Shown here one piece after another: positions 1 to 64,000 of a stretch of DNA of 64,000 bases. The translations under genes were made by a program, and so were the position numbers. The notes beneath the pieces were generated by a model. The model had not been told where the DNA came from, made no database searches, and worked only from the letters and a program-made list of their open reading frames with translations. Origin of the DNA: Candidatus Saccharimonadota bacterium (GTDB lineage: Bacteria; Patescibacteriota; Saccharimonadia; Saccharimonadales; Saccharimonadaceae); assembly GCA_017557865.1 (NCBI GenBank), contig JAFYXW010000006.1, positions 21,553-85,552 on the forward strand. Direction: 5' to 3'. Positions within the stretch are counted from its first letter, which is position 1. Every line of letters starts with the position of its first letter.

Positions 1-1
1 C

Positions 2-772
2 GAAAAATTGTTAGAAAAATCTGGACTTGATGCCAAGAATTCGTATAAGATTGTTAACTCGATCAGTCCAGAATTACAACTAGTACGTCAATCTATTGTT
101 CCGAGCCTACTTGATAAAGCTTTTGTAAACCAAAAGATTCCATATAACGAATTCGCGCTTTATGAAATTAATAAAGTTTACCAAAAAGAGTGGGGTATGG
201 ATTCTGAAAATGTACCAGTAGAAAAATCACGGATGGGTATGGTTTTGGCTGAAAGAAAAACTGTTGGTACAGCGTATTATAAAGCAAAGTATTTTGTAGA
301 AAGATTGCTTGCCGAGCTAAACATTAAGCCAGAATTTAAACCATTGTCGGTGAACGCTCCAGAAGCTAAGCCATTCGAAAAGAAACGTGCAGCCGAGATT
401 TATGCCGGTGAAGATTTGATTGGTATTGTTGGCGAATTTAAGAATAAAGTTAGAAATAATTTTAAGCTTGCAGAATTTTTGGCTGGGTTTGAACTTGATT
501 TTGATAAGTTGGTAGAACTTGCCAAGCCAACGCGTGAAGTAAACATTGTTAGCGAGAAAGAAAAACGCGATTTAACTGTGGCTACAAATAAAACCTACAA
601 AGAGCTAACCGAAAAAATTAAAAAGATTTTGGCCGAGAATAATGTGGAAGCCGAGATTAGCCCAGTTTCGATTTATCAGCCAGATAATTCGGATGTCAAA
701 AATATTTCTGTGCACTTAGAATTTGCCGAGAAAATTGACGACCAGCTAATGGCAAAACTTGAAGCAATATAA
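2..772 (+). CDS. pheT: Phenylalanine--tRNA ligase beta subunit, C-terminal part (5' end lies outside the window)
   Basis: The reading frame is open to the window edge. It has a PheT-like core (…FALYEINKVY…) and a C-terminal ferredoxin-fold anticodon-binding-like tail (RDLTV…KNISVHLEF). Confidence 0.8.
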   Translation, partial: EKLLEKSGLDAKNSYKIVNSISPELQLVRQSIVPSLLDKAFVNQKIPYNEFALYEINKVYQKEWGMDSENVPVEKSRMGMVLAERKTVGTAYYKAKYFVERLLAELNIKPEFKPLSVNAPEAKPFEKKRAAEIYAGEDLIGIVGEFKNKVRNNFKLAEFLAGFELDFDKLVELAKPTREVNIVSEKEKRDLTVATNKTYKELTEKIKKILAENNVEAEISPVSIYQPDNSDVKNISVHLEFAEKIDDQLMAKLEAI

Positions 773-794
773 TTTTGTGTTTTTATCATGATTA

Positions 795-812
795 TGCTAA
801 AATAGGGTTATG
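795..812 (+). promoter_or_regulatory. Extended -10 box abutting the ftsE start (leaderless-type)
   Basis: TGcTAAAAT (795-803), 6 nt, ATG at 810. Confidence 0.55.
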
Positions 813-1577
813 ATTTTGCTTGACTCTGTCACAAAAAAATACCCAGGGGATAGCGCACCGGCGCTAGACTCGATATCTTTGCATATAGAACCAAATGAGT
901 TTGCGTTTTTAGTCGGTAAGTCTGGTGCGGGTAAATCTACTTTCATTAAGATGATTACTAAGGAAGAAATCCCGGACTCCGGTAAGATTATTGTTGGTGG
1001 GATTGATCTTGATTATGTAAAGAAGCGTCATATTCCGGGCTACCGCAGACGCCTTGGTGTGGTGTTTCAGGACTTTAAACTTTTGCCAAGACGTACCGTC
1101 TACGAAAACGTTGCTTTTGCGCTTGAAATTGCTGGCATGAGCAGCAAAGAGATTAGGAAAACTGTGCCAAAAGTTTTGGAACTCGTAGATCTTTTGGACC
1201 AAGCTAAGAAATTCCCAAGTCAACTTTCTGGTGGTCAACAACAGCGCGTATCGATTGCGCGATCAGTGGCAAGGCAACCAAAGATTTTGATCGCCGATGA
1301 GCCTACGGCTAACTTGGACAAACTTACTACGCAGGAAATTATTGATCTCCTAAAGAAGATTAACGATTTTGGTACGACGGTTCTTGTATCTACGCATGAC
1401 GAAAGCATTGTAAACACTTTGCAAAAACGCGTAATTACGTTGAAAGATGGCAAGATCGTAAGCGATCAAAAGAATAATGGTATTTATAAGTTGGATGAGG
1501 CGCCAGTGCCAAAAGCGCCAAGTAGAATCGTGCAGACTCCAGGGCATGCTTTAAAAACAAAAAAGAAGGTGATGTAA
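810..1577 (+). CDS. ftsE: Cell division ATP-binding protein FtsE
   Basis: Walker A GKSGAGKST, ABC signature LSGGQQQRV, Walker B ILIADEPT. It is directly followed by (abutting) an FtsX-like permease. Confidence 0.9.
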   Translation: MILLDSVTKKYPGDSAPALDSISLHIEPNEFAFLVGKSGAGKSTFIKMITKEEIPDSGKIIVGGIDLDYVKKRHIPGYRRRLGVVFQDFKLLPRRTVYENVAFALEIAGMSSKEIRKTVPKVLELVDLLDQAKKFPSQLSGGQQQRVSIARSVARQPKILIADEPTANLDKLTTQEIIDLLKKINDFGTTVLVSTHDESIVNTLQKRVITLKDGKIVSDQKNNGIYKLDEAPVPKAPSRIVQTPGHALKTKKKVM

Positions 1578-2618
1578 ATGACGGAAAAAGAGATTTCACA
1601 AAAGGAAAAAGATCGTTCTCTTAAAAAGGCCGCGAAAAAAGGCCTAAAGACGATGCGAAAAACTAAGGCAAGCCACCCAGTGCGTAATGGCGCTAGAATC
1701 TTGAAGTATGGCACCAGTGGCTTTACTAGGAATATTTGGCTATCTTCTGCTGCTACGATCGTGATGTCATTTACACTGATTATTTTGTTTGTAACGGTGG
1801 TGGCAAGTGTTATCCTCACTAATACTGCTGACATGATGCGCGAAAAAATTGATATTACGATTTACTTTAAGCCAAATACATCTGAAGAGGTATTGGAAAA
1901 ATTAACCGTAATTATCAAAACAGATAGTAATACTAAGACAGTCGATACTTCTACGTCTGAAGAAGAATATGAAAAGTTTTTGGCAGAAAATGCTGATAGC
2001 GAAGAAATCATTAATGTGCTAGACGAAGACATGAAAAAGTTGATGATTTCTAAGATGCAATCGACGATGCGGATTAAGGTGCACGATGTAGATAATTTGG
2101 ATAGCATTAAAAAACTCGTTGAATCTGATGCAACATTTAAACGTTATATTGATCTAGAAAAAGCACCGACCTATGACGTAAACCAAGCAGAGATTGCCAC
2201 AATTACGTCTTGGGCAAGGATCGCTCGTACGGGTGGTATTATCTTGGCGGTGATTTTCTTGGTAGTATCAGTGCTTATTATCTTTAGTACGATTAGGATG
2301 GCAATTTTCTCACGACGTGAAGAGATTTACATGATGAAACTTGTTGGTGCGGACAAAGGATTTATCCGCGGGCCGTTTTTGGTAGAGGCGGAAATCTGTG
2401 GTGTGGTAGCTGGCGTGATTGCGGCTACGGCGAGCTATTTCTTATTCATGTTCTTTGCACCAAAACTATCCAACTACGGTATTAACGTAGACGCAATTAT
2501 AGATATTTTGGAATCCAACAAATTGATTTTGGTCTATTTGGTCTTTATAGGGCTAGGGATTATCGTGGGCAGAGTCTCGGCTTGGCTGGCGGTATCTAAA
2601 TATCTACGTAAGATGTAG
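1578..2618 (+). CDS. ftsX: Cell division permease-like protein FtsX
   Basis: Its start abuts the ftsE stop. It has an N-terminal TM, a large extracytoplasmic loop and three C-terminal TMs of FtsX type (…MKLVGADKGFIRGPFLVE…). Confidence 0.85.
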   Translation: MTEKEISQKEKDRSLKKAAKKGLKTMRKTKASHPVRNGARILKYGTSGFTRNIWLSSAATIVMSFTLIILFVTVVASVILTNTADMMREKIDITIYFKPNTSEEVLEKLTVIIKTDSNTKTVDTSTSEEEYEKFLAENADSEEIINVLDEDMKKLMISKMQSTMRIKVHDVDNLDSIKKLVESDATFKRYIDLEKAPTYDVNQAEIATITSWARIARTGGIILAVIFLVVSVLIIFSTIRMAIFSRREEIYMMKLVGADKGFIRGPFLVEAEICGVVAGVIAATASYFLFMFFAPKLSNYGINVDAIIDILESNKLILVYLVFIGLGIIVGRVSAWLAVSKYLRKM

Positions 2619-2634
2619 TATCCTATAAAAATTA

Positions 2635-2652
2635 TGGTATAATATAATTATG
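2635..2652 (+). promoter_or_regulatory. Extended -10 box abutting the CHAP-hydrolase start (leaderless-type)
   Basis: TGgTATAAT (2635-2643), 6 nt, ATG at 2650. Confidence 0.55.
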
Positions 2653-3810
2653 GTAATGTTTACAAAAACACAAAGCAAAAAGATTTTCTTAAGTGTGATT
2701 GTTATGCTATTTATAGCTTTGCCGATTTTTGCGGATATTATGATGATAGACAATGCCACTGGTATTTCTAGGGCTTGTCAGAATAGCCCAGCCTGTAGGG
2801 AAGCAGCAGCAAGAGAGCAAGAAGCTAGCAGAAACGCCATGAATGCAAATAGTACAGCGAGCCTTTTCCAATCTAAGGTAAATGAGCTCAATTCGCAGAT
2901 CGCTAGTATGGAGCGTGTGATTTTGGATACGCAGGCGCAAGTGAACGAGCTTAATAAGCAAATTAAAGAAACTGAAGCAAAATTAAATAGTGAACGCGAA
3001 GCCTTGGCAGAACTTTTGATTAATATGCACTTTGAAGGTGATGCTGAGCCGATTACAATTCTGGCGGGTTCAAATTCGATTTCGGACTTAGCTGAAAAGC
3101 AAGCGCGCAACGAAGTGGTGAAGCAGCAAATTAGTGCAACGGCCGAAAATATTAAAGCTACTAAAGAAAAACTCGAAGCCGATAAGGCAGAAGTAGAAGC
3201 ACTCCTAGAACAACAACAATCAGCTAAGGCTGAGTTAGAATCTAAACGTACCGAACAACAGAACTTGGTGGCAAAGTATAAAAATGATGCGGCAGCTTAT
3301 GCAGCAGCAGCTAAAGCAGCGATGGAAGCACAGCGTGCGGCAGAGCGGGCCGAGAAGGAAGCTCACCCAGAACTTTATGGTGGTAGTACTTATGTTGGTA
3401 TCAATACTTATCCATATCAAGCCGACTGTCCACAAATGCAAGATATGTATATGACCGTAGGTGGCTATGTCTGTGAATGTGTAAGCTATGTTGGTTGGAA
3501 AGTTTATGAATATTATGGTTTGTCCTTGGCTTGGGGTAACGCGAACGACTGGGACGAGTACGCTAGAGTTTATGGTTACCGTGTAGATAGAACGCCAGAA
3601 GCTGGTGCGGTCGGCCAAGACAACGGCTATCCTTATGGCCACGTATTCTGGGTAGAAGAAGTAAATGCCGACGGCTCGATTAATATTACCGAATATAATA
3701 ACCCTTACTCGTCTGGGCTTTATTCTGGAAATTATCGTGAGGGTGACTTTGGTGCTCGTACGATTAGCGCTGGCGAGGTGGGTTCCCACAACTATATACA
3801 TCTGCGATAA
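2650..3810 (+). CDS. Secreted coiled-coil + CHAP-domain peptidoglycan hydrolase (PcsB-like architecture)
   Basis: N-terminal TM/signal, a long heptad-rich Q/E/A/K segment, and a C-terminal CHAP-like domain with Cys (VCECVSYVGWKV) and His (GHVFWVEEV). Confidence 0.75.
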   Translation: MVMFTKTQSKKIFLSVIVMLFIALPIFADIMMIDNATGISRACQNSPACREAAAREQEASRNAMNANSTASLFQSKVNELNSQIASMERVILDTQAQVNELNKQIKETEAKLNSEREALAELLINMHFEGDAEPITILAGSNSISDLAEKQARNEVVKQQISATAENIKATKEKLEADKAEVEALLEQQQSAKAELESKRTEQQNLVAKYKNDAAAYAAAAKAAMEAQRAAERAEKEAHPELYGGSTYVGINTYPYQADCPQMQDMYMTVGGYVCECVSYVGWKVYEYYGLSLAWGNANDWDEYARVYGYRVDRTPEAGAVGQDNGYPYGHVFWVEEVNADGSINITEYNNPYSSGLYSGNYREGDFGARTISAGEVGSHNYIHLR

Positions 3811-3816
3811 AGTTTG

Positions 3817-3834
3817 TGCTATAATTAAAAAATG
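3817..3834 (+). promoter_or_regulatory. Extended -10 box abutting the Ctp protease start (leaderless-type)
   Basis: TGcTATAAT (3817-3825), 6 nt, ATG at 3832. Confidence 0.55.
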
Positions 3835-5013
3835 GAGTGGAAAGAAAAGAAGACTAGTCTTGGCAACGCCATTATTATTGGCGTTTCTTTAGCGATACTT
3901 GGGGTAGTAATTGGTGCAAATTGGAACGCTATATTCGGTAAGTTTGCTCCATATCTTGGTTTTAATGATTTTAGCGAAAGTGTTGACTGGTCGCCATTAA
4001 ACGAAGTTTATAATAAACTCGCAGCTACTTATAATGGCGAGATTTCTGATGCTGATATTATCGAGGGCGCTAAGAGGGGTATGGTAGAAGCGCTTGGTGA
4101 TAAATATACGGTCTACATGAATGCAGAGAAGAGCACAGATTTTTATAATGATCTGCATGGCAATGTGGGGTCTGGTATTGGCATAGAAATGGGGCTTCGT
4201 GATGGCTATGTAAGAGTGCTTAGAACTTTGCCGGACAATCCAGCTAAAAAAGCGGGGATTTTGGCCGGGGATATTATTTATAAGGTAGATGGTGAGGAAG
4301 TTTGGGCGTTAGATGCAGATGAAATTGCTAGTCGTGTGCGCGGTGAAACTGGCACAGAAGTAACTGTGACAGTGGTACGTGATGGCGAAGAAAAATCTTT
4401 CACAATGAAGCGTGAAACTATTAACAATGTTTCGGCTTATGTAGATTACGATGGCAAGACGGCAATCGTGACGGTAACAAGGTTCGATAATAATACTGGC
4501 ACAATGGTGCAAGATTTTGCAAGTGAATTTAATTCTAAGGGCGTAAATAAGGTGATTTTGGACCTTCGTGATAATGGTGGTGGGTATGTGAGTGCGGCAC
4601 AAGATTTACTAAGCTTGTGGCTTGATGGGCAAAAGATTTTGGAACAAAAATCACTGCACTATGGCAACACCACTACGAGTACATCGGCCGGTAAAGCAAT
4701 CCTGAAAGATATGAAGACAATAGTACTTGTAAATGGCTCGACGGCTTCGGCGAGTGAAATCGTGGCGGGAGCTTTGCAAGATTACGAAAAAGCGACAATT
4801 GTGGGCGAACAGACATATGGCAAAGGTGTAGTACAAAACCTCTTTGATCTTTCTGGTGGTGCAACCCTAAAAGTCACTACGGCCGAGTGGTATACGCCAA
4901 ATGACAGGTCTATTAATGGCGACGGTATTACTCCGGATATCGAAGTGAAGCGTAGCTATGAAGATATTAATTCGATGCGTGATCCACAAATGAAAAAAGC
5001 AAAGGAACTATAA
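3832..5013 (+). CDS. Carboxy-terminal processing protease (peptidase S41) with PDZ domain
   Basis: N-terminal TM, a PDZ-like segment (PAKKAGILAGDIIYKVDG) and an S41 core (VLVNGSTASASEIVAGALQD…TYGKG). Confidence 0.85.
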   Translation: MEWKEKKTSLGNAIIIGVSLAILGVVIGANWNAIFGKFAPYLGFNDFSESVDWSPLNEVYNKLAATYNGEISDADIIEGAKRGMVEALGDKYTVYMNAEKSTDFYNDLHGNVGSGIGIEMGLRDGYVRVLRTLPDNPAKKAGILAGDIIYKVDGEEVWALDADEIASRVRGETGTEVTVTVVRDGEEKSFTMKRETINNVSAYVDYDGKTAIVTVTRFDNNTGTMVQDFASEFNSKGVNKVILDLRDNGGGYVSAAQDLLSLWLDGQKILEQKSLHYGNTTTSTSAGKAILKDMKTIVLVNGSTASASEIVAGALQDYEKATIVGEQTYGKGVVQNLFDLSGGATLKVTTAEWYTPNDRSINGDGITPDIEVKRSYEDINSMRDPQMKKAKEL

Positions 5014-6260
5014 TGAGAATTGTAATTGCTACCGCGGTTTACTATCCAATGATTAACGGGGTAGCAGTATTTTCGCACAATCTTGCAATGGGATTAGCAA
5101 AACGCGGGCACGAAGTAATGGTGATTTGCCCGAGTCAAACTGGCAAAAACTATACGCGTACAGAAGACGGCGTAAAAGTTGCGCATTTAAAATCTATCGA
5201 AATTAAAGTTTATCCGGATCAGATTCATGATGTGCCACCAAAAAAGAGGCTTTTTGGCCGTGAATTGCCGCGGGTATTTTATAAGGATAGTTTTAGGGTA
5301 TCAGCGTTTCCTGCGCGGGAAGTTAGAAGAGTCTTAAACAGTTTTCGCCCAGACATAGTACATGTACAAGTGTCCGATCCGATTGGCCTTTCGGTGGTTT
5401 CATATGCGCGCAAAAAGAATATTCCAGTAGTAACAACCGAACATAATCAACCAGAAGTTTTAACCGACCCTTTGAAGATGCCGGGCGTGATTAAAAAGCC
5501 GGTAAATGCGGTGCTTTCCAGTTATTTTAGGAGCAGGCAGAATAAAAGTGACTTTGTAACAATGCCAACACAGCGGGCGATTGATCATTTGACTGCTGGG
5601 CATAAGTTTGATGCCCCGATTGTGGCCGTATCGAATGGTGTAGATATTTCTGATTTTAAACCGGGCAAAGCTGCGGCTAGGATTTATAAAAAATATGGTT
5701 TGCCAAATAATAAACCGATTGTTTTATATGTAGGCAGGGTGGACCCAGAAAAGAAGGTGGGGTTGGTGCTTTCGGCCTTCAAAAAGACTTTGGAAGAAGT
5801 GCCGGATGCGGTGCTGGTAATAGTGGGTGATGGCGTGGATAAAATTCGCTTAGGAAGCGAGGCTTCTAGACTAGGGATTGGCATGAACGTTAGATTCCTA
5901 GGTAGAGTAATGCCACCAGACTTATACGAAGTATATAAAATAGGCGATGTTTTTGCGACAGCGAGTGAAATCGAGACACAAGGCATTGTATTAATCGAGG
6001 CAGCGGCGACAGGCTTGCCGTTAATTGCTGTAAATAAGGGTGCTGTAGCGGAAGTCTGCAAAAATGACGAGAACGGGTTTTTGTGTAAACCTGGGGACGT
6101 AAAAGCAATTAGTGAAGCGATGATTAAAATTTTGACCGATAAGAAACTCCGCGAGAAATTTAGCAAGAAATCGATCGAAATTGCCTCAGAACACGACTTT
6201 AATAAGACCCTGGATCGATTTATAAATATATATAATATAGTATTGCGCCCAAAATCTTGA
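5013..6260 (+). CDS. Glycosyltransferase family 4 (GT-B fold)
   Basis: GT4-type N-terminus (MRIVIATAVYYPMINGVAVF) and a C-terminal EX7E-like region (ASEIETQGIVLIEAAATGLP). Confidence 0.8.
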   Translation: MRIVIATAVYYPMINGVAVFSHNLAMGLAKRGHEVMVICPSQTGKNYTRTEDGVKVAHLKSIEIKVYPDQIHDVPPKKRLFGRELPRVFYKDSFRVSAFPAREVRRVLNSFRPDIVHVQVSDPIGLSVVSYARKKNIPVVTTEHNQPEVLTDPLKMPGVIKKPVNAVLSSYFRSRQNKSDFVTMPTQRAIDHLTAGHKFDAPIVAVSNGVDISDFKPGKAAARIYKKYGLPNNKPIVLYVGRVDPEKKVGLVLSAFKKTLEEVPDAVLVIVGDGVDKIRLGSEASRLGIGMNVRFLGRVMPPDLYEVYKIGDVFATASEIETQGIVLIEAAATGLPLIAVNKGAVAEVCKNDENGFLCKPGDVKAISEAMIKILTDKKLREKFSKKSIEIASEHDFNKTLDRFINIYNIVLRPKS

Positions 6261-6308
6261 AACTAAGAGTTAGGTGTGATATGATAAGGAGTAGTTATAA
6301 GAGGTATT

Positions 6309-7742
6309 ATGCATTTTAAGACTATTTTCAAATCCCTAAAAAATAAAGACATGCTGAAGAGAGTTCTGATTATTTTTGGTATTCTTGTTGCCTATAGACT
6401 TCTCGCGCAAATTCCAGTGCCAATGGGGAATGCAGCTACCTTTAAAGAAGCCGTATCGAATCTTTTGGAAAAGTCTGACTTCTCGAACTTCCTCAATTTG
6501 ATTTCTGGTGGTGGTTTGGCCTCGTTTAGCATTATTTTGGTAGGTCTTTCACCATATATCACTGGTTCTATCGTGATACAACTTTTGACTAAGGCAGTTC
6601 CGCGTCTAGAAGAGCTTTCTAACGATGGCGAGACTGGCCGTCGCAAGATTAATCAGTGGACTCGCATGCTTACAGTGCCACTAGCAATTGTGCAGTCTAT
6701 CGCTTATATCTTTATTTTGTATCAATCAACGATTTCGGCTAACGTGGCTACAGAATTTACCCCTACCTTTAACGATTGGGCTTTGTCGGTTACGGCAATG
6801 ACGGCCGGTTCAGTAATTCTTATGTGGATGGGCGAACTTATTACAGAGCAAGGTATTGGTAACGGTATCTCTACCCTTATCTTTGCTTCGATCGTGTCGC
6901 AACTTCCTACTACCATGGCTTCGCTCGGCGCAGCGTTGTTCGACACTTCTGCCGGCACTTTGAACTTGTTTGGTTGGCTGGAACTTCCTGTAAATCCAAC
7001 CGTTTTCTGGATTGTAGTTGGTTTTGCTATTGCAATGCTAGTAGTGATTTACTTCTTGGTAAAGTTGAACGAAGCACAGCGGATTATTACTATTAATTAC
7101 GCAAAGCGCGTACATGGTAATTCGTCTTATGGCGGGATTAAATCGATTTTGCCAATTAAGTTGATTGCAGCAGGTGTGATCCCAGTGATTTTTGCTACAG
7201 CTTTCCTGTCTTTGCCGGCTTTGGTTGGTCAAGTGATCACTTCGGTAAATCCAGGTAACGAAGTTGGTACAATGCTTACTTCAGTATTTTCGGCACCATC
7301 AGCTAACAACTTTACCACGATGTATCCAAATGGTATCACTGGACAATGGTTTGTTTATCCAGCAATCTACTTCTTACTAGTGTTTGCGTTTACTTATTTC
7401 TATACTTCGATTATTTTTAATACCAAGGAAATTGCCGATAATCTGCAAAAGCAAGGTGGTTTTATTGAGGGCGTACGCCCAGGTATCAAGACGGCGGAAT
7501 ACCTCGGCAAAGTAGTAAATCGTCTCGATCTATTTGGCGCTCTTGCGCTTGGTCTTATTGCAATGTTGCCGTTTGCAACAGATTATGTATTTATCCTACT
7601 AACCGGCGCTCCACTTGGGCTTTCTATCTCTGGTACAGGGCTTCTAATCGTGGTTACAGTCGCGCTTGAGAACTTGAGGTCGGTGGACTCACGTGCGCTA
7701 ATGATAACTTATGACGATTTCAATAATGAGCTTGAAGATTAA
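6309..7742 (+). CDS. secY: Preprotein translocase subunit SecY
   Basis: A 477-aa polytopic protein with typical SecY motifs (…GGGLASFSIILVGLSPYITGSIVIQLL…, …KKQGGFIEGVRPG…). Confidence 0.93.
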   Translation: MHFKTIFKSLKNKDMLKRVLIIFGILVAYRLLAQIPVPMGNAATFKEAVSNLLEKSDFSNFLNLISGGGLASFSIILVGLSPYITGSIVIQLLTKAVPRLEELSNDGETGRRKINQWTRMLTVPLAIVQSIAYIFILYQSTISANVATEFTPTFNDWALSVTAMTAGSVILMWMGELITEQGIGNGISTLIFASIVSQLPTTMASLGAALFDTSAGTLNLFGWLELPVNPTVFWIVVGFAIAMLVVIYFLVKLNEAQRIITINYAKRVHGNSSYGGIKSILPIKLIAAGVIPVIFATAFLSLPALVGQVITSVNPGNEVGTMLTSVFSAPSANNFTTMYPNGITGQWFVYPAIYFLLVFAFTYFYTSIIFNTKEIADNLQKQGGFIEGVRPGIKTAEYLGKVVNRLDLFGALALGLIAMLPFATDYVFILLTGAPLGLSISGTGLLIVVTVALENLRSVDSRALMITYDDFNNELED

Positions 7743-8409
7743 GGGTTGGCGAAAAATTATTAGTTGGACTTTTTGGTCTATTTTGGCGATACTATTTTTG
7801 GTTTATTTTATTAGAGTAGCGACCTTTGAAGACGCTTATTACAGAGAAAAAGAAGGTAGCGAACGAGCAGAAACGGCAGCAATTGAAGAGGAGGTGGAAC
7901 TAATCGAAGAAAAGCCGTCCGAGACCGAAATTGCAGAATACATAGTAGCGGCAGACATGCCGCGATATTTAAGTGTCGCGAAACTCGGCGTTTCTAAGGC
8001 GCGAATTATTCCGGTTGGGATTAATATTAGTGGGGAACTGGGCACGCCGAATAATATTTTTGATACAGGGTGGTATGATGCGTCAGCTAAGCCTGGAACG
8101 GGCGGAACAATGCTTCTTGACGGGCATAATGGTGGGCCACATGTACACGGCATCTTTAAGGATCTGCCAACGCTTACAGCTGGAGATATTATAGAGATTG
8201 AGCGTGGAGATGGCACAGTCTTTAAATATTCAGTAGTGAAGAACGTAACGGTAGCTCTTTCTGATTCTGATGCCGAAATGACGACAGCAATGCATTCTCC
8301 AGAACCAGGGAAAGAATCTATCACGATAATCTCTTGTACGGGCGAATGGTCACAGACGCAAAGAACCTATCTTTCTAGGCAGTTTACATACGCAGTTATA
8401 GTAGAGTAA
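7711..8409 (+). CDS. Sortase-family transpeptidase-like protein (divergent)
   Basis: N-terminal TM and an acidic linker, then a His (LLDGHNG) … Cys (ITIISCTGEW) … Arg (SRQF) arrangement. It overlaps the secY 3' end by 32 nt; an alternative start is ATG 7726. Confidence 0.6.
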   Translation: MTISIMSLKIKGWRKIISWTFWSILAILFLVYFIRVATFEDAYYREKEGSERAETAAIEEEVELIEEKPSETEIAEYIVAADMPRYLSVAKLGVSKARIIPVGINISGELGTPNNIFDTGWYDASAKPGTGGTMLLDGHNGGPHVHGIFKDLPTLTAGDIIEIERGDGTVFKYSVVKNVTVALSDSDAEMTTAMHSPEPGKESITIISCTGEWSQTQRTYLSRQFTYAVIVE

Positions 8410-8423
8410 AATATAAGGTTTCT

Positions 8424-8498
8424 GGGGCCGCGTCCGGTCGGCCCATCGCCATGGGCGGCCGGCGCTAATTCTCGCGCTGCCGCGCTCCGAAATGCCCC
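8424..8498. repeat. GC-rich structured repeat, copy A (75 nt) nested in a copy-specific inverted repeat (8410-8514)
   Basis: GGGGCCGCGTCC…GGCGCTAATTCTCGCGCTGCCGCGCTCCGAAATGCCCC. The flanks AATATAAGGTTTCTGGGG / CCCCAAAAATCTTATATT are complementary at 16 of 18 positions. It starts 1 nt after the stop codon of the sortase-like gene. Confidence 0.8.
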
Positions 8499-8518
8499 AA
8501 AAATCTTATATTTTCCTC

Positions 8519-8547
8519 TTTACAAATATACATATATGTGCTACACT
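8519..8547 (+). promoter_or_regulatory. Candidate sigma-70-type promoter of the infA-…-rpsI operon
   Basis: -35 TTTACA (8519-8524), a 17-nt spacer ending in TGc, -10 TACACT (8542-8547); 13 nt to the infA ATG. Confidence 0.55.
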
Positions 8548-8560
8548 AGAAGGGTAATTT

Positions 8561-8785
8561 ATGGCTAGTCAAAAGGAAGTGATTAAGCTCACAGGCACTG
8601 TTGTTGAGGCATTGCCGAATACCCAGTTTCGGGTTGAACTCGAGAATGGTCATATTATTGTTGCCCATATGAGTGGACGCATGCGAAAAAACTATATTCG
8701 CCTCGTCCCGGGTGACAGAGTCGAAGTTGAGTTAACCCCTTACGATCTTACAAAGGGCAGAATCAGCTTTAGGCTCAAAGATTAA
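8561..8785 (+). CDS. infA: Translation initiation factor IF-1
   Basis: A 74-aa S1-like OB fold: …[43 protein letters not shown]…. Confidence 0.95.
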
Positions 8786-8930
8786 TATTAAACATTTTAG
8801 GTTTAATGTTATGAATTTTAACCACTGTGAATAACAGAGGTAAAATTTGTAAAATCTTAATGTTATGATTTCGAAACACAACATTAAGATAGTTAAACTT
8901 AAAAATAATAGGAAAGGATATTTTGACACT

Positions 8931-9047
8931 ATGAAAGTACGTGCAAGTGTTAAAAAAATCTCCCCAGATGACATCATCGTTCGCCGCAAAGGTGTTCTTC
9001 GTGTCATCAACAAGAAAAAACCTAAAAATAAGCAAAGGCAGGGTTAA
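8931..9047 (+). CDS. rpmJ: 50S ribosomal protein L36
   Basis: The 38-aa [38 protein letters not shown], taken from the internal ATG of the 8865..9047 ORF. It is a non-zinc (Cys-less) form. Confidence 0.9.
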
Positions 9048-9052
9048 AATAT

Positions 9053-9439
9053 ATGGCTAGAATAGCTAGCGTTGTGATTCCTTCCGATAAGCAAGTGTGG
9101 ATTGCACTTACTTACGTTTATGGTATTGGAAGAACAACATCTAAAGCCATCCTTGCGGAGGCTAAAATCGAGCCTACCACTCGGGTGAAAGATCTCACCG
9201 AGGCTGACGAACAAAAAATTAACGACATTATTTCCGCGAAATATCATGTTGAAGGTGATTTGCGTCGACTCGTGAGCAATAATATTAAACGCTTAAAGGA
9301 TATCAATTCTTATAAAGGTATCCGCCACAAGGCTAAATTACCAGTCAACGGCCAACGTACTCGTACGAATGCACGTACACGTAAGGGTAAGGCGATCGCG
9401 GTCGGTGGTGCACAACCAAAAGCAGCAAGTAAAACTTAG
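9053..9439 (+). CDS. rpsM: 30S ribosomal protein S13
   Basis: [10 protein letters not shown]…[12 protein letters not shown]…; conserved position in the alpha operon. Confidence 0.95.
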
Positions 9440-9451
9440 GAGTAAAATAAC

Positions 9452-9883
9452 ATGGCAGAAGAAGAAATTAAAACTACTGAAGCAGTTGTTGAAGCTCCAA
9501 AAGCTACTAAGGCTGCTAAAAAAGGTAAACGCATCGTTAATGCGGGCGCGGTTCATATCCAAGCTACCTTTAACAACACTATCGTTAGTGTTACCGATAA
9601 AAAAGGCGAAGTGCTCGCTGCCTCTTCCGCTGGTGCCAATGGCTTCCGCGGTTCAAAGAAAGGTACAGCATTTGCAGCTGGCGTAGCTGCTGAGAAAGCC
9701 TTGGAAATTGCAAAGAAAAATCACGCTCTAAATTCTGTAGACGTGTATGTATCTGGTATCGGTCTTGGCCGTGATGCCGCTATTCGCGCAGTTTCTACCG
9801 TAGGTATCAAGATTGATAGTATTACTGATGTAACCCCGGTTGCACATGGTGGTGTGCGTCCGAAGGGAGAAAGGAAACCGTAA
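9452..9883 (+). CDS. rpsK: 30S ribosomal protein S11
   Basis: …HIQATFNNTIVSVTDKKGEVLAASSAG…FRGSKKGTAFAA…; SD GGAG upstream. Confidence 0.95.
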   Translation: MAEEEIKTTEAVVEAPKATKAAKKGKRIVNAGAVHIQATFNNTIVSVTDKKGEVLAASSAGANGFRGSKKGTAFAAGVAAEKALEIAKKNHALNSVDVYVSGIGLGRDAAIRAVSTVGIKIDSITDVTPVAHGGVRPKGERKP

Positions 9884-10500
9884 TGGCACGTGATCATTCT
9901 CCAATTGTAAAACAGAGCCGTCGTGAAGGTTACGCTCTTGCGCCAAAAGCACACAAAGTAATGGCCAAAAAATCTGGTATTCCAGGTGAACATGGTGATA
10001 TGCGTGTACGTGGCGGTAGCCTATACCTTACACAGCTTCGCGAAAAGCAAAAAGTTCGCCGTACTTATGGCCTACTCGAAAAGCAATTCGCAAAACTTAT
10101 GAAAGAAGCTCAGAAGGCTGATGGTCTAACTGGTGAAAAACTTCTAGAATTCCTAGAAAGAAGGGCAGACAACGTAATTTTCCGCGCTGGTTTTGCTCTA
10201 ACTCGCCGTCAGGCTCGCCAACTAGTTTCTCATGGACATTTTCTATTGAACGGTAAAAGAATTGATATTCCTTCAATTCGTTTGACCCCGGGTGATGTTC
10301 TAGAGGTTCGTCCAAAATCAGGTAAAACTGAATATTTCAAGAATCTTCCAAATATCATCGGTGCTTCAAGTGCAACGCCACTTTCATGGATGAAGGTCGA
10401 CGCGAAGAAAATGAAAATCGAAATTACTGCATTGCCAAAGCGCGAAGAAGCTGAGGCTGGTATTAATGAACAACTAATCGTTGAGTATTACTCACGCTAA
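9883..10500 (+). CDS. rpsD: 30S ribosomal protein S4
   Basis: S4 N-terminal domain plus an S4 RNA-binding domain (…[38 protein letters not shown]…). Confidence 0.95.
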   Translation: [205 protein letters not shown]

Positions 10501-10511
10501 GGAGAACATAA

Positions 10512-11465
10512 ATGACTACAAAAAACATTCACGAAGCAAATTTAGCTGAAGTCAAAGAATTAAGCGAAACCAGTGCAGAGTTTGTAATCCGCCCACTTTA
10601 CTATGGGTATGGTAACACTCTCGGTAACTCTCTTCGCCGCGTTCTCCTTTCTAGCGTAAAAGGTGCAGCTATCACTGCCTTTTCGATTGAAGGTTCCTCT
10701 CACGAGTATGCAGCTATCCCAGGTGTCCGCGAAGATGTAGTGGATATCATGCTAAATCTCAAAAACATTCGTTTTAAGATGCATACTGATACTCCAGTAG
10801 AACTTGATCTCGAGATCAAAGGCGACAAACAATCTTCTGAAAAAGATGGCGAAAAACGCGTAGTGGCTGGCGATATCAAACTTCCTTCCGAAGTAGAAAT
10901 TGCTAACCCAAATCAAGTAATTTGTCACATTGATGATCCAAAGTTTGTTCTAAAAATGCACTTTGTAGTAGAGACCGGTCGTGGTTACCTCACGATTGAG
11001 CGCTCTTCTGAAGAACGCATTCACTCGGATATGATTGCAATTGATGCAGTCTTTACCCCAGTTCTACGTGTTCGCTACAAAGTAGAGAATACTCGTGTTG
11101 GTCAAGATACTAACCTTCAACAACTTACCCTCACTGTCGATACCGATGGCACTATTACGCCAAAGGAAGCCTTTGAGGAAGCTGCTGCTATCCTTGTAAA
11201 CCAATATACTGCGCTTGCAGGTAGCACCAAGGTTGAATCTACCCCAGCACCTGGCACGAGCGAAGAAGATGATGAATCTGGTTTGATGCTTCCTATTGAA
11301 GAATTAGACCTTTCTGCTCGTACGGCTAACGCTCTTCTTAATAACGATATTAAGACTGTACGTGACCTCGTAATGCTCTCTGAGACTGATCTCAAAGATC
11401 TTAAAGGTTTTGGTACTAAAGCGTTAGACGAAGTTAAAGAAAAGTTAACGGAGTTAAATATTTAA
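10512..11465 (+). CDS. rpoA: DNA-directed RNA polymerase subunit alpha
   Basis: NTD (…GNTLGNSLRRVLLSS…) and a CTD helix-hairpin-helix (…LDLSARTANALLNNDIKTVRDL…); SD AAGGAG upstream. Confidence 0.95.
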   Translation: MTTKNIHEANLAEVKELSETSAEFVIRPLYYGYGNTLGNSLRRVLLSSVKGAAITAFSIEGSSHEYAAIPGVREDVVDIMLNLKNIRFKMHTDTPVELDLEIKGDKQSSEKDGEKRVVAGDIKLPSEVEIANPNQVICHIDDPKFVLKMHFVVETGRGYLTIERSSEERIHSDMIAIDAVFTPVLRVRYKVENTRVGQDTNLQQLTLTVDTDGTITPKEAFEEAAAILVNQYTALAGSTKVESTPAPGTSEEDDESGLMLPIEELDLSARTANALLNNDIKTVRDLVMLSETDLKDLKGFGTKALDEVKEKLTELNI

Positions 11466-11466
11466 T

Positions 11467-11922
11467 ATGCATCGTCACGGATACAAAGGCCGCAAGTTCG
11501 GCCGCGAAACCGACCAGAGGTTGGCGCTCACCCGTGGGTTGATGTGCTCTCTGATCAAATATCAAAGTATTACCACGACTCTTGCACGTGCAAAAGAAAT
11601 CCGTCGTTCTACTGAAAAGTTGATTACGATGGCTAAAAAAGGTGGTCTTTCTAACCGCCGTCTAATCATTGCACGTCTTAATGACCTTGAAACTGCAACC
11701 CTTCTTATCGATGTGATTGCTCCTCAGGTTAAAAGAGATTCTGGTTACCTCAAAATTGAACATGCAGGATTCCGCCGCGGTGACAATTCTGAAATGGGAA
11801 CCATTAGCTTTGTAGATGAAATTTCTATCGAAGCTCCTAAGAAAGAAGAGAAACCTGCTGCTAAGCCTGCTGCTAAAAAGCCAGCTGCAAAGAAGCCAGC
11901 TGCTAAAAAGGAGGCTAAATAA
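11467..11922 (+). CDS. rplQ: 50S ribosomal protein L17 with a Lys/Ala/Pro-rich C-terminal tail
   Basis: L17 core (MHRHGYKGRKFGR…) followed by EKPAAKPAAKKPAAKKPAAKKEAK. Confidence 0.93.
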   Translation: MHRHGYKGRKFGRETDQRLALTRGLMCSLIKYQSITTTLARAKEIRRSTEKLITMAKKGGLSNRRLIIARLNDLETATLLIDVIAPQVKRDSGYLKIEHAGFRRGDNSEMGTISFVDEISIEAPKKEEKPAAKPAAKKPAAKKPAAKKEAK

Positions 11923-12347
11923 TGAAAACTTATAGTCTAAAAGCTTCAGAAATTAGCCGCGAATGGTGGATTATCGACGCTTCCACTTTGCCACTAGGCA
12001 AATTGGCTGTCGTTATCGCCGACAAGTTGATGGGCAAATCTAAAGTTACTTACACTCCACACATTGATAACGGTGACTATGTTGTCGTAATCAATGCCAA
12101 GAACTTGAAAGTAACTGGCGAAAAAATGACCCAGAAAAAGTATTATCGCCATAGTGGTTTTCCAGGTGGCCTCACCGAGCTTAAACTCGAGGAAGTTATC
12201 GAAAAGAACCCAGCTGTTGCGATTAATGAAGCAGTAAAGGGAATGCTCCCAAAGAATAAACTATCTGCTGATAGAATGAGCCGCCTACGCGTCTTTGATG
12301 GCGCTGAGCACGCTCACGCTGCACAGAATCCAAAGGAGATTAAGTAA
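11922..12347 (+). CDS. rplM: 50S ribosomal protein L13
   Basis: …REWWIIDASTLPLGKLAVVIADKLMGK…YYRHSGFPGG…. Confidence 0.95.
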   Translation: MKTYSLKASEISREWWIIDASTLPLGKLAVVIADKLMGKSKVTYTPHIDNGDYVVVINAKNLKVTGEKMTQKKYYRHSGFPGGLTELKLEEVIEKNPAVAINEAVKGMLPKNKLSADRMSRLRVFDGAEHAHAAQNPKEIK

Positions 12348-12745
12348 TGGCAACGAAGAAATACACTTACGGTCTTGGTCGCCGCAAATCTGCTACTGCT
12401 ACCGCTCGTCTTTATAAAGGTAAAGGTGAAATCACTATCAACGATAAGCCAGCGCTAGATTATTTATCTGGTAACAAGACTTATCTTGCTGAAATTACCG
12501 ACCCTTTGGCACTTGCCGGTAAGCAAAAAGAATATGATATCACTATCCTTGTAAAAGGTGGTGGTCTTGCAGGCCAAGTAGACGCTATTAAGCTCGCAAT
12601 TTCTAAAGCTCTCGTTACTGAGGCTCCAGATCTTCGCGCAGTTCTAAAGAAAGCTGGCTTTACTTCACGCGATCCACGCGAAAAGGAACGCAAGAAATAC
12701 GGCCTTCGCTCTGCTCGTAAGAAAGAACAATTCAGCAAGCGTTAA
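12347..12745 (+). CDS. rpsI: 30S ribosomal protein S9
   Basis: …GLGRRKSATATARL…GGGLAGQVDAIKLAISKAL…RDPREKERKKYGLRSARK…. Confidence 0.95.
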   Translation: MATKKYTYGLGRRKSATATARLYKGKGEITINDKPALDYLSGNKTYLAEITDPLALAGKQKEYDITILVKGGGLAGQVDAIKLAISKALVTEAPDLRAVLKKAGFTSRDPREKERKKYGLRSARKKEQFSKR

Positions 12746-12766
12746 AACAGTCAAAAAGTACCCATT

Positions 12767-12871
12767 GGGGCCGCGTCCATCCGGCCCGTCGCCACGGGCG
12801 GATGGCGCTAATTCTTCGCTTCGCTCACGCGTCCCAAGGGGCGAACGCGCTGCCGCGCTCCGAAATGCCCC
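12767..12871. repeat. GC-rich structured repeat, copy B (105 nt = copy A + a 30-nt nested module) inside a copy-specific inverted repeat (12748-12891)
   Basis: It has the same termini as copy A (GGGGCCGCGTCC… …CGCGCTGCCGCGCTCCGAAATGCCCC) plus the extra TCGCTTCGCTCACGCGTCCCAAGGGGCGAA at 12816-12845. Flanks: CAGTCAAAAAGTACC… / …GGTACTTTTTTGACTG. Confidence 0.8.
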
Positions 12872-12965
12872 AACAGGTACTTTTTTGACTGTCTTAACAT
12901 TTTATGATATAATAATATCTGTGAGGGGAGGTTCAAGGACATTAAAATGAAAGAGAGGTAACTTT

Positions 12966-13694
12966 ATGATCGATAGAAAAGTCGCAAAGAATATTTGGAA
13001 AACATATGAAACATTTTTGGATATGACCTTTAGAATTGAAGAAGGGCATCAATACTTTAGATTTGCTAAAGACTTCAAAGAATTCGACAAAGAAGACAAG
13101 GCCGGTATTTTTTATGAGCGTGGTCAAAGTCTGGTTGAACGTCAGGCTAATATTGTACTGTTAAACGACTTGTTCGCGTCAAATTTCCCGTGTTTTTATA
13201 ATTCAAAAGAACTGTCGGCGAAAAACATTCCGTCTATATGGACACTTTCGACATTGGCTTTAATTCAGGGTCTATACGACGGCAAGAATCCAACTAAGTT
13301 AGAGAAATTCGTTCGCAGTGGTTTCTATTCAGAAGATGCCAACGCAATTCTGTCTGAATTCGAGGACTTTAAAACACGTACTGGTAGTTTGGCGAATGGA
13401 CTCTTTGCTTTGCACGAGATAGAACAGGTTTTGACGCTGCTTTATCTTGAAAAAAACGGAGTAATGCTTGGACAGGATTTTAGTAGAACCACGGCAATTT
13501 ATGCCGATTATAGAATTAAGGTAGTCATTGCCACTAGCCATCCTGTAGATTGTGCGGCAGCGCACGCCAAAATGGTCTTTAACAGGATTAATTTGCCCGC
13601 ATCCATCAAAGAACCGATTTACGCAGTACTTACCGAAGCGGTGCTTGACGTACGCGGTAAGAAGTTCGTATGGTGGAACCGATTAAACGACTAA
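12966..13694 (+). CDS. Hypothetical protein (orphan, no recognised domain)
   Basis: A 242-aa ORF with its own TGaTATAAT promoter-like box (12904-12912), an SD-like AGAGAGG and a downstream hairpin terminator. I recognise no family motif. Confidence 0.55.
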   Translation: MIDRKVAKNIWKTYETFLDMTFRIEEGHQYFRFAKDFKEFDKEDKAGIFYERGQSLVERQANIVLLNDLFASNFPCFYNSKELSAKNIPSIWTLSTLALIQGLYDGKNPTKLEKFVRSGFYSEDANAILSEFEDFKTRTGSLANGLFALHEIEQVLTLLYLEKNGVMLGQDFSRTTAIYADYRIKVVIATSHPVDCAAAHAKMVFNRINLPASIKEPIYAVLTEAVLDVRGKKFVWWNRLND

Positions 13695-13718
13695 AACCTC
13701 TCATCACAAACAAAATAT

Positions 13719-13741
13719 CCTCCTTTAGCAGGAGGTTTTTT
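13719..13741 (+). terminator. Rho-independent terminator after the orphan gene
   Basis: CCTCC-TTTAGCA-GGAGG followed by TTTTTT. Confidence 0.7.
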
Positions 13742-13742
13742 G

Positions 13743-13751
13743 TGGTATAAT
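13743..13751 (+). promoter_or_regulatory. Extended -10 box 8 nt upstream of the mature 5' end of tRNA-Ala(CGC)
   Basis: TGgTATAAT (13743-13751); the tRNA starts at 13760, so the predicted 5' leader is only about 1-3 nt. Confidence 0.5.
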
Positions 13752-13759
13752 AATCTTAT

Positions 13760-13835
13760 GGGGCGTTAGCTCAGCTGATAGAGCGCGGCATTCGCATTGC
13801 CGAGGTCAGGAGTTTGATTCTCCTACGCTCCACCA
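13760..13835 (+). tRNA. tRNA-Ala (anticodon CGC)
   Basis: The 76-nt cloverleaf was folded by hand: acceptor GGGGCGT/ACGCTCC with G3:U70, anticodon loop TTCGCAT, T-loop TTTGATT, encoded CCA. Confidence 0.9.
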
Positions 13836-13851
13836 TCTAAGGTATTCGTAA

Positions 13852-14229
13852 ATGAATTTAATTGATTATAAAAAGCTGATCGATAATAAGCCAATACATA
13901 TTGCTACGGTTGGCGAAGATAATAAACCTAACCTTTCGGTTGCGTCCGACGTAAAAGTTTTAGGCGAAAATGAGATCATTGTTTCTGCTAATGAGATGAG
14001 CAACACGCAAAAGAATATACAATACAATCCAAATGTAGTAGTAACTGCTTTTGATGAAAATTGGTCCGGGTTAAGGATGTTTGGCGAAGCAAAATACTAT
14101 ACCGACGGAGAATACTACGATTTTTGTTTGAAAGAGTTTTTCTCTAATGGGCAAGTGACTCCATTTGGCGCCACAAAACCAAAGGGCGCGATTGTCATAA
14201 CTGCAAAAAGAATTGAAGAATACAAATAA
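13852..14229 (+). CDS. Pyridoxamine 5'-phosphate oxidase-like (split-barrel FMN-binding) family protein
   Basis: A 125-aa protein: …IHIATVGEDNKPNLSVASDVKVLGENEIIVSANEMSNTQKNIQYNPNV…, typical of small PNPOx-like proteins. Confidence 0.6.
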   Translation: MNLIDYKKLIDNKPIHIATVGEDNKPNLSVASDVKVLGENEIIVSANEMSNTQKNIQYNPNVVVTAFDENWSGLRMFGEAKYYTDGEYYDFCLKEFFSNGQVTPFGATKPKGAIVITAKRIEEYK

Positions 14230-14262
14230 AAAAAGACGCGGCGAAAAACCGCATCTTTTTTG
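14228..14262. terminator. Bidirectional terminator between the convergent PNPOx-like gene and glyA
   Basis: AAAAAAAGACGCGG-CGAAAAA-CCGCATCTTTTTT: an imperfect hairpin flanked by an A-run and a T-run. Confidence 0.6.
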
Positions 14263-14267
14263 TGTTT

Positions 14268-15641
14268 CTAGATACCTGGGACAGGGAATTTGAGGGCGAG
14301 GGCGCGGACTTCTTTGTGGATGGTTTCGAGCTCGGCAGAATAGTTGTCGAGATTTTCTTCAGAGCCAGCCTCGGCACAAATGTCGGCGACTTTTTTCATC
14401 CAGCCAGCTAGGATCTTCATCTCTTTTTTGCCTAGGCCCCTGGTGGTGATAGCTGGAGTACCAAGACGTACGCCGGACGGGCGGAACGCACCGCCTTTGT
14501 CTGTAGCGATGGCGTTAGCATTCAGAGTAAGTCCCACCGTATCTAGTGCGCGCTCGTAGATTTTGCCGTCAAAGCCAAAACTTTCTACCATATTGGCGAG
14601 AATTAGGTGGTTTTCGGTGCCGCCACCCATTAGCACGAAGCCAAGATTCTTGAGCTCTTCGGCCAAGGTTTTGGCGTTTTCGACTACGTTTTTGGCATAT
14701 TTCTTGAACTCTGGTTTTAGGTCTTCGCCAAAGGCCACGGCCCTGGCTGCAATAATGTGCTCTAGCGGTCCACCCTGGGTGCCAGGGAACACGGCACGGT
14801 CAATTAGGATAGGAATATTCTTTAGAGTCTTTTCTGGTTTTTTGAGTGGGGAAGCGACGTTCCCTTTTGAAAGAATCACGCCACCACGTGGGCCACGCAA
14901 AGTCTTGTGGGTGGTAGTGGTCATCACGTCAAAACCATGGTCTAGTGGATTCGGATGAACACCGCCAGCGATTAGACCGGCCACGTGAGCCATGTCGGCC
15001 ATCAGCAATATTTCGTGTTTAAACTTTTTCTCGGCTTTTTTGCGGATTTTGGCGACGCGGTCAAAGTCTGGGATTTTCATAAAGGCAGAGTAGCCAACGA
15101 GCATGATTTTTGGATCGCATTCCAAGGCTTTTTCTTCAAAATCGTCATAATCGATGTCGCCGTCTTCTGTTACGCCGTAACCGACGAAATTATAAATATG
15201 AGCAGAAAGTGTGACCGGTGCACCATGGGTAAGGTGGCCGCCAGCTGGGAGCGACATGCCAAGTACAGTATCACCAGGTTCGAGCCAGGCATAGTAAACA
15301 GCATTATTGGCTTGCGCGCCAGAGTGTGGTTGGACGTTAGCGTGGTCGGCGTGGAAAAGACGACAAGCACGGTCAATCGCAATTCGTTCGATGCGGTCGA
15401 TATTGACCTGCCCGCCATAGTAACGGTAGTTTGGTAAAATTTCGGTGGCGATTTTTTCTTCGCTCCAACCCGGAACACCGTCAAAATATGGATAACCTTC
15501 GGAATATTTATTGGTAAGAATAGAACCCATCGCTTTTAACACTTCGGCAGAAACGCAGTTTTCGCTTGGGATTAGCTCTAACCCCTCGCTTTGGCGTTTC
15601 TTTTCATTATCGATTAGGTCAAATATTACATCTTCTTTCAT
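14268..15641 (-). CDS. glyA: Serine hydroxymethyltransferase
   Basis: …LELIPSENCVSAEVLKAMGS…; PLP-lysine motif TTTTHKTLRGPRGG. Confidence 0.93.
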   Translation of the reverse strand: MKEDVIFDLIDNEKKRQSEGLELIPSENCVSAEVLKAMGSILTNKYSEGYPYFDGVPGWSEEKIATEILPNYRYYGGQVNIDRIERIAIDRACRLFHADHANVQPHSGAQANNAVYYAWLEPGDTVLGMSLPAGGHLTHGAPVTLSAHIYNFVGYGVTEDGDIDYDDFEEKALECDPKIMLVGYSAFMKIPDFDRVAKIRKKAEKKFKHEILLMADMAHVAGLIAGGVHPNPLDHGFDVMTTTTHKTLRGPRGGVILSKGNVASPLKKPEKTLKNIPILIDRAVFPGTQGGPLEHIIAARAVAFGEDLKPEFKKYAKNVVENAKTLAEELKNLGFVLMGGGTENHLILANMVESFGFDGKIYERALDTVGLTLNANAIATDKGGAFRPSGVRLGTPAITTRGLGKKEMKILAGWMKKVADICAEAGSEENLDNYSAELETIHKEVRALALKFPVPGI

Positions 15642-15651
15642 AGTTTTCTCC

Positions 15652-16119
15652 TTATTTAGTGTATTTTACGAAGGTATATTCTATACCATTTTCGGAACCT
15701 TTCTTTATTATTGATTTTTTGTACTGAGATTTATCAAAATCAGGGAAAAATACGTCGGCGTTGGCCGCAGAGTCTACTTCTGTTAGATAGAGGTTTTTGG
15801 CGTAAGGCAAAAATGCAGCGTAAATGCTGCCGCCACCGATGATAAAAATTTCTTCGTCGGTGTCTTGATTTTCGGTAATGAATGATTCGATATCGGAAAT
15901 ATGTTCGTCTGCGCCTTCGACATCGTGTCTAGAAATCACGATATTGGTGCGGTCTTTGAGTTTGCCTGGAAGAGACTCCCAAGTTTTGCGGCCCATCACT
16001 ACTTTGTGGCCTAGAGTGGTTTCACGGAAATATTTCATGTCATCCTTGAGATGAAAAACCAAGTCTCCGTTTAATCCAAGCTCATTATTCTTACCAATTG
16101 CCGCGATAATACTGATCAT
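15652..16119 (-). CDS. folA: Dihydrofolate reductase
   Basis: MISIIAAIGKNNELGLNGDL…MGRKTWESLPGKL…IFIIGGGSIY. Confidence 0.9.
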   Translation of the reverse strand: MISIIAAIGKNNELGLNGDLVFHLKDDMKYFRETTLGHKVVMGRKTWESLPGKLKDRTNIVISRHDVEGADEHISDIESFITENQDTDEEIFIIGGGSIYAAFLPYAKNLYLTEVDSAANADVFFPDFDKSQYKKSIIKKGSENGIEYTFVKYTK

Positions 16120-16121
16120 CT

Positions 16122-17087
16122 TTACTCCGTAACCGGCATCTTGATAGTGCCGAGATTTTCGTAGTTTTCGAGTTTGATATCCTTTAGCTCGCGGGAGCTG
16201 TCGAAATCATAGAAATCCTTGACTTCTGGGTTGAGCCAGAGGGTTGGTGCTTTTGGCAGCGTGCCGTTTTTGACGGCTTCGTCGTATTTTTTGATTTGTT
16301 CTTTGATGCCATCAACTTGGTTCTCGTAAATGTGGGCATCATTGGTGATAAATGTCATTTGGCCCGGTTTGGCGCCAACAGAATGGGCGATTAAGTTGCA
16401 AAGTACAGCGTACTGGACGACGTTGAATGGTAGGCCTAGTGGGACGTCGGAAGAACGAGAGGTAACGAGGACGTTTAGGTGTCCGTCGATAAGGTTCCAC
16501 TGGGAATTCCAAACACAGGAAGGTAGCGCTGCGGTTTCTAGCCACTCATTTTGCCAGAGTGACAAGACCATGCGACGGTTGCCAGGGTTAGATTTTAGGG
16601 TTTCGATGAGATTATGAATAAGACCATATCGATTTACAATCCAGCCATAGGCAGTACCAATGGTGTGTGCAAAATCGGTTTTTGGTTCGTCTGGGTGTTT
16701 TTCGGCGAAGATTTTGTTGATGTTCCTGCCTTGATATTCGCCAGATTCGGAAATTTCCCATTCGTTCCAAATTTTGACATTTCTATCTTGGAGCCAGCGG
16801 ACGTCATTAGAAGCTTGTTGATAAATCCAGAGGATTTCAAGAACAGCAGTCTTAAAAGCAACTTTTTTGGAAACTAAAATAGGGAATTCTTCGGACAAAT
16901 CAAATTGTAAAACTTGATGTGGCAAACGGATGGTGCGAGCCTCGGACGAGCCTTGGGCGGTATGATCTGGTATAGCTGAAGCTACTTCCTTGCTGCGATT
17001 GTCTGATTTTTTGTAGTTGGTGATTTTTTCACCATGTTCTAGAATGCGCCGACAAAGGTCTATATATTGGTCGTCGAATTTGCTCAT
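16122..17087 (-). CDS. thyA: Thymidylate synthase (ThyA type)
   Basis: …RRMVLSLWQNEW…LPSCVWNSQW…SRSSDVPLGLPFNV…; adjacent to folA and glyA. Confidence 0.9.
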   Translation of the reverse strand: MSKFDDQYIDLCRRILEHGEKITNYKKSDNRSKEVASAIPDHTAQGSSEARTIRLPHQVLQFDLSEEFPILVSKKVAFKTAVLEILWIYQQASNDVRWLQDRNVKIWNEWEISESGEYQGRNINKIFAEKHPDEPKTDFAHTIGTAYGWIVNRYGLIHNLIETLKSNPGNRRMVLSLWQNEWLETAALPSCVWNSQWNLIDGHLNVLVTSRSSDVPLGLPFNVVQYAVLCNLIAHSVGAKPGQMTFITNDAHIYENQVDGIKEQIKKYDEAVKNGTLPKAPTLWLNPEVKDFYDFDSSRELKDIKLENYENLGTIKMPVTE

Positions 17088-17198
17088 TTTACCTCCGTTT
17101 TCTCTATTATAACACGGTGGTTTAGGGGTGCAAATATTGACTTTTTTGGCATTTTGTGCTATAATTATAAGATAAGGAGTTATTTGGGAGAAAACTCT

Positions 17199-17783
17199 AT
17201 GTTCAAAAGAATTTTGGCAATTTTTTTATTCAGTTCTCTATGGATGATATTACAGCCAGAACTTTTGACGGCTTCTAATCCTATAGTGGTGACCGGTCTT
17301 AATAATGCTGGTATTGTGGAAACTGTAATTCCGGAGCCAGAACCTGAGCCAATAATTGAGCCGGCGCCGGTTTACTATGCTCCAGTAGCGTATGTCCCAC
17401 AGGTAGCAAATTACACCGTGACGGCAAAGACGGCGGCGTTTGTTGCCGAGCCAAGCTACAGCGATATTTACATGACGAGAAAATTGATCTATGCGCACAA
17501 TTCTAGCGGTTTGATGGGGAATTTAGTCAATCGCTATGTGGGTGAGATTTTTACGATTACCGAAGGCGGCATTACGCGTAACTACCGTGTGATGGATATT
17601 CGAATTTATACTTTGACCGATGCTTATACTTTGAGCTTTGCTGGCGTTGGTTATAAAATGCTGGATACTGCCATTTCTGGCGCAAATGGTTACGATGTAG
17701 CACTCATGACTTGTTATGGGGCTTACAACGCATCACTTGGCACCAGTGGCCAAAGATTTTTCGTTTATGCAAATGCTGTGTAA
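17199..17783 (+). CDS. Sortase-like protein (divergent; His/Cys/Arg pattern)
   Basis: Start taken at MFKRILAIF… (SD and TGcTATAAT upstream); the 17067 start would overlap thyA. It has a signal/TM, a Pro/Glu linker, and IYAHNS … ALMTCYG … QRFFVYA. Confidence 0.5.
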   Translation: MFKRILAIFLFSSLWMILQPELLTASNPIVVTGLNNAGIVETVIPEPEPEPIIEPAPVYYAPVAYVPQVANYTVTAKTAAFVAEPSYSDIYMTRKLIYAHNSSGLMGNLVNRYVGEIFTITEGGITRNYRVMDIRIYTLTDAYTLSFAGVGYKMLDTAISGANGYDVALMTCYGAYNASLGTSGQRFFVYANAV

Positions 17784-17805
17784 GCTTTTGTGTTAAAATA
17801 AAAAT

Positions 17806-19152
17806 ATGATGCAGAACCTAAAAAGATTCTTCTCTCTTTTGATGTTGTTTTTGCTTCTGAGTTTAGTATCGATTGCTGCATATTTTGCACAAGAGAATTT
17901 AATGGCAAAAAAGCCGAATTATGACATTCCTTCAAAGATAGAAATTTTTTTAAATGGCACAACGTTCGAAGAAATAAATAGTGGCTCTAAAACGACAGAG
18001 TATCCCAATAATACTCTGGAGATAACAACCAATATAGGCACGGATGTATACCAAAATGTTACTATTCGTGGGCGTGGTAACTCTTCGTGGACTCGTGATA
18101 AAAAGCCGTATCAAATCAATTTTAGTTCGCCGATTTCGCTTCTAGGCATGCCTAAAGAAAAGAAATGGGTGCTCCTAGCTGGAGATTTTGATAATTCCGA
18201 CATGCGGAATGATATTTTGCGATATATGGAAAATATGGTCGGTACGGACTATGCGGTTGATGGCAGGTATGTAGAACTTTATGTAGATAATGAATATGTT
18301 GGTTTGTATTATCTCATGAATAAAGTGGAAATCGAGGGAAATCGTGTAGCTTTGTCTGATCCTTATGGTATATTAGTCGAATTGGAAAACCTTCATTCCA
18401 ATCATGTAGAATGCTATGAATCGATCGAAAGTGATTGTCTGGTAATTTCTGATGCAGTAGACAATGATAACGCCGATGGAAGCATGAATGAATTTATGAC
18501 AAAATTTAATGATTTGCTAACAGCGGCGAAAAAAGGCAATTATAAAAAAGTTGAAGAAGTTGCCGACGTTGAATCGATGGCAAAATACTTTTTGATTGCT
18601 GAATTTTCAGTAAACCCAGACGCGTATGTTTCGAGTATGTTTATGACAATGGATGGGCTGGATGACAAAATTCACTTTGGGCCAAACTGGGATTATGATT
18701 TTGCGTTTGGCAACCTAAGATGGGACTGGCATTATATCGCTGATTTTCACTCGCCGTATGAATCGATGGTACAGAAAAAATCGGCGTTCGGGGAAACATA
18801 TCTTAATCCTGAAACTAATGAATATGAAGTTTACGAAGCCGATCAAAATGTTTCAAAGTTGTTTTATTATTTGATGGATATCCCAGAATTTGAAGATGAG
18901 GTCTGCAGAGTTTATCGTGAAAGAATGTCTGGTCGGGCAGAGGAATTACTTGATTTCGTGCGAAGACAAGCAGCGAATATTCGCGATGCCGCTTTGCGTG
19001 ACGAAGAGCTTTGGCTACGTGGGGGGATTGGAGTGATGGGTTTTGACGATGAAGTCGAATATTTGTTGGATTGGATAGCAAAACGTTACGATTTCTTTGA
19101 ACAGACTTATGGTGTTCGACGTGCTATAAATGTTCCGCAGAACATGTTATAA
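17806..19152 (+). CDS. CotH-family atypical protein kinase-like protein (secreted)
   Basis: N-terminal signal/TM. CotH-like motifs: IRGRGNSSWTRDKKPYQINF, VDNEYVGLYYLMNKVE, NWDYDFAFG. Confidence 0.75.
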   Translation: MMQNLKRFFSLLMLFLLLSLVSIAAYFAQENLMAKKPNYDIPSKIEIFLNGTTFEEINSGSKTTEYPNNTLEITTNIGTDVYQNVTIRGRGNSSWTRDKKPYQINFSSPISLLGMPKEKKWVLLAGDFDNSDMRNDILRYMENMVGTDYAVDGRYVELYVDNEYVGLYYLMNKVEIEGNRVALSDPYGILVELENLHSNHVECYESIESDCLVISDAVDNDNADGSMNEFMTKFNDLLTAAKKGNYKKVEEVADVESMAKYFLIAEFSVNPDAYVSSMFMTMDGLDDKIHFGPNWDYDFAFGNLRWDWHYIADFHSPYESMVQKKSAFGETYLNPETNEYEVYEADQNVSKLFYYLMDIPEFEDEVCRVYRERMSGRAEELLDFVRRQAANIRDAALRDEELWLRGGIGVMGFDDEVEYLLDWIAKRYDFFEQTYGVRRAINVPQNML

Positions 19153-19159
19153 TAAAAGT

Positions 19160-19897
19160 ATGAAGAAAATTGTGATTAGATTCGCAATTTTGGCGGCTCT
19201 CGCCGGGCTTTTGGTGTGGGCGTTTTCTGCAATAAAAAATCGTGAAGTAAATATAAACAAATGGTTTGTAGGGAATTACCAAAAAGGCGTGGATGTGTCT
19301 TCGTATCAAGAGGACGTAGATTTTGATAAATTGAAAGAGCAGCATATTGATTTTGTGTACGTAAAAGCGACTGAAGGTAGTACGCATGTGGACAGCAGTT
19401 TTAGTAAGAAATGGGCCGATACGGCGGTGGCAAGGATGCCGGCGGGGGCATATCATTATTTTTCATACGAAAGTAGTGGCGCCAAGCAGGCGGAAAACTT
19501 TATCAAAACGGTTGGGAGTTTGGACGGACGGTTGATCCCGGCTGTGGACATGGAGCTGACAGTTGAAGAGGTGAATAACCCACCAGAAAAAGATGTCGTA
19601 GTGCGTGGGCTTAAAGCTTTTTTGGCAGTCATTGAAGAAAAATATGGGGTGAAGCCGCTGATTTATGCGCAAAAAGATTATTGGGACAAATACTTGGCGG
19701 AAGATTTCTCTGATTATCCGCGTTGGATTCGAAATGTTTACTATCCAGTTTTTGTGGATGCGGGCGATGATTGGCTAGTGTGGCAGTATTGGGATAAATG
19801 CGTACTAGAAGGCTATAGTGGCGAAGAGTTTATCGACATGAATGCGGTAAATACGGGCGGGCTGGAAAAACTTGAATACAAAAATGGTGGAGCATAG
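19160..19897 (+). CDS. Glycoside hydrolase family 25 lysozyme (muramidase)
   Basis: Start at MKKIVIRF… with a signal peptide. GH25 motif GVDVSSYQEDVDFDKLKEQHIDFVYVKATEGSTHVD. The last 4 codons lie in a tRNA-derived repeat. Confidence 0.85.
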   Translation: MKKIVIRFAILAALAGLLVWAFSAIKNREVNINKWFVGNYQKGVDVSSYQEDVDFDKLKEQHIDFVYVKATEGSTHVDSSFSKKWADTAVARMPAGAYHYFSYESSGAKQAENFIKTVGSLDGRLIPAVDMELTVEEVNNPPEKDVVVRGLKAFLAVIEEKYGVKPLIYAQKDYWDKYLAEDFSDYPRWIRNVYYPVFVDAGDDWLVWQYWDKCVLEGYSGEEFIDMNAVNTGGLEKLEYKNGGA

Positions 19898-19902
19898 GAG
19901 AT
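19885..19902 (-). repeat. Direct repeat of the last 18 nt of tRNA-Ala(GGC), 61 nt downstream of the tRNA
   Basis: 19885-19902 is identical to 19964-19981 (TGGTGGAGCATAGGAGAT on the plus strand). It overlaps the GH25 stop codon. Confidence 0.85.
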
Positions 19903-19931
19903 AGGGATCACCTATGCTCGTCATGCAGCAC

Positions 19932-19959
19932 AAAAATAGACCCTAAAGGGTCAATTTTT
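19932..19959. terminator. Bidirectional hairpin terminator within the tRNA-Ala(GGC) downstream insert
   Basis: AAAAATA-GACCC-TAAA-GGGTC-AATTTTT. It can serve the tRNA (minus strand) and GH25 (plus strand). Confidence 0.6.
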
Positions 19960-19963
19960 CTGC

Positions 19964-20039
19964 TGGTGGAGCATAGGAGATTCGAACTCCTCACCTCTTC
20001 CATGCCATGGAAGCGCTCTACCAAATGAGCTAATGCCCC
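19964..20039 (-). tRNA. tRNA-Ala (anticodon GGC)
   Basis: The reverse complement folds as a 76-nt cloverleaf: acceptor GGGGCAT/ATGCTCC (G3:U70), anticodon loop ATGGCAT, T-loop TTCGAAT, encoded CCA. Confidence 0.9.
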
Positions 20040-20048
20040 AGCCCTTTT

Positions 20049-20081
20049 ATTTTAGCACATTTTTGTTATAATGAAAATATG
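20049..20081. promoter_or_regulatory. Divergent promoter pair: tRNA-Ala(GGC) (minus) and trpS (plus, leaderless-type)
   Basis: Minus strand: TGcTAAAAT (complement of 20049-20057), 9 nt from the tRNA 5' end. Plus strand: TGtTATAAT (20064-20072), 6 nt, ATG at 20079. Confidence 0.55.
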
Positions 20082-21089
20082 AAAACGATTTTAACTGGCA
20101 TTCGATCAAATAGTGTTTTAACTTTGGGAAATTACCTTGGCGCGCTTTTGCCAATGGTTCGTCTTGCGAACAAATATTCCAAGGATTACAACGTGAATAT
20201 TTTTGTGCCAGATCTTCATTCGATTATTTCTGATGTAGACGGTGATCTTCGCGCTAATACAATTCGCACGCTCAAATATTATTTGGCGGCTGGGCTCGAA
20301 ATTAATGAAAATGTGCATATTTATCGTCAAAGTTATGTACCAGCCCATTCGGAACTTTGTTGGATTTTGGATTGTGTTGCGACTATGGGCGAAACATCGC
20401 GCATGATTCAGTACAAAGAAAAATCCAAAGGCCAAGAATCGTGCAATGTAGGGATTTTTAATTATCCGATTTTGATGGCGGCTGATATTTTGCTTTATGA
20501 TGCGGAGTATGTGCCGATTGGTGAGGATCAATTTCAACACATTGAGCTAACTCGCAATATTGCAATGCGCGTAAACCATAAATATGGCGAGATCTTTACT
20601 GTGCCAGTTGCTACGGACGAACAAGTAAAATTTATGGAAGTTGACAATGGCCTTAGAATTCGTGATCTCCTAAATCCTGAAAAGAAAATGAGTAAATCTA
20701 CCAAGGCCGAAAATTCCAAAATTATGCTCGACGATGCTCCGGAGCTTGCCGCCAAAAAAATCATGTCCGCCACGACCGATTCGTTCGGCAAAATTAAATT
20801 TGATATGTGGACACAGCCGGGTATTTCTAATTTGTTGCAGATCGAAGCGCTCGTAAATAATGTGCCTTTGCAAGACGTAATTTCGACATGGGCAGGCGAA
20901 ACTCATTATGGTGACTTAAAGAAAAAAGTTGCCGAAAGCGTTTCGCAAATGTTAGCAGATTTTCAAGAAAAATCGGCAAAAATTTCGGACGAGCAAGTTT
21001 ACGAGCTTCTCGAAAAAGGCGAAAAATATGCCAACGAAGTCGCAAATGCGAAATTGCTTGAAGTACAAAAAGCATTTCAATTAAGGTAA
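20079..21089 (+). CDS. trpS: Tryptophan--tRNA ligase
   Basis: Class I motifs: the TLGNYLGA region (HIGH-like) and KMSKS (EKKMSKS). Confidence 0.92.
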   Translation: MKTILTGIRSNSVLTLGNYLGALLPMVRLANKYSKDYNVNIFVPDLHSIISDVDGDLRANTIRTLKYYLAAGLEINENVHIYRQSYVPAHSELCWILDCVATMGETSRMIQYKEKSKGQESCNVGIFNYPILMAADILLYDAEYVPIGEDQFQHIELTRNIAMRVNHKYGEIFTVPVATDEQVKFMEVDNGLRIRDLLNPEKKMSKSTKAENSKIMLDDAPELAAKKIMSATTDSFGKIKFDMWTQPGISNLLQIEALVNNVPLQDVISTWAGETHYGDLKKKVAESVSQMLADFQEKSAKISDEQVYELLEKGEKYANEVANAKLLEVQKAFQLR

Positions 21090-21093
21090 AAAA

Positions 21094-21972
21094 ATGATTA
21101 TCACTGGCAAAAAATTTAGTAAACCAAAAATGTCGCGCGTGATAAACGGCGACACTATTTTGCCGGAGGCGGAAGAAAAGTTAGAAAAGACCAGGCTTGA
21201 TATTTTGATGGTAGGAATTTATAAAAGTTACAATCGTTCGACCATTCAAAAATTTATTGAAAATGGCTACGTAAAAGTTGATGGCGTAGTCGTTAAAAAA
21301 CCAAATACAAAATTTGAAGAAGGTGTAAAAATTGAATTAAATGTACCGGAAGATTTAAAAAACGCAGACGTAAAACCGGAAGTAATTTATGAAGACGAAG
21401 ATGTGATCGTGGTGAATAAGCCGGAAGGTTTGCTAAGCGAGGCTAAAGGTGAGTATTGTCCAGAAAAAACTTTGGCGGATTTTGGATTTGTGGCACATCG
21501 ACTAGATCGCGATACGAGTGGCGTAATGATTTTAGCAAAGTCTGAAGAAGTGCAGAAATTTTTGAAGAAACAATTCCAGGATCGCAAAGTTCACAAAACT
21601 TATTATGCAATTGTGCAGGGTCGACCAAAATTAGACACAGCAAGAATCGACTTGCCGTTGCAGCGCGATTTAAAACGCCCAACAACTTTTCGCGTGGATG
21701 CGGGCGGCAAAGCTTCCGAAACATTTTACAAAGTTCTAAAATCTAATGATAAGTATTCTTTGGTGGAGTTAAAACCAACGACTGGGCGAACCCACCAACT
21801 TCGGGTGCACATGAAATATCTTGGGCATCCGATTTTGGGTGATCCAGTTTATGGCGAAGAAAAAGCGGATCGGCTATATTTGCATGCTGGTTCTCTTGAA
21901 GTGACTTTGCCGGGTGGCGAGAGAAAAGTTTTTGAAGCGCCCCTGCCAAAGGAATTTAAAAATGTTTTTTGA
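21094..21972 (+). CDS. RluA-family 23S rRNA pseudouridine synthase (RluD-like) with an S4 domain
   Basis: S4-like N-terminus; catalytic motif HRLDRDTSGVMILAK; C-terminal GRTHQLRVH. Confidence 0.88.
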   Translation: MIITGKKFSKPKMSRVINGDTILPEAEEKLEKTRLDILMVGIYKSYNRSTIQKFIENGYVKVDGVVVKKPNTKFEEGVKIELNVPEDLKNADVKPEVIYEDEDVIVVNKPEGLLSEAKGEYCPEKTLADFGFVAHRLDRDTSGVMILAKSEEVQKFLKKQFQDRKVHKTYYAIVQGRPKLDTARIDLPLQRDLKRPTTFRVDAGGKASETFYKVLKSNDKYSLVELKPTTGRTHQLRVHMKYLGHPILGDPVYGEEKADRLYLHAGSLEVTLPGGERKVFEAPLPKEFKNVF

Positions 21973-22627
21973 CGACGTAAAAAATATTGAAAAAATTGCA
22001 GCAAAAACTGGAACGTCGATTTTTGTGATGCCAGACGATAAGGAAGTTGAAATTAAAAATGCCTTGACTTTGGAGCCAAATGGAAAAACGGTAATCTCGA
22101 TTGAACAAGCACGCGATATCATTTCGCGGCTTTCCGTAAAACAAACAAGCGACCAATTTGTAGTTATTCGTCCAGTGGAGGCAATGAGCGAAGAAGCGGC
22201 AAATGCGTTTTTGAAAAATTTAGAAGAACCGGGCGAAAAAGTCCATTTTGTGTTAATTACGAGTAGTCCGTCTTTGGTTTTGCCGACGATTCTAAGCCGC
22301 TCTTCTGTTTATTTTTTGAGAAACCATGAACCAATCGATGGCGACATAAAAGTTGAAGCGAAAATACGCGACTTAGCTAAGCGTTTGATTGTGGCGAAAC
22401 CTGGCGATTGGCCGGCACTAGCCGAAGAAATTACTAAGAAAAAAGAAAATGTACGTGAATATACTTTGACGGTGCTTGCGACGACAATAGAAATGCTTTA
22501 TAAATCTTATTTCAAAACTGGCAAAGAAATTTTTATCAAAAAAATTCCAAAATTTTTGACTGCCTACGAAAATATTGAAAAGAACGGACACATAAAATTG
22601 CATTTAGTAGCGGATTGTGGAAATTAA
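21962..22627 (+). CDS. holB: DNA polymerase III delta'-like subunit (short form)
   Basis: Start taken at MFFDDVKN… (11-nt overlap with the upstream gene). Clamp-loader motifs AANAFLKNLEEPGEKVHFVLIT…PTILSRS. No Walker A N-terminus is seen. Confidence 0.65.
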   Translation: MFFDDVKNIEKIAAKTGTSIFVMPDDKEVEIKNALTLEPNGKTVISIEQARDIISRLSVKQTSDQFVVIRPVEAMSEEAANAFLKNLEEPGEKVHFVLITSSPSLVLPTILSRSSVYFLRNHEPIDGDIKVEAKIRDLAKRLIVAKPGDWPALAEEITKKKENVREYTLTVLATTIEMLYKSYFKTGKEIFIKKIPKFLTAYENIEKNGHIKLHLVADCGN

Positions 22628-22751
22628 ATAAAAAAGTAGTATTTTAATGTGAAATGCTTGAGGTTTTTTTGTTTGTGCATTATAATGGTTATGTAGATAG
22701 TGGAGGTCATAAATAGGGGGTAAGACAATAATAGGGTTTATAGGGAGAATT

Positions 22752-25700
22752 GTGCTAAAGCGAGGTAAGAATTGGGAGCTAAAGGCCCGCTGCAGATTGG
22801 GTTTGCGGCAGGTGTTTTTGTTTTTCATTTCTATTTTCGCTTTCCTAAACATCGCTACTTTTGTTTCGGCCCCAGCAGTTTCTGCTGCAGCCAAACAAAG
22901 CACTCTAAGCCTTACCATGGAGACCGGCAAACTTACTATGACTCTTTCTCCAGAGCTCAATGGTAGATTTGTCAAATCCTCCAATGCTGGTATCAGCGTT
23001 ACCACGGATAACTATTCAGGTTATCGCCTTACCATTACTTCTAACGGTGGGACTTCTCTTTCTTCCAGCAATGGCCGCAATATAGAATCCGTTGATACCG
23101 CCATTTCAGAAACTGTCTTCAGAAACAATGCTAGCTATGTAAACAAGTGGGGCTACAAACCAAGCCAATACGTTAATGATTCAAATGAAGTAGTCACAAG
23201 CAACACCAACTACCTTCCTGCTCCAAGCACCACTGGCAGCCTCATTGATGTAACCTCCGCAGCAAACTCCACTGCCAAAACCTACACTCTAAGTATCGCT
23301 GCCAAAATAGACTTTGATATTCCTCCAGGAACTTATACTCGCAATATTACACTGGCAGCTATTGCCAATGATATTATTTACAATATTTCTTATGATAAAA
23401 ACACTGCAGACACTGTGACTAATATGCCGGTAACCAATCCGCAAATTGTCACCATTGCTGGTGGTACTGCTGCAGCTAGCAGCAAAACTACACTTAGCAA
23501 TGCTACACCAACTCGTACCGGCTACGACTTTATGGGTTGGTGTAGCACTACTACCACAGCCGATGCAGCTGGTACCCAGACTTGCTCTGGCACTACCTAT
23601 GCCGCTGGTGCAGACTATGGCATAGACCAAACTGCTGATGGTACCAACATTACGCTCCGGGCAATTTGGAAAATCCATGATTATACTATTACTATCAACT
23701 ATGGGCCTGGTATTTCTAGTCTTTCTGGCACCGGTTGGGAAGTTTATGGCGACTCTATCAGCAAGACATTCCACATTGGTGACACTGTCGATCTTGCTAC
23801 TATTGCCTCAACTTATAACACTGGTTATAGTGGCGCTAAATATGCCAAAACAGATACTTATGGCACCCTTAGTGGCTCCACTTATACTGTTGGAGCAGGG
23901 GATGGCTCCATTACCTTTAGCGCTAGCACCCTAGACACTCCGGTTTGCGAGATGACAGGCGGATCTGTAAAAGTATACAATCGTACTAGCACCATGATTA
24001 CAGCTACGTCTAATAGCGATAATTACGACATAAACTCGGTGGATATTACTTATTCGTTTGGCTATGCTAGTAGCAAAAATGGTACTCTTGGTAATTTTGG
24101 CCCAGCCCAGACAGGTAATACCACTACTTTTCAAAAGGATGATTGGCGTGGCATTAGATACTACGGTGTTACTGTTGTAGTGACGGACGTGACTGATAAT
24201 ACGATTACCGCTACCTGTACTTCTGGCACGGGGACTGGCCAGGGTACAACTGTAGCTAATCGCGCTACCGTAGCATTTGTAAACTCGCGCGTAGATTTAG
24301 ATGCTAATGGTGGCACCCTTGCTGGCGGGAACAACCCGTTCTATGTTTCTTATCAATCTGGTGCCAAATACACCACTAGGGTCGGCACTACTGCCGCCAC
24401 TGTTCCAACAGTTACCCCGCCGGATGGCTATGCTTTTGATGGTTGGTATACGGCTAGTGATGGCGGGGATAAGGTGTTGAGTGCCAATGGTACAGTCGTT
24501 GGCGCGGTTACTAACTGGACTAATGCTGATGGGCAGTGGATAAAGACTGCTACTACGGATACAGCTGGTACTGCTGGCAATGTGCTTTATGCTCACTACA
24601 TAGCCAACACCTACGATGTTACTCTGGATCAATGTTCTGCTACTACAAGCGGTTCGACTTCTACTACGGCTACTTATGGCGCTACCACCCTGGCTAGTAT
24701 TAATAATCCACAAAGGGCTTACACGATTTCATTTGCTAATGATTCTAGCGCTGCCGCCTCTTCTATGGACCCGCTCACCGCTACCTATACTTTTGGTGGT
24801 TGGGTCAGCACTTCCTGTGGCAGTAGCACTTTAGTAGCATCGTACGATGCTACTCCAGTCTTACAAGCTGATGTGACCAACTTTACGGATGGTAGTGGCC
24901 ATTGGGCTAGAGCTGACAGCGCTACTCTTTATGCAAAGTGGGCTAGTGCATCTGTAACACTACCAACTTTGAGTAAAGCTGGGTATACTTGTAATTGGAC
25001 GGACGGCACTAATGATTATACTCCTGGCGCGTCTATTGTTCCGGGTCAGGATTTGGACTTGTATGCTTCTTGTACCGCTAATCCTTACACGGTGACTATT
25101 ACAACTGGTAATGGTGTTACCACCCTTACTGCTTCTGGGTGGGATGGTAGCGGTACATCCACTATTTCTAAAACCTTCTACACGGATGACGTTATAGATC
25201 TTACCACGATTACTCCTACTAGGGCGACTGGTTATGTAGGAACAGCTTACGAAAAGACAGACACTTATGGGACGCTAAGTGGTTCTAGCTATATTGTTGG
25301 CCCAGGCGCCGGTGCGATTACACTTAATGTTAGCGGCATTGCTGCACCTACTTGTGAGATTACCGGCGGTACCACAAAGGTATACAACTATCAGAACACC
25401 ACTCTAACCGCTACGGATACTTCAGTAAATTATGATAGTAATATGACCATTACGTACAACTTTGGCTATGCCGATACAGATTCTGATGCACTTGACAATT
25501 TCAGTGAGGCTCAAGCCGAAAACACCTTTACGGTGACAAATAGTGCCTATCGTGGCACTAGATATTACGGTGTGACTATTGACGTCACAGACGGAACCTT
25601 TAGCAGTTCTTGCACCTCTGCTACTGGAACGGGTGCTGGTGGCCGTACAGAGATGACGCTCATCAATTCCAGGATCGACTTTGACGCCAACGGTGGCACG

Positions 25701-28700
25701 CTGAATGGCGCAGAAACATTATATGTGAGCTATAACATGGGCGGGTCTTATAGAAGCTCATACGGGGGTCGAACGTGGAATGGAGGCATATCATATAATT
25801 GCTATAATTCGGGTGGCACTACTTATTGCAGTTATTTCTATCCAGGAACTTTCGCATACACTACTGCTACGGGCACAGCTCCCGCTCACCTTCCATCCGC
25901 TACCGCTCCAGATATTGGCTACGAATTAGACGGTTGGTATACGGCAGCAACGGGTGGAAGTAGAATAACCGGAAAAACAAATGGATCTTGGTCTACAAGT
26001 TCTAATACGAGATACTCTAGCTACACCGGTCAGTTTTTATACGCTCCAAGCGCTGTCTGTGGCACAAGTTCCAACAGATGTAATTCAGACGTTGCAGGAT
26101 GGAAGTATGCTTACTATAATCTTGATAGTGTTAGTGGCGGTTATTATTCACAGTACCGTTATTGGCGAAAGACTGGCACCGATTTAAGTGACAATGTTGC
26201 TGAAAATAGACTTTACGCGCACTATAAAGCAAAGCAATATACTATCACTTTAGATAAAAATGGTGCGACTAATAATCCGACGTCTAATGGCTACGTTAAT
26301 TATGACGCTACCCAGTTTAGATCTGCGCTTTCTACATTGCCAGTCCGCTCATACACTATCTCTGGTTGGACTACTCCAGCTGAAAACAAAGCTAACGGAG
26401 CAGTTGTAAATGGTGGAACCACGCCAACCGATGCCACTGCTTCATATGCATTTGACGGTTGGTATCAAGAGGCAGAAGCTACGCACAAGATTGCGTCAAG
26501 TGCATCCACTCCAGTGCTAGAGGCGAATACCGACTATACAGATGCAAACGGTGTCTGGAAAAACGATGGCAACGTTACGCTCTATGCTGGTTGGACCGGC
26601 CAAAGCGTAACACTCCCAACCATCACGAAGTATGGCAGCGTTTGTGGTTGGACCACCGTAGCTACTGATGCGACCACTATAGAGTATGCTTCTGGCGCTG
26701 CTATTACCCCTACTACCGATATGACGCTTTATGGTGTGTGTATTGGGAATTATCTGCAGGACATCACTCCAACGGAGCTTGCTGGGCTCTTACCGAACGT
26801 TGGCGATACTGTAGTGTTGCTAGACAAACGTGATGAGACCGGCTATATGGTTGGAAAGTTAGCGGATGGCAACTACTGGTTCCTCGAAAACCTCGCTCTA
26901 GACCTCTTAGATTCTGACGTCCAGACGAAGATGAATAGTAGCAATACCTTGACCAACGCTTCTCAGGCTACAATCAATAAACTTATCAACGGCGGCGGTA
27001 CCACTAGTGATAAATACCCAACAGCTGGGATTGAAGAGTGGTCGTCTGGAGTGGGCAGTTATTCTCGGGCCTTGGTTGATGATTTGAGCGAGAAAGACGC
27101 TGTTCCGTCCGACAGTATGAGCACGGCCGGAGGCTGGAAGAACGGCGGCTATTACAACTATTGTGCAGCTTCGGCGGGTAGTTACTGTTATGGTAATGGC
27201 ACGACCGAGGGGACGTCGGCAGGTGATGACACCGAAGATATCTGTCCTTCTGGCTGGCGTATGCCTACAGGCGGCACCGGCGGCGAATACGATAGTCTCT
27301 ACTCGGCTTACGGCAATAGCTATTCAAATCTTCGCTCAGCCTTACGTATTCCACTCTCTGGCTACTACTGGGGCATTCACACGCCTCCGTATACAGACGT
27401 AGGTTCAACTGTCCACTTCTGGGCTTCCACGCGCTATAGTAATTCTGAAATGAACCTACTATATTTGAGCGATTCACCAACAGAAGTACAATCAAATGGC
27501 TATTATACTCGCAACCATGGCTTTAATATCCGCTGTGTGGCTAAGCGTTATTTGCAAGATGTGACTAATAATGATTTGGTTACGATGTTGCCGAGTGTTG
27601 GTAGCACAACCGTTCTTACTGACAAACGCGATGAAACCGATTATACCGTAGGCAGACTCAAAGACGGCAACTACTGGTTGCTAGAAAACCTCTCACTAGA
27701 TCTCACTGACTCTAGCGTCCAAGCCAAGATGAATAGCAGTGATACCTTAACTAATGCTTCACAATCTTCTATCGACAAGATGATTAATGGTGGCGGTACT
27801 GCTAGCGATAAATACGCTATTACTGGTGTTAACACTCAGACTTCCGGTGGTAGTTATTCCGAGGCTAGGTTAAGTCTGGAAGATATAGATACTGTCCCGT
27901 CTGATACTCTCAGTACGAGCGGTGGTTGGAAGGTTGGCGGCTACTATAATTATTGTGCTACTTCAGCTGGTAGTTACTGCTATGGTGATGGCGCGAGTGA
28001 GGGAACGCCAGTAGGCAATGCCACAGAAGACATCTGTCCTTCCGGCTGGCGTCTAGCTACAGACGATAGTGGCGGTGAATATCGAGTCCTATATAATCTC
28101 TACAATAATTATACTGATTTCCGTGCTGCTCTACATCTTCCTTTGTCTGGCTATTATTATGACGCATCAAGCCATGACCAAGGAACGGATGGTTACTTCT
28201 GGTCATCTACATATAAAGACTCTGTCTATATGTATGACCTTCGTGCAGGAACATCTCTTATCACTCCGCAATACGATGGGAATCGTCGTGGTGAGGGCTC
28301 GATTCGCTGCTTTAAAGCCGGTTCACTACAATCAATCAGTAGGGCCGAAATGGATGAGTTGATGCCAGATGCTGGTACTGCAACTATTCTCTTTGACTCG
28401 CGTGATGGCAACAAGTATACTGTGGGCAAGCTAGAAGATGATAAGTTTTGGATGCTGGACAATTTGGCGCTAGATTTAACCAACTCTAGTGTACAGAGCA
28501 ATATGAACAATTCATTCAATACGCTCACTAATGCTTCACAAACATCTATTAATAAGATGATCAATGGTGGTGGTACCACTAGTGACCAGTACCCTATTGC
28601 CGGAGTGGGTACCTTTACCTTTGAGACTCCTAATGGGCAATATCAACCTAGTTGGTATAACTTCTCACGTGCGTATGTTTATATGAATGATAAAGACGTT

Positions 28701-31700
28701 GTCCCGACCAATGCACCGGCAGACGGGCTCGGCAGCAACAAGGCAGGCGGCTATTATAATTATTGCGCGACATCAGCGGGCAGCTATTGTTATGGGGATG
28801 GCATAAGCGAGGGAACATCAATAGGCAATGCCACAGAAGATATTTGTCCATCTGGCTGGCGTTTAGGTACAGGTGGTACCGATGGCGAATATGGCGCATT
28901 GGCTGCAGCCTACAATAATGACGTTTCTGATTTCATGACGGCATTCTCCGCTCCTATTGCTGGCGGGGTTTCTAACAATATATATTATCGTAATAGCTAT
29001 GTGTGGTTCTGGACCAGCACAAGGTACGATAATGAATGGATGTATTCTCTAGATATTGATGCTAGAGACACCCCAGCCGTAATATATCCAGCTGGTTACA
29101 TCGATGATGACACTGGTAGACAATTACGTCCTTCTGGACAAACAGTAAGATGCGTATCGTCGCATTTGCAGGGCGAAACCTATGATGTCACATTGGACGG
29201 CAATGGAGCTACCAACACGCCGACTGCATCTACTACTGTCGTTCATAGCGCCACTGCTCTGTCTTCTATTTCTACACTTCCGGTTCGAGCCTACAATCTT
29301 AGTTTCGCTCTTGACTCTACTGCCACTGGTGCAACCGTAACCTATCAAGATTCCGGAAATTGTACTTCCGCCGCCACCTGCGCTTCCGTGTATAACTTCA
29401 CCGGCTGGTATCAAGAAGCTGCTGCTACAAATAAAATTGCCTCAAGCTCCCCGACTCCGGCTCTAGAAGCCAATACTGCATATACCAATGCAAGTGGTAA
29501 GTGGACCCATAGTGGTGGTGCTACCCTCTATGCCGGTTGGGATGGCACCAATGCGAGCGTTACACTACCAACTATCGTTAAGAATGGTTACAGTTGTGTT
29601 TGGAAAGATCAAAATGACAATACTTACGCTTCAGGAGCATCAATTGTGTCTACTGCAGACCGCACCCTTACTGGCTATTGTACCGGTAATACCTACACTG
29701 CCACCTTCTACTACCAAAGCGATTCTACTCTTCGCGGAGAAACTATTTCTACCGCCACAGCACAATGTACCGTCTCCAACTCTGCAGGGAACTGTACAGC
29801 TACCATCCCAACTGCGGTTAGAAATTCTGTTGGTACCTACAATAACGCCTACGCCGGTGTAGCCGCAACAGTAAACACTATGGCTGCCGCAAACAGTGGC
29901 ACTAATGTCACCCTCACCGGCAATGCTAACTTCTATGCGATATATAGAACTTCGGTCCTGCTTCATAAACCAGTCTCTTCTTCTGCTACCACAGACCAAA
30001 CTCTTTATAGAAACCAATACTTTACCTCTAATTCCGCGCTTTCAACCAAACTTTCTACATCTACTACCGGTACCGCCAACTGGACCTATGCTTCAAGCTT
30101 CACAGATGATAGCGGTGGGTATGGCTTGTTCAGGCTTACTTCTACTATGGGTACCTCATCAAGTGTAGGTACGCAGATTAAAACTTGTGGGTCAGCTGGG
30201 ACTGGCTACTGTAGTTCCGTAGCGGCTATAGCTGCCAGCGATGTTACAGAAGCATACGTAGTCGAGAACAAGGTTATTACCGCTACTTTCTATTACAACA
30301 ATAATACTAATGTTAGTGCTTGTACTGCTGCAGCTGTAACCTCTACCACCAATACTGGCAATAGATACGCGTATATTACCGCCGCTAGCGTAAGCACTAT
30401 CGGCAACCGTCAGATTAGTATCCCAGACGTAGTAACGAATAGTAAAGGGACTTGTGGCATGCCATACCTAAATGTAGGCACATCTACTGGCAACATGACC
30501 GCCGTTACGCCGAATACTTCACAGGGCAATAAAAACTACTATGCTCGTTATTCTCAGGAACAACAGGTGTTTTATTACCATATCGAGTCAAGCGGTGGTG
30601 GTGGCGCGGTCGCGGCAAACTACACTTATAAGTCCATATACCGCAATCAGAGAGTTAGCGGTACCTCCGCAAGTAGCGTTTCCACTATTGTATTGGCGGA
30701 CTCTACTACTGGTACCTCTAACTACACTACCGAGGCTGGTCCGGGTAGCTCCGAATGGACTGGGCTCGCGGCTTCTAGTACCACGACTCCAGCTTATACT
30801 TCTGTTGCTGCAGCTGCCACTGCGAACAAAATTCATACTACACCATTCTATACTATTTATACGATTAGTGTTACTTTCGCGAAGGGAGCGAATACTAGCG
30901 CTATCGGCGGAACCTCTGGTTCTTGTAAACTAAACGCCACGAATGGTAATTCTGGCACCTTCAGTTGTAGTATCAAAACGCCGACGATCACTCCGAATGC
31001 TGGCTATACGGCCTGTGGGTGGAACAGTACTAATGGTGCTACTTCCGGCACGAACGCAGGTAGTAATATAAGTGTTAGTATTAATGGAGCAAAATATTAT
31101 GGTAACTCAAAGGATATTACGGCGCCTTCTGTGCCAGGCGTAAGTACACAACCGTATGCACTAGAAATAACTGGCAATGTTTGGTGGAACTTTAGAGTAA
31201 AAATGCAAGCAACAGACACTAGCGGTTCAAATATTAAATTTACGATTACTAATACTACCGGGACTAGCACGAATACCTGTGGCGATAATGAGGTCTGTGA
31301 AGTATTCGTAAGGTCCACAAAGAGATTTGACGCTGCCGGCGGCGGTAATCCTGCGACCGCCTATACGTATAATGCCGTTTCCGAAGATGCGGCCGGCAAT
31401 AAAACAACCAATACTGACGGATTTGCTCCGCAAGGAACTTCTGGTTGGTCTGCGCAAAACTTCTATGTGCAACAACTATACGGTGGCATTAGAGCAGCAT
31501 GGGGCTCTCCGTACCAAACCAATCCTTACGAACAAAGTGGTGTTATCCAACCATTAACCATTGGTAACACTAAAGCTGCCACGGTAGTTAAAGATATATT
31601 TAGAAGTATAGAGGCGCAGGAGTTCTACGCTGGAAAAAGTGCTCTTTATAAATGTCAGCAGATGTATCATGCTATCTTTGGTAGAGAAATAGATTCTGCT

Positions 31701-31880
31701 GGTTCTACTACCTGCTCAGCTGCCATTAATAATAATGGTGGGAAGATGGGGGCTGTGGCCGCAAGTCTTGCTAACTCTAATGAGGCACAAAGTCTATTCG
31801 CTCTTCTAGGGTTTAATACCGGAAATGCTGAAGGCTCTACGGACGATGCGACCGAACATTGGGCAATTCTCCCATGGTAG
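22752..31880 (+). CDS. Giant (3,042 aa) secreted/cell-surface repeat protein: Listeria-Bacteroides (Flg_new-type) repeats, three FISUMP/lectin-like modules and a DUF4214-like C-terminus
   Basis: Uninterrupted 9.1-kb ORF with a GTG start after GGGAGA. Signal/TM (…FLFFISIFAFLNIATFVSAPAVSAAA). Recurrent …GY.F.GW… repeat signatures. 3x DKRDE..Y.VGKL.DG.YW.LENL…GGYYNYCA.SAGSYCYG…EDICPSGWR…IRC. C-terminal …MYHAIFGREIDSAG… (DUF4214-like). Confidence 0.9.
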   Translation: MLKRGKNWELKARCRLGLRQVFLFFISIFAFLNIATFVSAPAVSAAAKQSTLSLTMETGKLTMTLSPELNGRFVKSSNAGISVTTDNYSGYRLTITSNGGTSLSSSNGRNIESVDTAISETVFRNNASYVNKWGYKPSQYVNDSNEVVTSNTNYLPAPSTTGSLIDVTSAANSTAKTYTLSIAAKIDFDIPPGTYTRNITLAAIANDIIYNISYDKNTADTVTNMPVTNPQIVTIAGGTAAASSKTTLSNATPTRTGYDFMGWCSTTTTADAAGTQTCSGTTYAAGADYGIDQTADGTNITLRAIWKIHDYTITINYGPGISSLSGTGWEVYGDSISKTFHIGDTVDLATIASTYNTGYSGAKYAKTDTYGTLSGSTYTVGAGDGSITFSASTLDTPVCEMTGGSVKVYNRTSTMITATSNSDNYDINSVDITYSFGYASSKNGTLGNFGPAQTGNTTTFQKDDWRGIRYYGVTVVVTDVTDNTITATCTSGTGTGQGTTVANRATVAFVNSRVDLDANGGTLAGGNNPFYVSYQSGAKYTTRVGTTAATVPTVTPPDGYAFDGWYTASDGGDKVLSANGTVVGAVTNWTNADGQWIKTATTDTAGTAGNVLYAHYIANTYDVTLDQCSATTSGSTSTTATYGATTLASINNPQRAYTISFANDSSAAASSMDPLTATYTFGGWVSTSCGSSTLVASYDATPVLQADVTNFTDGSGHWARADSATLYAKWASASVTLPTLSKAGYTCNWTDGTNDYTPGASIVPGQDLDLYASCTANPYTVTITTGNGVTTLTASGWDGSGTSTISKTFYTDDVIDLTTITPTRATGYVGTAYEKTDTYGTLSGSSYIVGPGAGAITLNVSGIAAPTCEITGGTTKVYNYQNTTLTATDTSVNYDSNMTITYNFGYADTDSDALDNFSEAQAENTFTVTNSAYRGTRYYGVTIDVTDGTFSSSCTSATGTGAGGRTEMTLINSRIDFDANGGTLNGAETLYVSYNMGGSYRSSYGGRTWNGGISYNCYNSGGTTYCSYFYPGTFAYTTATGTAPAHLPSATAPDIGYELDGWYTAATGGSRITGKTNGSWSTSSNTRYSSYTGQFLYAPSAVCGTSSNRCNSDVAGWKYAYYNLDSVSGGYYSQYRYWRKTGTDLSDNVAENRLYAHYKAKQYTITLDKNGATNNPTSNGYVNYDATQFRSALSTLPVRSYTISGWTTPAENKANGAVVNGGTTPTDATASYAFDGWYQEAEATHKIASSASTPVLEANTDYTDANGVWKNDGNVTLYAGWTGQSVTLPTITKYGSVCGWTTVATDATTIEYASGAAITPTTDMTLYGVCIGNYLQDITPTELAGLLPNVGDTVVLLDKRDETGYMVGKLADGNYWFLENLALDLLDSDVQTKMNSSNTLTNASQATINKLINGGGTTSDKYPTAGIEEWSSGVGSYSRALVDDLSEKDAVPSDSMSTAGGWKNGGYYNYCAASAGSYCYGNGTTEGTSAGDDTEDICPSGWRMPTGGTGGEYDSLYSAYGNSYSNLRSALRIPLSGYYWGIHTPPYTDVGSTVHFWASTRYSNSEMNLLYLSDSPTEVQSNGYYTRNHGFNIRCVAKRYLQDVTNNDLVTMLPSVGSTTVLTDKRDETDYTVGRLKDGNYWLLENLSLDLTDSSVQAKMNSSDTLTNASQSSIDKMINGGGTASDKYAITGVNTQTSGGSYSEARLSLEDIDTVPSDTLSTSGGWKVGGYYNYCATSAGSYCYGDGASEGTPVGNATEDICPSGWRLATDDSGGEYRVLYNLYNNYTDFRAALHLPLSGYYYDASSHDQGTDGYFWSSTYKDSVYMYDLRAGTSLITPQYDGNRRGEGSIRCFKAGSLQSISRAEMDELMPDAGTATILFDSRDGNKYTVGKLEDDKFWMLDNLALDLTNSSVQSNMNNSFNTLTNASQTSINKMINGGGTTSDQYPIAGVGTFTFETPNGQYQPSWYNFSRAYVYMNDKDVVPTNAPADGLGSNKAGGYYNYCATSAGSYCYGDGISEGTSIGNATEDICPSGWRLGTGGTDGEYGALAAAYNNDVSDFMTAFSAPIAGGVSNNIYYRNSYVWFWTSTRYDNEWMYSLDIDARDTPAVIYPAGYIDDDTGRQLRPSGQTVRCVSSHLQGETYDVTLDGNGATNTPTASTTVVHSATALSSISTLPVRAYNLSFALDSTATGATVTYQDSGNCTSAATCASVYNFTGWYQEAAATNKIASSSPTPALEANTAYTNASGKWTHSGGATLYAGWDGTNASVTLPTIVKNGYSCVWKDQNDNTYASGASIVSTADRTLTGYCTGNTYTATFYYQSDSTLRGETISTATAQCTVSNSAGNCTATIPTAVRNSVGTYNNAYAGVAATVNTMAAANSGTNVTLTGNANFYAIYRTSVLLHKPVSSSATTDQTLYRNQYFTSNSALSTKLSTSTTGTANWTYASSFTDDSGGYGLFRLTSTMGTSSSVGTQIKTCGSAGTGYCSSVAAIAASDVTEAYVVENKVITATFYYNNNTNVSACTAAAVTSTTNTGNRYAYITAASVSTIGNRQISIPDVVTNSKGTCGMPYLNVGTSTGNMTAVTPNTSQGNKNYYARYSQEQQVFYYHIESSGGGGAVAANYTYKSIYRNQRVSGTSASSVSTIVLADSTTGTSNYTTEAGPGSSEWTGLAASSTTTPAYTSVAAAATANKIHTTPFYTIYTISVTFAKGANTSAIGGTSGSCKLNATNGNSGTFSCSIKTPTITPNAGYTACGWNSTNGATSGTNAGSNISVSINGAKYYGNSKDITAPSVPGVSTQPYALEITGNVWWNFRVKMQATDTSGSNIKFTITNTTGTSTNTCGDNEVCEVFVRSTKRFDAAGGGNPATAYTYNAVSEDAAGNKTTNTDGFAPQGTSGWSAQNFYVQQLYGGIRAAWGSPYQTNPYEQSGVIQPLTIGNTKAATVVKDIFRSIEAQEFYAGKSALYKCQQMYHAIFGREIDSAGSTTCSAAINNNGGKMGAVAASLANSNEAQSLFALLGFNTGNAEGSTDDATEHWAILPW

Positions 31881-31915
31881 TTTGCTAAATGTTTTTTGGG
31901 CTTTAATAAGTTTTG

Positions 31916-31933
31916 TGCTAAAATTAGGTTATG
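31916..31933 (+). promoter_or_regulatory. Extended -10 box abutting the TPR gene start
   Basis: TGcTAAAAT (31916-31924), 6 nt, ATG at 31931. Confidence 0.5.
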
Positions 31934-32659
31934 GTTGCAGTTTTTGTAATTTTGATTTTTTCAGCTTACCTAGCATTTTTGTTTCCGTTTGAAGAAAAGG
32001 AACAGAAGGTAGAGGAAAAATCACCAAAGTATACTGCACAGATGAAAAAATTGTGGCAGATTGCCCAAACTTCTATGAAAGAGCGCAAACCTTTTCGTGC
32101 AGAAAAGGCACTGCTTACGATTTTGAAATTTGACGAAAAGAACGCTGCTGCATACAACCGCTTAGGTATTTTATATGCTAAGGGGCAAAAATATGACGAG
32201 GCCGTGGAGTGTTTTGAAATCGCTCAGTCGCTAGATAATAACCCGGCTTCTATTCATAACGTAGGGTTGATTTACTTAGAAACCGGTGCATACGAGAAGG
32301 CCGAAATGGCATTTCTCCAGGCGATTGAATTAGAGGGAGATGTACCAGCAAGATTTATTGCTCTTGCTAAAGCTGAAGAAAAACTTGGTAAAACTAAAAA
32401 AGCAGTAGAAGCCCTAGAGAACGCTTACGAGCTTGATCCAAATGTAAATACTCTTCGTCAAATTTTGGCGATTTATGAAAATGCGGATGATGAGGAAGCT
32501 ACACTTGCAACGGCGGCGCGCATAGAAGAACAAATTATGAAAGATAACGCGGTAAAAGCCAAAAAATCAGCGAAATCGGTGGTAAAGAAAGTGACAAAAA
32601 CTGCCACAAAACCAGTGCGAAAAATAGTTAAACCGCATGCTGGACAAAAAAGGATTTAG
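31931..32659 (+). CDS. Tetratricopeptide-repeat (TPR) protein with N-terminal TM and a Lys-rich tail
   Basis: TPR-like units (…AAYNRLGILYAKGQKYDEAVECFEIAQSLDNN…, …GAYEKAEMAFLQAIELEGD…). Leaderless-type promoter TGcTAAAAT-N6-ATG. Confidence 0.75.
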   Translation: MVAVFVILIFSAYLAFLFPFEEKEQKVEEKSPKYTAQMKKLWQIAQTSMKERKPFRAEKALLTILKFDEKNAAAYNRLGILYAKGQKYDEAVECFEIAQSLDNNPASIHNVGLIYLETGAYEKAEMAFLQAIELEGDVPARFIALAKAEEKLGKTKKAVEALENAYELDPNVNTLRQILAIYENADDEEATLATAARIEEQIMKDNAVKAKKSAKSVVKKVTKTATKPVRKIVKPHAGQKRI

Positions 32660-32678
32660 GGTTTATAATAGTTTTAGT

Positions 32679-32763
32679 GCTGGAATCGTCTAGTGGCAAT
32701 GACAAGAGACTGTAAATCTCTCGCCTTCGGGCTTCGTAGGTTCGAGTCCTACTTCCAGCACCA
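32679..32763 (+). tRNA. tRNA-Tyr (anticodon GTA), class II with a long variable arm
   Basis: 85 nt: acceptor GCTGGAA/TTCCAGC, anticodon stem AGAGA/TCTCT with loop CTGTAAA, long variable arm, T-arm GTAGG-TTCGAGT-CCTAC, CCA. Confidence 0.88.
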
Positions 32764-32769
32764 TTTAGT

Positions 32770-32845
32770 GCCGCTATAGCTCAGTTGGTAGAGCGCATCC
32801 ATGGTAAGGATGAGGTCACCGGTTCAAACCCGGTTGGCGGCTCCA
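32770..32845 (+). tRNA. tRNA-Thr (anticodon GGT)
   Basis: 76 nt: acceptor GCCGCTA/TGGCGGC, anticodon loop ATGGTAA, T-arm ACCGG-TTCAAAC-CCGGT, CCA, then a T-run. Confidence 0.88.
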
Positions 32846-32881
32846 TTTTTGTGCTATATTGTTTTGTGTTATAATGTAGTT

Positions 32882-33601
32882 ATGAATAGATTAGTCACAA
32901 GTGGGTTTAATATTTGGAAAATATTTATAAAAAACAAGCTTGCTTCTTCTATTATGATGCTTGTGGGCGGCGCGATGATGCTTATTGCTGCAATCAACGG
33001 CAAGGGGAATGATACCAAATCTTTGCCACTTCTGATTACTTCGATCGGGTTGGTGCTTAGTTTTTGGTCTTTTTATCGGATTGGAGTGATTAAATCTGAT
33101 TACGATAAAACAAAAGATAGGCAAGAAAAATTAGCAACACGTCATCTTTTGTTTTCGCAGTTTTTTGAGACGGCTTTATATTTGGTTGCGGCAGTAGTCG
33201 GCTTCTTCTTAATTCTAAATGAGGGCTTCACAAATAAGGCTTTGAACCTTATGTCTGGGTTCTTCTCGATTTTAAATGGCGTATTTGGCGCGATCTATGT
33301 ATTTAAAAATCGCGAAAATCAAACGCTTTGGTGGAAGTTTAGAATTTTCCTTACTGTGATTGAATTTACACTTGGTTTTTATTTTATTTTTGCTTCCGAC
33401 AATATTGAGATTGGTTGGTATATAGTAATGGGTGCACTTACTACTGTGGCAGGATTAATCGAAGTCGTATCTTCGTTTACAGCCGATAATATTCGTAATA
33501 CCGTAAACGATGGTAAAGATATTTATAGAATTGTAAAAAATGAAACTATAAGTAAACAACTCGACGACGGCGAAGCTGAAGACGAAGACGCTGATGAATA
33601 G
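32882..33601 (+). CDS. Hypothetical polytopic membrane protein with an acidic C-terminus
   Basis: Start at MNRLVTSG… (TGtTATAAT-N6-ATG); the longer ORF-track start reads through tRNA-Thr. About 6 hydrophobic spans; tail DDGEAEDEDADE. Confidence 0.65.
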   Translation: MNRLVTSGFNIWKIFIKNKLASSIMMLVGGAMMLIAAINGKGNDTKSLPLLITSIGLVLSFWSFYRIGVIKSDYDKTKDRQEKLATRHLLFSQFFETALYLVAAVVGFFLILNEGFTNKALNLMSGFFSILNGVFGAIYVFKNRENQTLWWKFRIFLTVIEFTLGFYFIFASDNIEIGWYIVMGALTTVAGLIEVVSSFTADNIRNTVNDGKDIYRIVKNETISKQLDDGEAEDEDADE

Positions 33602-34952
33602 GGTTTACATTGCGATTGACCTTAAATCTTTTTATGCGTCAGTAGAATGTGTAGAGCGGGGGTTAGATCCTTTAAAAGCTAAGCTTGTAGTGGCTGATCC
33701 GACACGCACCGAGAAAACGATTTGCCTGGCCGTATCGCCGGCTTTAAAGGAGCTGGGTATCCCAGGTCGTGCGAGGCTATATGAAGTTTATCAAAAAGCA
33801 CGAGGCGTAGATTTTATTATTGCCCCGCCGCAAATGAAAAAGTATATGGAAGTAAGCACCAAAATTTTTGGTATTTATGCTTCTTTTGTGGCGCCGACAG
33901 ATATACATGTTTATTCGGTAGACGAGGCGTTTTTAGACGTGACGACTTATCTTAAAACATATAATCAAACTCCGCATGATTTGGCGCGGACAATTATCAG
34001 GAAAGTACTAAAGGAAACTGGCATAACTGCTACAGCTGGTATTGGTACAAATATGTATTTGGCAAAGATTGCAATGGACATTAAAGCTAAACATATGCCG
34101 GCCGATAGAGATGGCGTAAGAATTGCTGAGTTAGACGAGATGAGTTATCGTAAAGAGCTTTGGGAGCACGAGCCTTTGACGGATTTTTGGCGGATTGGGC
34201 CGGGCATTGCGAAAAGGCTATATAAGCTTGGAATCCATAATATGGGTGAGCTGGCCAGATATTCACTTTCTGGCGGCGAAAAACTGTACTCTGAGTTTGG
34301 TAAGATTGCCGAACTGATTATTGATCATGCGTGGGGATATGAACCCGTAACGATAAAGGATGTACTAGATTATCACTCTTCTAACCGCAGCATGACAGAA
34401 GGGCAAGTTTTGCATGAACCGTATAATTATACTGAGGCACGCGTGGTGATTTTGGAAATGGCCGATAAACTTTCTTTGGATCTTGTAAGGATGAGGCTCC
34501 AGACTGATCAAATTGTTATTACGATTGGCTATGATGTTTCAAATAAAAACTATAAAGGCGAGACTACAAAAGACTTTTACGGACGAAGCGTGCCAAAACA
34601 TTCGCACGGCACGATTAATCTTGATGACTTTTCTTCTTCTACCGAATTAATTATGCAAAAGGTTGGGGAACTTTTTGACCGGATCGTTAAGAAAGATTTA
34701 ACGATTCGCAGAATGTATGTCGTGTTTAATCACGTCAAGATAGAAACTGGCACAAATAACAAGAAACAGCTTAATTTATTTACTAATTACGAAGATGAAG
34801 CGAAGAAAAACGAGCGAGAAAAGCGTCGCCAGAAAGCAATTTTAAAAATAAAAGGAAAGTATGGTAAAAATGCAATTCTCCGGGGCATGAATTATGAAAA
34901 GGGTGCTACTATGCGACAACGGAATGAACAAGTAGGGGGACATAAAGCGTGA
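33594..34952 (+). CDS. Y-family (translesion) DNA polymerase, UmuC/UvrX-like
   Basis: N-terminal catalytic motif IAIDLKSFYASVECVERGLDP…; …YSVDEAFLDVT…. Confidence 0.85.
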   Translation: MNRVYIAIDLKSFYASVECVERGLDPLKAKLVVADPTRTEKTICLAVSPALKELGIPGRARLYEVYQKARGVDFIIAPPQMKKYMEVSTKIFGIYASFVAPTDIHVYSVDEAFLDVTTYLKTYNQTPHDLARTIIRKVLKETGITATAGIGTNMYLAKIAMDIKAKHMPADRDGVRIAELDEMSYRKELWEHEPLTDFWRIGPGIAKRLYKLGIHNMGELARYSLSGGEKLYSEFGKIAELIIDHAWGYEPVTIKDVLDYHSSNRSMTEGQVLHEPYNYTEARVVILEMADKLSLDLVRMRLQTDQIVITIGYDVSNKNYKGETTKDFYGRSVPKHSHGTINLDDFSSSTELIMQKVGELFDRIVKKDLTIRRMYVVFNHVKIETGTNNKKQLNLFTNYEDEAKKNEREKRRQKAILKIKGKYGKNAILRGMNYEKGATMRQRNEQVGGHKA

Positions 34953-35146
34953 AATATGACGATATTATAAATTTGCCGCCATATCATGTGCCAGGTAGAC
35001 CTTATATGTCGATGCGGGACAGAGCTGGGCAATTCATGCCGTTTAAATCTTTGAAGGGCTACGATGAAATGGTGGGGAGCACGGCCGACGAAGTGATGGG
35101 ACAAGAATGGGCGCATATTGATTTTGATGATGCGGAATACTTTTAA
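34949..35146 (+). CDS. YolD-like small protein
   Basis: A 65-aa protein, …MSMRDRAGQFMPFKSLKGYDEMV…, overlapping the polymerase stop by 4 nt. Confidence 0.65.
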   Translation: MKYDDIINLPPYHVPGRPYMSMRDRAGQFMPFKSLKGYDEMVGSTADEVMGQEWAHIDFDDAEYF

Positions 35147-35184
35147 TTTGGTATAATGGTAAGAACGAAAGGAGATAATACAAA

Positions 35185-35946
35185 ATGTTTAGTTTAAAAG
35201 GTAGAGTGGCTGCGGTTTCTGGCGCTTCTTCTGGTCTTGGCCAACAAATGGCTTTAGCTTTGGCTCGCCAAGGCGCATCACTCGTAATTATGGCGCGCAG
35301 AATGGAACGCCTTGAAGAGTTCAAGCCAAAACTAGAAAAAGCTGGTGCCCCTAAGGTGCTCTGCCTAAAAGTAGATGTGACTAATACTGAAGATATTGAT
35401 GCCGCTGCCGAAGCTGCCGAAAAAGAATTTGGTAAAGTAGATATTCTATTAAACTGCGCTGGTTCTTCGAAGGACAAAGGCGTACTTGATATGGCTGATG
35501 ATGAATGGGATTTTACTATTGCAACTGACGAGACTTCCGTGTTTAAGATGACTCGCGCTTTTGGAAAGATTATGAAAAAGAACAATTATGGCCGTATTAT
35601 TAATATTGCTTCGATGTATGGTCTAGTTGGTAATACCGAGATTCCTACTATTGCTTATCACGCCTCAAAAGGTGCGGTAGTAAACTTTACTCGTGCCGTT
35701 GCAGCTGAGCTTGCAACTTCTGGTATTACTTGTAATGCAATTTGCCCAGGGTATTTTTATACAGAGCTTACGACTGCAGTTCTAGACACTCCACGCTTCC
35801 AAGAATTCGCTAAAACTCATGTGCCAATGGAACGTTACGGCAAACCTGGTGAGCTAGATGCAGCTGTGGTATTCTTGGCTTCAGAAGAAGCATCTTATGT
35901 AACTGGCTTAATCATGCCGGTAGACGGTGGTTATACTTGCATCTAA
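35185..35946 (+). CDS. Short-chain dehydrogenase/reductase (SDR) family oxidoreductase
   Basis: Cofactor motif VSGASSGLG; catalytic YHASKGA; SD AAGGAG. Confidence 0.85.
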   Translation: MFSLKGRVAAVSGASSGLGQQMALALARQGASLVIMARRMERLEEFKPKLEKAGAPKVLCLKVDVTNTEDIDAAAEAAEKEFGKVDILLNCAGSSKDKGVLDMADDEWDFTIATDETSVFKMTRAFGKIMKKNNYGRIINIASMYGLVGNTEIPTIAYHASKGAVVNFTRAVAAELATSGITCNAICPGYFYTELTTAVLDTPRFQEFAKTHVPMERYGKPGELDAAVVFLASEEASYVTGLIMPVDGGYTCI

Positions 35947-35955
35947 AGGAGGAAT

Positions 35956-36501
35956 ATGAAAACAAAATATGATGGCACTAAGACTTACGAGAATCTAAAA
36001 AAGGCTTTTGCCGGTGAAAGTGAAGCACGCAACAAATATGATTTCTTTGCGTCTAAAGCCAAGAAAGACGGTTACGAACAGATTGCAGCGATTTTTGCTG
36101 AAACTGCCCTTAACGAAAAAGAACACGCCAAGATGTGGTATAAAGAACTCCATGGTGGCGCAGTAGAGGATACGGATGTGAATTTGGAAGCGGCTGCAGA
36201 CGGTGAAAACTATGAATGGACCGACATGTATGCTGGTTTTGCAGAAACTGCGCGCGCGGAAGGTTTTGAAGAATTGGCGGTTAAATTTGAAGAAGTAGCT
36301 AAGATTGAGAAATCCCACGAAGAGCGTTATCGCAAACTGCTTGCCAACGTGAATGACAAGAAAGTCTTCTCAAAAGATGGTGATGTGATTTGGGTTTGCC
36401 GTAACTGTGGCCATATCGTGATTGGTAAAAACGCTCCAGAAGTTTGTCCGGTTTGTAATCACCCGCAAAGTTACTTCGAGATTAAAGCTGAAAATTATTA
36501 A
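35956..36501 (+). CDS. rbr: Rubrerythrin
   Basis: Ferritin-like di-iron domain (E…EXXH pairs) plus a C-terminal rubredoxin-type CRNCGH…CPVCNHP. Confidence 0.9.
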
Positions 36502-36526
36502 TCTTGTGATATAATAAAAAGTGGAT

Positions 36527-36602
36527 GCCGTAATAGCTCAGTTGGTAGAGCAGCCGCCTTGTAAGCGGCAGGTCGTCGGTTCAAGTCCGACTTGCGGCTC
36601 CA
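36527..36602 (+). tRNA. tRNA-Thr (anticodon TGT)
   Basis: 76 nt: acceptor GCCGTAA/TTGCGGC, anticodon stem GCCGC/GCGGC with loop CTTGTAA, T-arm GTCGG-TTCAAGT-CCGAC, CCA. Confidence 0.88.
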
Positions 36603-36616
36603 CGAGTGAAAACAAT

Positions 36617-36640
36617 AGAGAACGCCTGCGTTCTCTTTTT
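36617..36640 (+). terminator. Rho-independent terminator inside the tRNA-Thr(TGT) downstream insert
   Basis: AGAGAACG-CCTG-CGTTCTCT followed by TTTTT. Confidence 0.7.
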
Positions 36641-36650
36641 GTTTTCCGAG

Positions 36651-36688
36651 TGGAGCAAAAGTGCCGTGCACTTGCGGCTCCATTTTTT
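36651..36688 (+). terminator. Second terminator-like hairpin whose 3' arm is the duplicated tRNA-Thr 3' end
   Basis: TGGAGC-AA-AAGTGC-CGT-GCACTT-GCG-GCTCCA followed by TTTTTT. Confidence 0.6.
36670..36682 (+). repeat. Direct repeat of the last 13 nt of tRNA-Thr(TGT), 67 nt downstream
   Basis: ACTTGCGGCTCCA occurs at 36590-36602 and 36670-36682. The second copy is followed by TTTTTT and the rmuC promoter. Confidence 0.75.
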
Positions 36689-36689
36689 G

Positions 36690-36707
36690 TGCTATAATGA
36701 GTTTATG
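36690..36707 (+). promoter_or_regulatory. Extended -10 box abutting the rmuC start
   Basis: TGcTATAAT (36690-36698), 6 nt, ATG at 36705. Confidence 0.55.
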
Positions 36708-37820
36708 GATATATTTTTAGGTGTTATTGGGGTAATCATTATAATTCTTCTTTTAGTTTTGATTTTTAGAAAGCCAAAGGCGGAAAAGTCAGCAGATTTT
36801 AAGGCGATGGAAGAACGCCTGATCCGGATGGAAGGTCAGGTTAAAGAGATTAATCCAGCGATTGATCGAAATTTCCGTGAGAACCGTAAAGAAATTGCCG
36901 AGAATCTAGAGCGCCTGCAAACTGGCAACGAGAAAAAGCTAGAAGAAATGCGTGAGACGGTGGATGAAAAATTGAAAGCGTCTGTAGAAAAACGCTTTAA
37001 CGAGAGCTTTAAGTCTATTTCTACGCAACTTACGCAAGTTTATCAGGGGCTTGGCGAGATGAAAAATATGGCCACAGAGGTAGGTGACTTAAAGAAAGTA
37101 ATGGAAGGTGTAAAGACTCGCGGTATTTATGGTGAGGTGCAGCTTGGCTCGATCATCTCTGACATGTTAAATAAGACTCAATACGAGGAGAATATTGCCA
37201 CCAGACCTGGCTCGGCAGACCGGGTGGAGTTTGCTATTAAGATGCCTGGAAAAGAAGACAATGTGTATTTGCCGATTGATTCTAAATTCCCAGTAGAGAA
37301 TTACTCGAGACTAATCGCGGCATATGACGAAGGAAATAAGGCTGATATCGCGACTTATCAAAAAGCTTTGGCGAATGACGTAAAAGAACAGGCCAAGAAG
37401 ATTTCTACTAAATATCTAGAGCCACCAATGACAACTGAGTTTGGAATTATGTTCGTGCCGACAGAATCTCTTTATGCCGAAATTATTAGGATCCCAGGGC
37501 TTTCGGACGAGATTCGTAAGAAATTAAAGATTACGATAGCTTCGCCTTCTACTTTGCCAGTGATGTTAAACGGTTTGGTAATGGGCTTCCGTACGCTAGC
37601 GATTGAAAAGCGCTCGGCTGATGTATGGCAAACGCTTGGTGCTGTAAAAACACAGTTTGGTAAATTTGGTGATTTACTTGAAGGGGTACAAAAGAAACTC
37701 CAAGAATCTGCAAACAAGATTGAATCGGCGCGTACTACTTCGCGTACGATTGAACGAAAACTACGTGACGTAGAAGAATTACCAGAGTCTGAGTCGGTAA
37801 AACTAATTGGCGAAGTTTAG
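36705..37820 (+). CDS. rmuC: DNA recombination protein RmuC
   Basis: Start at MDIFLGVIG… (TGcTATAAT-N6-ATG); the ORF-track start at 36606 would lie in the tRNA trailer. N-terminal TM, coiled coil, RmuC core (…MFVPTESLYAE…). Confidence 0.85.
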   Translation: MDIFLGVIGVIIIILLLVLIFRKPKAEKSADFKAMEERLIRMEGQVKEINPAIDRNFRENRKEIAENLERLQTGNEKKLEEMRETVDEKLKASVEKRFNESFKSISTQLTQVYQGLGEMKNMATEVGDLKKVMEGVKTRGIYGEVQLGSIISDMLNKTQYEENIATRPGSADRVEFAIKMPGKEDNVYLPIDSKFPVENYSRLIAAYDEGNKADIATYQKALANDVKEQAKKISTKYLEPPMTTEFGIMFVPTESLYAEIIRIPGLSDEIRKKLKITIASPSTLPVMLNGLVMGFRTLAIEKRSADVWQTLGAVKTQFGKFGDLLEGVQKKLQESANKIESARTTSRTIERKLRDVEELPESESVKLIGEV

Positions 37821-38485
37821 AAGCTTCTGATTTTATCAAATGGATATAGGCGCAGGATAACTGGGCCGATAATGCGGCAATATGGAATGGTGCCGAGTCC
37901 GTTTCTAGAGTCCCAAGAATTGGAACCTTCGCGATTGTCGCCGGAAACGAATAATTCGCCAGCAGGAACAGTAATATCGACTTCGCCGGAAGTGTATGAT
38001 TTTGGTCCGTCGTTTTCGGAAACGCGCCAGTCGTTATCGTAAATAAAACCGTCTGGATGTTCGTCGTTGTAGATAGTCATGATGCCATCTTTAACGACTA
38101 CGCGCTCCCCCGGAAAGGCGATTACGCGCTTAATAATATATTGGTCAGTGACGTTTGATGGGATGTTGCAAGTGACAGGGTTTTCTATACCCTGAGCTTT
38201 GTATTCTGCGACTTTCTGCTCGTCTTCGTTGGCAAAGACGATGATTTGCCCACGCTCTGGCACGTATTCTTGACCCATAAGATGAGCCCAGGAAACAGCA
38301 GCGCGATTTACGATAACGCGGTCGTCGTTATGCAGAGTGTTTTCCATACTGCCGCCAACTACGTTGTAGGAGCGGTAAATATAGGTGTTTAGAAAAAGCG
38401 TGCCAAGAACAATGGCAATAATAAAAGAAAATAAACTTAAGAAATCTTTTAACAGGGGATACTTTTGAAAAAAAGTAGGTTTCAT
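37817..38485 (-). CDS. lepB: Signal peptidase I
   Basis: S26 motifs GGSMENTL, …RVIVNR…, GDNREGSNSWDSR; N-terminal TM. Confidence 0.9.
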   Translation of the reverse strand: MKPTFFQKYPLLKDFLSLFSFIIAIVLGTLFLNTYIYRSYNVVGGSMENTLHNDDRVIVNRAAVSWAHLMGQEYVPERGQIIVFANEDEQKVAEYKAQGIENPVTCNIPSNVTDQYIIKRVIAFPGERVVVKDGIMTIYNDEHPDGFIYDNDWRVSENDGPKSYTSGEVDITVPAGELFVSGDNREGSNSWDSRNGLGTIPYCRIIGPVILRLYPFDKIRSF

Positions 38486-38492
38486 AGCAATT

Positions 38493-38547
38493 ATTATATC
38501 ATTATTTTAAGCGTAATTTAAATTATTTGTTATAATATAGAAGTATG
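38493..38547. promoter_or_regulatory. Divergent leaderless-type promoters (lepB minus strand; membrane protein plus strand)
   Basis: Minus strand: TGaTATAAT (complement of 38493-38501), 7 nt, ATG at 38485. Plus strand: TGtTATAAT (38528-38536), 8 nt, ATG at 38545. Confidence 0.5.
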
Positions 38548-39327
38548 GCAGACTATGTTTTTATTCGTAAGTCTAGAAATATTGCATCAAATGCAGTGCA
38601 TGTGTTTTTAAATATTTTGCTGGGTCTTGGTGCAGTTTTGATTACTTTGTTCAGTGGTAGCCCGATACTCGGTATTGTCCTGGTTTTGTTGTCCAAATGG
38701 CGGATTTTTGCCGTAAGGAGACGTTATTTGTGGCTTAGCTTGAAGTCTAATTTAGTAGACATAATCGTAGGGTTTAGTGTCGTGATATTATCTTATTATT
38801 CTGGTACATCGCTCGCGCCTGTGCACTTTGTCTTGGCGGCCTTCTATACAATTTGGTTGCTTTTTATCAAGCCTTTGTCATCGGAGAATGCAACTCTAGC
38901 ACAGTCCTTGATCGCGGTATTCTTGGGAATTTCAGCAACCACCATTATGACCTCGATGGTTAACTCTCTAGTAGCTGCTCTTGCGGCTTTCGTAGTGGGT
39001 TATGCTGCTAGCCGTCACGTGCTTTCGCAAACCAACGATCAGGATTATACACTTACTACCCTAATTTGTGGCTTAGCTTTTTCTGAAATTGCCTGGCTTT
39101 GTTATTCCTGGTCAATTATTTATACTTTTGGTGCAAGCGGCATTCGTATTCCGCAAACAGCAATTATTTTGACGATTTTTGCCTTTATTTATAACTATGC
39201 AAGGCAGGCGATGATTAAATACCAAGATGATTTCAGGTTTAAGCATATTGCTGGCCCAGTGCTCTTTGGTATTGCACTCGTAGGTATAATAGTTTTGTGG
39301 TTTAGTAATCCGATTTTCAATATTTAG
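38545..39327 (+). CDS. Hypothetical polytopic membrane protein
   Basis: A 260-aa protein with about 7 hydrophobic helices and no recognised motif. Confidence 0.6.
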   Translation: MADYVFIRKSRNIASNAVHVFLNILLGLGAVLITLFSGSPILGIVLVLLSKWRIFAVRRRYLWLSLKSNLVDIIVGFSVVILSYYSGTSLAPVHFVLAAFYTIWLLFIKPLSSENATLAQSLIAVFLGISATTIMTSMVNSLVAALAAFVVGYAASRHVLSQTNDQDYTLTTLICGLAFSEIAWLCYSWSIIYTFGASGIRIPQTAIILTIFAFIYNYARQAMIKYQDDFRFKHIAGPVLFGIALVGIIVLWFSNPIFNI

Positions 39328-39341
39328 AAAGGAGTGGGAAA

Positions 39342-40475
39342 ATGGAAAACGAACAAAAAAGAACCAGGAAAAAATTTCCATGGGCAGTAATTTTAGCCAT
39401 AATAGCGGTAGCTTTATCTGGCACTAGCTTAACTCTTTCACTGATGGATCACTTTAAAACTGCTACGCCTATTACTTTTGTAGGTGGTGGGTTAGATGGT
39501 AATTCCGCAAATTATGTAGAAGGGTCAATTGCAGAGGTAGCAAACAGGGTCTCTTCGAGCGTAGTGTCGATCGTGACATCCATTAGAACTAGGAGTTTTT
39601 ATGGTTCGTATGATTCAGAAGCGGCTGGTACTGGTATTATCGTTTCGGCGGACGGGTATATCCTTACCAATAAACATGTGATTGAGGGGGCTAATAAAAT
39701 AAATGTAGTGCTTGATGATGGTACTACTTATGAAAATGTGCAGCTTGTAGCGACTGACCCATTAAATGATGTGGCATTTTTGAAGATTAGCGGTGTTTTT
39801 GATTTGAAACCGGCAACTCTAGGTGACAGCAAGACGATTAGCGTAGGTCAACAAGTGATTGCAATTGGTAACGCACTAGGGCAATATCAAAATACTGTAA
39901 CATCTGGCATCATTTCTGGTGTCGGACGTTCGATCACCGCATCTGATAGTGATGGTAGTAATACCGAGTCTTTGGAAGATATGATTCAAACCGATGCAGC
40001 AATTAATCCAGGTAATTCTGGTGGACCTTTGGTGAACGCCGCTGGAGAAGTGATTGGGATAAATACCGCTACTGGCAGCAGCGCTGAAAATATGGGTTTT
40101 GCTATTCCGATTTCTAGCGTCAAGGGTATGCTAAACCAACTAATTGAAAAAGGTAAGGCAAGTCGTGCGTATCTAGGTGTTTATACGGTGAGTGTAACTC
40201 CGGAAATTAATAAGAATTACAATGTAGGATCAGATTTTGGCGCTTGGTTATATAATGGTGAAGGCTCAGCGGTGCTCTCTAATAGTCCAGCAGCAAAAGC
40301 TGGGCTAAAAGATAATGATGTATTACTTGCTATAAATGGCGTAAAAATTGGTTTAGCTGGTTCGCTTTCTAATTTGATTGGAGAATACAAGCCAGGAGAC
40401 ACGGTGCAGCTTACTGTGATGCGCGACGGCAGTGAGATTGCAATCAACGTGACATTCGGCGAATATACAAAATAA
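39342..40475 (+). CDS. htrA: HtrA/DegP-family serine protease with PDZ domain
   Basis: Catalytic triad context TNKHV … D … GNSGGPL; C-terminal PDZ (…AAKAGLKDNDVLLAINGVKI…). Confidence 0.9.
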   Translation: MENEQKRTRKKFPWAVILAIIAVALSGTSLTLSLMDHFKTATPITFVGGGLDGNSANYVEGSIAEVANRVSSSVVSIVTSIRTRSFYGSYDSEAAGTGIIVSADGYILTNKHVIEGANKINVVLDDGTTYENVQLVATDPLNDVAFLKISGVFDLKPATLGDSKTISVGQQVIAIGNALGQYQNTVTSGIISGVGRSITASDSDGSNTESLEDMIQTDAAINPGNSGGPLVNAAGEVIGINTATGSSAENMGFAIPISSVKGMLNQLIEKGKASRAYLGVYTVSVTPEINKNYNVGSDFGAWLYNGEGSAVLSNSPAAKAGLKDNDVLLAINGVKIGLAGSLSNLIGEYKPGDTVQLTVMRDGSEIAINVTFGEYTK

Positions 40476-41106
40476 AACCACTAGTTTTAGCGAGTTCATA
40501 ACCATCCGGGATAACCTCCTGGATGGTTTGGTGTTCATAGGTGTCAGCTTCTAAGATTATATGTGCTATTTTCCGCTCAGTAGCTTGGGCTATTAGCCTT
40601 TTGATAAGTTCTAGGCCATGGTCATCTGCATAAAGGGCAATGGCTGGTTCATAACTCAAAGCAGCTTTGTCTAACCAATCCCAATCTTTGTCAACGTAAG
40701 GAAGGTTTGCTACTAAAACGTCTGGGGTTTCTTTGACATCGGCCAGGAGGTCTGATTTTGCAAAAGTAACTTTCGCTTCATGATTTTTGGCGTTCTTTTC
40801 GGCAATTTCAAGGGCGCTCCTATCGATATCTACCCCTGTAACTTGGGCAGAAGGGAGCTCTTTTTTGAGCGTCACAGCGATACACCCAGAGCCGGTGCCG
40901 ACATCTAGAATCTTGGCATTTTCAGCAATAGTTGGGGTCGGGGCTTTAACGCCTGGCAAGATTGGTTTGCCGGCGAGAGATTTTACTATGTCGATGATGG
41001 CTTCGGTTTCTGGGCGCGGGATCAGGACGGCTGGAGTCACCAAAAAATTACGCCCATAAAAATCGGCATAGCCTTCTTTATAGGCTTTCGGCAAGGGCGC
41101 GTTCAT
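40444..41106 (-). CDS. prmC: Release factor glutamine N5-methyltransferase (PrmC/HemK), short form
   Basis: SAM motif [11 protein letters not shown] and an NPPY-like LVANLPYV. It overlaps the prfA 3' end by 29 nt and the convergent htrA 3' end by 32 nt. Confidence 0.8.
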
Positions 41107-42121
41107 TTTTGATTAATTCTTTGATGATATCTTCGATGTCACCTTCCATGGCGGCGGTAATATTAGAACGGGAATAATGAATGCGGTGGTCGGTAATGCG
41201 ATCTTGTGGAAAGTTGTAGGTGCGGATTTTTTCGGAGCGATCGCCAGTACCAATAAGGGATTTGCGAGCTTCGGACGCGTTCTTTCTTTCTTCTTCTTTT
41301 TTACGCTCAAGGAGACGTGAGCGGAGAATATTCATAGCTTTAATGCGGTTTTGTTGCTGAGAGCGTTCATCTTGCATAGCCACTACTAGACCGGTAGGAA
41401 GGTGGGTGATACGAACAGCGGAGTCAGTCGTGTTAACACCTTGACCACCATGACCACCAGAGCGATAAATATCAATGCGGAGATCTTCTGGGTTGATTAC
41501 GAGGTCTTCTTCGGAAGCTTCTGGGAGGACTGCAACAGTGGCAGTAGAAGTATGGATACGACCTTGCGATTCGGTGACCGGCACGCGTTGGACGCGGTGA
41601 ACGCCACCTTCGAATTTGAGTTGTCCGTAAGCGTCATCTCCAGAGATTTTAAAGATAACTTCTTTCATACCGCCGGCTTCGTTCTCGTTCTCAGAGATTA
41701 ACTCCACCTTTAGGCCATGAGATTCAGCGTATTTAGTATACATACGATAGAGCTCACCAGCAAAAAGTGAAGCTTCATCGCCGCCGGCTCCGGCGCGGAT
41801 TTCGATGATAGCCGGTTTGTCGTCTTCAGGGTTACGCGGGATCAAGAGCTCTTCTAATTTAGCTTTATCTTCGGTAAGTTTTGCTTCCAAATTTACGATA
41901 TCTTCTTTGGCGATTTCGCCAAGCTCTGGGTCGTTTACAAGTTCTTTTGCTTCGGCTAAAGCTTTTTCGGACTGCTTGACCTCGGCGTCTAGATTTAGAA
42001 TTTCACGGAGAATTGAAGCGCGCTTGGATTTGCCGGCAAAATCTGGATGACTATAGGCGTCCGGGGTAGCCAAAAAATCTTCTATCTGTTTTAACTCGTC
42101 TTCAAATTTCTTTATGTCCAT
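41078..42121 (-). CDS. prfA: Peptide chain release factor 1
   Basis: GGQ motif ([20 protein letters not shown]) and an RF1-type PVT tripeptide ([10 protein letters not shown]). Start at MDIKKF… (TGgTATAAT-N6-ATG). Confidence 0.92.
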
Positions 42122-42136
42122 GCTATAATTATACCA
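42121..42136. promoter_or_regulatory. Overlapping face-to-face extended -10 boxes (prfA on the minus strand, tRNA-Val on the plus strand)
   Basis: TGCTATAATTATACCA reads TGcTATAAT on the plus strand (42121-42129) and TGgTATAAT on the minus strand (complement of 42128-42136). The two hexamers share 2 bp. Confidence 0.5.
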
Positions 42137-42142
42137 CAAAGT

Positions 42143-42219
42143 GGGATTTTAGCTCAGTTGGCTAGAGCGCAGCATTCACATTGCTGAGGTCACAGGTTCG
42201 AGACCTGTAAATCCCACCA
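42143..42219 (+). tRNA. tRNA-Val (anticodon CAC)
   Basis: 77 nt: acceptor GGGATTT/AAATCCC, anticodon loop TTCACAT, T-arm ACAGG-TTCGAGA-CCTGT, CCA, T-run. Confidence 0.88.
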
Positions 42220-42271
42220 TTTTTTTGTTCCAGATTCTGCATCTAGCTGGGAACCTGTGGAACTTCGTAAA

Positions 42272-42300
42272 CACAGGTTCGAGACCTGTAAATCCCACCA
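42272..42300 (+). repeat. Direct repeat of the last 29 nt of tRNA-Val(CAC), 52 nt downstream
   Basis: CACAGGTTCGAGACCTGTAAATCCCACCA occurs at 42191-42219 and 42272-42300. Both copies are followed by a T-run. Confidence 0.9.
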
Positions 42301-42487
42301 TTTTTTATCTGATTTTTATTCTTTGTTGTAATTTTTACATTTTTAGCATAAAAGTCTTGAAATACTATATGTGGTGGTGTATTATAGGAATAAGACACCA
42401 AATGTAGCGGAAAAATACACAATATAAATACCGGTACAAGTAAGTCATACACAAAATTATAGAATACATTTGAAGGAGGTATATTCT

Positions 42488-44674
42488 ATGTTCAAAAGAA
42501 TCGTAAAGCGGGATGGGAAGATCGTAAAGTTCGATCCAGAGAAGATTACCGATGCCATCGCCAAGGCCGGTCTCGCTACCGAAGAGTTCAACGCCAAAAA
42601 GGCTGAGGCTCTTGCTAAAAAAGTACTCGAGATGGCCGAGAAAAAAATTACTGCTAGAACTCCAAACGTCGAACAAATCCAAGATATTGTAGAAGAAGTT
42701 TTGATGGAGTCTAGCTATAAAAAGACTGCTAGGGCCTACATTCGTTATCGCCAGGAGCGTTCTCGTGTCCGCGACGCCAAGTCTGACCTTATGATGATTT
42801 ATCGTACGATTTCTCATGCCGATGCTTCCGAAGATTCTGACGTCAAGCGCTCCAACGCAAACGTCGATGGTGATTCCGCCATGGGCAAAATGCTTCAATT
42901 TGGTGCAGAGGGTTCAAAAGTTTTTGCAAAATCCCTCCTTCTTCGCCCTGATATTGCTGCCGCACACGATAATGGCGACATCCACATTCATGATCTAGAT
43001 TTTTATGCTACTGGTACTCTTACTTGCTGCCAAAGCGACCCATTTGTAATGTTTGAGAACGGCGGCTTTAACACCGGCCATGGTCATCTCCGTACACCAA
43101 ATTCTATTAGCTCCTATGCTGCGCTTTGTGCAATCTTGCTTCAAGCTAACCAAAACGAGCAACACGGTGGCCAATCAATTCCAAACTTTGACTATGCAAT
43201 GGCTCCAGGCGTAAACAAATCTTTCCGCAAAGCCTTAAAGCGTAACCTTGCCAAGTACAACAAGTTTACTGGCAAGAAACTAAGCCTAGAAATTAAAGAT
43301 TCCTATGATTACGGTGACGACAAGAAACTTGCCAAAGCTAAATGGCCACAGGAAGTAATTGACGCCTCTAACGAAGATGTCGAAAACGAAACTCTTCAAG
43401 CTATGGAAGGTTTTGTACACAACCTAAACACTATGCACTCTCGTGCTGGTGCCCAGGTGCCATTTACTTCTATTAACTTTGGTACCGATACTACCCCAGC
43501 TGGTCGCTTGGTCTCGCTAGACTTGCTTCAAGCTACCGAAAACGGTCTCGGCAAGGGCGAAACCCCAATCTTTCCAATCTCTATTCTCAAAGTTAAGGAA
43601 GGCATTAACTATAACCCAGGCGATCCAAACTACGATATCTTTAAGCGCAGTATGGAAGTATCAGCTAAGCGCTTGTTCCCAAATTTCTGCTTTATCGATG
43701 CTCCATACAACCTAAAGTATTATAAGAAGGGTGACTACCGCACCGAAATCGCAACCATGGGCTGCCGCACTCGTGTCTTTGCCTCTGTCTTCCCAGAGTC
43801 CGATGGTATTGCCACTCGCCGCGGCAACTGTTCATTCACCACTATTAACCTGGTTCGTATTGGTATCAAACACGGCATCTGCCTAGGTGAGCGCAAAGAA
43901 GCCGACTGGGATGGTTTCTACAAAGAACTCGACGAAAAACTAGACCTAGTCAAAGACGAGCTTCTAGAACGTTTCGAATTCCAAGCCAACCAACACGTCC
44001 GCAACTTCCCATTCCTTATGGGGCAAGGCAACTGGATGGGTTCCGAGAAACTTGGTCCAAACGATACTCTTCGCGAGGTAATCAAACACGGTACTCTCTC
44101 TATTGGCTTTATCGGCCTTGCTGAAACCTTGGTCGCCATGGTTGGCAAGCATCACGGCGAAGACGAAGATGCTCGTGAGCTTGGTCTAGATATCATCACC
44201 CACATGCGTGAAAAATGCGATAGCTACTGCAAGAAGTACAAACTCAACTTCTCACTTCTAGCCACACCTGCTGAAGGTATCGCTGGCCGCTTCACTAAGA
44301 TCGACAAGAAAGAATTTGGCGTAATCCCAGGCGTAACGGACCGTGCATTTTACACCAACTCATTCCATGTCCCAGTATATTATCCTATTTCTGCCTTCGA
44401 GAAGATTGAAATTGAGGCTCCATATCACAACCTCTGTAATGCAGGTCATATTACCTACATTGAGCTAGACGGTGATCCATCTCAGAACCTCGCCGCCTTT
44501 GAGGCCGTAATTCGCAAGATGCACGACGAAGGTATCGGCTACGGTTCGGTTAACCACCCAGTAGATCGTGACCCAGTCTGTGGCTTCTCTGGTGTAATTA
44601 CCGGAGATCGTTGCCCACACTGTGGCCGTCTAGAAGGTGACGTATCATTCGAAAGGTTGAGCTGTGGCTGCTGA
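42488..44674 (+). CDS. nrdD: Anaerobic ribonucleoside-triphosphate reductase (class III)
   Basis: Start after SD GAAGGAGG. N-terminal ATP-cone (VKRDGKIVKFDPEKI). C-terminal Zn-ribbon-like CGF…CPHCG, then …ERLSCGC-stop (see finding on the unusual C-terminus). Confidence 0.88.
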   Translation: MFKRIVKRDGKIVKFDPEKITDAIAKAGLATEEFNAKKAEALAKKVLEMAEKKITARTPNVEQIQDIVEEVLMESSYKKTARAYIRYRQERSRVRDAKSDLMMIYRTISHADASEDSDVKRSNANVDGDSAMGKMLQFGAEGSKVFAKSLLLRPDIAAAHDNGDIHIHDLDFYATGTLTCCQSDPFVMFENGGFNTGHGHLRTPNSISSYAALCAILLQANQNEQHGGQSIPNFDYAMAPGVNKSFRKALKRNLAKYNKFTGKKLSLEIKDSYDYGDDKKLAKAKWPQEVIDASNEDVENETLQAMEGFVHNLNTMHSRAGAQVPFTSINFGTDTTPAGRLVSLDLLQATENGLGKGETPIFPISILKVKEGINYNPGDPNYDIFKRSMEVSAKRLFPNFCFIDAPYNLKYYKKGDYRTEIATMGCRTRVFASVFPESDGIATRRGNCSFTTINLVRIGIKHGICLGERKEADWDGFYKELDEKLDLVKDELLERFEFQANQHVRNFPFLMGQGNWMGSEKLGPNDTLREVIKHGTLSIGFIGLAETLVAMVGKHHGEDEDARELGLDIITHMREKCDSYCKKYKLNFSLLATPAEGIAGRFTKIDKKEFGVIPGVTDRAFYTNSFHVPVYYPISAFEKIEIEAPYHNLCNAGHITYIELDGDPSQNLAAFEAVIRKMHDEGIGYGSVNHPVDRDPVCGFSGVITGDRCPHCGRLEGDVSFERLSCGC

Positions 44675-45224
44675 AATTGACTGGCACCAGATTTCACTTG
44701 ATAAAATCGCCAAGCAAATGGAGATACCGGATGGCTACATCCGGCTCTCCGGCCCAATTGAACACGACAATATCGTCAATGGCGACGGTCTTCGTGCAGT
44801 ATTGTGGACACAGGGTTGCCCAAATCACTGTAAGGGCTGTCAAAATCCAGAAACTTGGGATTATGAAGTGGGCGCAGTGGTCCCTATTAGCGAAGTGTTA
44901 GACGAATTAAAGGCTTTGAAAGGGCAAACTGGCCTTACCTTCTGTGGTGGGGAACCATTTGTACAGGCTAAAGCCTGTAAAGAAATTGCCGACTTTTGCC
45001 GCAAAGAACTTGGTTGGGATGTTTGGAGCTTTTCTGGTTTTACCTATGAAATTATCAAAGAATACGGCAAAGAGCCTTGGGAACTTCTAAAATCTCTAGA
45101 TGCATTGATTGATGGTCCATTTATCTTAAGCCAAAGAGATTTGAGCTTGCGTTATCGCGGTTCAAAAAACCAAAGATTATTAAAGTTAAAACAGGGCACC
45201 GGGGAAATCCTGAGTGTAGAATAG
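44664..45224 (+). CDS. nrdG: Anaerobic ribonucleotide reductase activating protein (radical SAM)
   Basis: CxxxCxxC cluster motif (GCPNHCKGCQNPETW). A GTG start at 44664 overlaps the nrdD stop; the alternative ATG at 44718 gives a more typical N-terminus. Confidence 0.85.
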   Translation: MAAEIDWHQISLDKIAKQMEIPDGYIRLSGPIEHDNIVNGDGLRAVLWTQGCPNHCKGCQNPETWDYEVGAVVPISEVLDELKALKGQTGLTFCGGEPFVQAKACKEIADFCRKELGWDVWSFSGFTYEIIKEYGKEPWELLKSLDALIDGPFILSQRDLSLRYRGSKNQRLLKLKQGTGEILSVE

Positions 45225-46004
45225 ATGAAAATTGCAATTTTGGGAGCAGGGGCTTTTGGTACCGCACTTGGCGGTATTTTGGCGGAAAAAGGTCACGATA
45301 TCGATTATTATGATTCTAGTCGTACTGGCGACACACTAAGAGAAACCGTGGCTGACGCCGATATGATTGTGCTTGCTGTTCCGTCGAAGGCAGCGCCGTA
45401 TGTTTTGCCGAACGTACCGCACGAAATTCCTCTAATTGTAGCTACAAAAGGCATCCTTTCTGATAAAACTTTTGAGGACTTTCCTGATTTTATGATTCTT
45501 TCTGGCCCTGGATTTGCCGATGATATCAAAGCTCAGAAAAAGACTATCCTAACTGCTACCGACCAGCGCGTGATAGACCTATTTACAACAGATTATCTAA
45601 CATTTGATTATACCGATGATGAAAAAGGCGTTCTGATGTGCGGCGCACTCAAGAATATTTATGCGTTATATTGTGGTCTTCTTGGGTTAGAAGCTGGGAC
45701 GCCGGAGCATACTAAATTCCTCCATGAGACCGCCAAAGAAATGGCCGAGGTTCTAGAGGCAAATGGAGCGAAAGCTGCCACGATTGACTGTGTTTGTGGC
45801 AAAGGTGATCTAAAGCTTACCTGCAATTATCCTTCACGTAATTATGAATTCGGTCAGATTCTTCGTAAAAACCCTAAAGCTGTGCCTGAAAAGACCGTGG
45901 AAGGCCTGTCGGCGCTTTCTAAGGTAAAAAATGGCGCAATTATCGTGCCAGAAACCGCTACAAAGCTCAAAGACTTAATTGATAGGAGCAAAGAATGGGT
46001 TTGA
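45225..46004 (+). CDS. gpsA: NAD(P)H-dependent glycerol-3-phosphate dehydrogenase (short form)
   Basis: Rossmann N-terminus MKIAILGAGAFGTALGGILAEKGH; GpsA-like core …ATKGI…; …GALKNIYA…. Confidence 0.75.
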   Translation: MKIAILGAGAFGTALGGILAEKGHDIDYYDSSRTGDTLRETVADADMIVLAVPSKAAPYVLPNVPHEIPLIVATKGILSDKTFEDFPDFMILSGPGFADDIKAQKKTILTATDQRVIDLFTTDYLTFDYTDDEKGVLMCGALKNIYALYCGLLGLEAGTPEHTKFLHETAKEMAEVLEANGAKAATIDCVCGKGDLKLTCNYPSRNYEFGQILRKNPKAVPEKTVEGLSALSKVKNGAIIVPETATKLKDLIDRSKEWV

Positions 46005-49000
46005 ATCCAAAGCAAAAAGAAGCCGTAGAATATCTAGATGGACCTTTGCTTGTACTAGCAGGGCCAGGAACCGGTAAAACTCAATTGCTTTCGGAAAAAG
46101 TAGCCTATATCTTAAAAAACACCGATACGTCGCCTTCCAATATTTTGTGCGTAACGTTTACCGAAAACGGCGCTAAAAATATGCGCGAGCGTCTAAAAAG
46201 AATTGTCGGAAAAGACGGTCTTAAGGTTACCGTTTCGACTTATCATGCTTTTGGCTCGGAGATTTTGGCACAGTACAAGAATTATTCCGATGAGTATACG
46301 CGCGCAATGGATAATCCGATTGATGAAGTAAAGAAGTTTAAGCTCATTAAAGAAATTCGTGATAGTCTACCTGGCACAGATATTTTGCATGGCGACAAAG
46401 TTAAAGATATTATTGATGTAATTTCTTCTGCCAAGGGAGCAAATCTCTCTTCTGAAGATTTGCTAAAAATTGCAAAGATAAATATAGAAGATTCAAAAGT
46501 GCTCTCTGACACGATTTCGTCTTTACTTCTTAATGTGGTGCCACGTGCCTTTAAAGAATCCTATGAGAATGCCTACAAGCCGATTTATGAGGTATTAAAG
46601 CAATATGCCGAAGACATGCCAGTAATTAAACTAGAAAATAATTCCGTCTATCGAAACATTGTGCCGATTGCCACTGCTATGAAAGAAGCGATTCTTGAGG
46701 CTCAATCTACCGAGAAGATTACGCCACTCTCTGCTTGGCGCGATGAATTCTTTGAAAAAACCGATAAGGGTACCTATAGACTGAAAGATCGGGTTTCAAA
46801 TAAGAAGTTAATTAGTGTTGCTAAAGTGATGGCAAGCTATGAAGAAAAGCTAAAAGAAGAGGGCTTATTTGACTTTGATGACATGATCCAAGAAGCAGTA
46901 CGCGTGCTAAAAACCGACAAGGGTTTTTGTCTAACTCTTGCTGAACGCTATCAATTTATCATGCTGGACGAGTTCCAAGATACTAACCCTTCGCAGTTAT
47001 CGATTATTCAAGCTATTACCGATTATGATAAACCGATGATTATGGCCGTAGGTGATGACGACCAGGCAATTTTTGAATTCCAGGGTGCTCTCTCTTCCAA
47101 TTTTGCCTCTTTCCAGGAGCATTACAATGCCCACGTGATAGCACTTACTGAGAATTATCGTAATACGCAAGAAATTCTAGATTTTTCTCACAAAATTATC
47201 ATGGAAGCTCCGGATCGATACGCCGATAAAGAACTAACTGCCCACCGTGAAGCACTAAAATCTACTGGCATTCACCGTATTGAATTCTTAAGCTCCGATA
47301 TGGAATATGATTATGTAGCAACCAAAATTACAGAGCTAGTTAAGAGCGGCGTAAACCAAAACGAAATCGCCATTATCTCTCAGAAGCGCAAATACTTTGA
47401 ACCGCTTTTGCCATTTTTAAATCAACACCCGGAAATTAAAATCGCCTACGAGAAACAAAACGATCTTTTGCAGGACGAACGTATTTATCAAATCCTGACT
47501 ATCGCACGATATATTTATGAATGTGCAAATGAACTACGCGTAGACGTCTCTTTGCTAGAGATTTTGTCTTACCCTTTCTTTAAGCTGCCGATTCTAGAGG
47601 TGATTAAACTTTCTGGTGCAGCTAAATATAGTAAAACTTCTTCTTTTGATACCTTTGCTGGAAGCGAAAATGAAAATATCAAGGCAGTGATGACTTTCTT
47701 TGCTAATTTGATTGCAAAATCATTTAACGAACCGCTCGAGATCTTCCTCGACTATCTAATTGGTGCCACAGAGCTAGAAGGATACCGTTCGCCATTTCTT
47801 TCTTATTATGCAGCCAAAAAGGATTATTCTACCTTTACTTTGTATGAAAATTTGGCGTCACTTCGCGGTAAGCTACACAAACATTTTGGCGAGAAACCAC
47901 TTCGCTTGGTTGATCTAATTAATATGGTGGATGATTACCAAGAGGCCGAGATGGGCCTAAATGTAATTAGCCCATATAAAGAGGCGGACGAAGCTGTACA
48001 GGTACTTACTGCTCATGGAGCAAAAGGTCTTGAGTTCGAGTATGTTTTTATTATTTCGGCCGATCACAGTGCTTGGGGTCGAGGTAAAGGTAATAATAAC
48101 CTACTTACTCTGCCAAAGAACTTAACCCATATTCGTCATACTGGCATTACGGACAGTGAGAGGTTACGCGTGCTTTATGTCGCGCTTACTCGCGCTAAGA
48201 AATATCTATATATTACAAATTCAAAGCATGATTTTAGTGATAAATCTCCGGAAAGGCTAGAATACTTCGAGGAATATGAAGACGAGGACAAAGTGATTTC
48301 GCCGCTTATTCCTGCCGGCTCAGCAGAGACGATGTATGATCTAGGCGCCGTTCAAATTGCCGAAAAAAATATCCACACTTGGATGGTCCCATATGTAAAT
48401 GCATCGCCGGATCTTATGGCTATATATAAGGAACGTGTTGATAATTATCGGATGTCGGCTTCATCTTTGACTTCTTTTATAGATGTTTGCTACGCTGGGC
48501 CAGAGGCCTTCTTTGAGGACCGTATCCTAATGGCTCCTGTTGATACAGAAAACGACGCAATGATTTTTGGTACGCTTATTCACTCCACTTTCGAAAAAGT
48601 TACTAATAATAATTTATCTGACGAACGGGCTTTAGAATACTTCTTGGCGGAGCTAGACAAAAAAGATTTGCCACAAGAAACAAAAGCTCGTCTTCGCGAA
48701 AAAGGCCCAGCCGATCTCGCTGTATCCCTGAAGAAATTTGCGAATATTCTCCATGGTGGTAGAGCCGAAGTGAACCTTGGCCCAGACCACCTTGTAATTG
48801 ATGGTGTTCCTGTTACTGGCGTAATTGATCATATTTCTATTGATGAAGATACCAAAGAGATCGAGATTTATGATTTCAAAACTTCCGGTTATCACAAAGA
48901 AAAGTGGACCTCTCACGCTACGCTATATAAATATATGCTCCAGCTTGGTTTTTATAAGCTGCTTTTAAATAATTCTCCGAAATACGCCAAATATAAGGTG

Positions 49001-49243
49001 AATAAGGCCCATATTCTGTTTGTGGTGCCAGATAATGACGGCGAAGTATATGACAAGGAATATGATTTTAATTCTGTCGACGAAAAAATGCTGCTCGACA
49101 TTATGAAGGCGGTTTATTATCAAATTTCTACGCTTAAATTTGTTGGCGATCCGGAACTCATGATTACTGCGGACTCAGATAAAGGCATCAAAGATATTAA
49201 AGCTTTCATCGCGCTACTGCTTGCAAAAACTGGCCAAAAATAA
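45995..49243 (+). CDS. UvrD/PcrA-type SF1 helicase fused to a C-terminal PD-(D/E)XK (RecB/AddA-like) nuclease
   Basis: Helicase motifs LVLAGPGTGKT, MLDEFQDTNP, ENYRNT, TAHGAKGLEFEYVFI, LYVALTRAKKYLYI. Nuclease motif GVIDHISID…IEIYDFKTS…QLGFYKLL. Confidence 0.85.
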   Translation: MGLNPKQKEAVEYLDGPLLVLAGPGTGKTQLLSEKVAYILKNTDTSPSNILCVTFTENGAKNMRERLKRIVGKDGLKVTVSTYHAFGSEILAQYKNYSDEYTRAMDNPIDEVKKFKLIKEIRDSLPGTDILHGDKVKDIIDVISSAKGANLSSEDLLKIAKINIEDSKVLSDTISSLLLNVVPRAFKESYENAYKPIYEVLKQYAEDMPVIKLENNSVYRNIVPIATAMKEAILEAQSTEKITPLSAWRDEFFEKTDKGTYRLKDRVSNKKLISVAKVMASYEEKLKEEGLFDFDDMIQEAVRVLKTDKGFCLTLAERYQFIMLDEFQDTNPSQLSIIQAITDYDKPMIMAVGDDDQAIFEFQGALSSNFASFQEHYNAHVIALTENYRNTQEILDFSHKIIMEAPDRYADKELTAHREALKSTGIHRIEFLSSDMEYDYVATKITELVKSGVNQNEIAIISQKRKYFEPLLPFLNQHPEIKIAYEKQNDLLQDERIYQILTIARYIYECANELRVDVSLLEILSYPFFKLPILEVIKLSGAAKYSKTSSFDTFAGSENENIKAVMTFFANLIAKSFNEPLEIFLDYLIGATELEGYRSPFLSYYAAKKDYSTFTLYENLASLRGKLHKHFGEKPLRLVDLINMVDDYQEAEMGLNVISPYKEADEAVQVLTAHGAKGLEFEYVFIISADHSAWGRGKGNNNLLTLPKNLTHIRHTGITDSERLRVLYVALTRAKKYLYITNSKHDFSDKSPERLEYFEEYEDEDKVISPLIPAGSAETMYDLGAVQIAEKNIHTWMVPYVNASPDLMAIYKERVDNYRMSASSLTSFIDVCYAGPEAFFEDRILMAPVDTENDAMIFGTLIHSTFEKVTNNNLSDERALEYFLAELDKKDLPQETKARLREKGPADLAVSLKKFANILHGGRAEVNLGPDHLVIDGVPVTGVIDHISIDEDTKEIEIYDFKTSGYHKEKWTSHATLYKYMLQLGFYKLLLNNSPKYAKYKVNKAHILFVVPDNDGEVYDKEYDFNSVDEKMLLDIMKAVYYQISTLKFVGDPELMITADSDKGIKDIKAFIALLLAKTGQK

Positions 49244-49309
49244 TATAATTTGGCCAGCTGACGTTTGTAAGCTTTTTCTGCAAAATCTATATAGAAAGGT
49301 GGTGATTAG

Positions 49310-49438
49310 ATGAGAAAAATGCTTTCAAAAGCACGTGCAAAAAGAGTTCGCTCTATTACATGGAGCTGCCCTAGATGCGGTCGTCCGTTTCTTACTCAGA
49401 CAGAACGCGATTTGCACTATTTGCAGTGTGGCTCGTAA
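49310..49438 (+). CDS. Small (42 aa) basic protein with a C-x2-C-x12-H-x3-C zinc-finger-like motif (below the ORF-track cutoff)
   Basis: I translated it by hand: MRKMLSKARAKRVRSITWSCPRCGRPFLTQTERDLHYLQCGS. SD AAAGGTGG lies 6 nt upstream and a hairpin+T7 terminator follows at 49456-49489. Confidence 0.5.
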   Translation: MRKMLSKARAKRVRSITWSCPRCGRPFLTQTERDLHYLQCGS

Positions 49439-49455
49439 GAGTACTTTATGAAAAG

Positions 49456-49489
49456 ATGGTAGGACTTTGAATTGTCTTGCCATTTTTTT
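49456..49489 (+). terminator. Rho-independent terminator after the small zinc-finger ORF
   Basis: ATGGTAGGAC-TTTGAATT-GTCTTGCCAT (10 bp including 2 G-U pairs) followed by TTTTTTT. Confidence 0.65.
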
Positions 49490-49515
49490 ATATCTATGGT
49501 AAAATAGTAGGAATT

Positions 49516-49725
49516 ATGGCAAAGAAGAATAATACTAAACGCAAACTCGTTGGCCTCGTTTCTGAGGAATCTGGTGTTCGTGCTTACTACACCAAGAAAA
49601 ACACGATGAATACTCCTGACAAGTTGTCTCTAAAGAAGTATGATCCAGTTCTTAGGAAACACGTGGTCTTTACTGAAACCAAGAAAAACCTTGGCCGTAA
49701 CGAAGTTAAAGAAAAGAAACGTTAA
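49516..49725 (+). CDS. rpmG: 50S ribosomal protein L33 (Cys-less form)
   Basis: [57 protein letters not shown]…; the internal ATG of ORF 49477..49725 was chosen. Confidence 0.85.
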
Positions 49726-49751
49726 AAATAGCCCTTCAGGGGCTATTTTTT
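49724..49751. terminator. Bidirectional terminator between convergent rpmG and GH57
   Basis: AAAAATAGCCC-TTCAG-GGGCTATTTTTT; the GH57 stop codon lies inside the hairpin. Confidence 0.7.
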
Positions 49752-50942
49752 GTTGCCGAGTCTATATTCTATATCGCGAAGGACGTTTTCGAAGTACATG
49801 AAGGCTTCGTATGGCGAGGCATAGGCAGAGAAATAAGCATGAACGTCGCCATCATTCCAATATTTGGTGCACATAGCATATGGATGGTCCGAAGTAGTAA
49901 GATGGCGCCAATCGGAAATTAATGTGTTATCGCCGGTGGCGAGAATATCGTCACGTAGTGCAAATAGATCTTTCATGGCTGAAGTTTGGAGTGAATTAGA
50001 GAGCCAGGCAGAGAGATCGCGTTCGGTATCGGCCCAGGTGACAGTGGACGGCATAGAGATCTCGTCGGCTGGTTCAGAGAGGTCGCAGGCTTCGGACACG
50101 GTGACAAATTTGTTTTCATATTGGCTGAGCCAAGACGGAATTAGGCCATCCATAAAATCGAAAATACCCGTATCTTTCCATTGGTGCTCACCAAAGGTCT
50201 CAAAATCCATAAATAAGTTAATAAGATTGCCGCGGAGACAGTCCATATCAAGCCAATTGATGTATTTTGGCACAGTTAGAGGCCAAGCGTTCCAGCTGCG
50301 GTTTGAGAAACGGAAAGCGATATCATCTGATAAACGATAGTTTTTGAGTAAAAGTTTAAGATTTTTGCAACCAGCTGGACGATAAACATAATTTGGGCTG
50401 CGCCAACCCAAAACTTTGTCCCAGCCTTCGGCGAGAATGCCTTTATATCCTTTTTCTTCGGCCCAGTTTGCAAGGCTGTCGTTATAAGCAAGCTCGGTAT
50501 TACGAAAGACGCGTGGACGAACGCCGAATAATTCATAAATTAAGTCGCTATGTTTCTTTACTTGGTCGTTAAATTCGTCGATATTGTAGAAAAAGGCTAA
50601 TGAGTGATAAAAAGTTTCGCCAACGATTTCGACTTGGCCAGTATCAACCATACGGTGAATTTGCTCAATTAAGGCGCTATCCCACTTTTTAGCTTGTTCT
50701 AACCAAGTGCCGGTAATAGAAAAGGAAACTTTAAATCCTGGGTAATTCTTGATGTTCTTTTCAAGCAAATCGAGCATTGGATGGTAGCTCTTTTCGGCAA
50801 CTTTTTTGAAAATGCGTTCGTTGGATTGGCGAGAATTCCAGTCGCTATTGTAATAATTGGAATTATTTGAGACGTCAAAAATGGAGTATTCGCGGTAGCG
50901 AAGTGGCTGGTGGATGTGTAGATATAAACATATCGCCCGCAA
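49743..50942 (-). CDS. Glycoside hydrolase family 57 protein
   Basis: GH57-type N-terminus MRAICLYLHIHQPLR…; …FMDFETFGEH…. Confidence 0.8.
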   Translation of the reverse strand: MRAICLYLHIHQPLRYREYSIFDVSNNSNYYNSDWNSRQSNERIFKKVAEKSYHPMLDLLEKNIKNYPGFKVSFSITGTWLEQAKKWDSALIEQIHRMVDTGQVEIVGETFYHSLAFFYNIDEFNDQVKKHSDLIYELFGVRPRVFRNTELAYNDSLANWAEEKGYKGILAEGWDKVLGWRSPNYVYRPAGCKNLKLLLKNYRLSDDIAFRFSNRSWNAWPLTVPKYINWLDMDCLRGNLINLFMDFETFGEHQWKDTGIFDFMDGLIPSWLSQYENKFVTVSEACDLSEPADEISMPSTVTWADTERDLSAWLSNSLQTSAMKDLFALRDDILATGDNTLISDWRHLTTSDHPYAMCTKYWNDGDVHAYFSAYASPYEAFMYFENVLRDIEYRLGNKK

Positions 50943-50944
50943 AA

Positions 50945-52168
50945 TTAATTCCTCTTATGGTTTACGACTTTATTATAAACTTTTAGACATTTTTTTGCAA
51001 CCTGGTTCCAGGAGATTTTGTGGTATTCGTTCTTGACGTTTTGTTGGAGCGTATTGCGTAGGGTCGAGTTAGTCGAAATAGCGATAATTTCGTCTGCAAG
51101 TTTACGCTCGTCCCAAAAATCATATTTCATGGCGGACCAGATGATTTCGGAAACACCAGATTGTTTAGTGAGGATGAGGGCATCGCCGTGGTGAGCTGCT
51201 TCAAGTGCAGTTAGGCCAAATGGTTCGGACACAGAGCTCATTACAAAGATATCAGATATTGAATAAATGTCGCGAAGTTTGCGCCCACGAATAAAACCAG
51301 TAAAAATAACGTTTTTAGCAATACCAAGATCGGCGGCGAGATGGATTAATTCATTTCTTTCCTCGCCGTCACCAGCGAAAACAAAGAGGAGCTTAGGGTT
51401 TTTGGCAATGGCCATTGCAGCAGCTTGCATCAAATGCCAAAGGCCTTTCTGGACGGTGAAGCGACCAACCGTAGAGACCACGGTGTAGCCTATAGATTTA
51501 AGTTTGCAGATATAGTTGTATGCATTTTGATCGTAATGGTAGTCGGCTTTTTCATAATCTTCGTCCAAGGAATTATAAATGACGTCAATTTTGTTTAGTG
51601 GAATATGATATTTTTCGTAGATAATGCGTTTGGTGGCTTCTGAAACAGCGATAATTTTGTCAGCAAGCATTAAGCCTTCGTATTCGATTTCATGAATCAA
51701 AGGATTCCCGTTCTTCATCCCGGCGCGGTCAAACTCGGTGGCATGAACGTGGGCAATAAATGGAATGCCGTAATTTTTCTTGGCGATAATGGCGGCTTCG
51801 TAAGTTAGCCAATCGTGGGCATGCACGACGTCTGGAGTGTGGTCAGATAGATATTCCGCAACAAAATCTTGATAAGACTTTTGGATTTCACGAATTGAGA
51901 CAAGGTGGGTAGAATTTTTGACAGGGATGATCTTTTCGATTAAATGTAAACTTTCGTAGGCGCCGCCACCATAACGATAGATTGGATCTAGATGGGTAGC
52001 GGAAAGTATATTCATGAAGTCGATTTCTGGGTGTTTTGCCTCGTAAGGAACAACAAAATCGATATCAGCACCTTCGTGTGCCAAGGCCCGCGCCATGTTT
52101 AAACAAGCCACGCCAAGTCCACCACTATTATGCGGAGGAAGTTCCCAACCAAGCATGAGTATTTTCAT
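50945..52168 (-). CDS. Glycogen/starch-synthase-like GT-B glycosyltransferase (GT4/GT5)
   Basis: MKILMLGWELPPHNSGGLGVAC…; C-terminal …MSSVSEPFGLTALEAAHHG…; directly upstream of GH57. Confidence 0.8.
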   Translation of the reverse strand: MKILMLGWELPPHNSGGLGVACLNMARALAHEGADIDFVVPYEAKHPEIDFMNILSATHLDPIYRYGGGAYESLHLIEKIIPVKNSTHLVSIREIQKSYQDFVAEYLSDHTPDVVHAHDWLTYEAAIIAKKNYGIPFIAHVHATEFDRAGMKNGNPLIHEIEYEGLMLADKIIAVSEATKRIIYEKYHIPLNKIDVIYNSLDEDYEKADYHYDQNAYNYICKLKSIGYTVVSTVGRFTVQKGLWHLMQAAAMAIAKNPKLLFVFAGDGEERNELIHLAADLGIAKNVIFTGFIRGRKLRDIYSISDIFVMSSVSEPFGLTALEAAHHGDALILTKQSGVSEIIWSAMKYDFWDERKLADEIIAISTNSTLRNTLQQNVKNEYHKISWNQVAKKCLKVYNKVVNHKRN

Positions 52169-52238
52169 CTATACAATTTTAGCACATTTTAAAGCATAAG
52201 TGTAGTTTTTGTGGTAAAATAAATGAAGGACATTACGT

Positions 52239-52314
52239 AGGGGTGTAGCTCAGTTGGTAGAGCACTGGTCTCCAAAACCAGGTGTCGCGAGTTCGAGTCT
52301 TGCCGCCCCTGCCA
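52239..52314 (+). tRNA. tRNA-Trp (anticodon CCA)
   Basis: 76 nt: acceptor AGGGGTG/CGCCCCT, anticodon loop CTCCAAA, T-arm GCGAG-TTCGAGT-CTTGC, CCA, T-run. Confidence 0.88.
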
Positions 52315-52364
52315 TTTTTTTGTGGCAGCAATCCTCTCACTCGCGGAGCGTCCCAAGGGGCAAA

Positions 52365-52393
52365 CGCGAGTTCGAGTCTTGCCGCCCCTGCCA
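52365..52393 (+). repeat. Direct repeat of the last 29 nt of tRNA-Trp(CCA), 50 nt downstream
   Basis: CGCGAGTTCGAGTCTTGCCGCCCCTGCCA occurs at 52286-52314 and 52365-52393. Both copies are followed by a T-run. Confidence 0.9.
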
Positions 52394-52416
52394 TTTTTTG
52401 TTGTATAATGCTAATT

Positions 52417-53397
52417 ATGAGGGTCCGCTGGTCGAGAATTGTTTTACTTATTCTTACAATATTTACTTTTGGTATTTATGCAGTTCTTACAATTGCTGGC
52501 GTCGCAATGAATAACCAACCAAAACCGCCACGAATTCCAGATGAAACTCCGCCGACTGTCGTATTAAAAGGCGGCGAAATCGTGACTGTGGCAATAAATG
52601 CACCATATAAAGATGACGGCGTAGATGCTTATGACGATCGCAGCGAAGTTCAAGTTTCTTCTAACGGCGAAGTAGACACTACAAAAGAGGGTGAATATGT
52701 GATTTCTTATACAGTTACCGATGAGGACGGCAACGCGACCACTATAACTCGCACCGTTAAAGTAGTGCAACCTACTGGTATAGTCCATTTAACTTTTGAT
52801 GATGGTCCAGGGCCATATACTGCGGGCCTTTTAGACGTTTTAAAAAAGTACGGTGTTAAAGCAACTTTCTTTGTGACTGGCGGCGGCGATGATGTCTTAA
52901 TTAAACGTGAATATGAAGAAGGCCATACTGTGGCTTTGCACTCTTTTTCTCACGACTATTCTTATGTCTATCAAAATATGGATAATTATTTTGCCGATTT
53001 ATATGCGGTGCAAGACCGTGTTAAAAATATCACCGGGCAGACTTCCATGTTGATACGTTTTCCAGGCGGGAGCTCGAACACAGTAAGTAGATTATACGAC
53101 GGCGGTTCGCACATTATGAGCGCGCTAGCAAACGAAGTTTCGAAGCGTGGTTTTACATATTTTGACTGGAACATTTCGGCGGGTGACGCAGGAAGCGCCA
53201 GAACAGCAGACGAAGTCTTTAATCGCGTGGTCTCGGCTCTAAAACCTGGCGGTAGTTCTGTAGTTTTGCAACACGACATCAAAGATTTTTCAGTAGCGGC
53301 AGTCGAAAGAATTATCCAACACTGCACGGCCAACGGTTATGTTTTTGCTCCACTTGACGCGAGCTCATTCACCGCACACCACGGCATAAATAATTAA
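52417..53397 (+). CDS. Polysaccharide deacetylase (CE4 NodB domain) with an N-terminal TM and a DUF5011-like Ig domain
   Basis: NodB motifs HLTFDDGPGPYT and …ALHSFSHD…. The longer ORF-track start (52282) runs through tRNA-Trp and its repeat; ATG 52408 or 52417 follows TATAAT (52404-52409). Confidence 0.82.
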   Translation: MRVRWSRIVLLILTIFTFGIYAVLTIAGVAMNNQPKPPRIPDETPPTVVLKGGEIVTVAINAPYKDDGVDAYDDRSEVQVSSNGEVDTTKEGEYVISYTVTDEDGNATTITRTVKVVQPTGIVHLTFDDGPGPYTAGLLDVLKKYGVKATFFVTGGGDDVLIKREYEEGHTVALHSFSHDYSYVYQNMDNYFADLYAVQDRVKNITGQTSMLIRFPGGSSNTVSRLYDGGSHIMSALANEVSKRGFTYFDWNISAGDAGSARTADEVFNRVVSALKPGGSSVVLQHDIKDFSVAAVERIIQHCTANGYVFAPLDASSFTAHHGINN

Positions 53398-53433
53398 TAC
53401 ACAGTGAGTTTTTTGTGATACAATAGAATTATT

Positions 53434-53925
53434 ATGGAAGGTAATAGATCTAAACCACGCGTGCTTCTGGTCTTCGGTGCGCCTTGTAGCGGCAAAACTA
53501 CATTCGCAGAAAAATTTGCCAAAAAATTTAATTTAACTTATTATAACCTAGAAGAAATTGCCAACACTGAAAACTTGCTCCAGGCTGGTCTTCTTGATAT
53601 TCTAACACTCATAGCGCGCACTCATGCTACGGTTGTTCTCGAAGGATGTATTGACACCGAGAAGGATCGTGCTGAGATCCGTAACATTTTTAGAGCAGCT
53701 GGCTATGAGCCATCGTTGATTTGGATTCAAACTGATTTAAATACCATTAAATTACGCTTGCGTTCACGTTTTAAGACCGTTTCTGCGGCTAAACAAGCTT
53801 ATGAAGACGCAATTAATCGGTTGGAAGCGCCTTCCGAGGTGGAAGCCCCGATTATTCTATCCGGCAAACATACTTTTGAAACTCAAACTAAACACGTGCT
53901 AGCTGGTCTGGCAGATGTTAATTAA
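53434..53925 (+). CDS. P-loop NTPase/kinase-like protein (AAA_33-like)
   Basis: Walker A GAPCSGKTTFAEKF; 163 aa; 11-nt overlap with the downstream gene. Confidence 0.65.
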   Translation: MEGNRSKPRVLLVFGAPCSGKTTFAEKFAKKFNLTYYNLEEIANTENLLQAGLLDILTLIARTHATVVLEGCIDTEKDRAEIRNIFRAAGYEPSLIWIQTDLNTIKLRLRSRFKTVSAAKQAYEDAINRLEAPSEVEAPIILSGKHTFETQTKHVLAGLADVN

Positions 53926-54460
53926 AGATTCTGAATTTGGTGAAGTTGTTGTACGAAAAAACGCTTTATCGCGCGGGATTAAATTTACTGTCTCGACTTC
54001 TGGTCGGTTACAAATGTCTGTGCCACAGCGCACGCCAGATTTTTTAATAAAAAGGCTTTTGAACCAAAGTAGGGCGTCGATTCGTGAAAAGCTGCCAATC
54101 AAAAATCCGGAAACTCAACGGGCGCGAGATTATCAAAAAAAGTTGTTAATGAAGAAGGCTAAGGAATATTTGCCATATCGATTAGATTACTATGCAAAAA
54201 AATTTGGTTATACGTATGATAAATGCCGACTAACACACGCAAATACTAGATGGGGAAGTTGTTCTTCTAGAAAAACGATTTCCTTAAATATTGGTTTAAT
54301 GAAGGTACCAGAGCCTTTACGCGATTATGTGATCTTGCATGAACTTGCGCACCTGAACCATATGGATCATTCAAGAGCCTTTTGGGCAGAAGTTGGAGCT
54401 CATGACAAAAATTACAAAGTGCATGAAAAAAAGTTAAAAATGTTTAACCCTGGCGTGTGA
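53915..54460 (+). CDS. YgjP-like (DUF45/M48-related) zinc metallohydrolase
   Basis: …WGSCSSRKTISLN…; HExxH-type motif HELAHLNHMDHS. Confidence 0.75.
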   Translation: MLIKDSEFGEVVVRKNALSRGIKFTVSTSGRLQMSVPQRTPDFLIKRLLNQSRASIREKLPIKNPETQRARDYQKKLLMKKAKEYLPYRLDYYAKKFGYTYDKCRLTHANTRWGSCSSRKTISLNIGLMKVPEPLRDYVILHELAHLNHMDHSRAFWAEVGAHDKNYKVHEKKLKMFNPGV

Positions 54461-54790
54461 TTATTTAATCGTAACGGTGGTGCCAAAGCCAACACGAGAT
54501 TTAACTTTGACATGTTCAGTGGTAAGAGCGTCGCAGGCTGATTTTGATAAGGTTAAACCAGTATCCGAGATAGTGAATTTGCCGTTTTTAACGGTGATTT
54601 TAATTTGTCCACTTTTGGTACGAGAAATGGCGGATTTGACGGATTTTTCGAGATCTTTTTCGATACGTTCACTGTCCTCAACCACAAAAGTGGTATCCGG
54701 AAAATCTACATCAAGAGTTATACCAATTGCTTTAACTTTTGGTGCATATTTTTGGTAGATATTGCCAACTATTTCCGAAGCACGTTTCAT
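54461..54790 (-). CDS. Small stand-alone protein resembling a degenerate histidine-kinase ATPase (HATPase_c-like) domain
   Basis: 109 aa. …ISRTKSGQIKITVKNGKFTISDTGLTL…SRVGFGTTVTIK resembles the N-box/G-box layout but lacks clear G1/G2 glycines. Confidence 0.4.
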   Translation of the reverse strand: MKRASEIVGNIYQKYAPKVKAIGITLDVDFPDTTFVVEDSERIEKDLEKSVKSAISRTKSGQIKITVKNGKFTISDTGLTLSKSACDALTTEHVKVKSRVGFGTTVTIK

Positions 54791-54828
54791 AAAAAAATTA
54801 TAGCATAGTTTTTAATTCTTATGTTATA

Positions 54829-55338
54829 ATGAAGAAAAGGAGTAGTGTGGAACTTAAGAAATCATTTGATTTTCGAAAAGTGATTGCGACGATTTGTTTT
54901 TTGGTCGCGACATTTTGTTTTGCACAAGGTCTAAAAACTGCCGATGCAGTAAGTTATGAAATCTCGGCAGAGCTCTCTATCCCAAGTATCAACCTTTCGT
55001 CCGACGTCACCACTTTAACATTAAAAGACCACGCCTTAAAAACTCCAGAAACAATTGTTGGCAGATTTTCGCGTTATGAAAACAAAACATTATTGATTGG
55101 ACACTCTACTACTGTATTTAATGCGCTGGAGAATGTTAGTGTTGGTGATGTAATTAATTATGACAACGAAGTGTATATTGTAGAGAATATTGAGGTTCTA
55201 AAAAGAGATGATGTCAATATGGATATCCTTCTAAAAAACAGCGAAGAAAAAACAATCGTTTTGATGACTTGTGCTGGTGAATTATATGAAAATGGCGGCG
55301 CATCGCACCGATTAATTATTACCGCGACAATCGAATAG
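54829..55338 (+). CDS. Sortase-like protein (His/Cys/Arg pattern)
   Basis: Signal/TM, then LLIGHST … IVLMTCAG … HRLIITA. The ATG at 54829 overlaps a TGtTATAAT box; GTG 54847 (SD AAGGAG 4 nt upstream) is the likelier start. Confidence 0.55.
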   Translation: MKKRSSVELKKSFDFRKVIATICFLVATFCFAQGLKTADAVSYEISAELSIPSINLSSDVTTLTLKDHALKTPETIVGRFSRYENKTLLIGHSTTVFNALENVSVGDVINYDNEVYIVENIEVLKRDDVNMDILLKNSEEKTIVLMTCAGELYENGGASHRLIITATIE

Positions 55339-57271
55339 CAAAACCACCGCCTGGTGCCATATACATGTCTAAGGTGTCGTTTTTGGTAACGCGACGACGA
55401 GTGATTTCGTAGCCAAATGGATTCTCGCGGAAATGCGCGTCTTTGCTGTCAGCATAGATTTCGGCATAATAATAACCGTCGCCAAGAAAATCTAGATTAA
55501 CAAGGATTCGTCGTGGAGTTTCATCTGTGACGCCTCCAATATACCAGTTTTCATTGTCGCGACTTTTGCGGGCCACGACGAAGTATTCGCCAATTTCGCC
55601 TGCGAGCGGAATAGTTTTTTCGAAGTTGGTCGGAACATCATGAATGAACTGAAAAAGATCTTTAAACCGATGTTCGTAAATAAATGGTCGGTCTGCAGCC
55701 ATAGCCATGCCGGAGTAAATCGTAACGAAGTAGGCAAGTTGGCGAGAGACGGTAGTGGCTATACGCTTGACACTATTTGCTATATCTAGGATGCCGTTGG
55801 TATAGTCCATCCCTCCAGCCAGAAGGCGGGTGTACGGCAAGAAACAGGCATGTGATGGGCTGAGCGCTCCACCCTCATATTCTTGGCCACGTGCACCTTC
55901 GCGACTGAGTAGATTTGGCCAAGTGCGCTCAATACCAGTGCCCTTGATTGGTTCATGGATATCTAGACAAATATGCATTTTGGCGGCAAGTTCGATTGTT
56001 TTTTGATAATGATTGACGCCGAGCTGAGAATGGTGATATTCTTTACGGCCATTAATCGTCATCATACTGCCTGCATAACCAGTCTTAATATAATTAATAT
56101 GATTTCGTACGTAATAATCGTAGGCACTTTCGAGTTGGTTTTCATAATTATCAACAAAACCAACAGTTTCGTGGTGCCCGACGATTTCGATATCATGACG
56201 TCTTGCATAACGAGCGACTTCTTCTAGATCAAAGTCTGGCGTTGCAATAGTAAATTTATTATTGATGCCGTTTTCAAGCCAATCGCCTTCCCAGCCTTCG
56301 TTCCAGCCTTCGATCAAAAGTCCTGTAATGCCTAGTCGCACGGCAGCATCAATGTATTCTTTGGCGTGAGCCGTAGTAGCGCCATGGCGTTCGCCTGGAG
56401 CCCAAGTCCATTCGCCAACAAACATTGCCCACCAAATACCGATAAATTTTAAGGTCTTAACCCATGAAAAGTCTGAAGCCGGCGGATCGTTTAGTGCGTA
56501 AATCATTCGATTAGTGGTAAGCTCAATTGCGGAGTTTGCAATCATGATTACTCGCCATGGGGTTTGAAAAGGCAGGGCAACATGAGCCTTGGTCCCATCT
56601 GAGAGCGGTGTAATATCCGTTTTTAAAACGTCGTCTTCAAGTTTAATTGTGGCTGAGCCGTAGTTATAAAGTGCAGCCTCGTGGATAGAAAGATAATAAC
56701 CAGTAGGAGTACGTAGAGTAAGTGGTGTATGTACAGAATGTTTAAGGTCATAAACCATGCACTTTTCGTAGTTATATTCATAGCGATCCGGCTGATAAGC
56801 TGGAATCTTCCAGGCCGTAGTGTTTAAGTCTACATTGAACTGCGTAAGCTCGTCGGCAATAGTGATACGTTGAAACTTTGGCTGTGGCGGGATTTCGTAA
56901 CGAAAGGCTACGCCACTATCAAATACGCGAAAACGTAGAGTAAAAATACGGCGAGTGGGCGTACTTTCGGCAAGATAAACGGCGAGTTCGTTATAGTTAT
57001 TGTTTATATATTGATCTTCGCCCCAAAGCATTTCGATTGTTTCGGTATGTTTTCTAGTTTGCGAACGGACGAGCGAGAGGTTTTTTCCTAGTGGTTCCTC
57101 GCCGCAAACTAAAAAGCCAAGGGCGGAAGGACGAGTGATTGTACGATCGTCTTTAGTCACGGCATAAAAAATCTGTCCATTTTTAAGGATAAAACTACAT
57201 TTGATATGCCCATCCGGAGAAGAAATTTCTTTCTTGGCATCATCTTTCTTGTGCCATGCCCACTTGAACAT
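55319..57271 (-). CDS. Glycoside hydrolase family 97 (alpha-glucosidase-like), apparently cytoplasmic
   Basis: A 650-aa protein with a GH97-like N-terminal beta-sandwich (…SPDGHIKCSFILKNGQIFYAVTKDDRTITRPSALGF…) and a TIM-barrel core (…GLLIEGWNEGWEG…). No signal peptide. Confidence 0.7.
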   Translation of the reverse strand: MFKWAWHKKDDAKKEISSPDGHIKCSFILKNGQIFYAVTKDDRTITRPSALGFLVCGEEPLGKNLSLVRSQTRKHTETIEMLWGEDQYINNNYNELAVYLAESTPTRRIFTLRFRVFDSGVAFRYEIPPQPKFQRITIADELTQFNVDLNTTAWKIPAYQPDRYEYNYEKCMVYDLKHSVHTPLTLRTPTGYYLSIHEAALYNYGSATIKLEDDVLKTDITPLSDGTKAHVALPFQTPWRVIMIANSAIELTTNRMIYALNDPPASDFSWVKTLKFIGIWWAMFVGEWTWAPGERHGATTAHAKEYIDAAVRLGITGLLIEGWNEGWEGDWLENGINNKFTIATPDFDLEEVARYARRHDIEIVGHHETVGFVDNYENQLESAYDYYVRNHINYIKTGYAGSMMTINGRKEYHHSQLGVNHYQKTIELAAKMHICLDIHEPIKGTGIERTWPNLLSREGARGQEYEGGALSPSHACFLPYTRLLAGGMDYTNGILDIANSVKRIATTVSRQLAYFVTIYSGMAMAADRPFIYEHRFKDLFQFIHDVPTNFEKTIPLAGEIGEYFVVARKSRDNENWYIGGVTDETPRRILVNLDFLGDGYYYAEIYADSKDAHFRENPFGYEITRRRVTKNDTLDMYMAPGGGFAIRLSR

Positions 57272-57277
57272 AATAAT

Positions 57278-57311
57278 ATTATACCACGAGATATGTTATA
57301 ATTCGGGTATG
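57278..57311. promoter_or_regulatory. Divergent leaderless-type promoters (GH97 minus strand; CapA-like plus strand)
   Basis: Minus strand: TGgTATAAT (complement of 57278-57286), 6 nt, ATG at 57271. Plus strand: TGtTATAAT (57294-57302), 6 nt, ATG at 57309. Confidence 0.55.
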
Positions 57312-58748
57312 AAACGTGTTTTGATTGGCGTCACTGGATTTATGTTTTGTTTCGCGGTGGCGTTTTTCGGAATTCAATTTTTTACAAAGACCGGTATCTT
57401 TAAAATACCAGGCGTAGTTTATATAGACACAGAACTTAGTGATGAAGAAACCGATCTTATAAATATGATTTTTTATAGCGACGAAGAGAAAATTGTTTTA
57501 GATAAAGACGTTCATATCACTAGACGAGAGGTGTATGAACTTCCAGAACTCGAAAAAGGTGAGTATTTGTTTAGTGTGAAAGTGCCCGTAGCTGAGTTTT
57601 ATAGCAACGAAACGAATGTTTTAACTAGTAGCGAAAATATTAATTATATCAGTATTAATGATTTAGATTTTAGCAAGAAATTATTATCACTTGATGGTTA
57701 CTATTATTTAAAAGAATTTAATAAGGGCGCAAAGTTCGAGATTATAAAATTTGAATCTGAAAAATACGAAGAAGAAATTAAACCGCTAGTAGAAGAATCG
57801 TTTAAAAAAGAATTTCCAACTAAAGAAACGGTGCTGACGTTTGCGCAAACTGGTGTTACGGCTATGGGGCGCGGCATGAATCGTAAACTTTACGAAGTGG
57901 GCGACGCGACTTTCTTTTCTGCTTATATTAAAGACTATCTGTCATCTTTTGATCTCACGCACACCTCAAACGAAGCATCGTTTTCGGACTGGGCGAACGG
58001 TAGTAATATTTGCGCAGACCGTAGATTTATCGATACTTTGAACGCAATTGGTCTTGATATTGTAGAACTTACCGGCAATCATAATCAAGACTGCGGTGAC
58101 GATGCTGCAAGCGAGACAATTGATATATATAATAATAACGGCATCAAAGTTGTCGGTGGCGGCAAAACGGCTACAGAAGCTGCCACGCCGCTAGTTTTAA
58201 ACGAAAAGGGCACAGGCATTACAATGCTGGCATATAATCTCTCTACTGGCGGAGCTACGCTAGACAATACGCCAGGTGCTAACCAATATTATGAAGAAAA
58301 TGCTGTGGCAGAAATTGCTGCTGCTAAAGCTCGCGGAGATAAGGTGATCATTGACATTCAATATTATGAATGTAGTGCATATGATACTGAGTACGAGAAT
58401 GCTACCTGTGACTATGCAAATTCTTCGGCAGGCGACCAAATTGGGTTCTTTAGACATTTGATTGATCTTGGTGCAGACGTAGTTGTAGGAACTAGCGCGC
58501 ACCAACCGCAAACTTATGAATTATATGGCAATGGCGCTATATATTATGGTCTAGGCAACCTCTTCTTTGACCAAATTTGGTGGCCAGGTACCACTAGAAG
58601 CCTCATTTTAGCGCATTATTTCTATAACGGTAAACTGCTTCAGACCGAAGTCGTGCCAACAGTTTATGACAGTAATATGCAAACCAAGCTAATGGATGCC
58701 GAGACTACTACTTGGTACCTAGATAGATTAAAATCTGCCCGGCCTTGA
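57309..58748 (+). CDS. CapA-family (PGA_cap, metallophosphatase-like) protein with N-terminal TM
   Basis: Start at MKRVLIGV… (TGtTATAAT-N6-ATG). Motifs …FAQTGVTAMGRG…, …LTGNHNQDCG…, …VVGTSAHQPQ…. Confidence 0.7.
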   Translation: MKRVLIGVTGFMFCFAVAFFGIQFFTKTGIFKIPGVVYIDTELSDEETDLINMIFYSDEEKIVLDKDVHITRREVYELPELEKGEYLFSVKVPVAEFYSNETNVLTSSENINYISINDLDFSKKLLSLDGYYYLKEFNKGAKFEIIKFESEKYEEEIKPLVEESFKKEFPTKETVLTFAQTGVTAMGRGMNRKLYEVGDATFFSAYIKDYLSSFDLTHTSNEASFSDWANGSNICADRRFIDTLNAIGLDIVELTGNHNQDCGDDAASETIDIYNNNGIKVVGGGKTATEAATPLVLNEKGTGITMLAYNLSTGGATLDNTPGANQYYEENAVAEIAAAKARGDKVIIDIQYYECSAYDTEYENATCDYANSSAGDQIGFFRHLIDLGADVVVGTSAHQPQTYELYGNGAIYYGLGNLFFDQIWWPGTTRSLILAHYFYNGKLLQTEVVPTVYDSNMQTKLMDAETTTWYLDRLKSARP

Positions 58749-60164
58749 TGGGGCTCCGCCAGGACCGCCGCCTGGGCCCATGTTCATGCTATTACCTACA
58801 ATAGTAGTGGTATTTTCGATTGTAAATGGATAACTGACGTCGTCGACAAGTATTGTATAGGTGTTGCCTAGTACAAACTTTGGGCTTGCTACAACAATAC
58901 TCGAGAATGATTTTTTGGCTGTGTGGCTGAGTATAATATTATTATCTTTGTCTCTAATAATAATGGCAGATTTTGCGGCTTCGGTGTTGTTTAAATAAAT
59001 ACTGACGCTGTTTATATTGGACTTTTCACTAAAACCTTCGGCCATGCCGCTAGAGCCAATTGCGATTACCTCGCCACCATTAACAAATAGACCAATACCG
59101 GCATCGAGCGCGCCGTTGCCATTGTTGGTTGGGCCATCAACAACCACATTGCCACCATTGATATATACGTAGCCGTTGCTGTCGATACCGTCGCCATATG
59201 CGTCTATATAGACATTGCCACCATTAATAGTAAGAACACAATCTTCATCGGCATCCATCATACCGCCTGGACGTGGGGTATTAGATTCGCTAGTGCCGCC
59301 ACCAGCATTAATGCCGTCATCAGTGGCTTTAATTTTGATATCACCATCATTTATCGTAATTTTGACGCCTTCCAGGCCTTCGTAGCTTTTTGTAATATCA
59401 ATATTAGCGTCGTCGATTAATAAATAGTTTTCGGCGTGGATACCGTCGTCACCAACACTTAAATTCAGATCTCCACTAGCAACATAAACAAAACCTTTGC
59501 CTACTTCTGTATTGTTAGTGGATTTAATACCGTCTTCTTTGGCTTCAATATTAAACGTACCGGCGCCGATGTAAACGCTATCTTTGCCACGAATGGCGTC
59601 GTCTGCAGCCTTAATATTATAAGTACCGCCACGAATGGTTAGGTCGTCTTTTGCGACAATAGCATCCTTGTAATTCGAAGTAAGATTTAGGGTGCCGCTG
59701 CCGCCTAGTGCTAGATCGGCTTTGGAATAAATTACGCCTTCGACATCTTGGTCTAATGAACTATCGTAAGAACCGCCATCGGCAAGGTAATTATCACCCT
59801 CAAATTCAATCAATAGGTTATCTGCTTCATGGCACATAATTGCAGGGCCGGTATAATTCGTGATTGAAACATTCTTTAGAATAATCCTGACCGAACTGTT
59901 TTTCCCGGCGTTAACAATGATGCTGCCGCCCCGAAGTGTACCAGTAAAAGTATAAACTCCAGATTTTGTGATCGTGTAAGTTTCGCTTAGGGTAACATCA
60001 ATTTGGTCGAGCACGTCCCAGTTGGTGTTAATATCACCATTATATATAGATAAATCATCGGCAGAGAGCGGGGTGTTGCCTAGATTATTATTAATGATTA
60101 TGCCCACTGCAATTAGCACCAAGACAAACGCTCCGAGTGCGAACCATTTGGCTTGAGCTTTCAT
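58728..60164 (-). CDS. Cthe_2159-like 'carbohydrate-binding' beta-helix repeat protein (membrane-anchored, extracytoplasmic)
   Basis: N-terminal TM. More than 10 recurring …DDGI/DAI/DGI… turns (AADDAIRGKD, KEDGIKST, GDDGIHAE, TDDGINAG, YGDGIDSN). Gly/Pro-rich tail. Confidence 0.65.
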   Translation of the reverse strand: MKAQAKWFALGAFVLVLIAVGIIINNNLGNTPLSADDLSIYNGDINTNWDVLDQIDVTLSETYTITKSGVYTFTGTLRGGSIIVNAGKNSSVRIILKNVSITNYTGPAIMCHEADNLLIEFEGDNYLADGGSYDSSLDQDVEGVIYSKADLALGGSGTLNLTSNYKDAIVAKDDLTIRGGTYNIKAADDAIRGKDSVYIGAGTFNIEAKEDGIKSTNNTEVGKGFVYVASGDLNLSVGDDGIHAENYLLIDDANIDITKSYEGLEGVKITINDGDIKIKATDDGINAGGGTSESNTPRPGGMMDADEDCVLTINGGNVYIDAYGDGIDSNGYVYINGGNVVVDGPTNNGNGALDAGIGLFVNGGEVIAIGSSGMAEGFSEKSNINSVSIYLNNTEAAKSAIIIRDKDNNIILSHTAKKSFSSIVVASPKFVLGNTYTILVDDVSYPFTIENTTTIVGNSMNMGPGGGPGGAPSRPGRF

Positions 60165-60835
60165 TAAATCTCCTCTTCTAGAACTGGTTGGCTAAGCAAT
60201 ACTTTGAGATTGCAGTTTTTGACTCTAATTTCATCTAGGAAAGCTTTTTCTTTGACGCCGTGTTTTAGCTTGACGTCGTAAGTGAGATCGTATAGGCTCC
60301 CCATGTTGACGGTTTTCATACGAACGAGCTTGGCGCGGGTCGTGTACTTTTTGAAGATTTCGTTAAATACATCGTCATAATCCAAATCTTCTGGAATTGT
60401 GATTTTTAGTACGCGTTCATGAGTATCTGGTTCGAGCAAATGTGTGCAAGAAAAGAAAACGATAGCAAAAATGCCAATAGCAGTAATGACAACAGCAAAT
60501 AGTACGTGGCCCATGCCAAGAGCAAGGCCAACCATCATAGCAAAGAAGACACTAAGTAGATCTTTCGCACGACCTTGGATTGAGCGGAAACGGATAAGCG
60601 AAAATGCACCAAGTATGGCAATAGAAGTGCCAAGATTACCGTTGATCATAATCATCACGGCCATCACAAGCAGAGGTAATACTGCCAAAGTGATCAAAAA
60701 GCCTTTGGTGGTTTGTGAAGTTTGGCGGTGAGTAATAGCAATAGCTAAACCAAGTGCCAAGGCAACTCCTGCGCAGATTAGCGCTGTAGTGATACTAAGC
60801 CCAGTTGTGCTGGGATCAAATATACTATTAAACAT
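60164..60835 (-). CDS. DUF4956-like membrane protein
   Basis: 4-5 TMs followed by a soluble C-terminal domain. It shares 1 nt with the downstream start and 8 nt with the upstream stop, consistent with translational coupling. Confidence 0.6.
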   Translation of the reverse strand: MFNSIFDPSTTGLSITTALICAGVALALGLAIAITHRQTSQTTKGFLITLAVLPLLVMAVMIMINGNLGTSIAILGAFSLIRFRSIQGRAKDLLSVFFAMMVGLALGMGHVLFAVVITAIGIFAIVFFSCTHLLEPDTHERVLKITIPEDLDYDDVFNEIFKKYTTRAKLVRMKTVNMGSLYDLTYDVKLKHGVKEKAFLDEIRVKNCNLKVLLSQPVLEEEI

Positions 60836-61553
60836 TATTCTCCTTTCTTAATCGTTCGTATATTTTACCAATTTTTGAAAAACTCATAGGGTACGCTTTG
60901 GCGGAAGACAGAGCCTTGGCAAGCCAAAGCGGAATCACGCCATTCGCTTTAATTTCCATTATAATATTTTTTTCATTATTAAAATAGTGGTTATCTTTCG
61001 CGCTTCTAGTGAATTTTAAGTTCTTGTTACGGTATTTAAGATTTTCATCAAAAGTAATGCGAAGCTCATTCTCGCCTTTATAACTAATTCGATCATAATA
61101 GACAAGAATTTTTGGTTTCAAATCAAAATATTTAATAAGATAATCTACTTCGTTTGCGATTTGCAAATCATTGCCTTCCTCGATTTTTTGTTTGGCGAGT
61201 CCTAACATAGTCTTTTTGCCAGCAACAAGTTTGTTGTAGTCTTCGTGAGTAATTAGTACTCGACGTTTGTAGCCAACGTTTACTTCTTTGCCTTTTGTCT
61301 TGGTTTTAATTTCTAGAAAAACTTTGTCAAAGCCGCCATAACTGCGGGCGCGAAGTTTTTCTTTAAACTCAGGTTTTTCGATTGATTTAATGATTAAGTC
61401 GTAATTGTCCGTATCGAAATAAATATTTAAAACTCTAGATTTGTGATATTTATCGCGTTTCATTTTGCGAGAGATGACACGAAGAATCTGATCCTTTTGT
61501 TCCTGATCTATAATATATTTCTTTTCAATTCGATCGAAAGTTCTTTCGTCCAT
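60828..61553 (-). CDS. VTC-domain (Vtc4-like triphosphate-tunnel / polyphosphate-polymerase-type) protein
   Basis: …FDRIEKKYIIDQEQ…LRARSYG…FLEIKTK…EIKANG…: alternating charged beta-strands typical of CYTH/VTC tunnels. Start at MDERTF (TATAAT-N7-ATG). Confidence 0.6.
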   Translation of the reverse strand: MDERTFDRIEKKYIIDQEQKDQILRVISRKMKRDKYHKSRVLNIYFDTDNYDLIIKSIEKPEFKEKLRARSYGGFDKVFLEIKTKTKGKEVNVGYKRRVLITHEDYNKLVAGKKTMLGLAKQKIEEGNDLQIANEVDYLIKYFDLKPKILVYYDRISYKGENELRITFDENLKYRNKNLKFTRSAKDNHYFNNEKNIIMEIKANGVIPLWLAKALSSAKAYPMSFSKIGKIYERLRKENNV

Positions 61554-61560
61554 ACACATT

Positions 61561-61591
61561 ATTATATTTTTATGCTAAAATAAAATCAATG
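61561..61591. promoter_or_regulatory. Divergent leaderless-type promoters (VTC operon minus strand; ABC transporter plus strand)
   Basis: Minus strand: TATAAT (complement of 61561-61566), 7 nt, ATG at 61553. Plus strand: TGcTAAAAT (61573-61581), 7 nt, ATG at 61589. Confidence 0.5.
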
Positions 61592-64000
61592 CTTGAGTTA
61601 AAGGGTGTGACCAAAGTCTATGTTGTTGGTGGTATAAAACAGAAAGTTTTAAAAAACATCAACTTGAACTTCCGTGAAAACGAATTCGCGGCCATTTTGG
61701 GGCCATCTGGTTCCGGTAAGACCACACTTTTAAATATTATTGGTGGACTTGATAAATATAATTCTGGCGATTTGATTATTAACGAGAAGAGCACCAAGAA
61801 GTTTCGCGATAAAGATTGGGATTCCTATCGTAACCACCGGGTAGGTTTTGTCTTCCAAAGTTATAATTTGATTCCGCATCAAACAATCTTGCAGAACGTA
61901 CGTCTGGCCTTGACGCTTTCTGGTATTTCTAAACGCGAAAGTATACGTAGAGCCAAAAAAGCTTTAAAAGATGTAGGTCTAGAAGATCATATAGACAAGC
62001 GCCCTAATCAACTATCTGGCGGGCAGATGCAACGCGTGGCGATTGCTAGAGCCCTTGTAAATGACCCAGATATTTTACTGGCAGACGAGCCGACTGGTGC
62101 TCTAGATTCTGAAACTAGCCTTCAGATTATGGACCTTTTAAAACAAATTGCTGATAAAAAACTGGTGGTAATGGTAACTCATAACCCAGAATTAGCCGAT
62201 AAATATGCTACACGCATTATTACTTTGAAAGATGGCGAAATCACATCGGATTCAGATTCATATGACGGCAAGAAAAAGACCGATTTAGATCTTATTGAGT
62301 CCGAAAGAAAAAGTAAGAAAACTAAGATGTCATTTGCAACAGCTCTGGGGCTGTCTAACAATAACTTGCTCACCAAAAAAGCGCGCACGGCACTTGTGGC
62401 AGCAGCGGGCTCGATTGGTATTATTGGCATTGCATTGATTTCGGCCGTGTCGACGGGCTTTCAAAACTATATCGATTCGATCGAGCGGGACACTTTGACT
62501 TCTTATCCTTTGATGATTCAGCGCGAGAGCACTAACTTTACCAGTATTTTGCTGAGTCTAACTGGCAATGGCGAAAAAGCTGCTGATGGCAAGATTCACG
62601 AGAACCAAGTAATTACATCTACGCTTGGCGACGTTACCAAAAACGACTTAAAATCTTTCCGTAAATACTTAGACGAGCATTATAGCGAAGTGGAAGACGA
62701 TATTAGATTAATTGAAAACGAATATAATATTGATCCTTTAATTTATACGATTGACGCCACCGACGAGCTCGCAAAGTTAAACCCAAATTCTTTGTTTACG
62801 ACAATTCTCGGTGATACTACTTTAATGTCTTCTTATTCAAATTTGACGTCGGTGTTTAAACAATACGCCGAAGAGAATATTAAAGAAGACACGGACATTG
62901 TAGCTGGGCGCTATCCAGAAAAATACAACGAAATTGCAGTGATTTTGTCGAACCCTACAGAGATTAACGATCTTTTGACTTATTCTTTGGGGCTACATGA
63001 TACGGATGCGCTAAATAATATTATTACCAAAATCATGGGCGGGGAACCAGTCACGATTACACATAATCCTTTGACTTTGGAATATGATGATATTTTGAAT
63101 TTGGACCTAAGGCTAATTATGCCGAGCGACACATATCAATATAATAGTAAGTATAACGTTTACGAGGATATGTCTTCAAATCTTAACTTTATGATGGACG
63201 TTTATAACAATAAGTCTGAAAAACTTAAAATTGTAGGGATTGTGACGCCAAAGTCCGATATGCTGGCAATTGGTAACGGTGTTTTATACTTACCAAGTTT
63301 AATTGAACATATTATTGAAGTATCTTCAAAGTCCGAGATCGTAAAGAAGCAACTGGATAACCCAAAAATTGACATTTTTTCAAATGCAAAGTTTGGGGCT
63401 AGCAATGAGAATTATAATTTCCGTTTTGAAGATCTAGTAAGTGTTGATGAATCGGCTTTATCCAAAGCGATTGGTGTAGATATTGACCAAAATGCTATTT
63501 CTAGCAAGATTCAGGAGTACATTACAAGTATTGGCAATGATATTTCGGTGGATACTACACCGGCCAAGAACGCTCTAAAAGAAAAATTAAAGGCCGTGAT
63601 TGCCGCGACAGTTGCAAAATACATGGCTCTCTCTCCTGACGAACGAGCTGAGTTAATGGATGAAACAAAATTCTTGGATTTTACTAAAAACTCTGCAAAT
63701 GAAGTTGGTTTTGACGATTTAACTAGCGCTTATCATGTGCCGGGCGAGATTTTCGTGGAGCCTTTTGGCGGGCTTGCTGCTTCTTACTTTGCGGTAATGG
63801 CAAGTGGGACGAGTGTAGATGATTACGTAGATAGCGCACAGGTTGCCACGGCGTTTGAGACTTTTGCGGTAATTATGACTGACGCAAAAATTAAAACCGA
63901 AGTCTTGACGGCGGTTGGAGATTTATCTAAATATCTAACTAGTAGCTTTGCAAATGCCTTCCACGTAGACCCAGCTGCAATTACAGGCGCATTCCGTTTA
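61589..64000 (+). CDS. Fused ABC transporter ATP-binding protein/permease (MacB/FtsX-type), 3' end outside the window
   Basis: Read by hand and open to the window edge. Walker A GPSGSGKTT, signature LSGGQMQRV, Walker B LLADEPTG, then a TM (…ALVAAAGSIGIIGIALISA…) and a large extracytoplasmic domain. Confidence 0.85.
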   Translation, partial: MLELKGVTKVYVVGGIKQKVLKNINLNFRENEFAAILGPSGSGKTTLLNIIGGLDKYNSGDLIINEKSTKKFRDKDWDSYRNHRVGFVFQSYNLIPHQTILQNVRLALTLSGISKRESIRRAKKALKDVGLEDHIDKRPNQLSGGQMQRVAIARALVNDPDILLADEPTGALDSETSLQIMDLLKQIADKKLVVMVTHNPELADKYATRIITLKDGEITSDSDSYDGKKKTDLDLIESERKSKKTKMSFATALGLSNNNLLTKKARTALVAAAGSIGIIGIALISAVSTGFQNYIDSIERDTLTSYPLMIQRESTNFTSILLSLTGNGEKAADGKIHENQVITSTLGDVTKNDLKSFRKYLDEHYSEVEDDIRLIENEYNIDPLIYTIDATDELAKLNPNSLFTTILGDTTLMSSYSNLTSVFKQYAEENIKEDTDIVAGRYPEKYNEIAVILSNPTEINDLLTYSLGLHDTDALNNIITKIMGGEPVTITHNPLTLEYDDILNLDLRLIMPSDTYQYNSKYNVYEDMSSNLNFMMDVYNNKSEKLKIVGIVTPKSDMLAIGNGVLYLPSLIEHIIEVSSKSEIVKKQLDNPKIDIFSNAKFGASNENYNFRFEDLVSVDESALSKAIGVDIDQNAISSKIQEYITSIGNDISVDTTPAKNALKEKLKAVIAATVAKYMALSPDERAELMDETKFLDFTKNSANEVGFDDLTSAYHVPGEIFVEPFGGLAASYFAVMASGTSVDDYVDSAQVATAFETFAVIMTDAKIKTEVLTAVGDLSKYLTSSFANAFHVDPAAITGAFRL

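Follow-up and report, generated by a model that had tools for sequence, protein, structure and literature searches.

The 64,000-nucleotide stretch analyzed here, called the window throughout, belongs to a 694-kb genome (G000; 24 contigs, 42% G+C, marker-gene completeness 100%) and carries two GC-rich fold-backs on its forward strand, copies A and B. Copy A, delimited from the sequence, the ORF list, and the computed fold (−80.7 kcal/mol with flanks), spans 8408..8514, its first bases falling within the stop codon that ends the gene before it (ORF 7711-8409). AT-rich outer arms private to this copy (8408-8423 and 8499-8514) surround a conserved Y-shaped core (GGGGCC...GCCCC; 8424..8498), which was placed from the consensus structure and is matched by covariance model R1 at 99.5 bits (E 1.8e-19). 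Within the core, hairpin P2 (8430-8465) has a CGCC loop with a bulged T and a bulged G, its central hairpin at 8434-8462 reading CCGGTCGGCCCAT-CGCC-ATGGGCGGCCGG. The consensus linker TAATTCT separates P2 from hairpin P3 (8469-8491), whose loop is TGCC.

Copy B (12748..12891, also on the forward strand; fold −99.0 kcal/mol) starts 3 nt after the stop codon of rpsI. Its outer arms, CAGTCAAAAAGTACC and GGTACTTTTTTGACTG, are again private and resemble an A-tract/T-tract terminator stem. The conserved core lies at 12767..12871 (R1 match 67 bits, E 3.9e-12); it includes P2 at 12773-12808—stem allele 2, CCATCCGG/CGGATGG—with the central hairpin CCATCCGGCCCGT-CGCC-ACGGGCGGATGG at 12777-12805. Near the downstream end of copy B lies the best promoter-like match of the region, at positions 12885-12913 (TTGACT, 17 nt, TG-TATAAT; 11/12). 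This match starts inside the 3′ outer arm, so that the stem supplies the −35 box of the downstream gene.

A first-pass annotation of the window had described three pairing-preserving double substitutions between the two central hairpins, and the sequences at these coordinates bear it out. From A to B, three pairs are doubly changed (G-C to A-T, G-C to T-A, and A-T to G-C) and a single T·G becomes C-G, while the bulged G and the CGCC loop are common to both. Copy B also carries the 30-nt insert TCGCTTCGCTCACGCGTCCCAAGGGGCGAA at 12816-12845, exactly between AATTCT and CGCGCTGCC, as had been noted. The three compensated pairs are, however, alleles circulating in a larger family and not events private to A and B: The copy B stem allele also occurs at C1:20986 of this genome, and the copy A allele at C1:171190 and C13:1582. 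Copy B and C1:171190 are 94% identical over 104 nt, and their 6 differences amount to 3 compensated pairs. A G·T intermediate is seen in one case, where the pair is C-G in C1:171190, T·G in copy A, and T-A in C13.

The earlier description of two related repeats was right about their sequences but too narrow in scope. Short-word BLAST with A and B against their own genome recovered at least 11 copies, and a covariance model built on six insert-free copies (82 positions, 27 pairs) found 16 in the 694 kb, A and B included. Across the genus Ca. Nanosyncoccus, the model gave about 500 matches in 50 of 60 genomes, with 0 to 30 matches per genome and none in the remaining 10; for 40 other families of the order, each represented by a single genome, it gave no match. 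Scanned against one genome per species (185,579 species), an exact core pattern was confined to contigs bearing the title Ca. Saccharibacteria or Ca. Nanosyncoccus, to unnamed bins, and to one contig titled Clostridiales. Where contig titles state a source, it is ruminant gut for most. The contig titled “Clostridiales bacterium” (L171; CAVEVP010000004.1) is probably a mislabeled or mixed bin. Copies A and B are thus members of a genus-wide, non-coding, GC-rich family of Y-shaped fold-back DNA repeats.

All copies are 80-200 nt long, and each folds into a single long hairpin. A conserved core of ~75 nt caps an outer stem that is specific to each locus; the core comprises stem P1 (GGGG/CCCC), the bulged hairpin P2 (loop CGCC), the linker TAATTCT, and hairpin P3 (loop TGCC), the P3 arm being closed by a short helix, TTC/GAA or TCC/GGA. 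The outer stem (12-92 nt, median 27) is self-complementary within each copy and different at each locus; the copies have no terminal inverted repeats in common, and only the inner P1 stem is shared. Consensus frequency is higher in loops and bulges than in stems (0.87 vs. 0.77, in a sample biased by the search pattern).

Searches for a known relative of the family returned nothing. Rfam gave only tRNAs and chance-level matches, both for the whole window at gathering thresholds and for ten copy loci at E up to 10; a CPEB3 ribozyme match over the insert downstream of tRNA-Trp (19 bits, E 0.13) is at chance level and was discarded. The core pattern had 0 matches in 2.9 million viral contigs. A 14-mer of the insert module had 104 single matches in the same contigs, which by our own rough estimate is no more than chance, and a viral origin was rejected in the absence of any such link. 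A search of the literature on repeats in Saccharibacteria, Nanosyncoccus, and Patescibacteria found no description of the family.

The larger sample allowed pairing to be quantified. Among 100 distinct copies, 91.4% of pair cells are complementary, compared with 73.1% in shuffles, and double changes occur in 22 of 27 pairs. The covariation score is 0.442, compared with 0.141 in shuffled alignments; none of 500 shuffles reached the observed value, and sliding the partners by 1-3 columns reduced the score to at most 0.083. Additional copies thus do not break the proposed pairs at random, and the claim of a maintained hairpin, first drawn from two sequences, holds over at least 100.

The form of the covariation argues about what it is that pairs. 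Of 2658 core pair cells, 2422 are Watson-Crick, 27 are A·C, and only 8 (0.3%) are G·T, so that G·T is rarer than A·C. Flips from G-C to C-G, which pass through no wobble intermediate, are about as common as changes from G-C to A-T. Outer-arm mismatches, 67 of G·T type and 78 of A·C type, are per type no commoner than ordinary transitions; they are symmetric between strands, and counting them relative to the mRNA strand likewise reveals no bias. A helix selected as RNA usually carries several per cent G·U, and on the transcribed strand only. The paired changes are real, but they look like DNA rather than RNA pairing.

These counts bear most directly on the alternative that the repeat is a structured RNA under selection—a 3′-UTR element, terminator, small RNA, or ribozyme—whose compensatory changes keep an RNA fold. 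Strong covariation, conserved loops, and the one G·T intermediate (C1:171190 to A to C13) are what such a molecule would show; copies A, B, and C20:4457 lie directly 3′ of stop codons in the direction of the upstream gene; and a T-run stands at the stem base of 14 of 32 intergenic copies, compared with 26 of 104 genic ones. A terminator reading of A and B themselves is not supported, a consensus scan calling neither and T-runs standing beside only some intergenic copies. Against selection on an RNA stand the scarcity of G·T (0.3% of pair cells, below A·C), the lack of wobble bias among arm mismatches on the mRNA strand, the lack of an Rfam match, and two properties described below: the location of 76% of copies within coding frames, with 32 antisense among the 85 whose host strand is clear, and an orientation that tracks skew rather than gene direction. 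We consider a selected RNA very improbable. The first-pass annotation had left the choice between RNA and single-stranded DNA open; of the two, only single-stranded DNA fits the rare G·T, the strand-symmetric mismatches, the presence of both orientations in genes, and the skew-following orientation.

The 30-nt insert of copy B (12816..12845, forward strand), delimited from the A/B alignment, occupies the unpaired P2/P3 junction and contains an invariant 13-mer, CGTCCCAAGGGGC, at 12830-12842 on the same strand. An identical 30-nt module stands at the corresponding position in C1:171190. The module core GCGTCCCAAGGGGCAAACGCG also occurs alone, at 52348..52368 on the forward strand, at the tip of a hairpin formed from a duplicated tRNA-Trp 3′ end; this is the recurrence downstream of tRNA-Trp that had been noticed at the outset. 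The 13-mer is found 6 times in this genome and 76 times in 25 of 61 genomes of the genus, its reversed control 0 times. It occupies at least six contexts: the P2 apical loop, the P3 apical loop, the P2/P3 junction (copy B), the 5′ side of P2, the tip of a second, unrelated core family, and the tips of tRNA 3′-end hairpins (Trp here; His, Leu, Met, Asp, Thr, and Cys elsewhere in the genus). All contexts inspected place it at an unpaired hairpin tip or junction, so that scattered occurrence outside hairpins was not found, and where it is nested in the Y core its polarity is always that of the core.

Among five copies of this genome, each of the two stem alleles (1 and 2) is found with each of the two module positions (junction and tip), so that all four combinations exist. 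This four-gamete pattern indicates recombination between copies or repeated insertion. Together with the 76 occurrences in 25 of 61 genomes and the at least six contexts, it supports the proposal that the module is small and independently mobile or recombining.

Hairpins at tRNA ends are not confined to those with the module. Four tRNA genes of the window—Ala-GGC (19885-20039), Thr-TGT (36527-36690), Val-CAC (42143-42306), and Trp-CCA (52239-52399)—share a layout in which the gene is followed on its 3′ side by a spacer, then by an incomplete inverted repeat of its own 3′ portion, and finally by an exact direct duplicate of its terminal 13-33 nt with a T-run. The arrangement forms a hairpin with a free NCCA-like tail, and only that of tRNA-Trp has the 13-mer at its tip. 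Behind a tRNA-His gene of another genome (L408:308-694; G028:C7:15507-15893), a 90-nt unit combines the tRNA 3′ end and a spacer with an inverted piece of the T-arm and the 13-mer module. It forms a tandem array of 4.3 units at 100% identity, with tRNA-Gly after it; this array looks like a very recent amplification. A tRNA-like minihelix formed by the module and the tRNA 3′ end was also considered. It has 6 base pairs at tRNA-Trp and, by eye, about 4 at tRNA-His and at L129, and was rejected as not general.

Most copies do not lie between genes, a placement that the first-pass annotation, correct about the hairpin, had missed. Eight of the first 11 copies in this genome are within long open frames, and the host genes identified by Pfam are housekeeping genes: Der, TatD, Obg, TruB, DnaX, UvrC, and two methyltransferases. 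The Der copy lies between the two GTPase domains, and the Obg copy between the G domain and the C-terminal domain. Over the genus, open frames span 104 (76%) of 136 distinct copies, 53 in sense, 32 in antisense, and 19 in ambiguous orientation. All six reading frames are used, and the resulting peptides are unrelated to one another although rich in Arg, Ala, Gly, Pro, and Ser; most copies add 20-60 residues to the host protein. For the most part the copies keep the frame, contain no stop codon, and fall in a linker or loop of the protein.

Two host sites were compared across genomes. In 40 genomes, the der linker ranges from 12 to 159 nt, each length being a multiple of 3 and stop-free; the core occurs there in both orientations, and in other species the site holds hairpins of unrelated types. 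The tatD loop follows a der-like pattern in 30 of 30 genomes, with insert lengths that are multiples of 3, and here copies with different cores have the outer arm GGGGGTCCTGACC in common. The tatD copy of G000 is flipped relative to most orthologues. Splicing of an intron or intervening sequence was rejected as a general explanation, since the 70 site lengths measured at der and tatD are without exception divisible by three and stop-free, and a spliced element would require neither property.

Alleles at these sites also differ between close relatives. The der locus was compared with contigs of four other studies: Strains with ~98% identical flanks carry 49 different bases where this genome has 154 nt, the element among them, and in a ~90% identical strain part of the element is on the opposite strand. 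For this der insert (L054:2335-2488; G000:C1:20956-21109), the 154-to-49-nt change was observed in two runs and the opposite-strand part in a third. Other copies also map to the der core, which raises its depth to 3 to 17 times the flanking value. The elements thus come and go, replace one another, and change orientation within short periods. Some der and tatD sites are empty; where a site is filled, the ancestral linker has been replaced instead of extended, and no direct repeat was seen. Selection on the host proteins would leave only in-frame, stop-free states.

Other fold-backs occupy the same positions. Unrelated hairpin families stand in frame in the der linkers L066, L067, L072, and L075 and in the tatD loops L276, L286, L289, L295, and L296; one such type is ~180 nt, AT-rich, and contains GGACTTGAATTTTTAAGCACG. 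Several fold-back families seem to use common permissive sites.

The private outer stems resemble the sequence next to which they lie. In relatives, the region downstream of rpsI has ordinary A-tract/T-tract terminator hairpins without a core, and in this genome the core stands at the tip of such a stem. At C20:4457, one arm includes the final codons of the upstream gene together with its stop, and the opposite arm is the inverse of the first; the der allele L070 has an additional inverted copy of upstream der sequence; and the hairpins at tRNA ends are made of the tRNA's own T-arm. Orthologous der copies have arm changes that are matched in both arms, within coding sequence. The DnaX and TatD copies, in different genes, have ~35 nt of outer arm in common, so that the insertion site is not the source of every arm, and a whole hairpin can also be copied elsewhere.

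Core orientation follows base composition. Among relatives, the top strand of the core lies on the locally G-rich strand in 65 cases and on the other in 11. An independent replicate with 20-kb windows on ten contigs of seven genomes gave 34 vs. 5, all ten contigs being concordant. Skew is a better predictor of orientation than the direction of the host gene, and copies antisense to their gene are still skew-concordant (11 vs. 3). GC skew is used here only as a proxy for replication direction. In G000 alone the rule is weak and non-significant (10 vs. 6), becoming clear only with relatives. Five strong copies on contig C1 of G000 (90-175 kb) lie on the C-rich strand, against a weak local skew; these discordant copies and the flipped tatD copy suggest recent flips or a rearranged or misjoined contig.

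Polarity relative to replication also recalls oriented chromosomal motifs. A further alternative is a site that has spread through its benefit to the host—a cruciform or protein-binding site with a role in chromosome organization, replication, or termination, a role that some REP/BIME or Correia copies have acquired. Conserved loop motifs agree with such a role, as do the terminator-like stems that hold some intergenic copies and the strong −35/−10 match of the copy B 3′ arm. Host benefit is nevertheless difficult to reconcile with a low and very uneven copy number (0 to 30 matches per genome; none in 10/60), with positions that are not conserved, copies being present, absent, or flipped even among strains, and with the load of 20-60 additional residues that most copies place on essential genes. 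We regard a host-beneficial site as highly improbable.

We lean toward reading the family as selfish DNA, similar to Rickettsia palindromic elements, that spreads by replication template switching without a dedicated transposase. We infer this route; no insertion or template-switch event was directly observed. The active form would be a single strand that folds where the lagging-strand template leaves it exposed. Existing DNA hairpins would receive new cores and the 13-mer mini-module at their unpaired tips and junctions, the copying route being template switching during replication with no dedicated transposase. Outer stems would extend through backward copying of neighboring sequence, and the same templating could transfer a change in one arm to the other, giving a “compensatory” pattern without RNA function. 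The 30-nt insert of copy B would be one nested module that recombination reassorts among copies. Selection on host proteins would act afterward, with only in-frame, stop-free copies surviving. One expectation counts against the template-switch view: Folding of the top strand only should permit some G·T, and no such tolerance is seen.

The conserved loops and bulges and the invariant 13-mer are typical of protein-recognized hairpins, so that an enzyme or host factor may be needed. In a fully enzymatic alternative, the repeat is non-autonomous and moves as single-strand DNA with the help of an enzyme acting in trans, either of HUH type as in REP/RAYT and IS200/IS605 ends or a host recombinase or topoisomerase, which would recognize the folded Y and its conserved loops on the lagging-strand template. 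It would account for stems that covary around conserved loops, bulges, and 13-mer, for the tracking of GC skew by strand polarity (IS200/IS605 shows the same kind of strand polarity), and for nested modules that all have the polarity of the core. It leaves unexplained how stems arise as inverted copies of the flank, which cut-and-paste or peel-and-paste does not produce, and why alleles are replaced rather than cleanly emptied; neither a target motif nor a target duplication was seen. Six Pfam families—Y1_Tnp (PF01797), RVT_1, TnpB, rve, DDE_Tnp_1, and Transposase_20 (IS110)—were sought in G000 and none was found, in a genome with 100% marker-gene completeness; metagenome bins often lose insertion sequences. 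We judge movement by an enzyme in trans to be unlikely, with a probability that is small yet appreciable.

Within the template-switch reading, we tentatively consider a more specific form, which we think somewhat doubtful: transposase-free mobile DNA in which a 13-nt “seed” and the Y core are copied into hairpin tips of the lagging-strand template, build stems from their neighbors, and remodel protein loops and tRNA 3′ ends. If true, this would mean continual remodeling, in ultra-small CPR bacteria, of loops in essential proteins and of tRNA-gene 3′ ends. The private stems, core swapping, nested tip modules, and link to the replication strand point to replication-coupled spread, possibly transposase-free.

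The family has consequences beyond its mechanism. For RNA discovery it is a caution, in that DNA-level processes can also produce covariation that is strong and looks “RNA-like”; the two can be separated by wobble counts, strand symmetry, and orientation. A 0.7-Mb genome tolerates 20-60 added residues in Der, Obg, DnaX, UvrC, TruB, and others, making the system a natural experiment on the birth of protein loops. In practical terms, gene calling, alignment-based phylogeny, and metagenome assembly of the group will suffer from the repeats.

Several known systems share parts of this description. Quasipalindrome-templated mutation is intrastrand template switching at imperfect inverted repeats; it would yield Watson-Crick-only “compensation,” outward growth of palindromes, and inverted copies of neighboring sequence, and it is known as a process at single sites but is not known as a route of spread for a genome-wide repeat family. 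Integron attC sites resemble the family in being folded single-strand DNA structures with extrahelical bases and much free stem sequence. Their outer boxes are conserved and their center is variable, whereas the reverse holds here, where there is also no cassette context. The REP/BIME-RAYT system and the subterminal hairpins of IS200/IS605 are likewise imperfect DNA hairpins with conserved bulges and loops, covarying stems, and a polarity relative to the replication strand, seen here through skew (65 vs. 11 and 34 vs. 5). The present family differs from them in its locus-specific stems, in being 76% intragenic rather than extragenic, and in a genome where no Y1/HUH (PF01797) or TnpB was found.

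Miniature elements such as Correia/nemis, ERIC, and BOX are also short, non-autonomous, hairpin-folding repeats. They have shared terminal inverted repeats, target-site duplications, and usually a parent insertion sequence, in contrast to the outer inverted repeats here, which differ per locus, and for which neither a duplication nor a parent element was found. Inversion is possible for Correia elements, and insertion of one element into another occurs among BOX, RUP, and SPRITE (PMC10969869); these behaviors parallel the flipping and nesting of the present family.

By analogy, the family appears most like the Rickettsia palindromic elements, small palindromes of ~100-150 bp that lie in frame in housekeeping genes of Rickettsia, each family with one conserved peptide (Ogata et al. 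2000, 2002, as relayed in PMC10969869). Both are multicopy palindromes of ~100-150 bp that encode no transposase and inhabit the very small genome of a host-dependent bacterium. Both interrupt numerous unrelated housekeeping genes without shifting the frame, and the inserts seem to be translated as additional loops. They belong to different phyla: The core pattern scan of 185,579 species' genomes returned no Rickettsia, the host of RPE-1 to RPE-10. The likeness would extend the protein-coding-palindrome phenomenon of Rickettsia to the Candidate Phyla Radiation, in a form that differs from the known elements in being read in all six frames rather than as one conserved peptide each, in its Y-shaped three-way junction, private outer stems, and flips at fixed sites, and in the small modules nested in its loops and an orientation that follows GC skew.

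Follow-up and report, generated by a model that had tools for sequence, protein, structure and literature searches.

Is the giant protein encoded at this locus a factor for attachment to a host cell, and does the size of its gene speak for an important role? The window, the whole 64-kb stretch of DNA analyzed, contains a 9.1-kb gene that is real: its ORF (22752..31880, + strand, stop codon included) starts with GTG and encodes 3,042 aa with no internal stops. The ORF occupies 14.3% of the window, as stated in the sequence-only reading (a single uninterrupted 9.1-kb ORF, 14%). A ribosome-binding site, GGGAG (22743..22747, +), was read 4 nt 5' of the GTG. The public gene call P0001 (3,020 aa) starts at a TTG 22 codons downstream, and with this start the positively charged beginning of the signal peptide would be lost. 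The claimed bias toward Thr, Ser, Gly, Ala, Asn and Tyr was confirmed by a composition count (T 14.5, S 10.7, G 10.2, A 10.1, N 7.2 and Y 6.8%), as was the scarcity of charged residues (K+R+D+E, 13.4%). Codon usage looks native (GC3 of 0.400 versus 0.391 ± 0.048; RSCU r of 0.79), and the internal DNA repeats are only 64–77% identical, making repeat collapse unlikely.

The sole hydrophobic segment of the protein was located by hydropathy scan at aa ~20–45, directly followed by AVSA/AA. Together with a K/R-rich start, this segment forms a Sec-type signal peptide (aa 1–45; 22752..22886, +), and homologues have AXA sites immediately ahead of their conserved N-terminal domain. Neither an LPXTG-like motif (sequence scan) nor a C-terminal TM (hydropathy scan) was found in the protein, in line with what had been read earlier: an N-terminal signal and no LPXTG-type sorting signal or C-terminal TM. 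Three sortase-like genes had also been claimed for the window; those at 7711–8409 and 54829–55338 were confirmed by Pfam, whereas the candidate at 17067–17783 bears only a faint resemblance to a sortase (E about 1; LMTC motif).

The mature protein begins with a beta-sandwich of ~170 aa, here called N-dom (aa 46–215; 22887..23396, +), which was delimited from homologues and an AF2 model and is a candidate retention or docking module. N-dom is common to dozens of otherwise different Saccharibacteria proteins. Homologues with 35–54% identity were found straight after the signal peptides of 36 giants that differ in their remaining domains (e.g., Y_phosphatase3 and Big_2). N-dom is also N-terminal in proteins of 595–1,853 aa and exists as stand-alone proteins of ~200 aa, two of them in tandem and one with a weak SCPU match. 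No sequence match to N-dom was found in Pfam, NCBIfam or the PDB. The nearest PDB folds of the AF2 model (pLDDT of 91.6) are donor-strand fibre subunits, namely the Caf1, Csu, CFA/I and Fim pilins and the Bacillus TasA fibre. As in TasA, N-dom begins exactly at the mature N-terminus after the signal peptide, and stand-alone versions exist. However, the similarity to these subunits is weak (E of 4e-3 to 0.1, TM ≤0.52), and the modeled sandwich is complete and self-contained. No chaperone/usher or dedicated SipW-type peptidase was seen adjoining the giant gene, and polymerization of N-dom is purely conjectural. For keeping the protein at the surface, N-dom is the leading candidate, although the protein could instead be released.

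N-dom is followed by repeats, and the Listeria-Bacteroides-type repeats of the earlier reading were borne out by the curated Flg_new model (PF09479; 47.1 bits versus a cut-off of 27), with at least eight stretches in segment-wise scans. The first Flg_new (InlB B-repeat) unit (aa 216–305; 23397..23666, +) is conserved with N-dom across the family. Next comes module A1 (aa 306–514; 23667..24293, +), duplicated as A2 (aa 784–974; 25101..25673, +) with 49–52% identity in self-BLAST. Neither copy has a family match in Pfam, and no relation of A1 to Flg_new was found by hhalign. Three Flg_new-type units lie between the two copies (aa 515–783; 24294..25100, +; HMM scans and self-BLAST), and A2 is followed by further such units with a Tyr/Ser/Gly-rich insertion (aa 975–1333; 25674..26750, +), where the segment scan picked out four Flg_new stretches and self-BLAST also showed the repeats. 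A pair of Flg_new units at aa 2138–2315 (29163..29696, +; self-BLAST and segment scan) is the third copy of a pair found also at aa 608–783 and 1150–1333.

The region between the second and third copies of this pair holds the three tandem FISUMP modules that had been proposed, and these passed curated cut-offs (Fib_succ_major PF09603, 59.9 versus 33.9; TIGR02145, 69.1 versus 41.65). Module 1 (aa 1334–1597; 26751..27542, +) was delimited by HMMs and self-comparison and modeled by AF2 with a pLDDT of 80.5; modules 2 (aa 1598–1858; 27543..28325, +) and 3 (aa 1859–2137; 28326..29162, +) were delimited by self-comparison. The cysteines of the modules are conserved. The three copies have a conserved scaffold in common (54–64% identity in the first 200 columns of the alignment) and diverge in their C-terminal third (24–33% identity in the last 90). 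In the literature, FISUMP and DUF1566 are placed together in the CLec2 class, variable ligand-binding domains with a C-type-lectin fold that are targets of diversity-generating retroelements (DGRs) (PMC5758913; PMC8143477), and the DGR variable regions of this class lie in the C-terminal sub-region (PMC5758913), the same sub-region that is most divergent among the three copies. The 64-kb window yielded neither a reverse transcriptase nor a template repeat; what diverges here are paralogous modules, and DGR mutagenesis is not the cause. The FISUMP model matched phage FISUMP/DUF1566 proteins (E of 8e-4) and gave no significant PDB neighbour (best E of 0.35; C-type lectin, 0.64), and the lectin fold thus rests on the literature and family membership. 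Going by the literature, FISUMP is a ligand-binding module, and the protein is probably sugar-binding. The earlier reading of a secreted modular surface protein is supported, and so are its Flg_new and FISUMP calls.

Repeated modules at aa 2316–2700 (29697..30851, +) have no Pfam match, are not Flg_new by hhalign, and recur in many other large proteins in protein searches; 177 representative proteins reached E≤1e-3, the majority of them aligning inside aa 2316–2790. A divergent Flg_new-like unit with a GYTACGW motif (aa 2701–2795; 30852..31136, +) was aligned by hhalign with Flg_new units (probability 58%, E of 1e-4). It precedes a beta-rich segment with no family match (aa 2796–2900; 31137..31451, +), which is conserved with P0078 and P0133 and may, from its motifs, be Ig-like. 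The C-terminal helical domain (aa 2901–3042; 31452..31877, +) has two conserved Cys in the alignment (aa 2968 and 2988) and a weak match to phycobilisome linker. Its proposed likeness to DUF4214 holds as a remote similarity but falls below the cut-off (17.3 versus 23.2 bits, E of 0.005), and its relatives P0099 and P0133 show similar sub-threshold matches.

Alignment of both junctions with relatives showed that the gene arrived as a self-contained single-gene cassette of ~9.3 kb (22620..31917, +), made up of a promoter-like site, 5' leader, the giant ORF and a 37-nt 3' tail, and placed within the last codons of holB. Both junctions are clean. A 5-bp direct repeat, TTGTG, was identified at the junctions by alignment and sequence reading, with its left copy inside the last holB codons (22615..22619) and its right copy at 31913..31917 (no strand assigned to either). 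The holB product ends in VADCGN with the insertion and in VADLC without it. After the right TTGTG come the ancestral holB 3' end and stop (TTTGTGCTAA), which have been retained, then the ancestral spacer and the TPR start codon at 31931. The promoter-like site, TTGAGG-17-TATAAT (22658..22686, +), lies inside the insert and matches the consensus at 10/12 positions, about as many such sites being given by shuffled sequence. The holB–TPR distance is ≤306 nt in 104 of 109 related loci, with a median of 6 nt (75 genome loci). In five other lineages the holB–TPR junction holds smaller FISUMP genes (0.8–1.1 kaa), indicating that genes for surface proteins have come to occupy this slot repeatedly; in most lineages it is empty.

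The flanking genes match Candidatus Nanosyncoccus/Saccharibacteria MAGs from ruminant guts, in agreement with the earlier CPR assignment and suggestive of a Nanosyncoccus-like rumen Saccharibacteria source. The flank of the closest relative has 76–82% DNA identity, so the comparison is between species, not strains. The variation of orthologues among related genomes, proposed earlier as a check, gave a strong outcome: no full-length orthologue was found among 5.8 billion proteins, one contig only in the public collection encodes the protein, its relatives are mosaic giants, and the syntenic site lacks the gene in nearly all related species. The giant gene is thus a lineage-specific insertion. 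Being absent from ~95% of related species, it is dispensable for the epibiotic lifestyle as such, and it has the look of a variable, accessory factor for binding, not of core machinery for attachment. This weakens the earlier argument from cost, in which the 9 kb that a streamlined genome gives to one protein point to an important role: the gene is an accessory insertion and no part of a conserved core.

How does the protein compare with known systems? Listeria monocytogenes InlB, a surface protein retained non-covalently without LPXTG, shares the B-repeat (Flg_new) module, and no PDB entries other than InlB B-repeats are neighbours of the stalk in sequence. Unlike InlB, the giant protein uses this repeat about ten times as stalk units, has no LRR domain or GW anchoring modules, and has an N-terminal candidate retention module unrelated to anything in InlB. 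Its FISUMP modules resemble Fibrobacter succinogenes paralogous lipoproteins, Legionella LdtA and the phage CLec2 DGR targets, as judged by the HMMs and cysteines; FISUMP proteins often carry a lipoprotein signal, whereas the signal peptide here looks signal-peptidase-I type. By published accounts, Apilactobacillus kunkeei Giant1-5 and the giants of predatory Omnitrophota are likewise secreted, repeat-rich, thousands of residues long and a sizeable share of a small genome, but are unrelated in sequence, have other domains, and come from conserved gene arrays instead of one accessory gene in a variable slot. Closer in lineage, Southlakia epibionticum SEML1_0890, 0891 and 0315 are also envelope proteins of Saccharibacteria; they carry glycan-binding domains and have been proposed to act as adhesins that recognize glycans of the host (PMC10633639). 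They differ in their domains (VCBS, FN3 and dockerin) and are essential in Tn-seq, whereas hardly any related species has the giant gene.

Might the same architecture bind something other than a host cell? A niche adhesin or substrate binder, with plant fibre, feed particles, animal mucus or biofilm matrix of the rumen or gut as its ligand, is a possible though doubtful alternative. FISUMP was defined in F. succinogenes, which degrades cellulose in the rumen and has surface proteins implicated in cellulose adhesion; ruminant guts were also the sampling source of the related genomes, most related species do without the gene, and the window also encodes GH97, GH57 and a Cthe_2159 carbohydrate-binding protein. 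Nevertheless, no recognized plant-polysaccharide carbohydrate-binding module was found in the giant protein by HMM scans, and cultivated Saccharibacteria live attached to bacterial hosts, where lectin-like envelope proteins are essential (PMC10633639). It is unlikely that the protein forms a structural or protective coat, S-layer-like or a heavily glycosylated Thr/Ser-rich fibrillar layer against phages, host defences or immune factors. Variability would then stem from the diversification of antigens or phage receptors and not from binding specificity. The extreme Thr/Ser/Asn/Gly bias with low charge, the variation of the holB–TPR locus between lineages and the fibre-like fold neighbours of N-dom would suit such a coat, but a coat protein would be expected to be conserved and to occur in every species, not in one assembly, and three FISUMP modules favour ligand binding.

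Release as an exoprotein or effector, such as a toxin or enzyme carrier acting on the host cell, is more improbable still. It would account for the lack of any detectable covalent or membrane anchor and for the enzymatic domains (Y_phosphatase3) behind N-dom in paralogous family members, yet Pfam and NCBIfam scans detected no enzymatic or toxin domain in the giant protein itself. An artefact (assembly chimera, collapsed repeats or dead gene) is least credible and very improbable: a single public contig carries the protein, and assemblies often break at the holB–TPR junction, several related metagenome contigs ending at the holB 3' end, but the stop-free 3,042 sense codons, divergent internal repeats, native codon usage, clean junctions with the ancestral holB end retained, and intact promoter-like and ribosome-binding sites all speak against it.

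We therefore favour, with moderate confidence, a Sec-exported, multivalent ligand-binding surface protein of adhesin type, belonging to a Saccharibacteria-specific family of mosaic giants. After export and signal-peptide cleavage, the adhesin-type protein would be held on the cell through N-dom. As the sole part common to members of otherwise unrelated architecture, N-dom probably binds a constant component of the cell's own envelope or assembles by beta-strand docking like fibre subunits. A long stalk of Flg_new units and unassigned modules would push the three FISUMP heads outward. With three different specificities, the heads would bind surface ligands, glycans or others, in all likelihood those of the bacterial host cell. 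Another Saccharibacterium requires lectin-like envelope proteins for its epibiotic growth (PMC10633639), and a role of the giant protein in host attachment is plausible. Giant modular adhesins are a class already known, and the present protein is placed within it; gain, loss and module shuffling at the holB–TPR slot may tune the range of partners or niches.

The open reading frame at 22752..31880 on the forward strand was confirmed as one real, uninterrupted gene, as had been claimed in the sequence-only reading: it comprises 3,042 sense codons with a GTG start and 0 internal stops, and a ribosome-binding site (GGGAG) precedes the GTG by 4 nt. The public gene call (P0001) is a 3,020-aa protein with a TTG start 22 codons after the GTG (window position 22818 vs. 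22752); the longer GTG start is preferred because the TTG start drops the signal peptide's K/R-rich N-terminal part, which homologues keep. The previously noted residue bias was borne out, with T, S, G, A, N and Y together accounting for ~60% and charged residues for 13.4% of the giant protein. Hydropathy analysis revealed a sole hydrophobic segment at aa ~20–45, followed by AVSA/AA, and a maximum outside aa 1–60 of 1.23. In agreement with the earlier reading, neither an LPXTG signal nor a C-terminal transmembrane segment was detected: the combination of a C-terminal LPXTG-like motif, a hydrophobic segment and a positive tail that defines a sortase substrate was not found, and the C-terminal end reads ...HWAILPW. 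The giant protein also contains no lipobox, and the sole Cys of its signal peptide (C14) precedes the hydrophobic core; a lipoprotein signal is frequent, but not obligatory, in the FISUMP/Fib_succ_major family.

The module order of the giant protein was derived from self-comparison, segment-wise Pfam scans and hhalign. The signal peptide (aa 1–45) is directly followed by the N-dom (aa 46–215), a Flg_new unit (aa 216–305) and module A1 (aa 306–514), then by three Flg_new units (aa 515–783) and module A2 (aa 784–974), which is 49–52% identical to A1. Further Flg_new units with a Tyr/Ser/Gly-rich insertion (aa 975–1333) lead to three tandem FISUMP modules (aa 1334–1597, 1598–1858 and 1859–2137), a Flg_new unit pair (aa 2138–2315), repeated modules (aa 2316–2700), a divergent Flg_new-like unit detected by hhalign (aa 2701–2795), a beta-rich segment (aa 2796–2900) and the C-terminal domain (aa 2901–3042). 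A1, A2, the repeated modules and the beta-rich segment have no family assignment. Flg_new (PF09479) is the Listeria-Bacteroides (InlB B-) repeat; its presence, proposed from the sequence alone, was established at 47.1 bits over the whole protein against the Pfam gathering cut-off of 27, with 1+2+4+1 stretches found in the segment scans. A1 and aa 2316–2700 had been suspected to be degenerate Flg_new units, but neither the A modules nor aa 2316–2700 showed a detectable relationship to Flg_new (hhalign probability <1%); only the adjoining aa 2701–2795 proved Flg_new-like. The region aa 2316–2790 recurs in many large proteins: an exhaustive HMMER search of 1.84 billion representatives returned 177 proteins at E ≤ 1e-3, most of them matching inside it.

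The FISUMP assignment made earlier was upheld (PF09603, 59.9 vs. 33.9 bits; TIGR02145, 69.1 vs. 41.65), and self-comparison resolved three tandem copies. Their mutual identity is 54–64% in the first ~200 columns of the alignment but falls to 24–33%, with indels, in the last ~90. Four Cys at module positions 139, 147, 166 and 263 are invariant in all three copies, and two of them are invariant over 23 family modules, which suggests extracellular disulfides. An AF2 model (pLDDT 80.5) gave no significant match to the PDB with Foldseek (best E 0.35; the C-type lectin CEL-IV at E 0.64 and probability 0.06), and it matched phage proteins annotated as FISUMP or DUF1566 at E 8e-4. In the literature, Fib_succ_major and DUF1566 are placed together in CLec2, a class of ligand-binding domains with a C-type lectin fold, the C-terminal region of which is varied by diversity-generating retroelements (PMC5758913; PMC8143477); a C-type lectin fold for the present modules is a putative assignment resting on the literature. 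As to a retroelement target, no reverse transcriptase domain was found in any window ORF scanned, and no template repeat of the FISUMP 3′ regions was found within the 64-kb window. From the alignment, the divergence is seen to lie between paralogous modules, and we infer one FISUMP scaffold with three different putative binding surfaces.

The N-dom, a ~170-aa domain, links the giant protein to a wider family. Of 47 whole-protein homologues, 36 have in common with the giant protein, at 35–54% identity, an N-terminal stretch of ~300 aa that comprises the signal peptide, the N-dom and the first Flg_new unit; the remainder of these proteins differs, many carrying Y_phosphatase3 and Big_2 domains. 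The domain starts exactly at the predicted mature N-terminus. An alignment of 34 sequences showed a mean column identity of 56% and 16 invariant positions, with the motifs N(K/R)WGYKPSxY and NYLPAPS. The giant protein belongs to a Saccharibacteria N-dom giant-protein family, defined in this analysis by a signal peptide followed directly by a ~170-aa domain with both motifs. Every match of the N-dom profile search has the domain at the N-terminus, and the matches in related genomes include 595- to 1,853-aa proteins. At one related locus (L082, 8001–8621 and 8708–9301), two adjacent stand-alone proteins of ~200 aa consist of just a signal peptide and an N-dom-like domain; one stand-alone N-dom protein has a weak SCPU match. 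The L082 pair is laid out like tandem pilin genes, and the next two ORFs downstream (309 and 280 aa) are without Pfam match. In addition, many paralogous Saccharibacteria proteins of ~2,000 aa form a large group (P0020–P0048) that combines the same N-dom and Flg_new leader with a C-terminal, tyrosine-phosphatase-like Y_phosphatase3 domain and Big_2 repeats; these would be surface-displayed or secreted phosphatases.

The N-dom sequence had no match in Pfam, NCBIfam or the PDB, and PDB sequence searches with profiles of the N-dom, FISUMP, stalk and C-terminus gave nothing significant. The AF2 monomer was modelled confidently as a closed all-beta sandwich (pLDDT 91.6), for which the nearest PDB folds were the Caf1, Csu, CFA/I and Fim pilins and the TasA fibre, all weak (E 4e-3 to 0.1, TM ≤ 0.52). 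These proteins are donor-strand fibre subunits, with which the N-dom shares a weak fold similarity. A donor-strand fibre subunit has an incomplete Ig-like fold that is completed by a donated strand, and comes with dedicated assembly genes; no fibre-assembly genes were recognisable adjoining the giant gene.

The C-terminus had been described as DUF4214-like. A remote similarity to DUF4214 (PF13946) proved reproducible, whereas membership did not stand: the match of the giant protein scores 17.3 bits (E 0.005), below the gathering cut-off of 23.2, and covers profile positions 25–72 alone. The last 263 aa gave no match in a word-index homologue search, and the later exhaustive HMMER search gave three or four relatives; clear relatives of the last ~150 aa are three only (P0078, P0099 and P0133), in the alignment of which two cysteines and the motif W.AQ.FY..QLYGGIRA.WG are conserved. 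Since sub-threshold DUF4214 matches also occur in P0099 (18.2 bits) and P0133 (20.9 bits), and the C-terminal profile weakly matches a phycobilisome linker in the PDB (E 0.053), "DUF4214-like" is fair as a label of remote similarity, not of family membership.

The giant gene is preceded by CotH and GH25 genes, by the genes for a tRNA synthetase of class I (Trp/Tyr-type) and an RluA-like pseudouridine synthase, and by holB; it is followed by a TPR-protein gene, tRNA genes and the genes for a DUF308 protein and DinB. The genes flanking the insert are housekeeping genes. The gap between holB and the TPR gene is ≤100 nt in 73 of the 75 species-representative loci having both genes (median 6 nt) and ≤120 nt in 30 of 34 metagenome loci. 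Given these short gaps, the closest available relatives (RluA 90–93% identical) lack the giant gene at this site. The insert (22620..31917) breaks the last codons of holB (window 22610–22627), the gene for DNA polymerase III delta′, so that the product ends in ...HLVADCGN rather than the ...HLVADLC of relatives. Junction alignment showed that holB's ancestral end with its stop (TTTGTGCTAA) has been kept at the right junction, together with the spacer, and that a 5-bp TTGTG flanks the insert; the old holB stop codon persists unused at 31918–31920. On this pattern, the polarity is that of an insertion in the lineage of the window, not of a loss elsewhere. The 9.3-kb insert contains the giant gene, a promoter-like site (TTGAGG-17-TATAAT), short tails and nothing else; no terminator was found in it. 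A recognisable IS or transposon was ruled out, as the score for terminal inverted repeats on the insert was below the random mean. Foreign origin by composition was likewise ruled out: GC3 and RSCU are native, and the raised GC derives from GC2, reflecting the amino-acid bias.

The same junction holds same-strand FISUMP genes in five other loci. They fall into two groups, which are mutually colinear at 26–28% identity: L033, L099 and L119 (806–824 aa, mutual identity 61–65%), and L113 and L116 (1,065–1,080 aa, mutual identity 70%). All five proteins resemble the giant protein at the FISUMP level only. In L057, a family member adjoins holB on the opposite strand, and in L002 a FISUMP/Flg_new protein of 1,011 aa is encoded one gene beyond the junction. 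Occupied or adjoined by FISUMP or family genes in these other loci, the junction is thus a recurrent slot for surface-protein genes. Several related contigs (L004, L051, L060, L072, L088, L089 and L122) stop at the holB 3′ end or a few bases from it; such breaks are expected if strains differ in the occupant of the junction. The L002 protein (5580–8615) itself has an internal sortase-type signal, with VPNTGAG, a hydrophobic stretch and KKYKK, ~200 aa from its start, and Flg_new units and two FISUMP modules follow this signal in-frame; the ORF is either a two-gene fusion or of an unusual topology.

Regarding the proposed survey of orthologues and their variation, no full-length counterpart was found: no protein among 5.8 billion clusters aligns to more than about a third of the giant protein at once. 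Synteny is lacking even for P0003, the best partial homologue, and the top matches therefore represent paralogues or mosaics rather than positional orthologues. Neither collection searched contained a same-species contig, and the variation shown by the genomes compared is at the between-species level.

Several other genes in the window are of note. Of the three sortase-like genes claimed, two were confirmed by Pfam (7711–8409 and 54829–55338), and the third (17067–17783) is faintly sortase-like. This ORF of 238 aa has a hydrophobic segment near its N-terminus, a C-terminal ...ALMTCYG... motif, an E of about 1 to the confirmed sortases and no Pfam match; its product may be a very divergent sortase-like protein. 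At 17806–19897, immediately 5′ of the housekeeping block, the GH25 muramidase gene and a CotH-family kinase gene overlap, an unusual pair in a reduced genome that could act on a host cell wall. The stretch from the TPR gene to the DUF308 ORF contains genes for tRNA-Tyr and tRNA-Thr (32679–32845), and since tRNA-Thr (32770–32845) overlaps the called DUF308 start at 32801, the true start is further downstream. In L002, this tRNA interval carries a 5-kb insertion with another FISUMP gene. An envelope/polymer gene cluster at 57201–61559 encodes PGA_cap (capsule synthesis), a Cthe_2159 carbohydrate-binding protein, DUF4956 and a VTC-domain protein; nearby, at 49743–57271, lie GH97, GH57/GT4 and a polysaccharide deacetylase with a surface Ig-like domain.

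The best-supported reading is that the giant protein is a Sec-exported, multivalent, adhesin-type surface protein, encoded by an accessory cassette in a variable slot. Its parts would be a base formed by the N-dom, a long stalk, and three FISUMP heads whose binding regions diverge. The ligand would most likely be a glycan of a bacterial host, in line with the adhesion role first proposed; this is favoured by the way cultivated Saccharibacteria live and by the lectin-like envelope proteins that are essential in S. epibionticum. A serious rival is that the protein binds plant fibre, mucus or matrix instead of a bacterial host; the relatives of the flanking genes are Candidatus Nanosyncoccus/Saccharibacteria MAGs from ruminant guts. 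A released effector or a coat role is less likely. The N-dom, we infer, is the best candidate for holding LPXTG-less proteins on the cell, because it is the one constant part ahead of variable passengers. An artefact is also among the less likely explanations: a collapse of repeats in the assembly is unlikely, since the internal DNA repeats are just 64–77% identical. The earlier argument from size to importance is weakened, because the giant gene is dispensable at the genus level.

A further reading, which we regard as rather unlikely, takes the N-dom as the defining element of a Saccharibacteria-specific surface-display system with no earlier description. The domain would be a shared N-terminal beta-sandwich plug, docking exchangeable passengers, giant or small, on the envelope of the epibiont or in a fibre that the stand-alone N-dom proteins of ~200 aa form by strand complementation, and the holB–TPR junction would be the swap slot for FISUMP passengers. 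If so, swapping FISUMP-bearing passengers there would change host or niche specificity.

The giant protein belongs to an already known class, the giant modular bacterial adhesins, and its database relatives are already titled "InlB B-repeat-containing protein". Of particular note are the N-dom family, which has no earlier description, the cassette slot between holB and TPR, and the scaffold-plus-variable-region pattern of tandem FISUMP modules. To our knowledge, how ultrasmall epibiotic Patescibacteria recognise and hold their hosts is little understood beyond type IV pili. The locus provides testable parts: its three FISUMP heads are paralogous and diverge in their putative binding regions, and the family-wide N-dom may explain how proteins without LPXTG are retained on the cell. 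Across Nanosyncoccus-like lineages, the slot is empty, small or giant. If its occupancy tracks neither host nor niche, the giant gene would be one more variable adhesin; if occupancy and module content do track host or niche, the slot would be both a marker and a handle for studies of host range.
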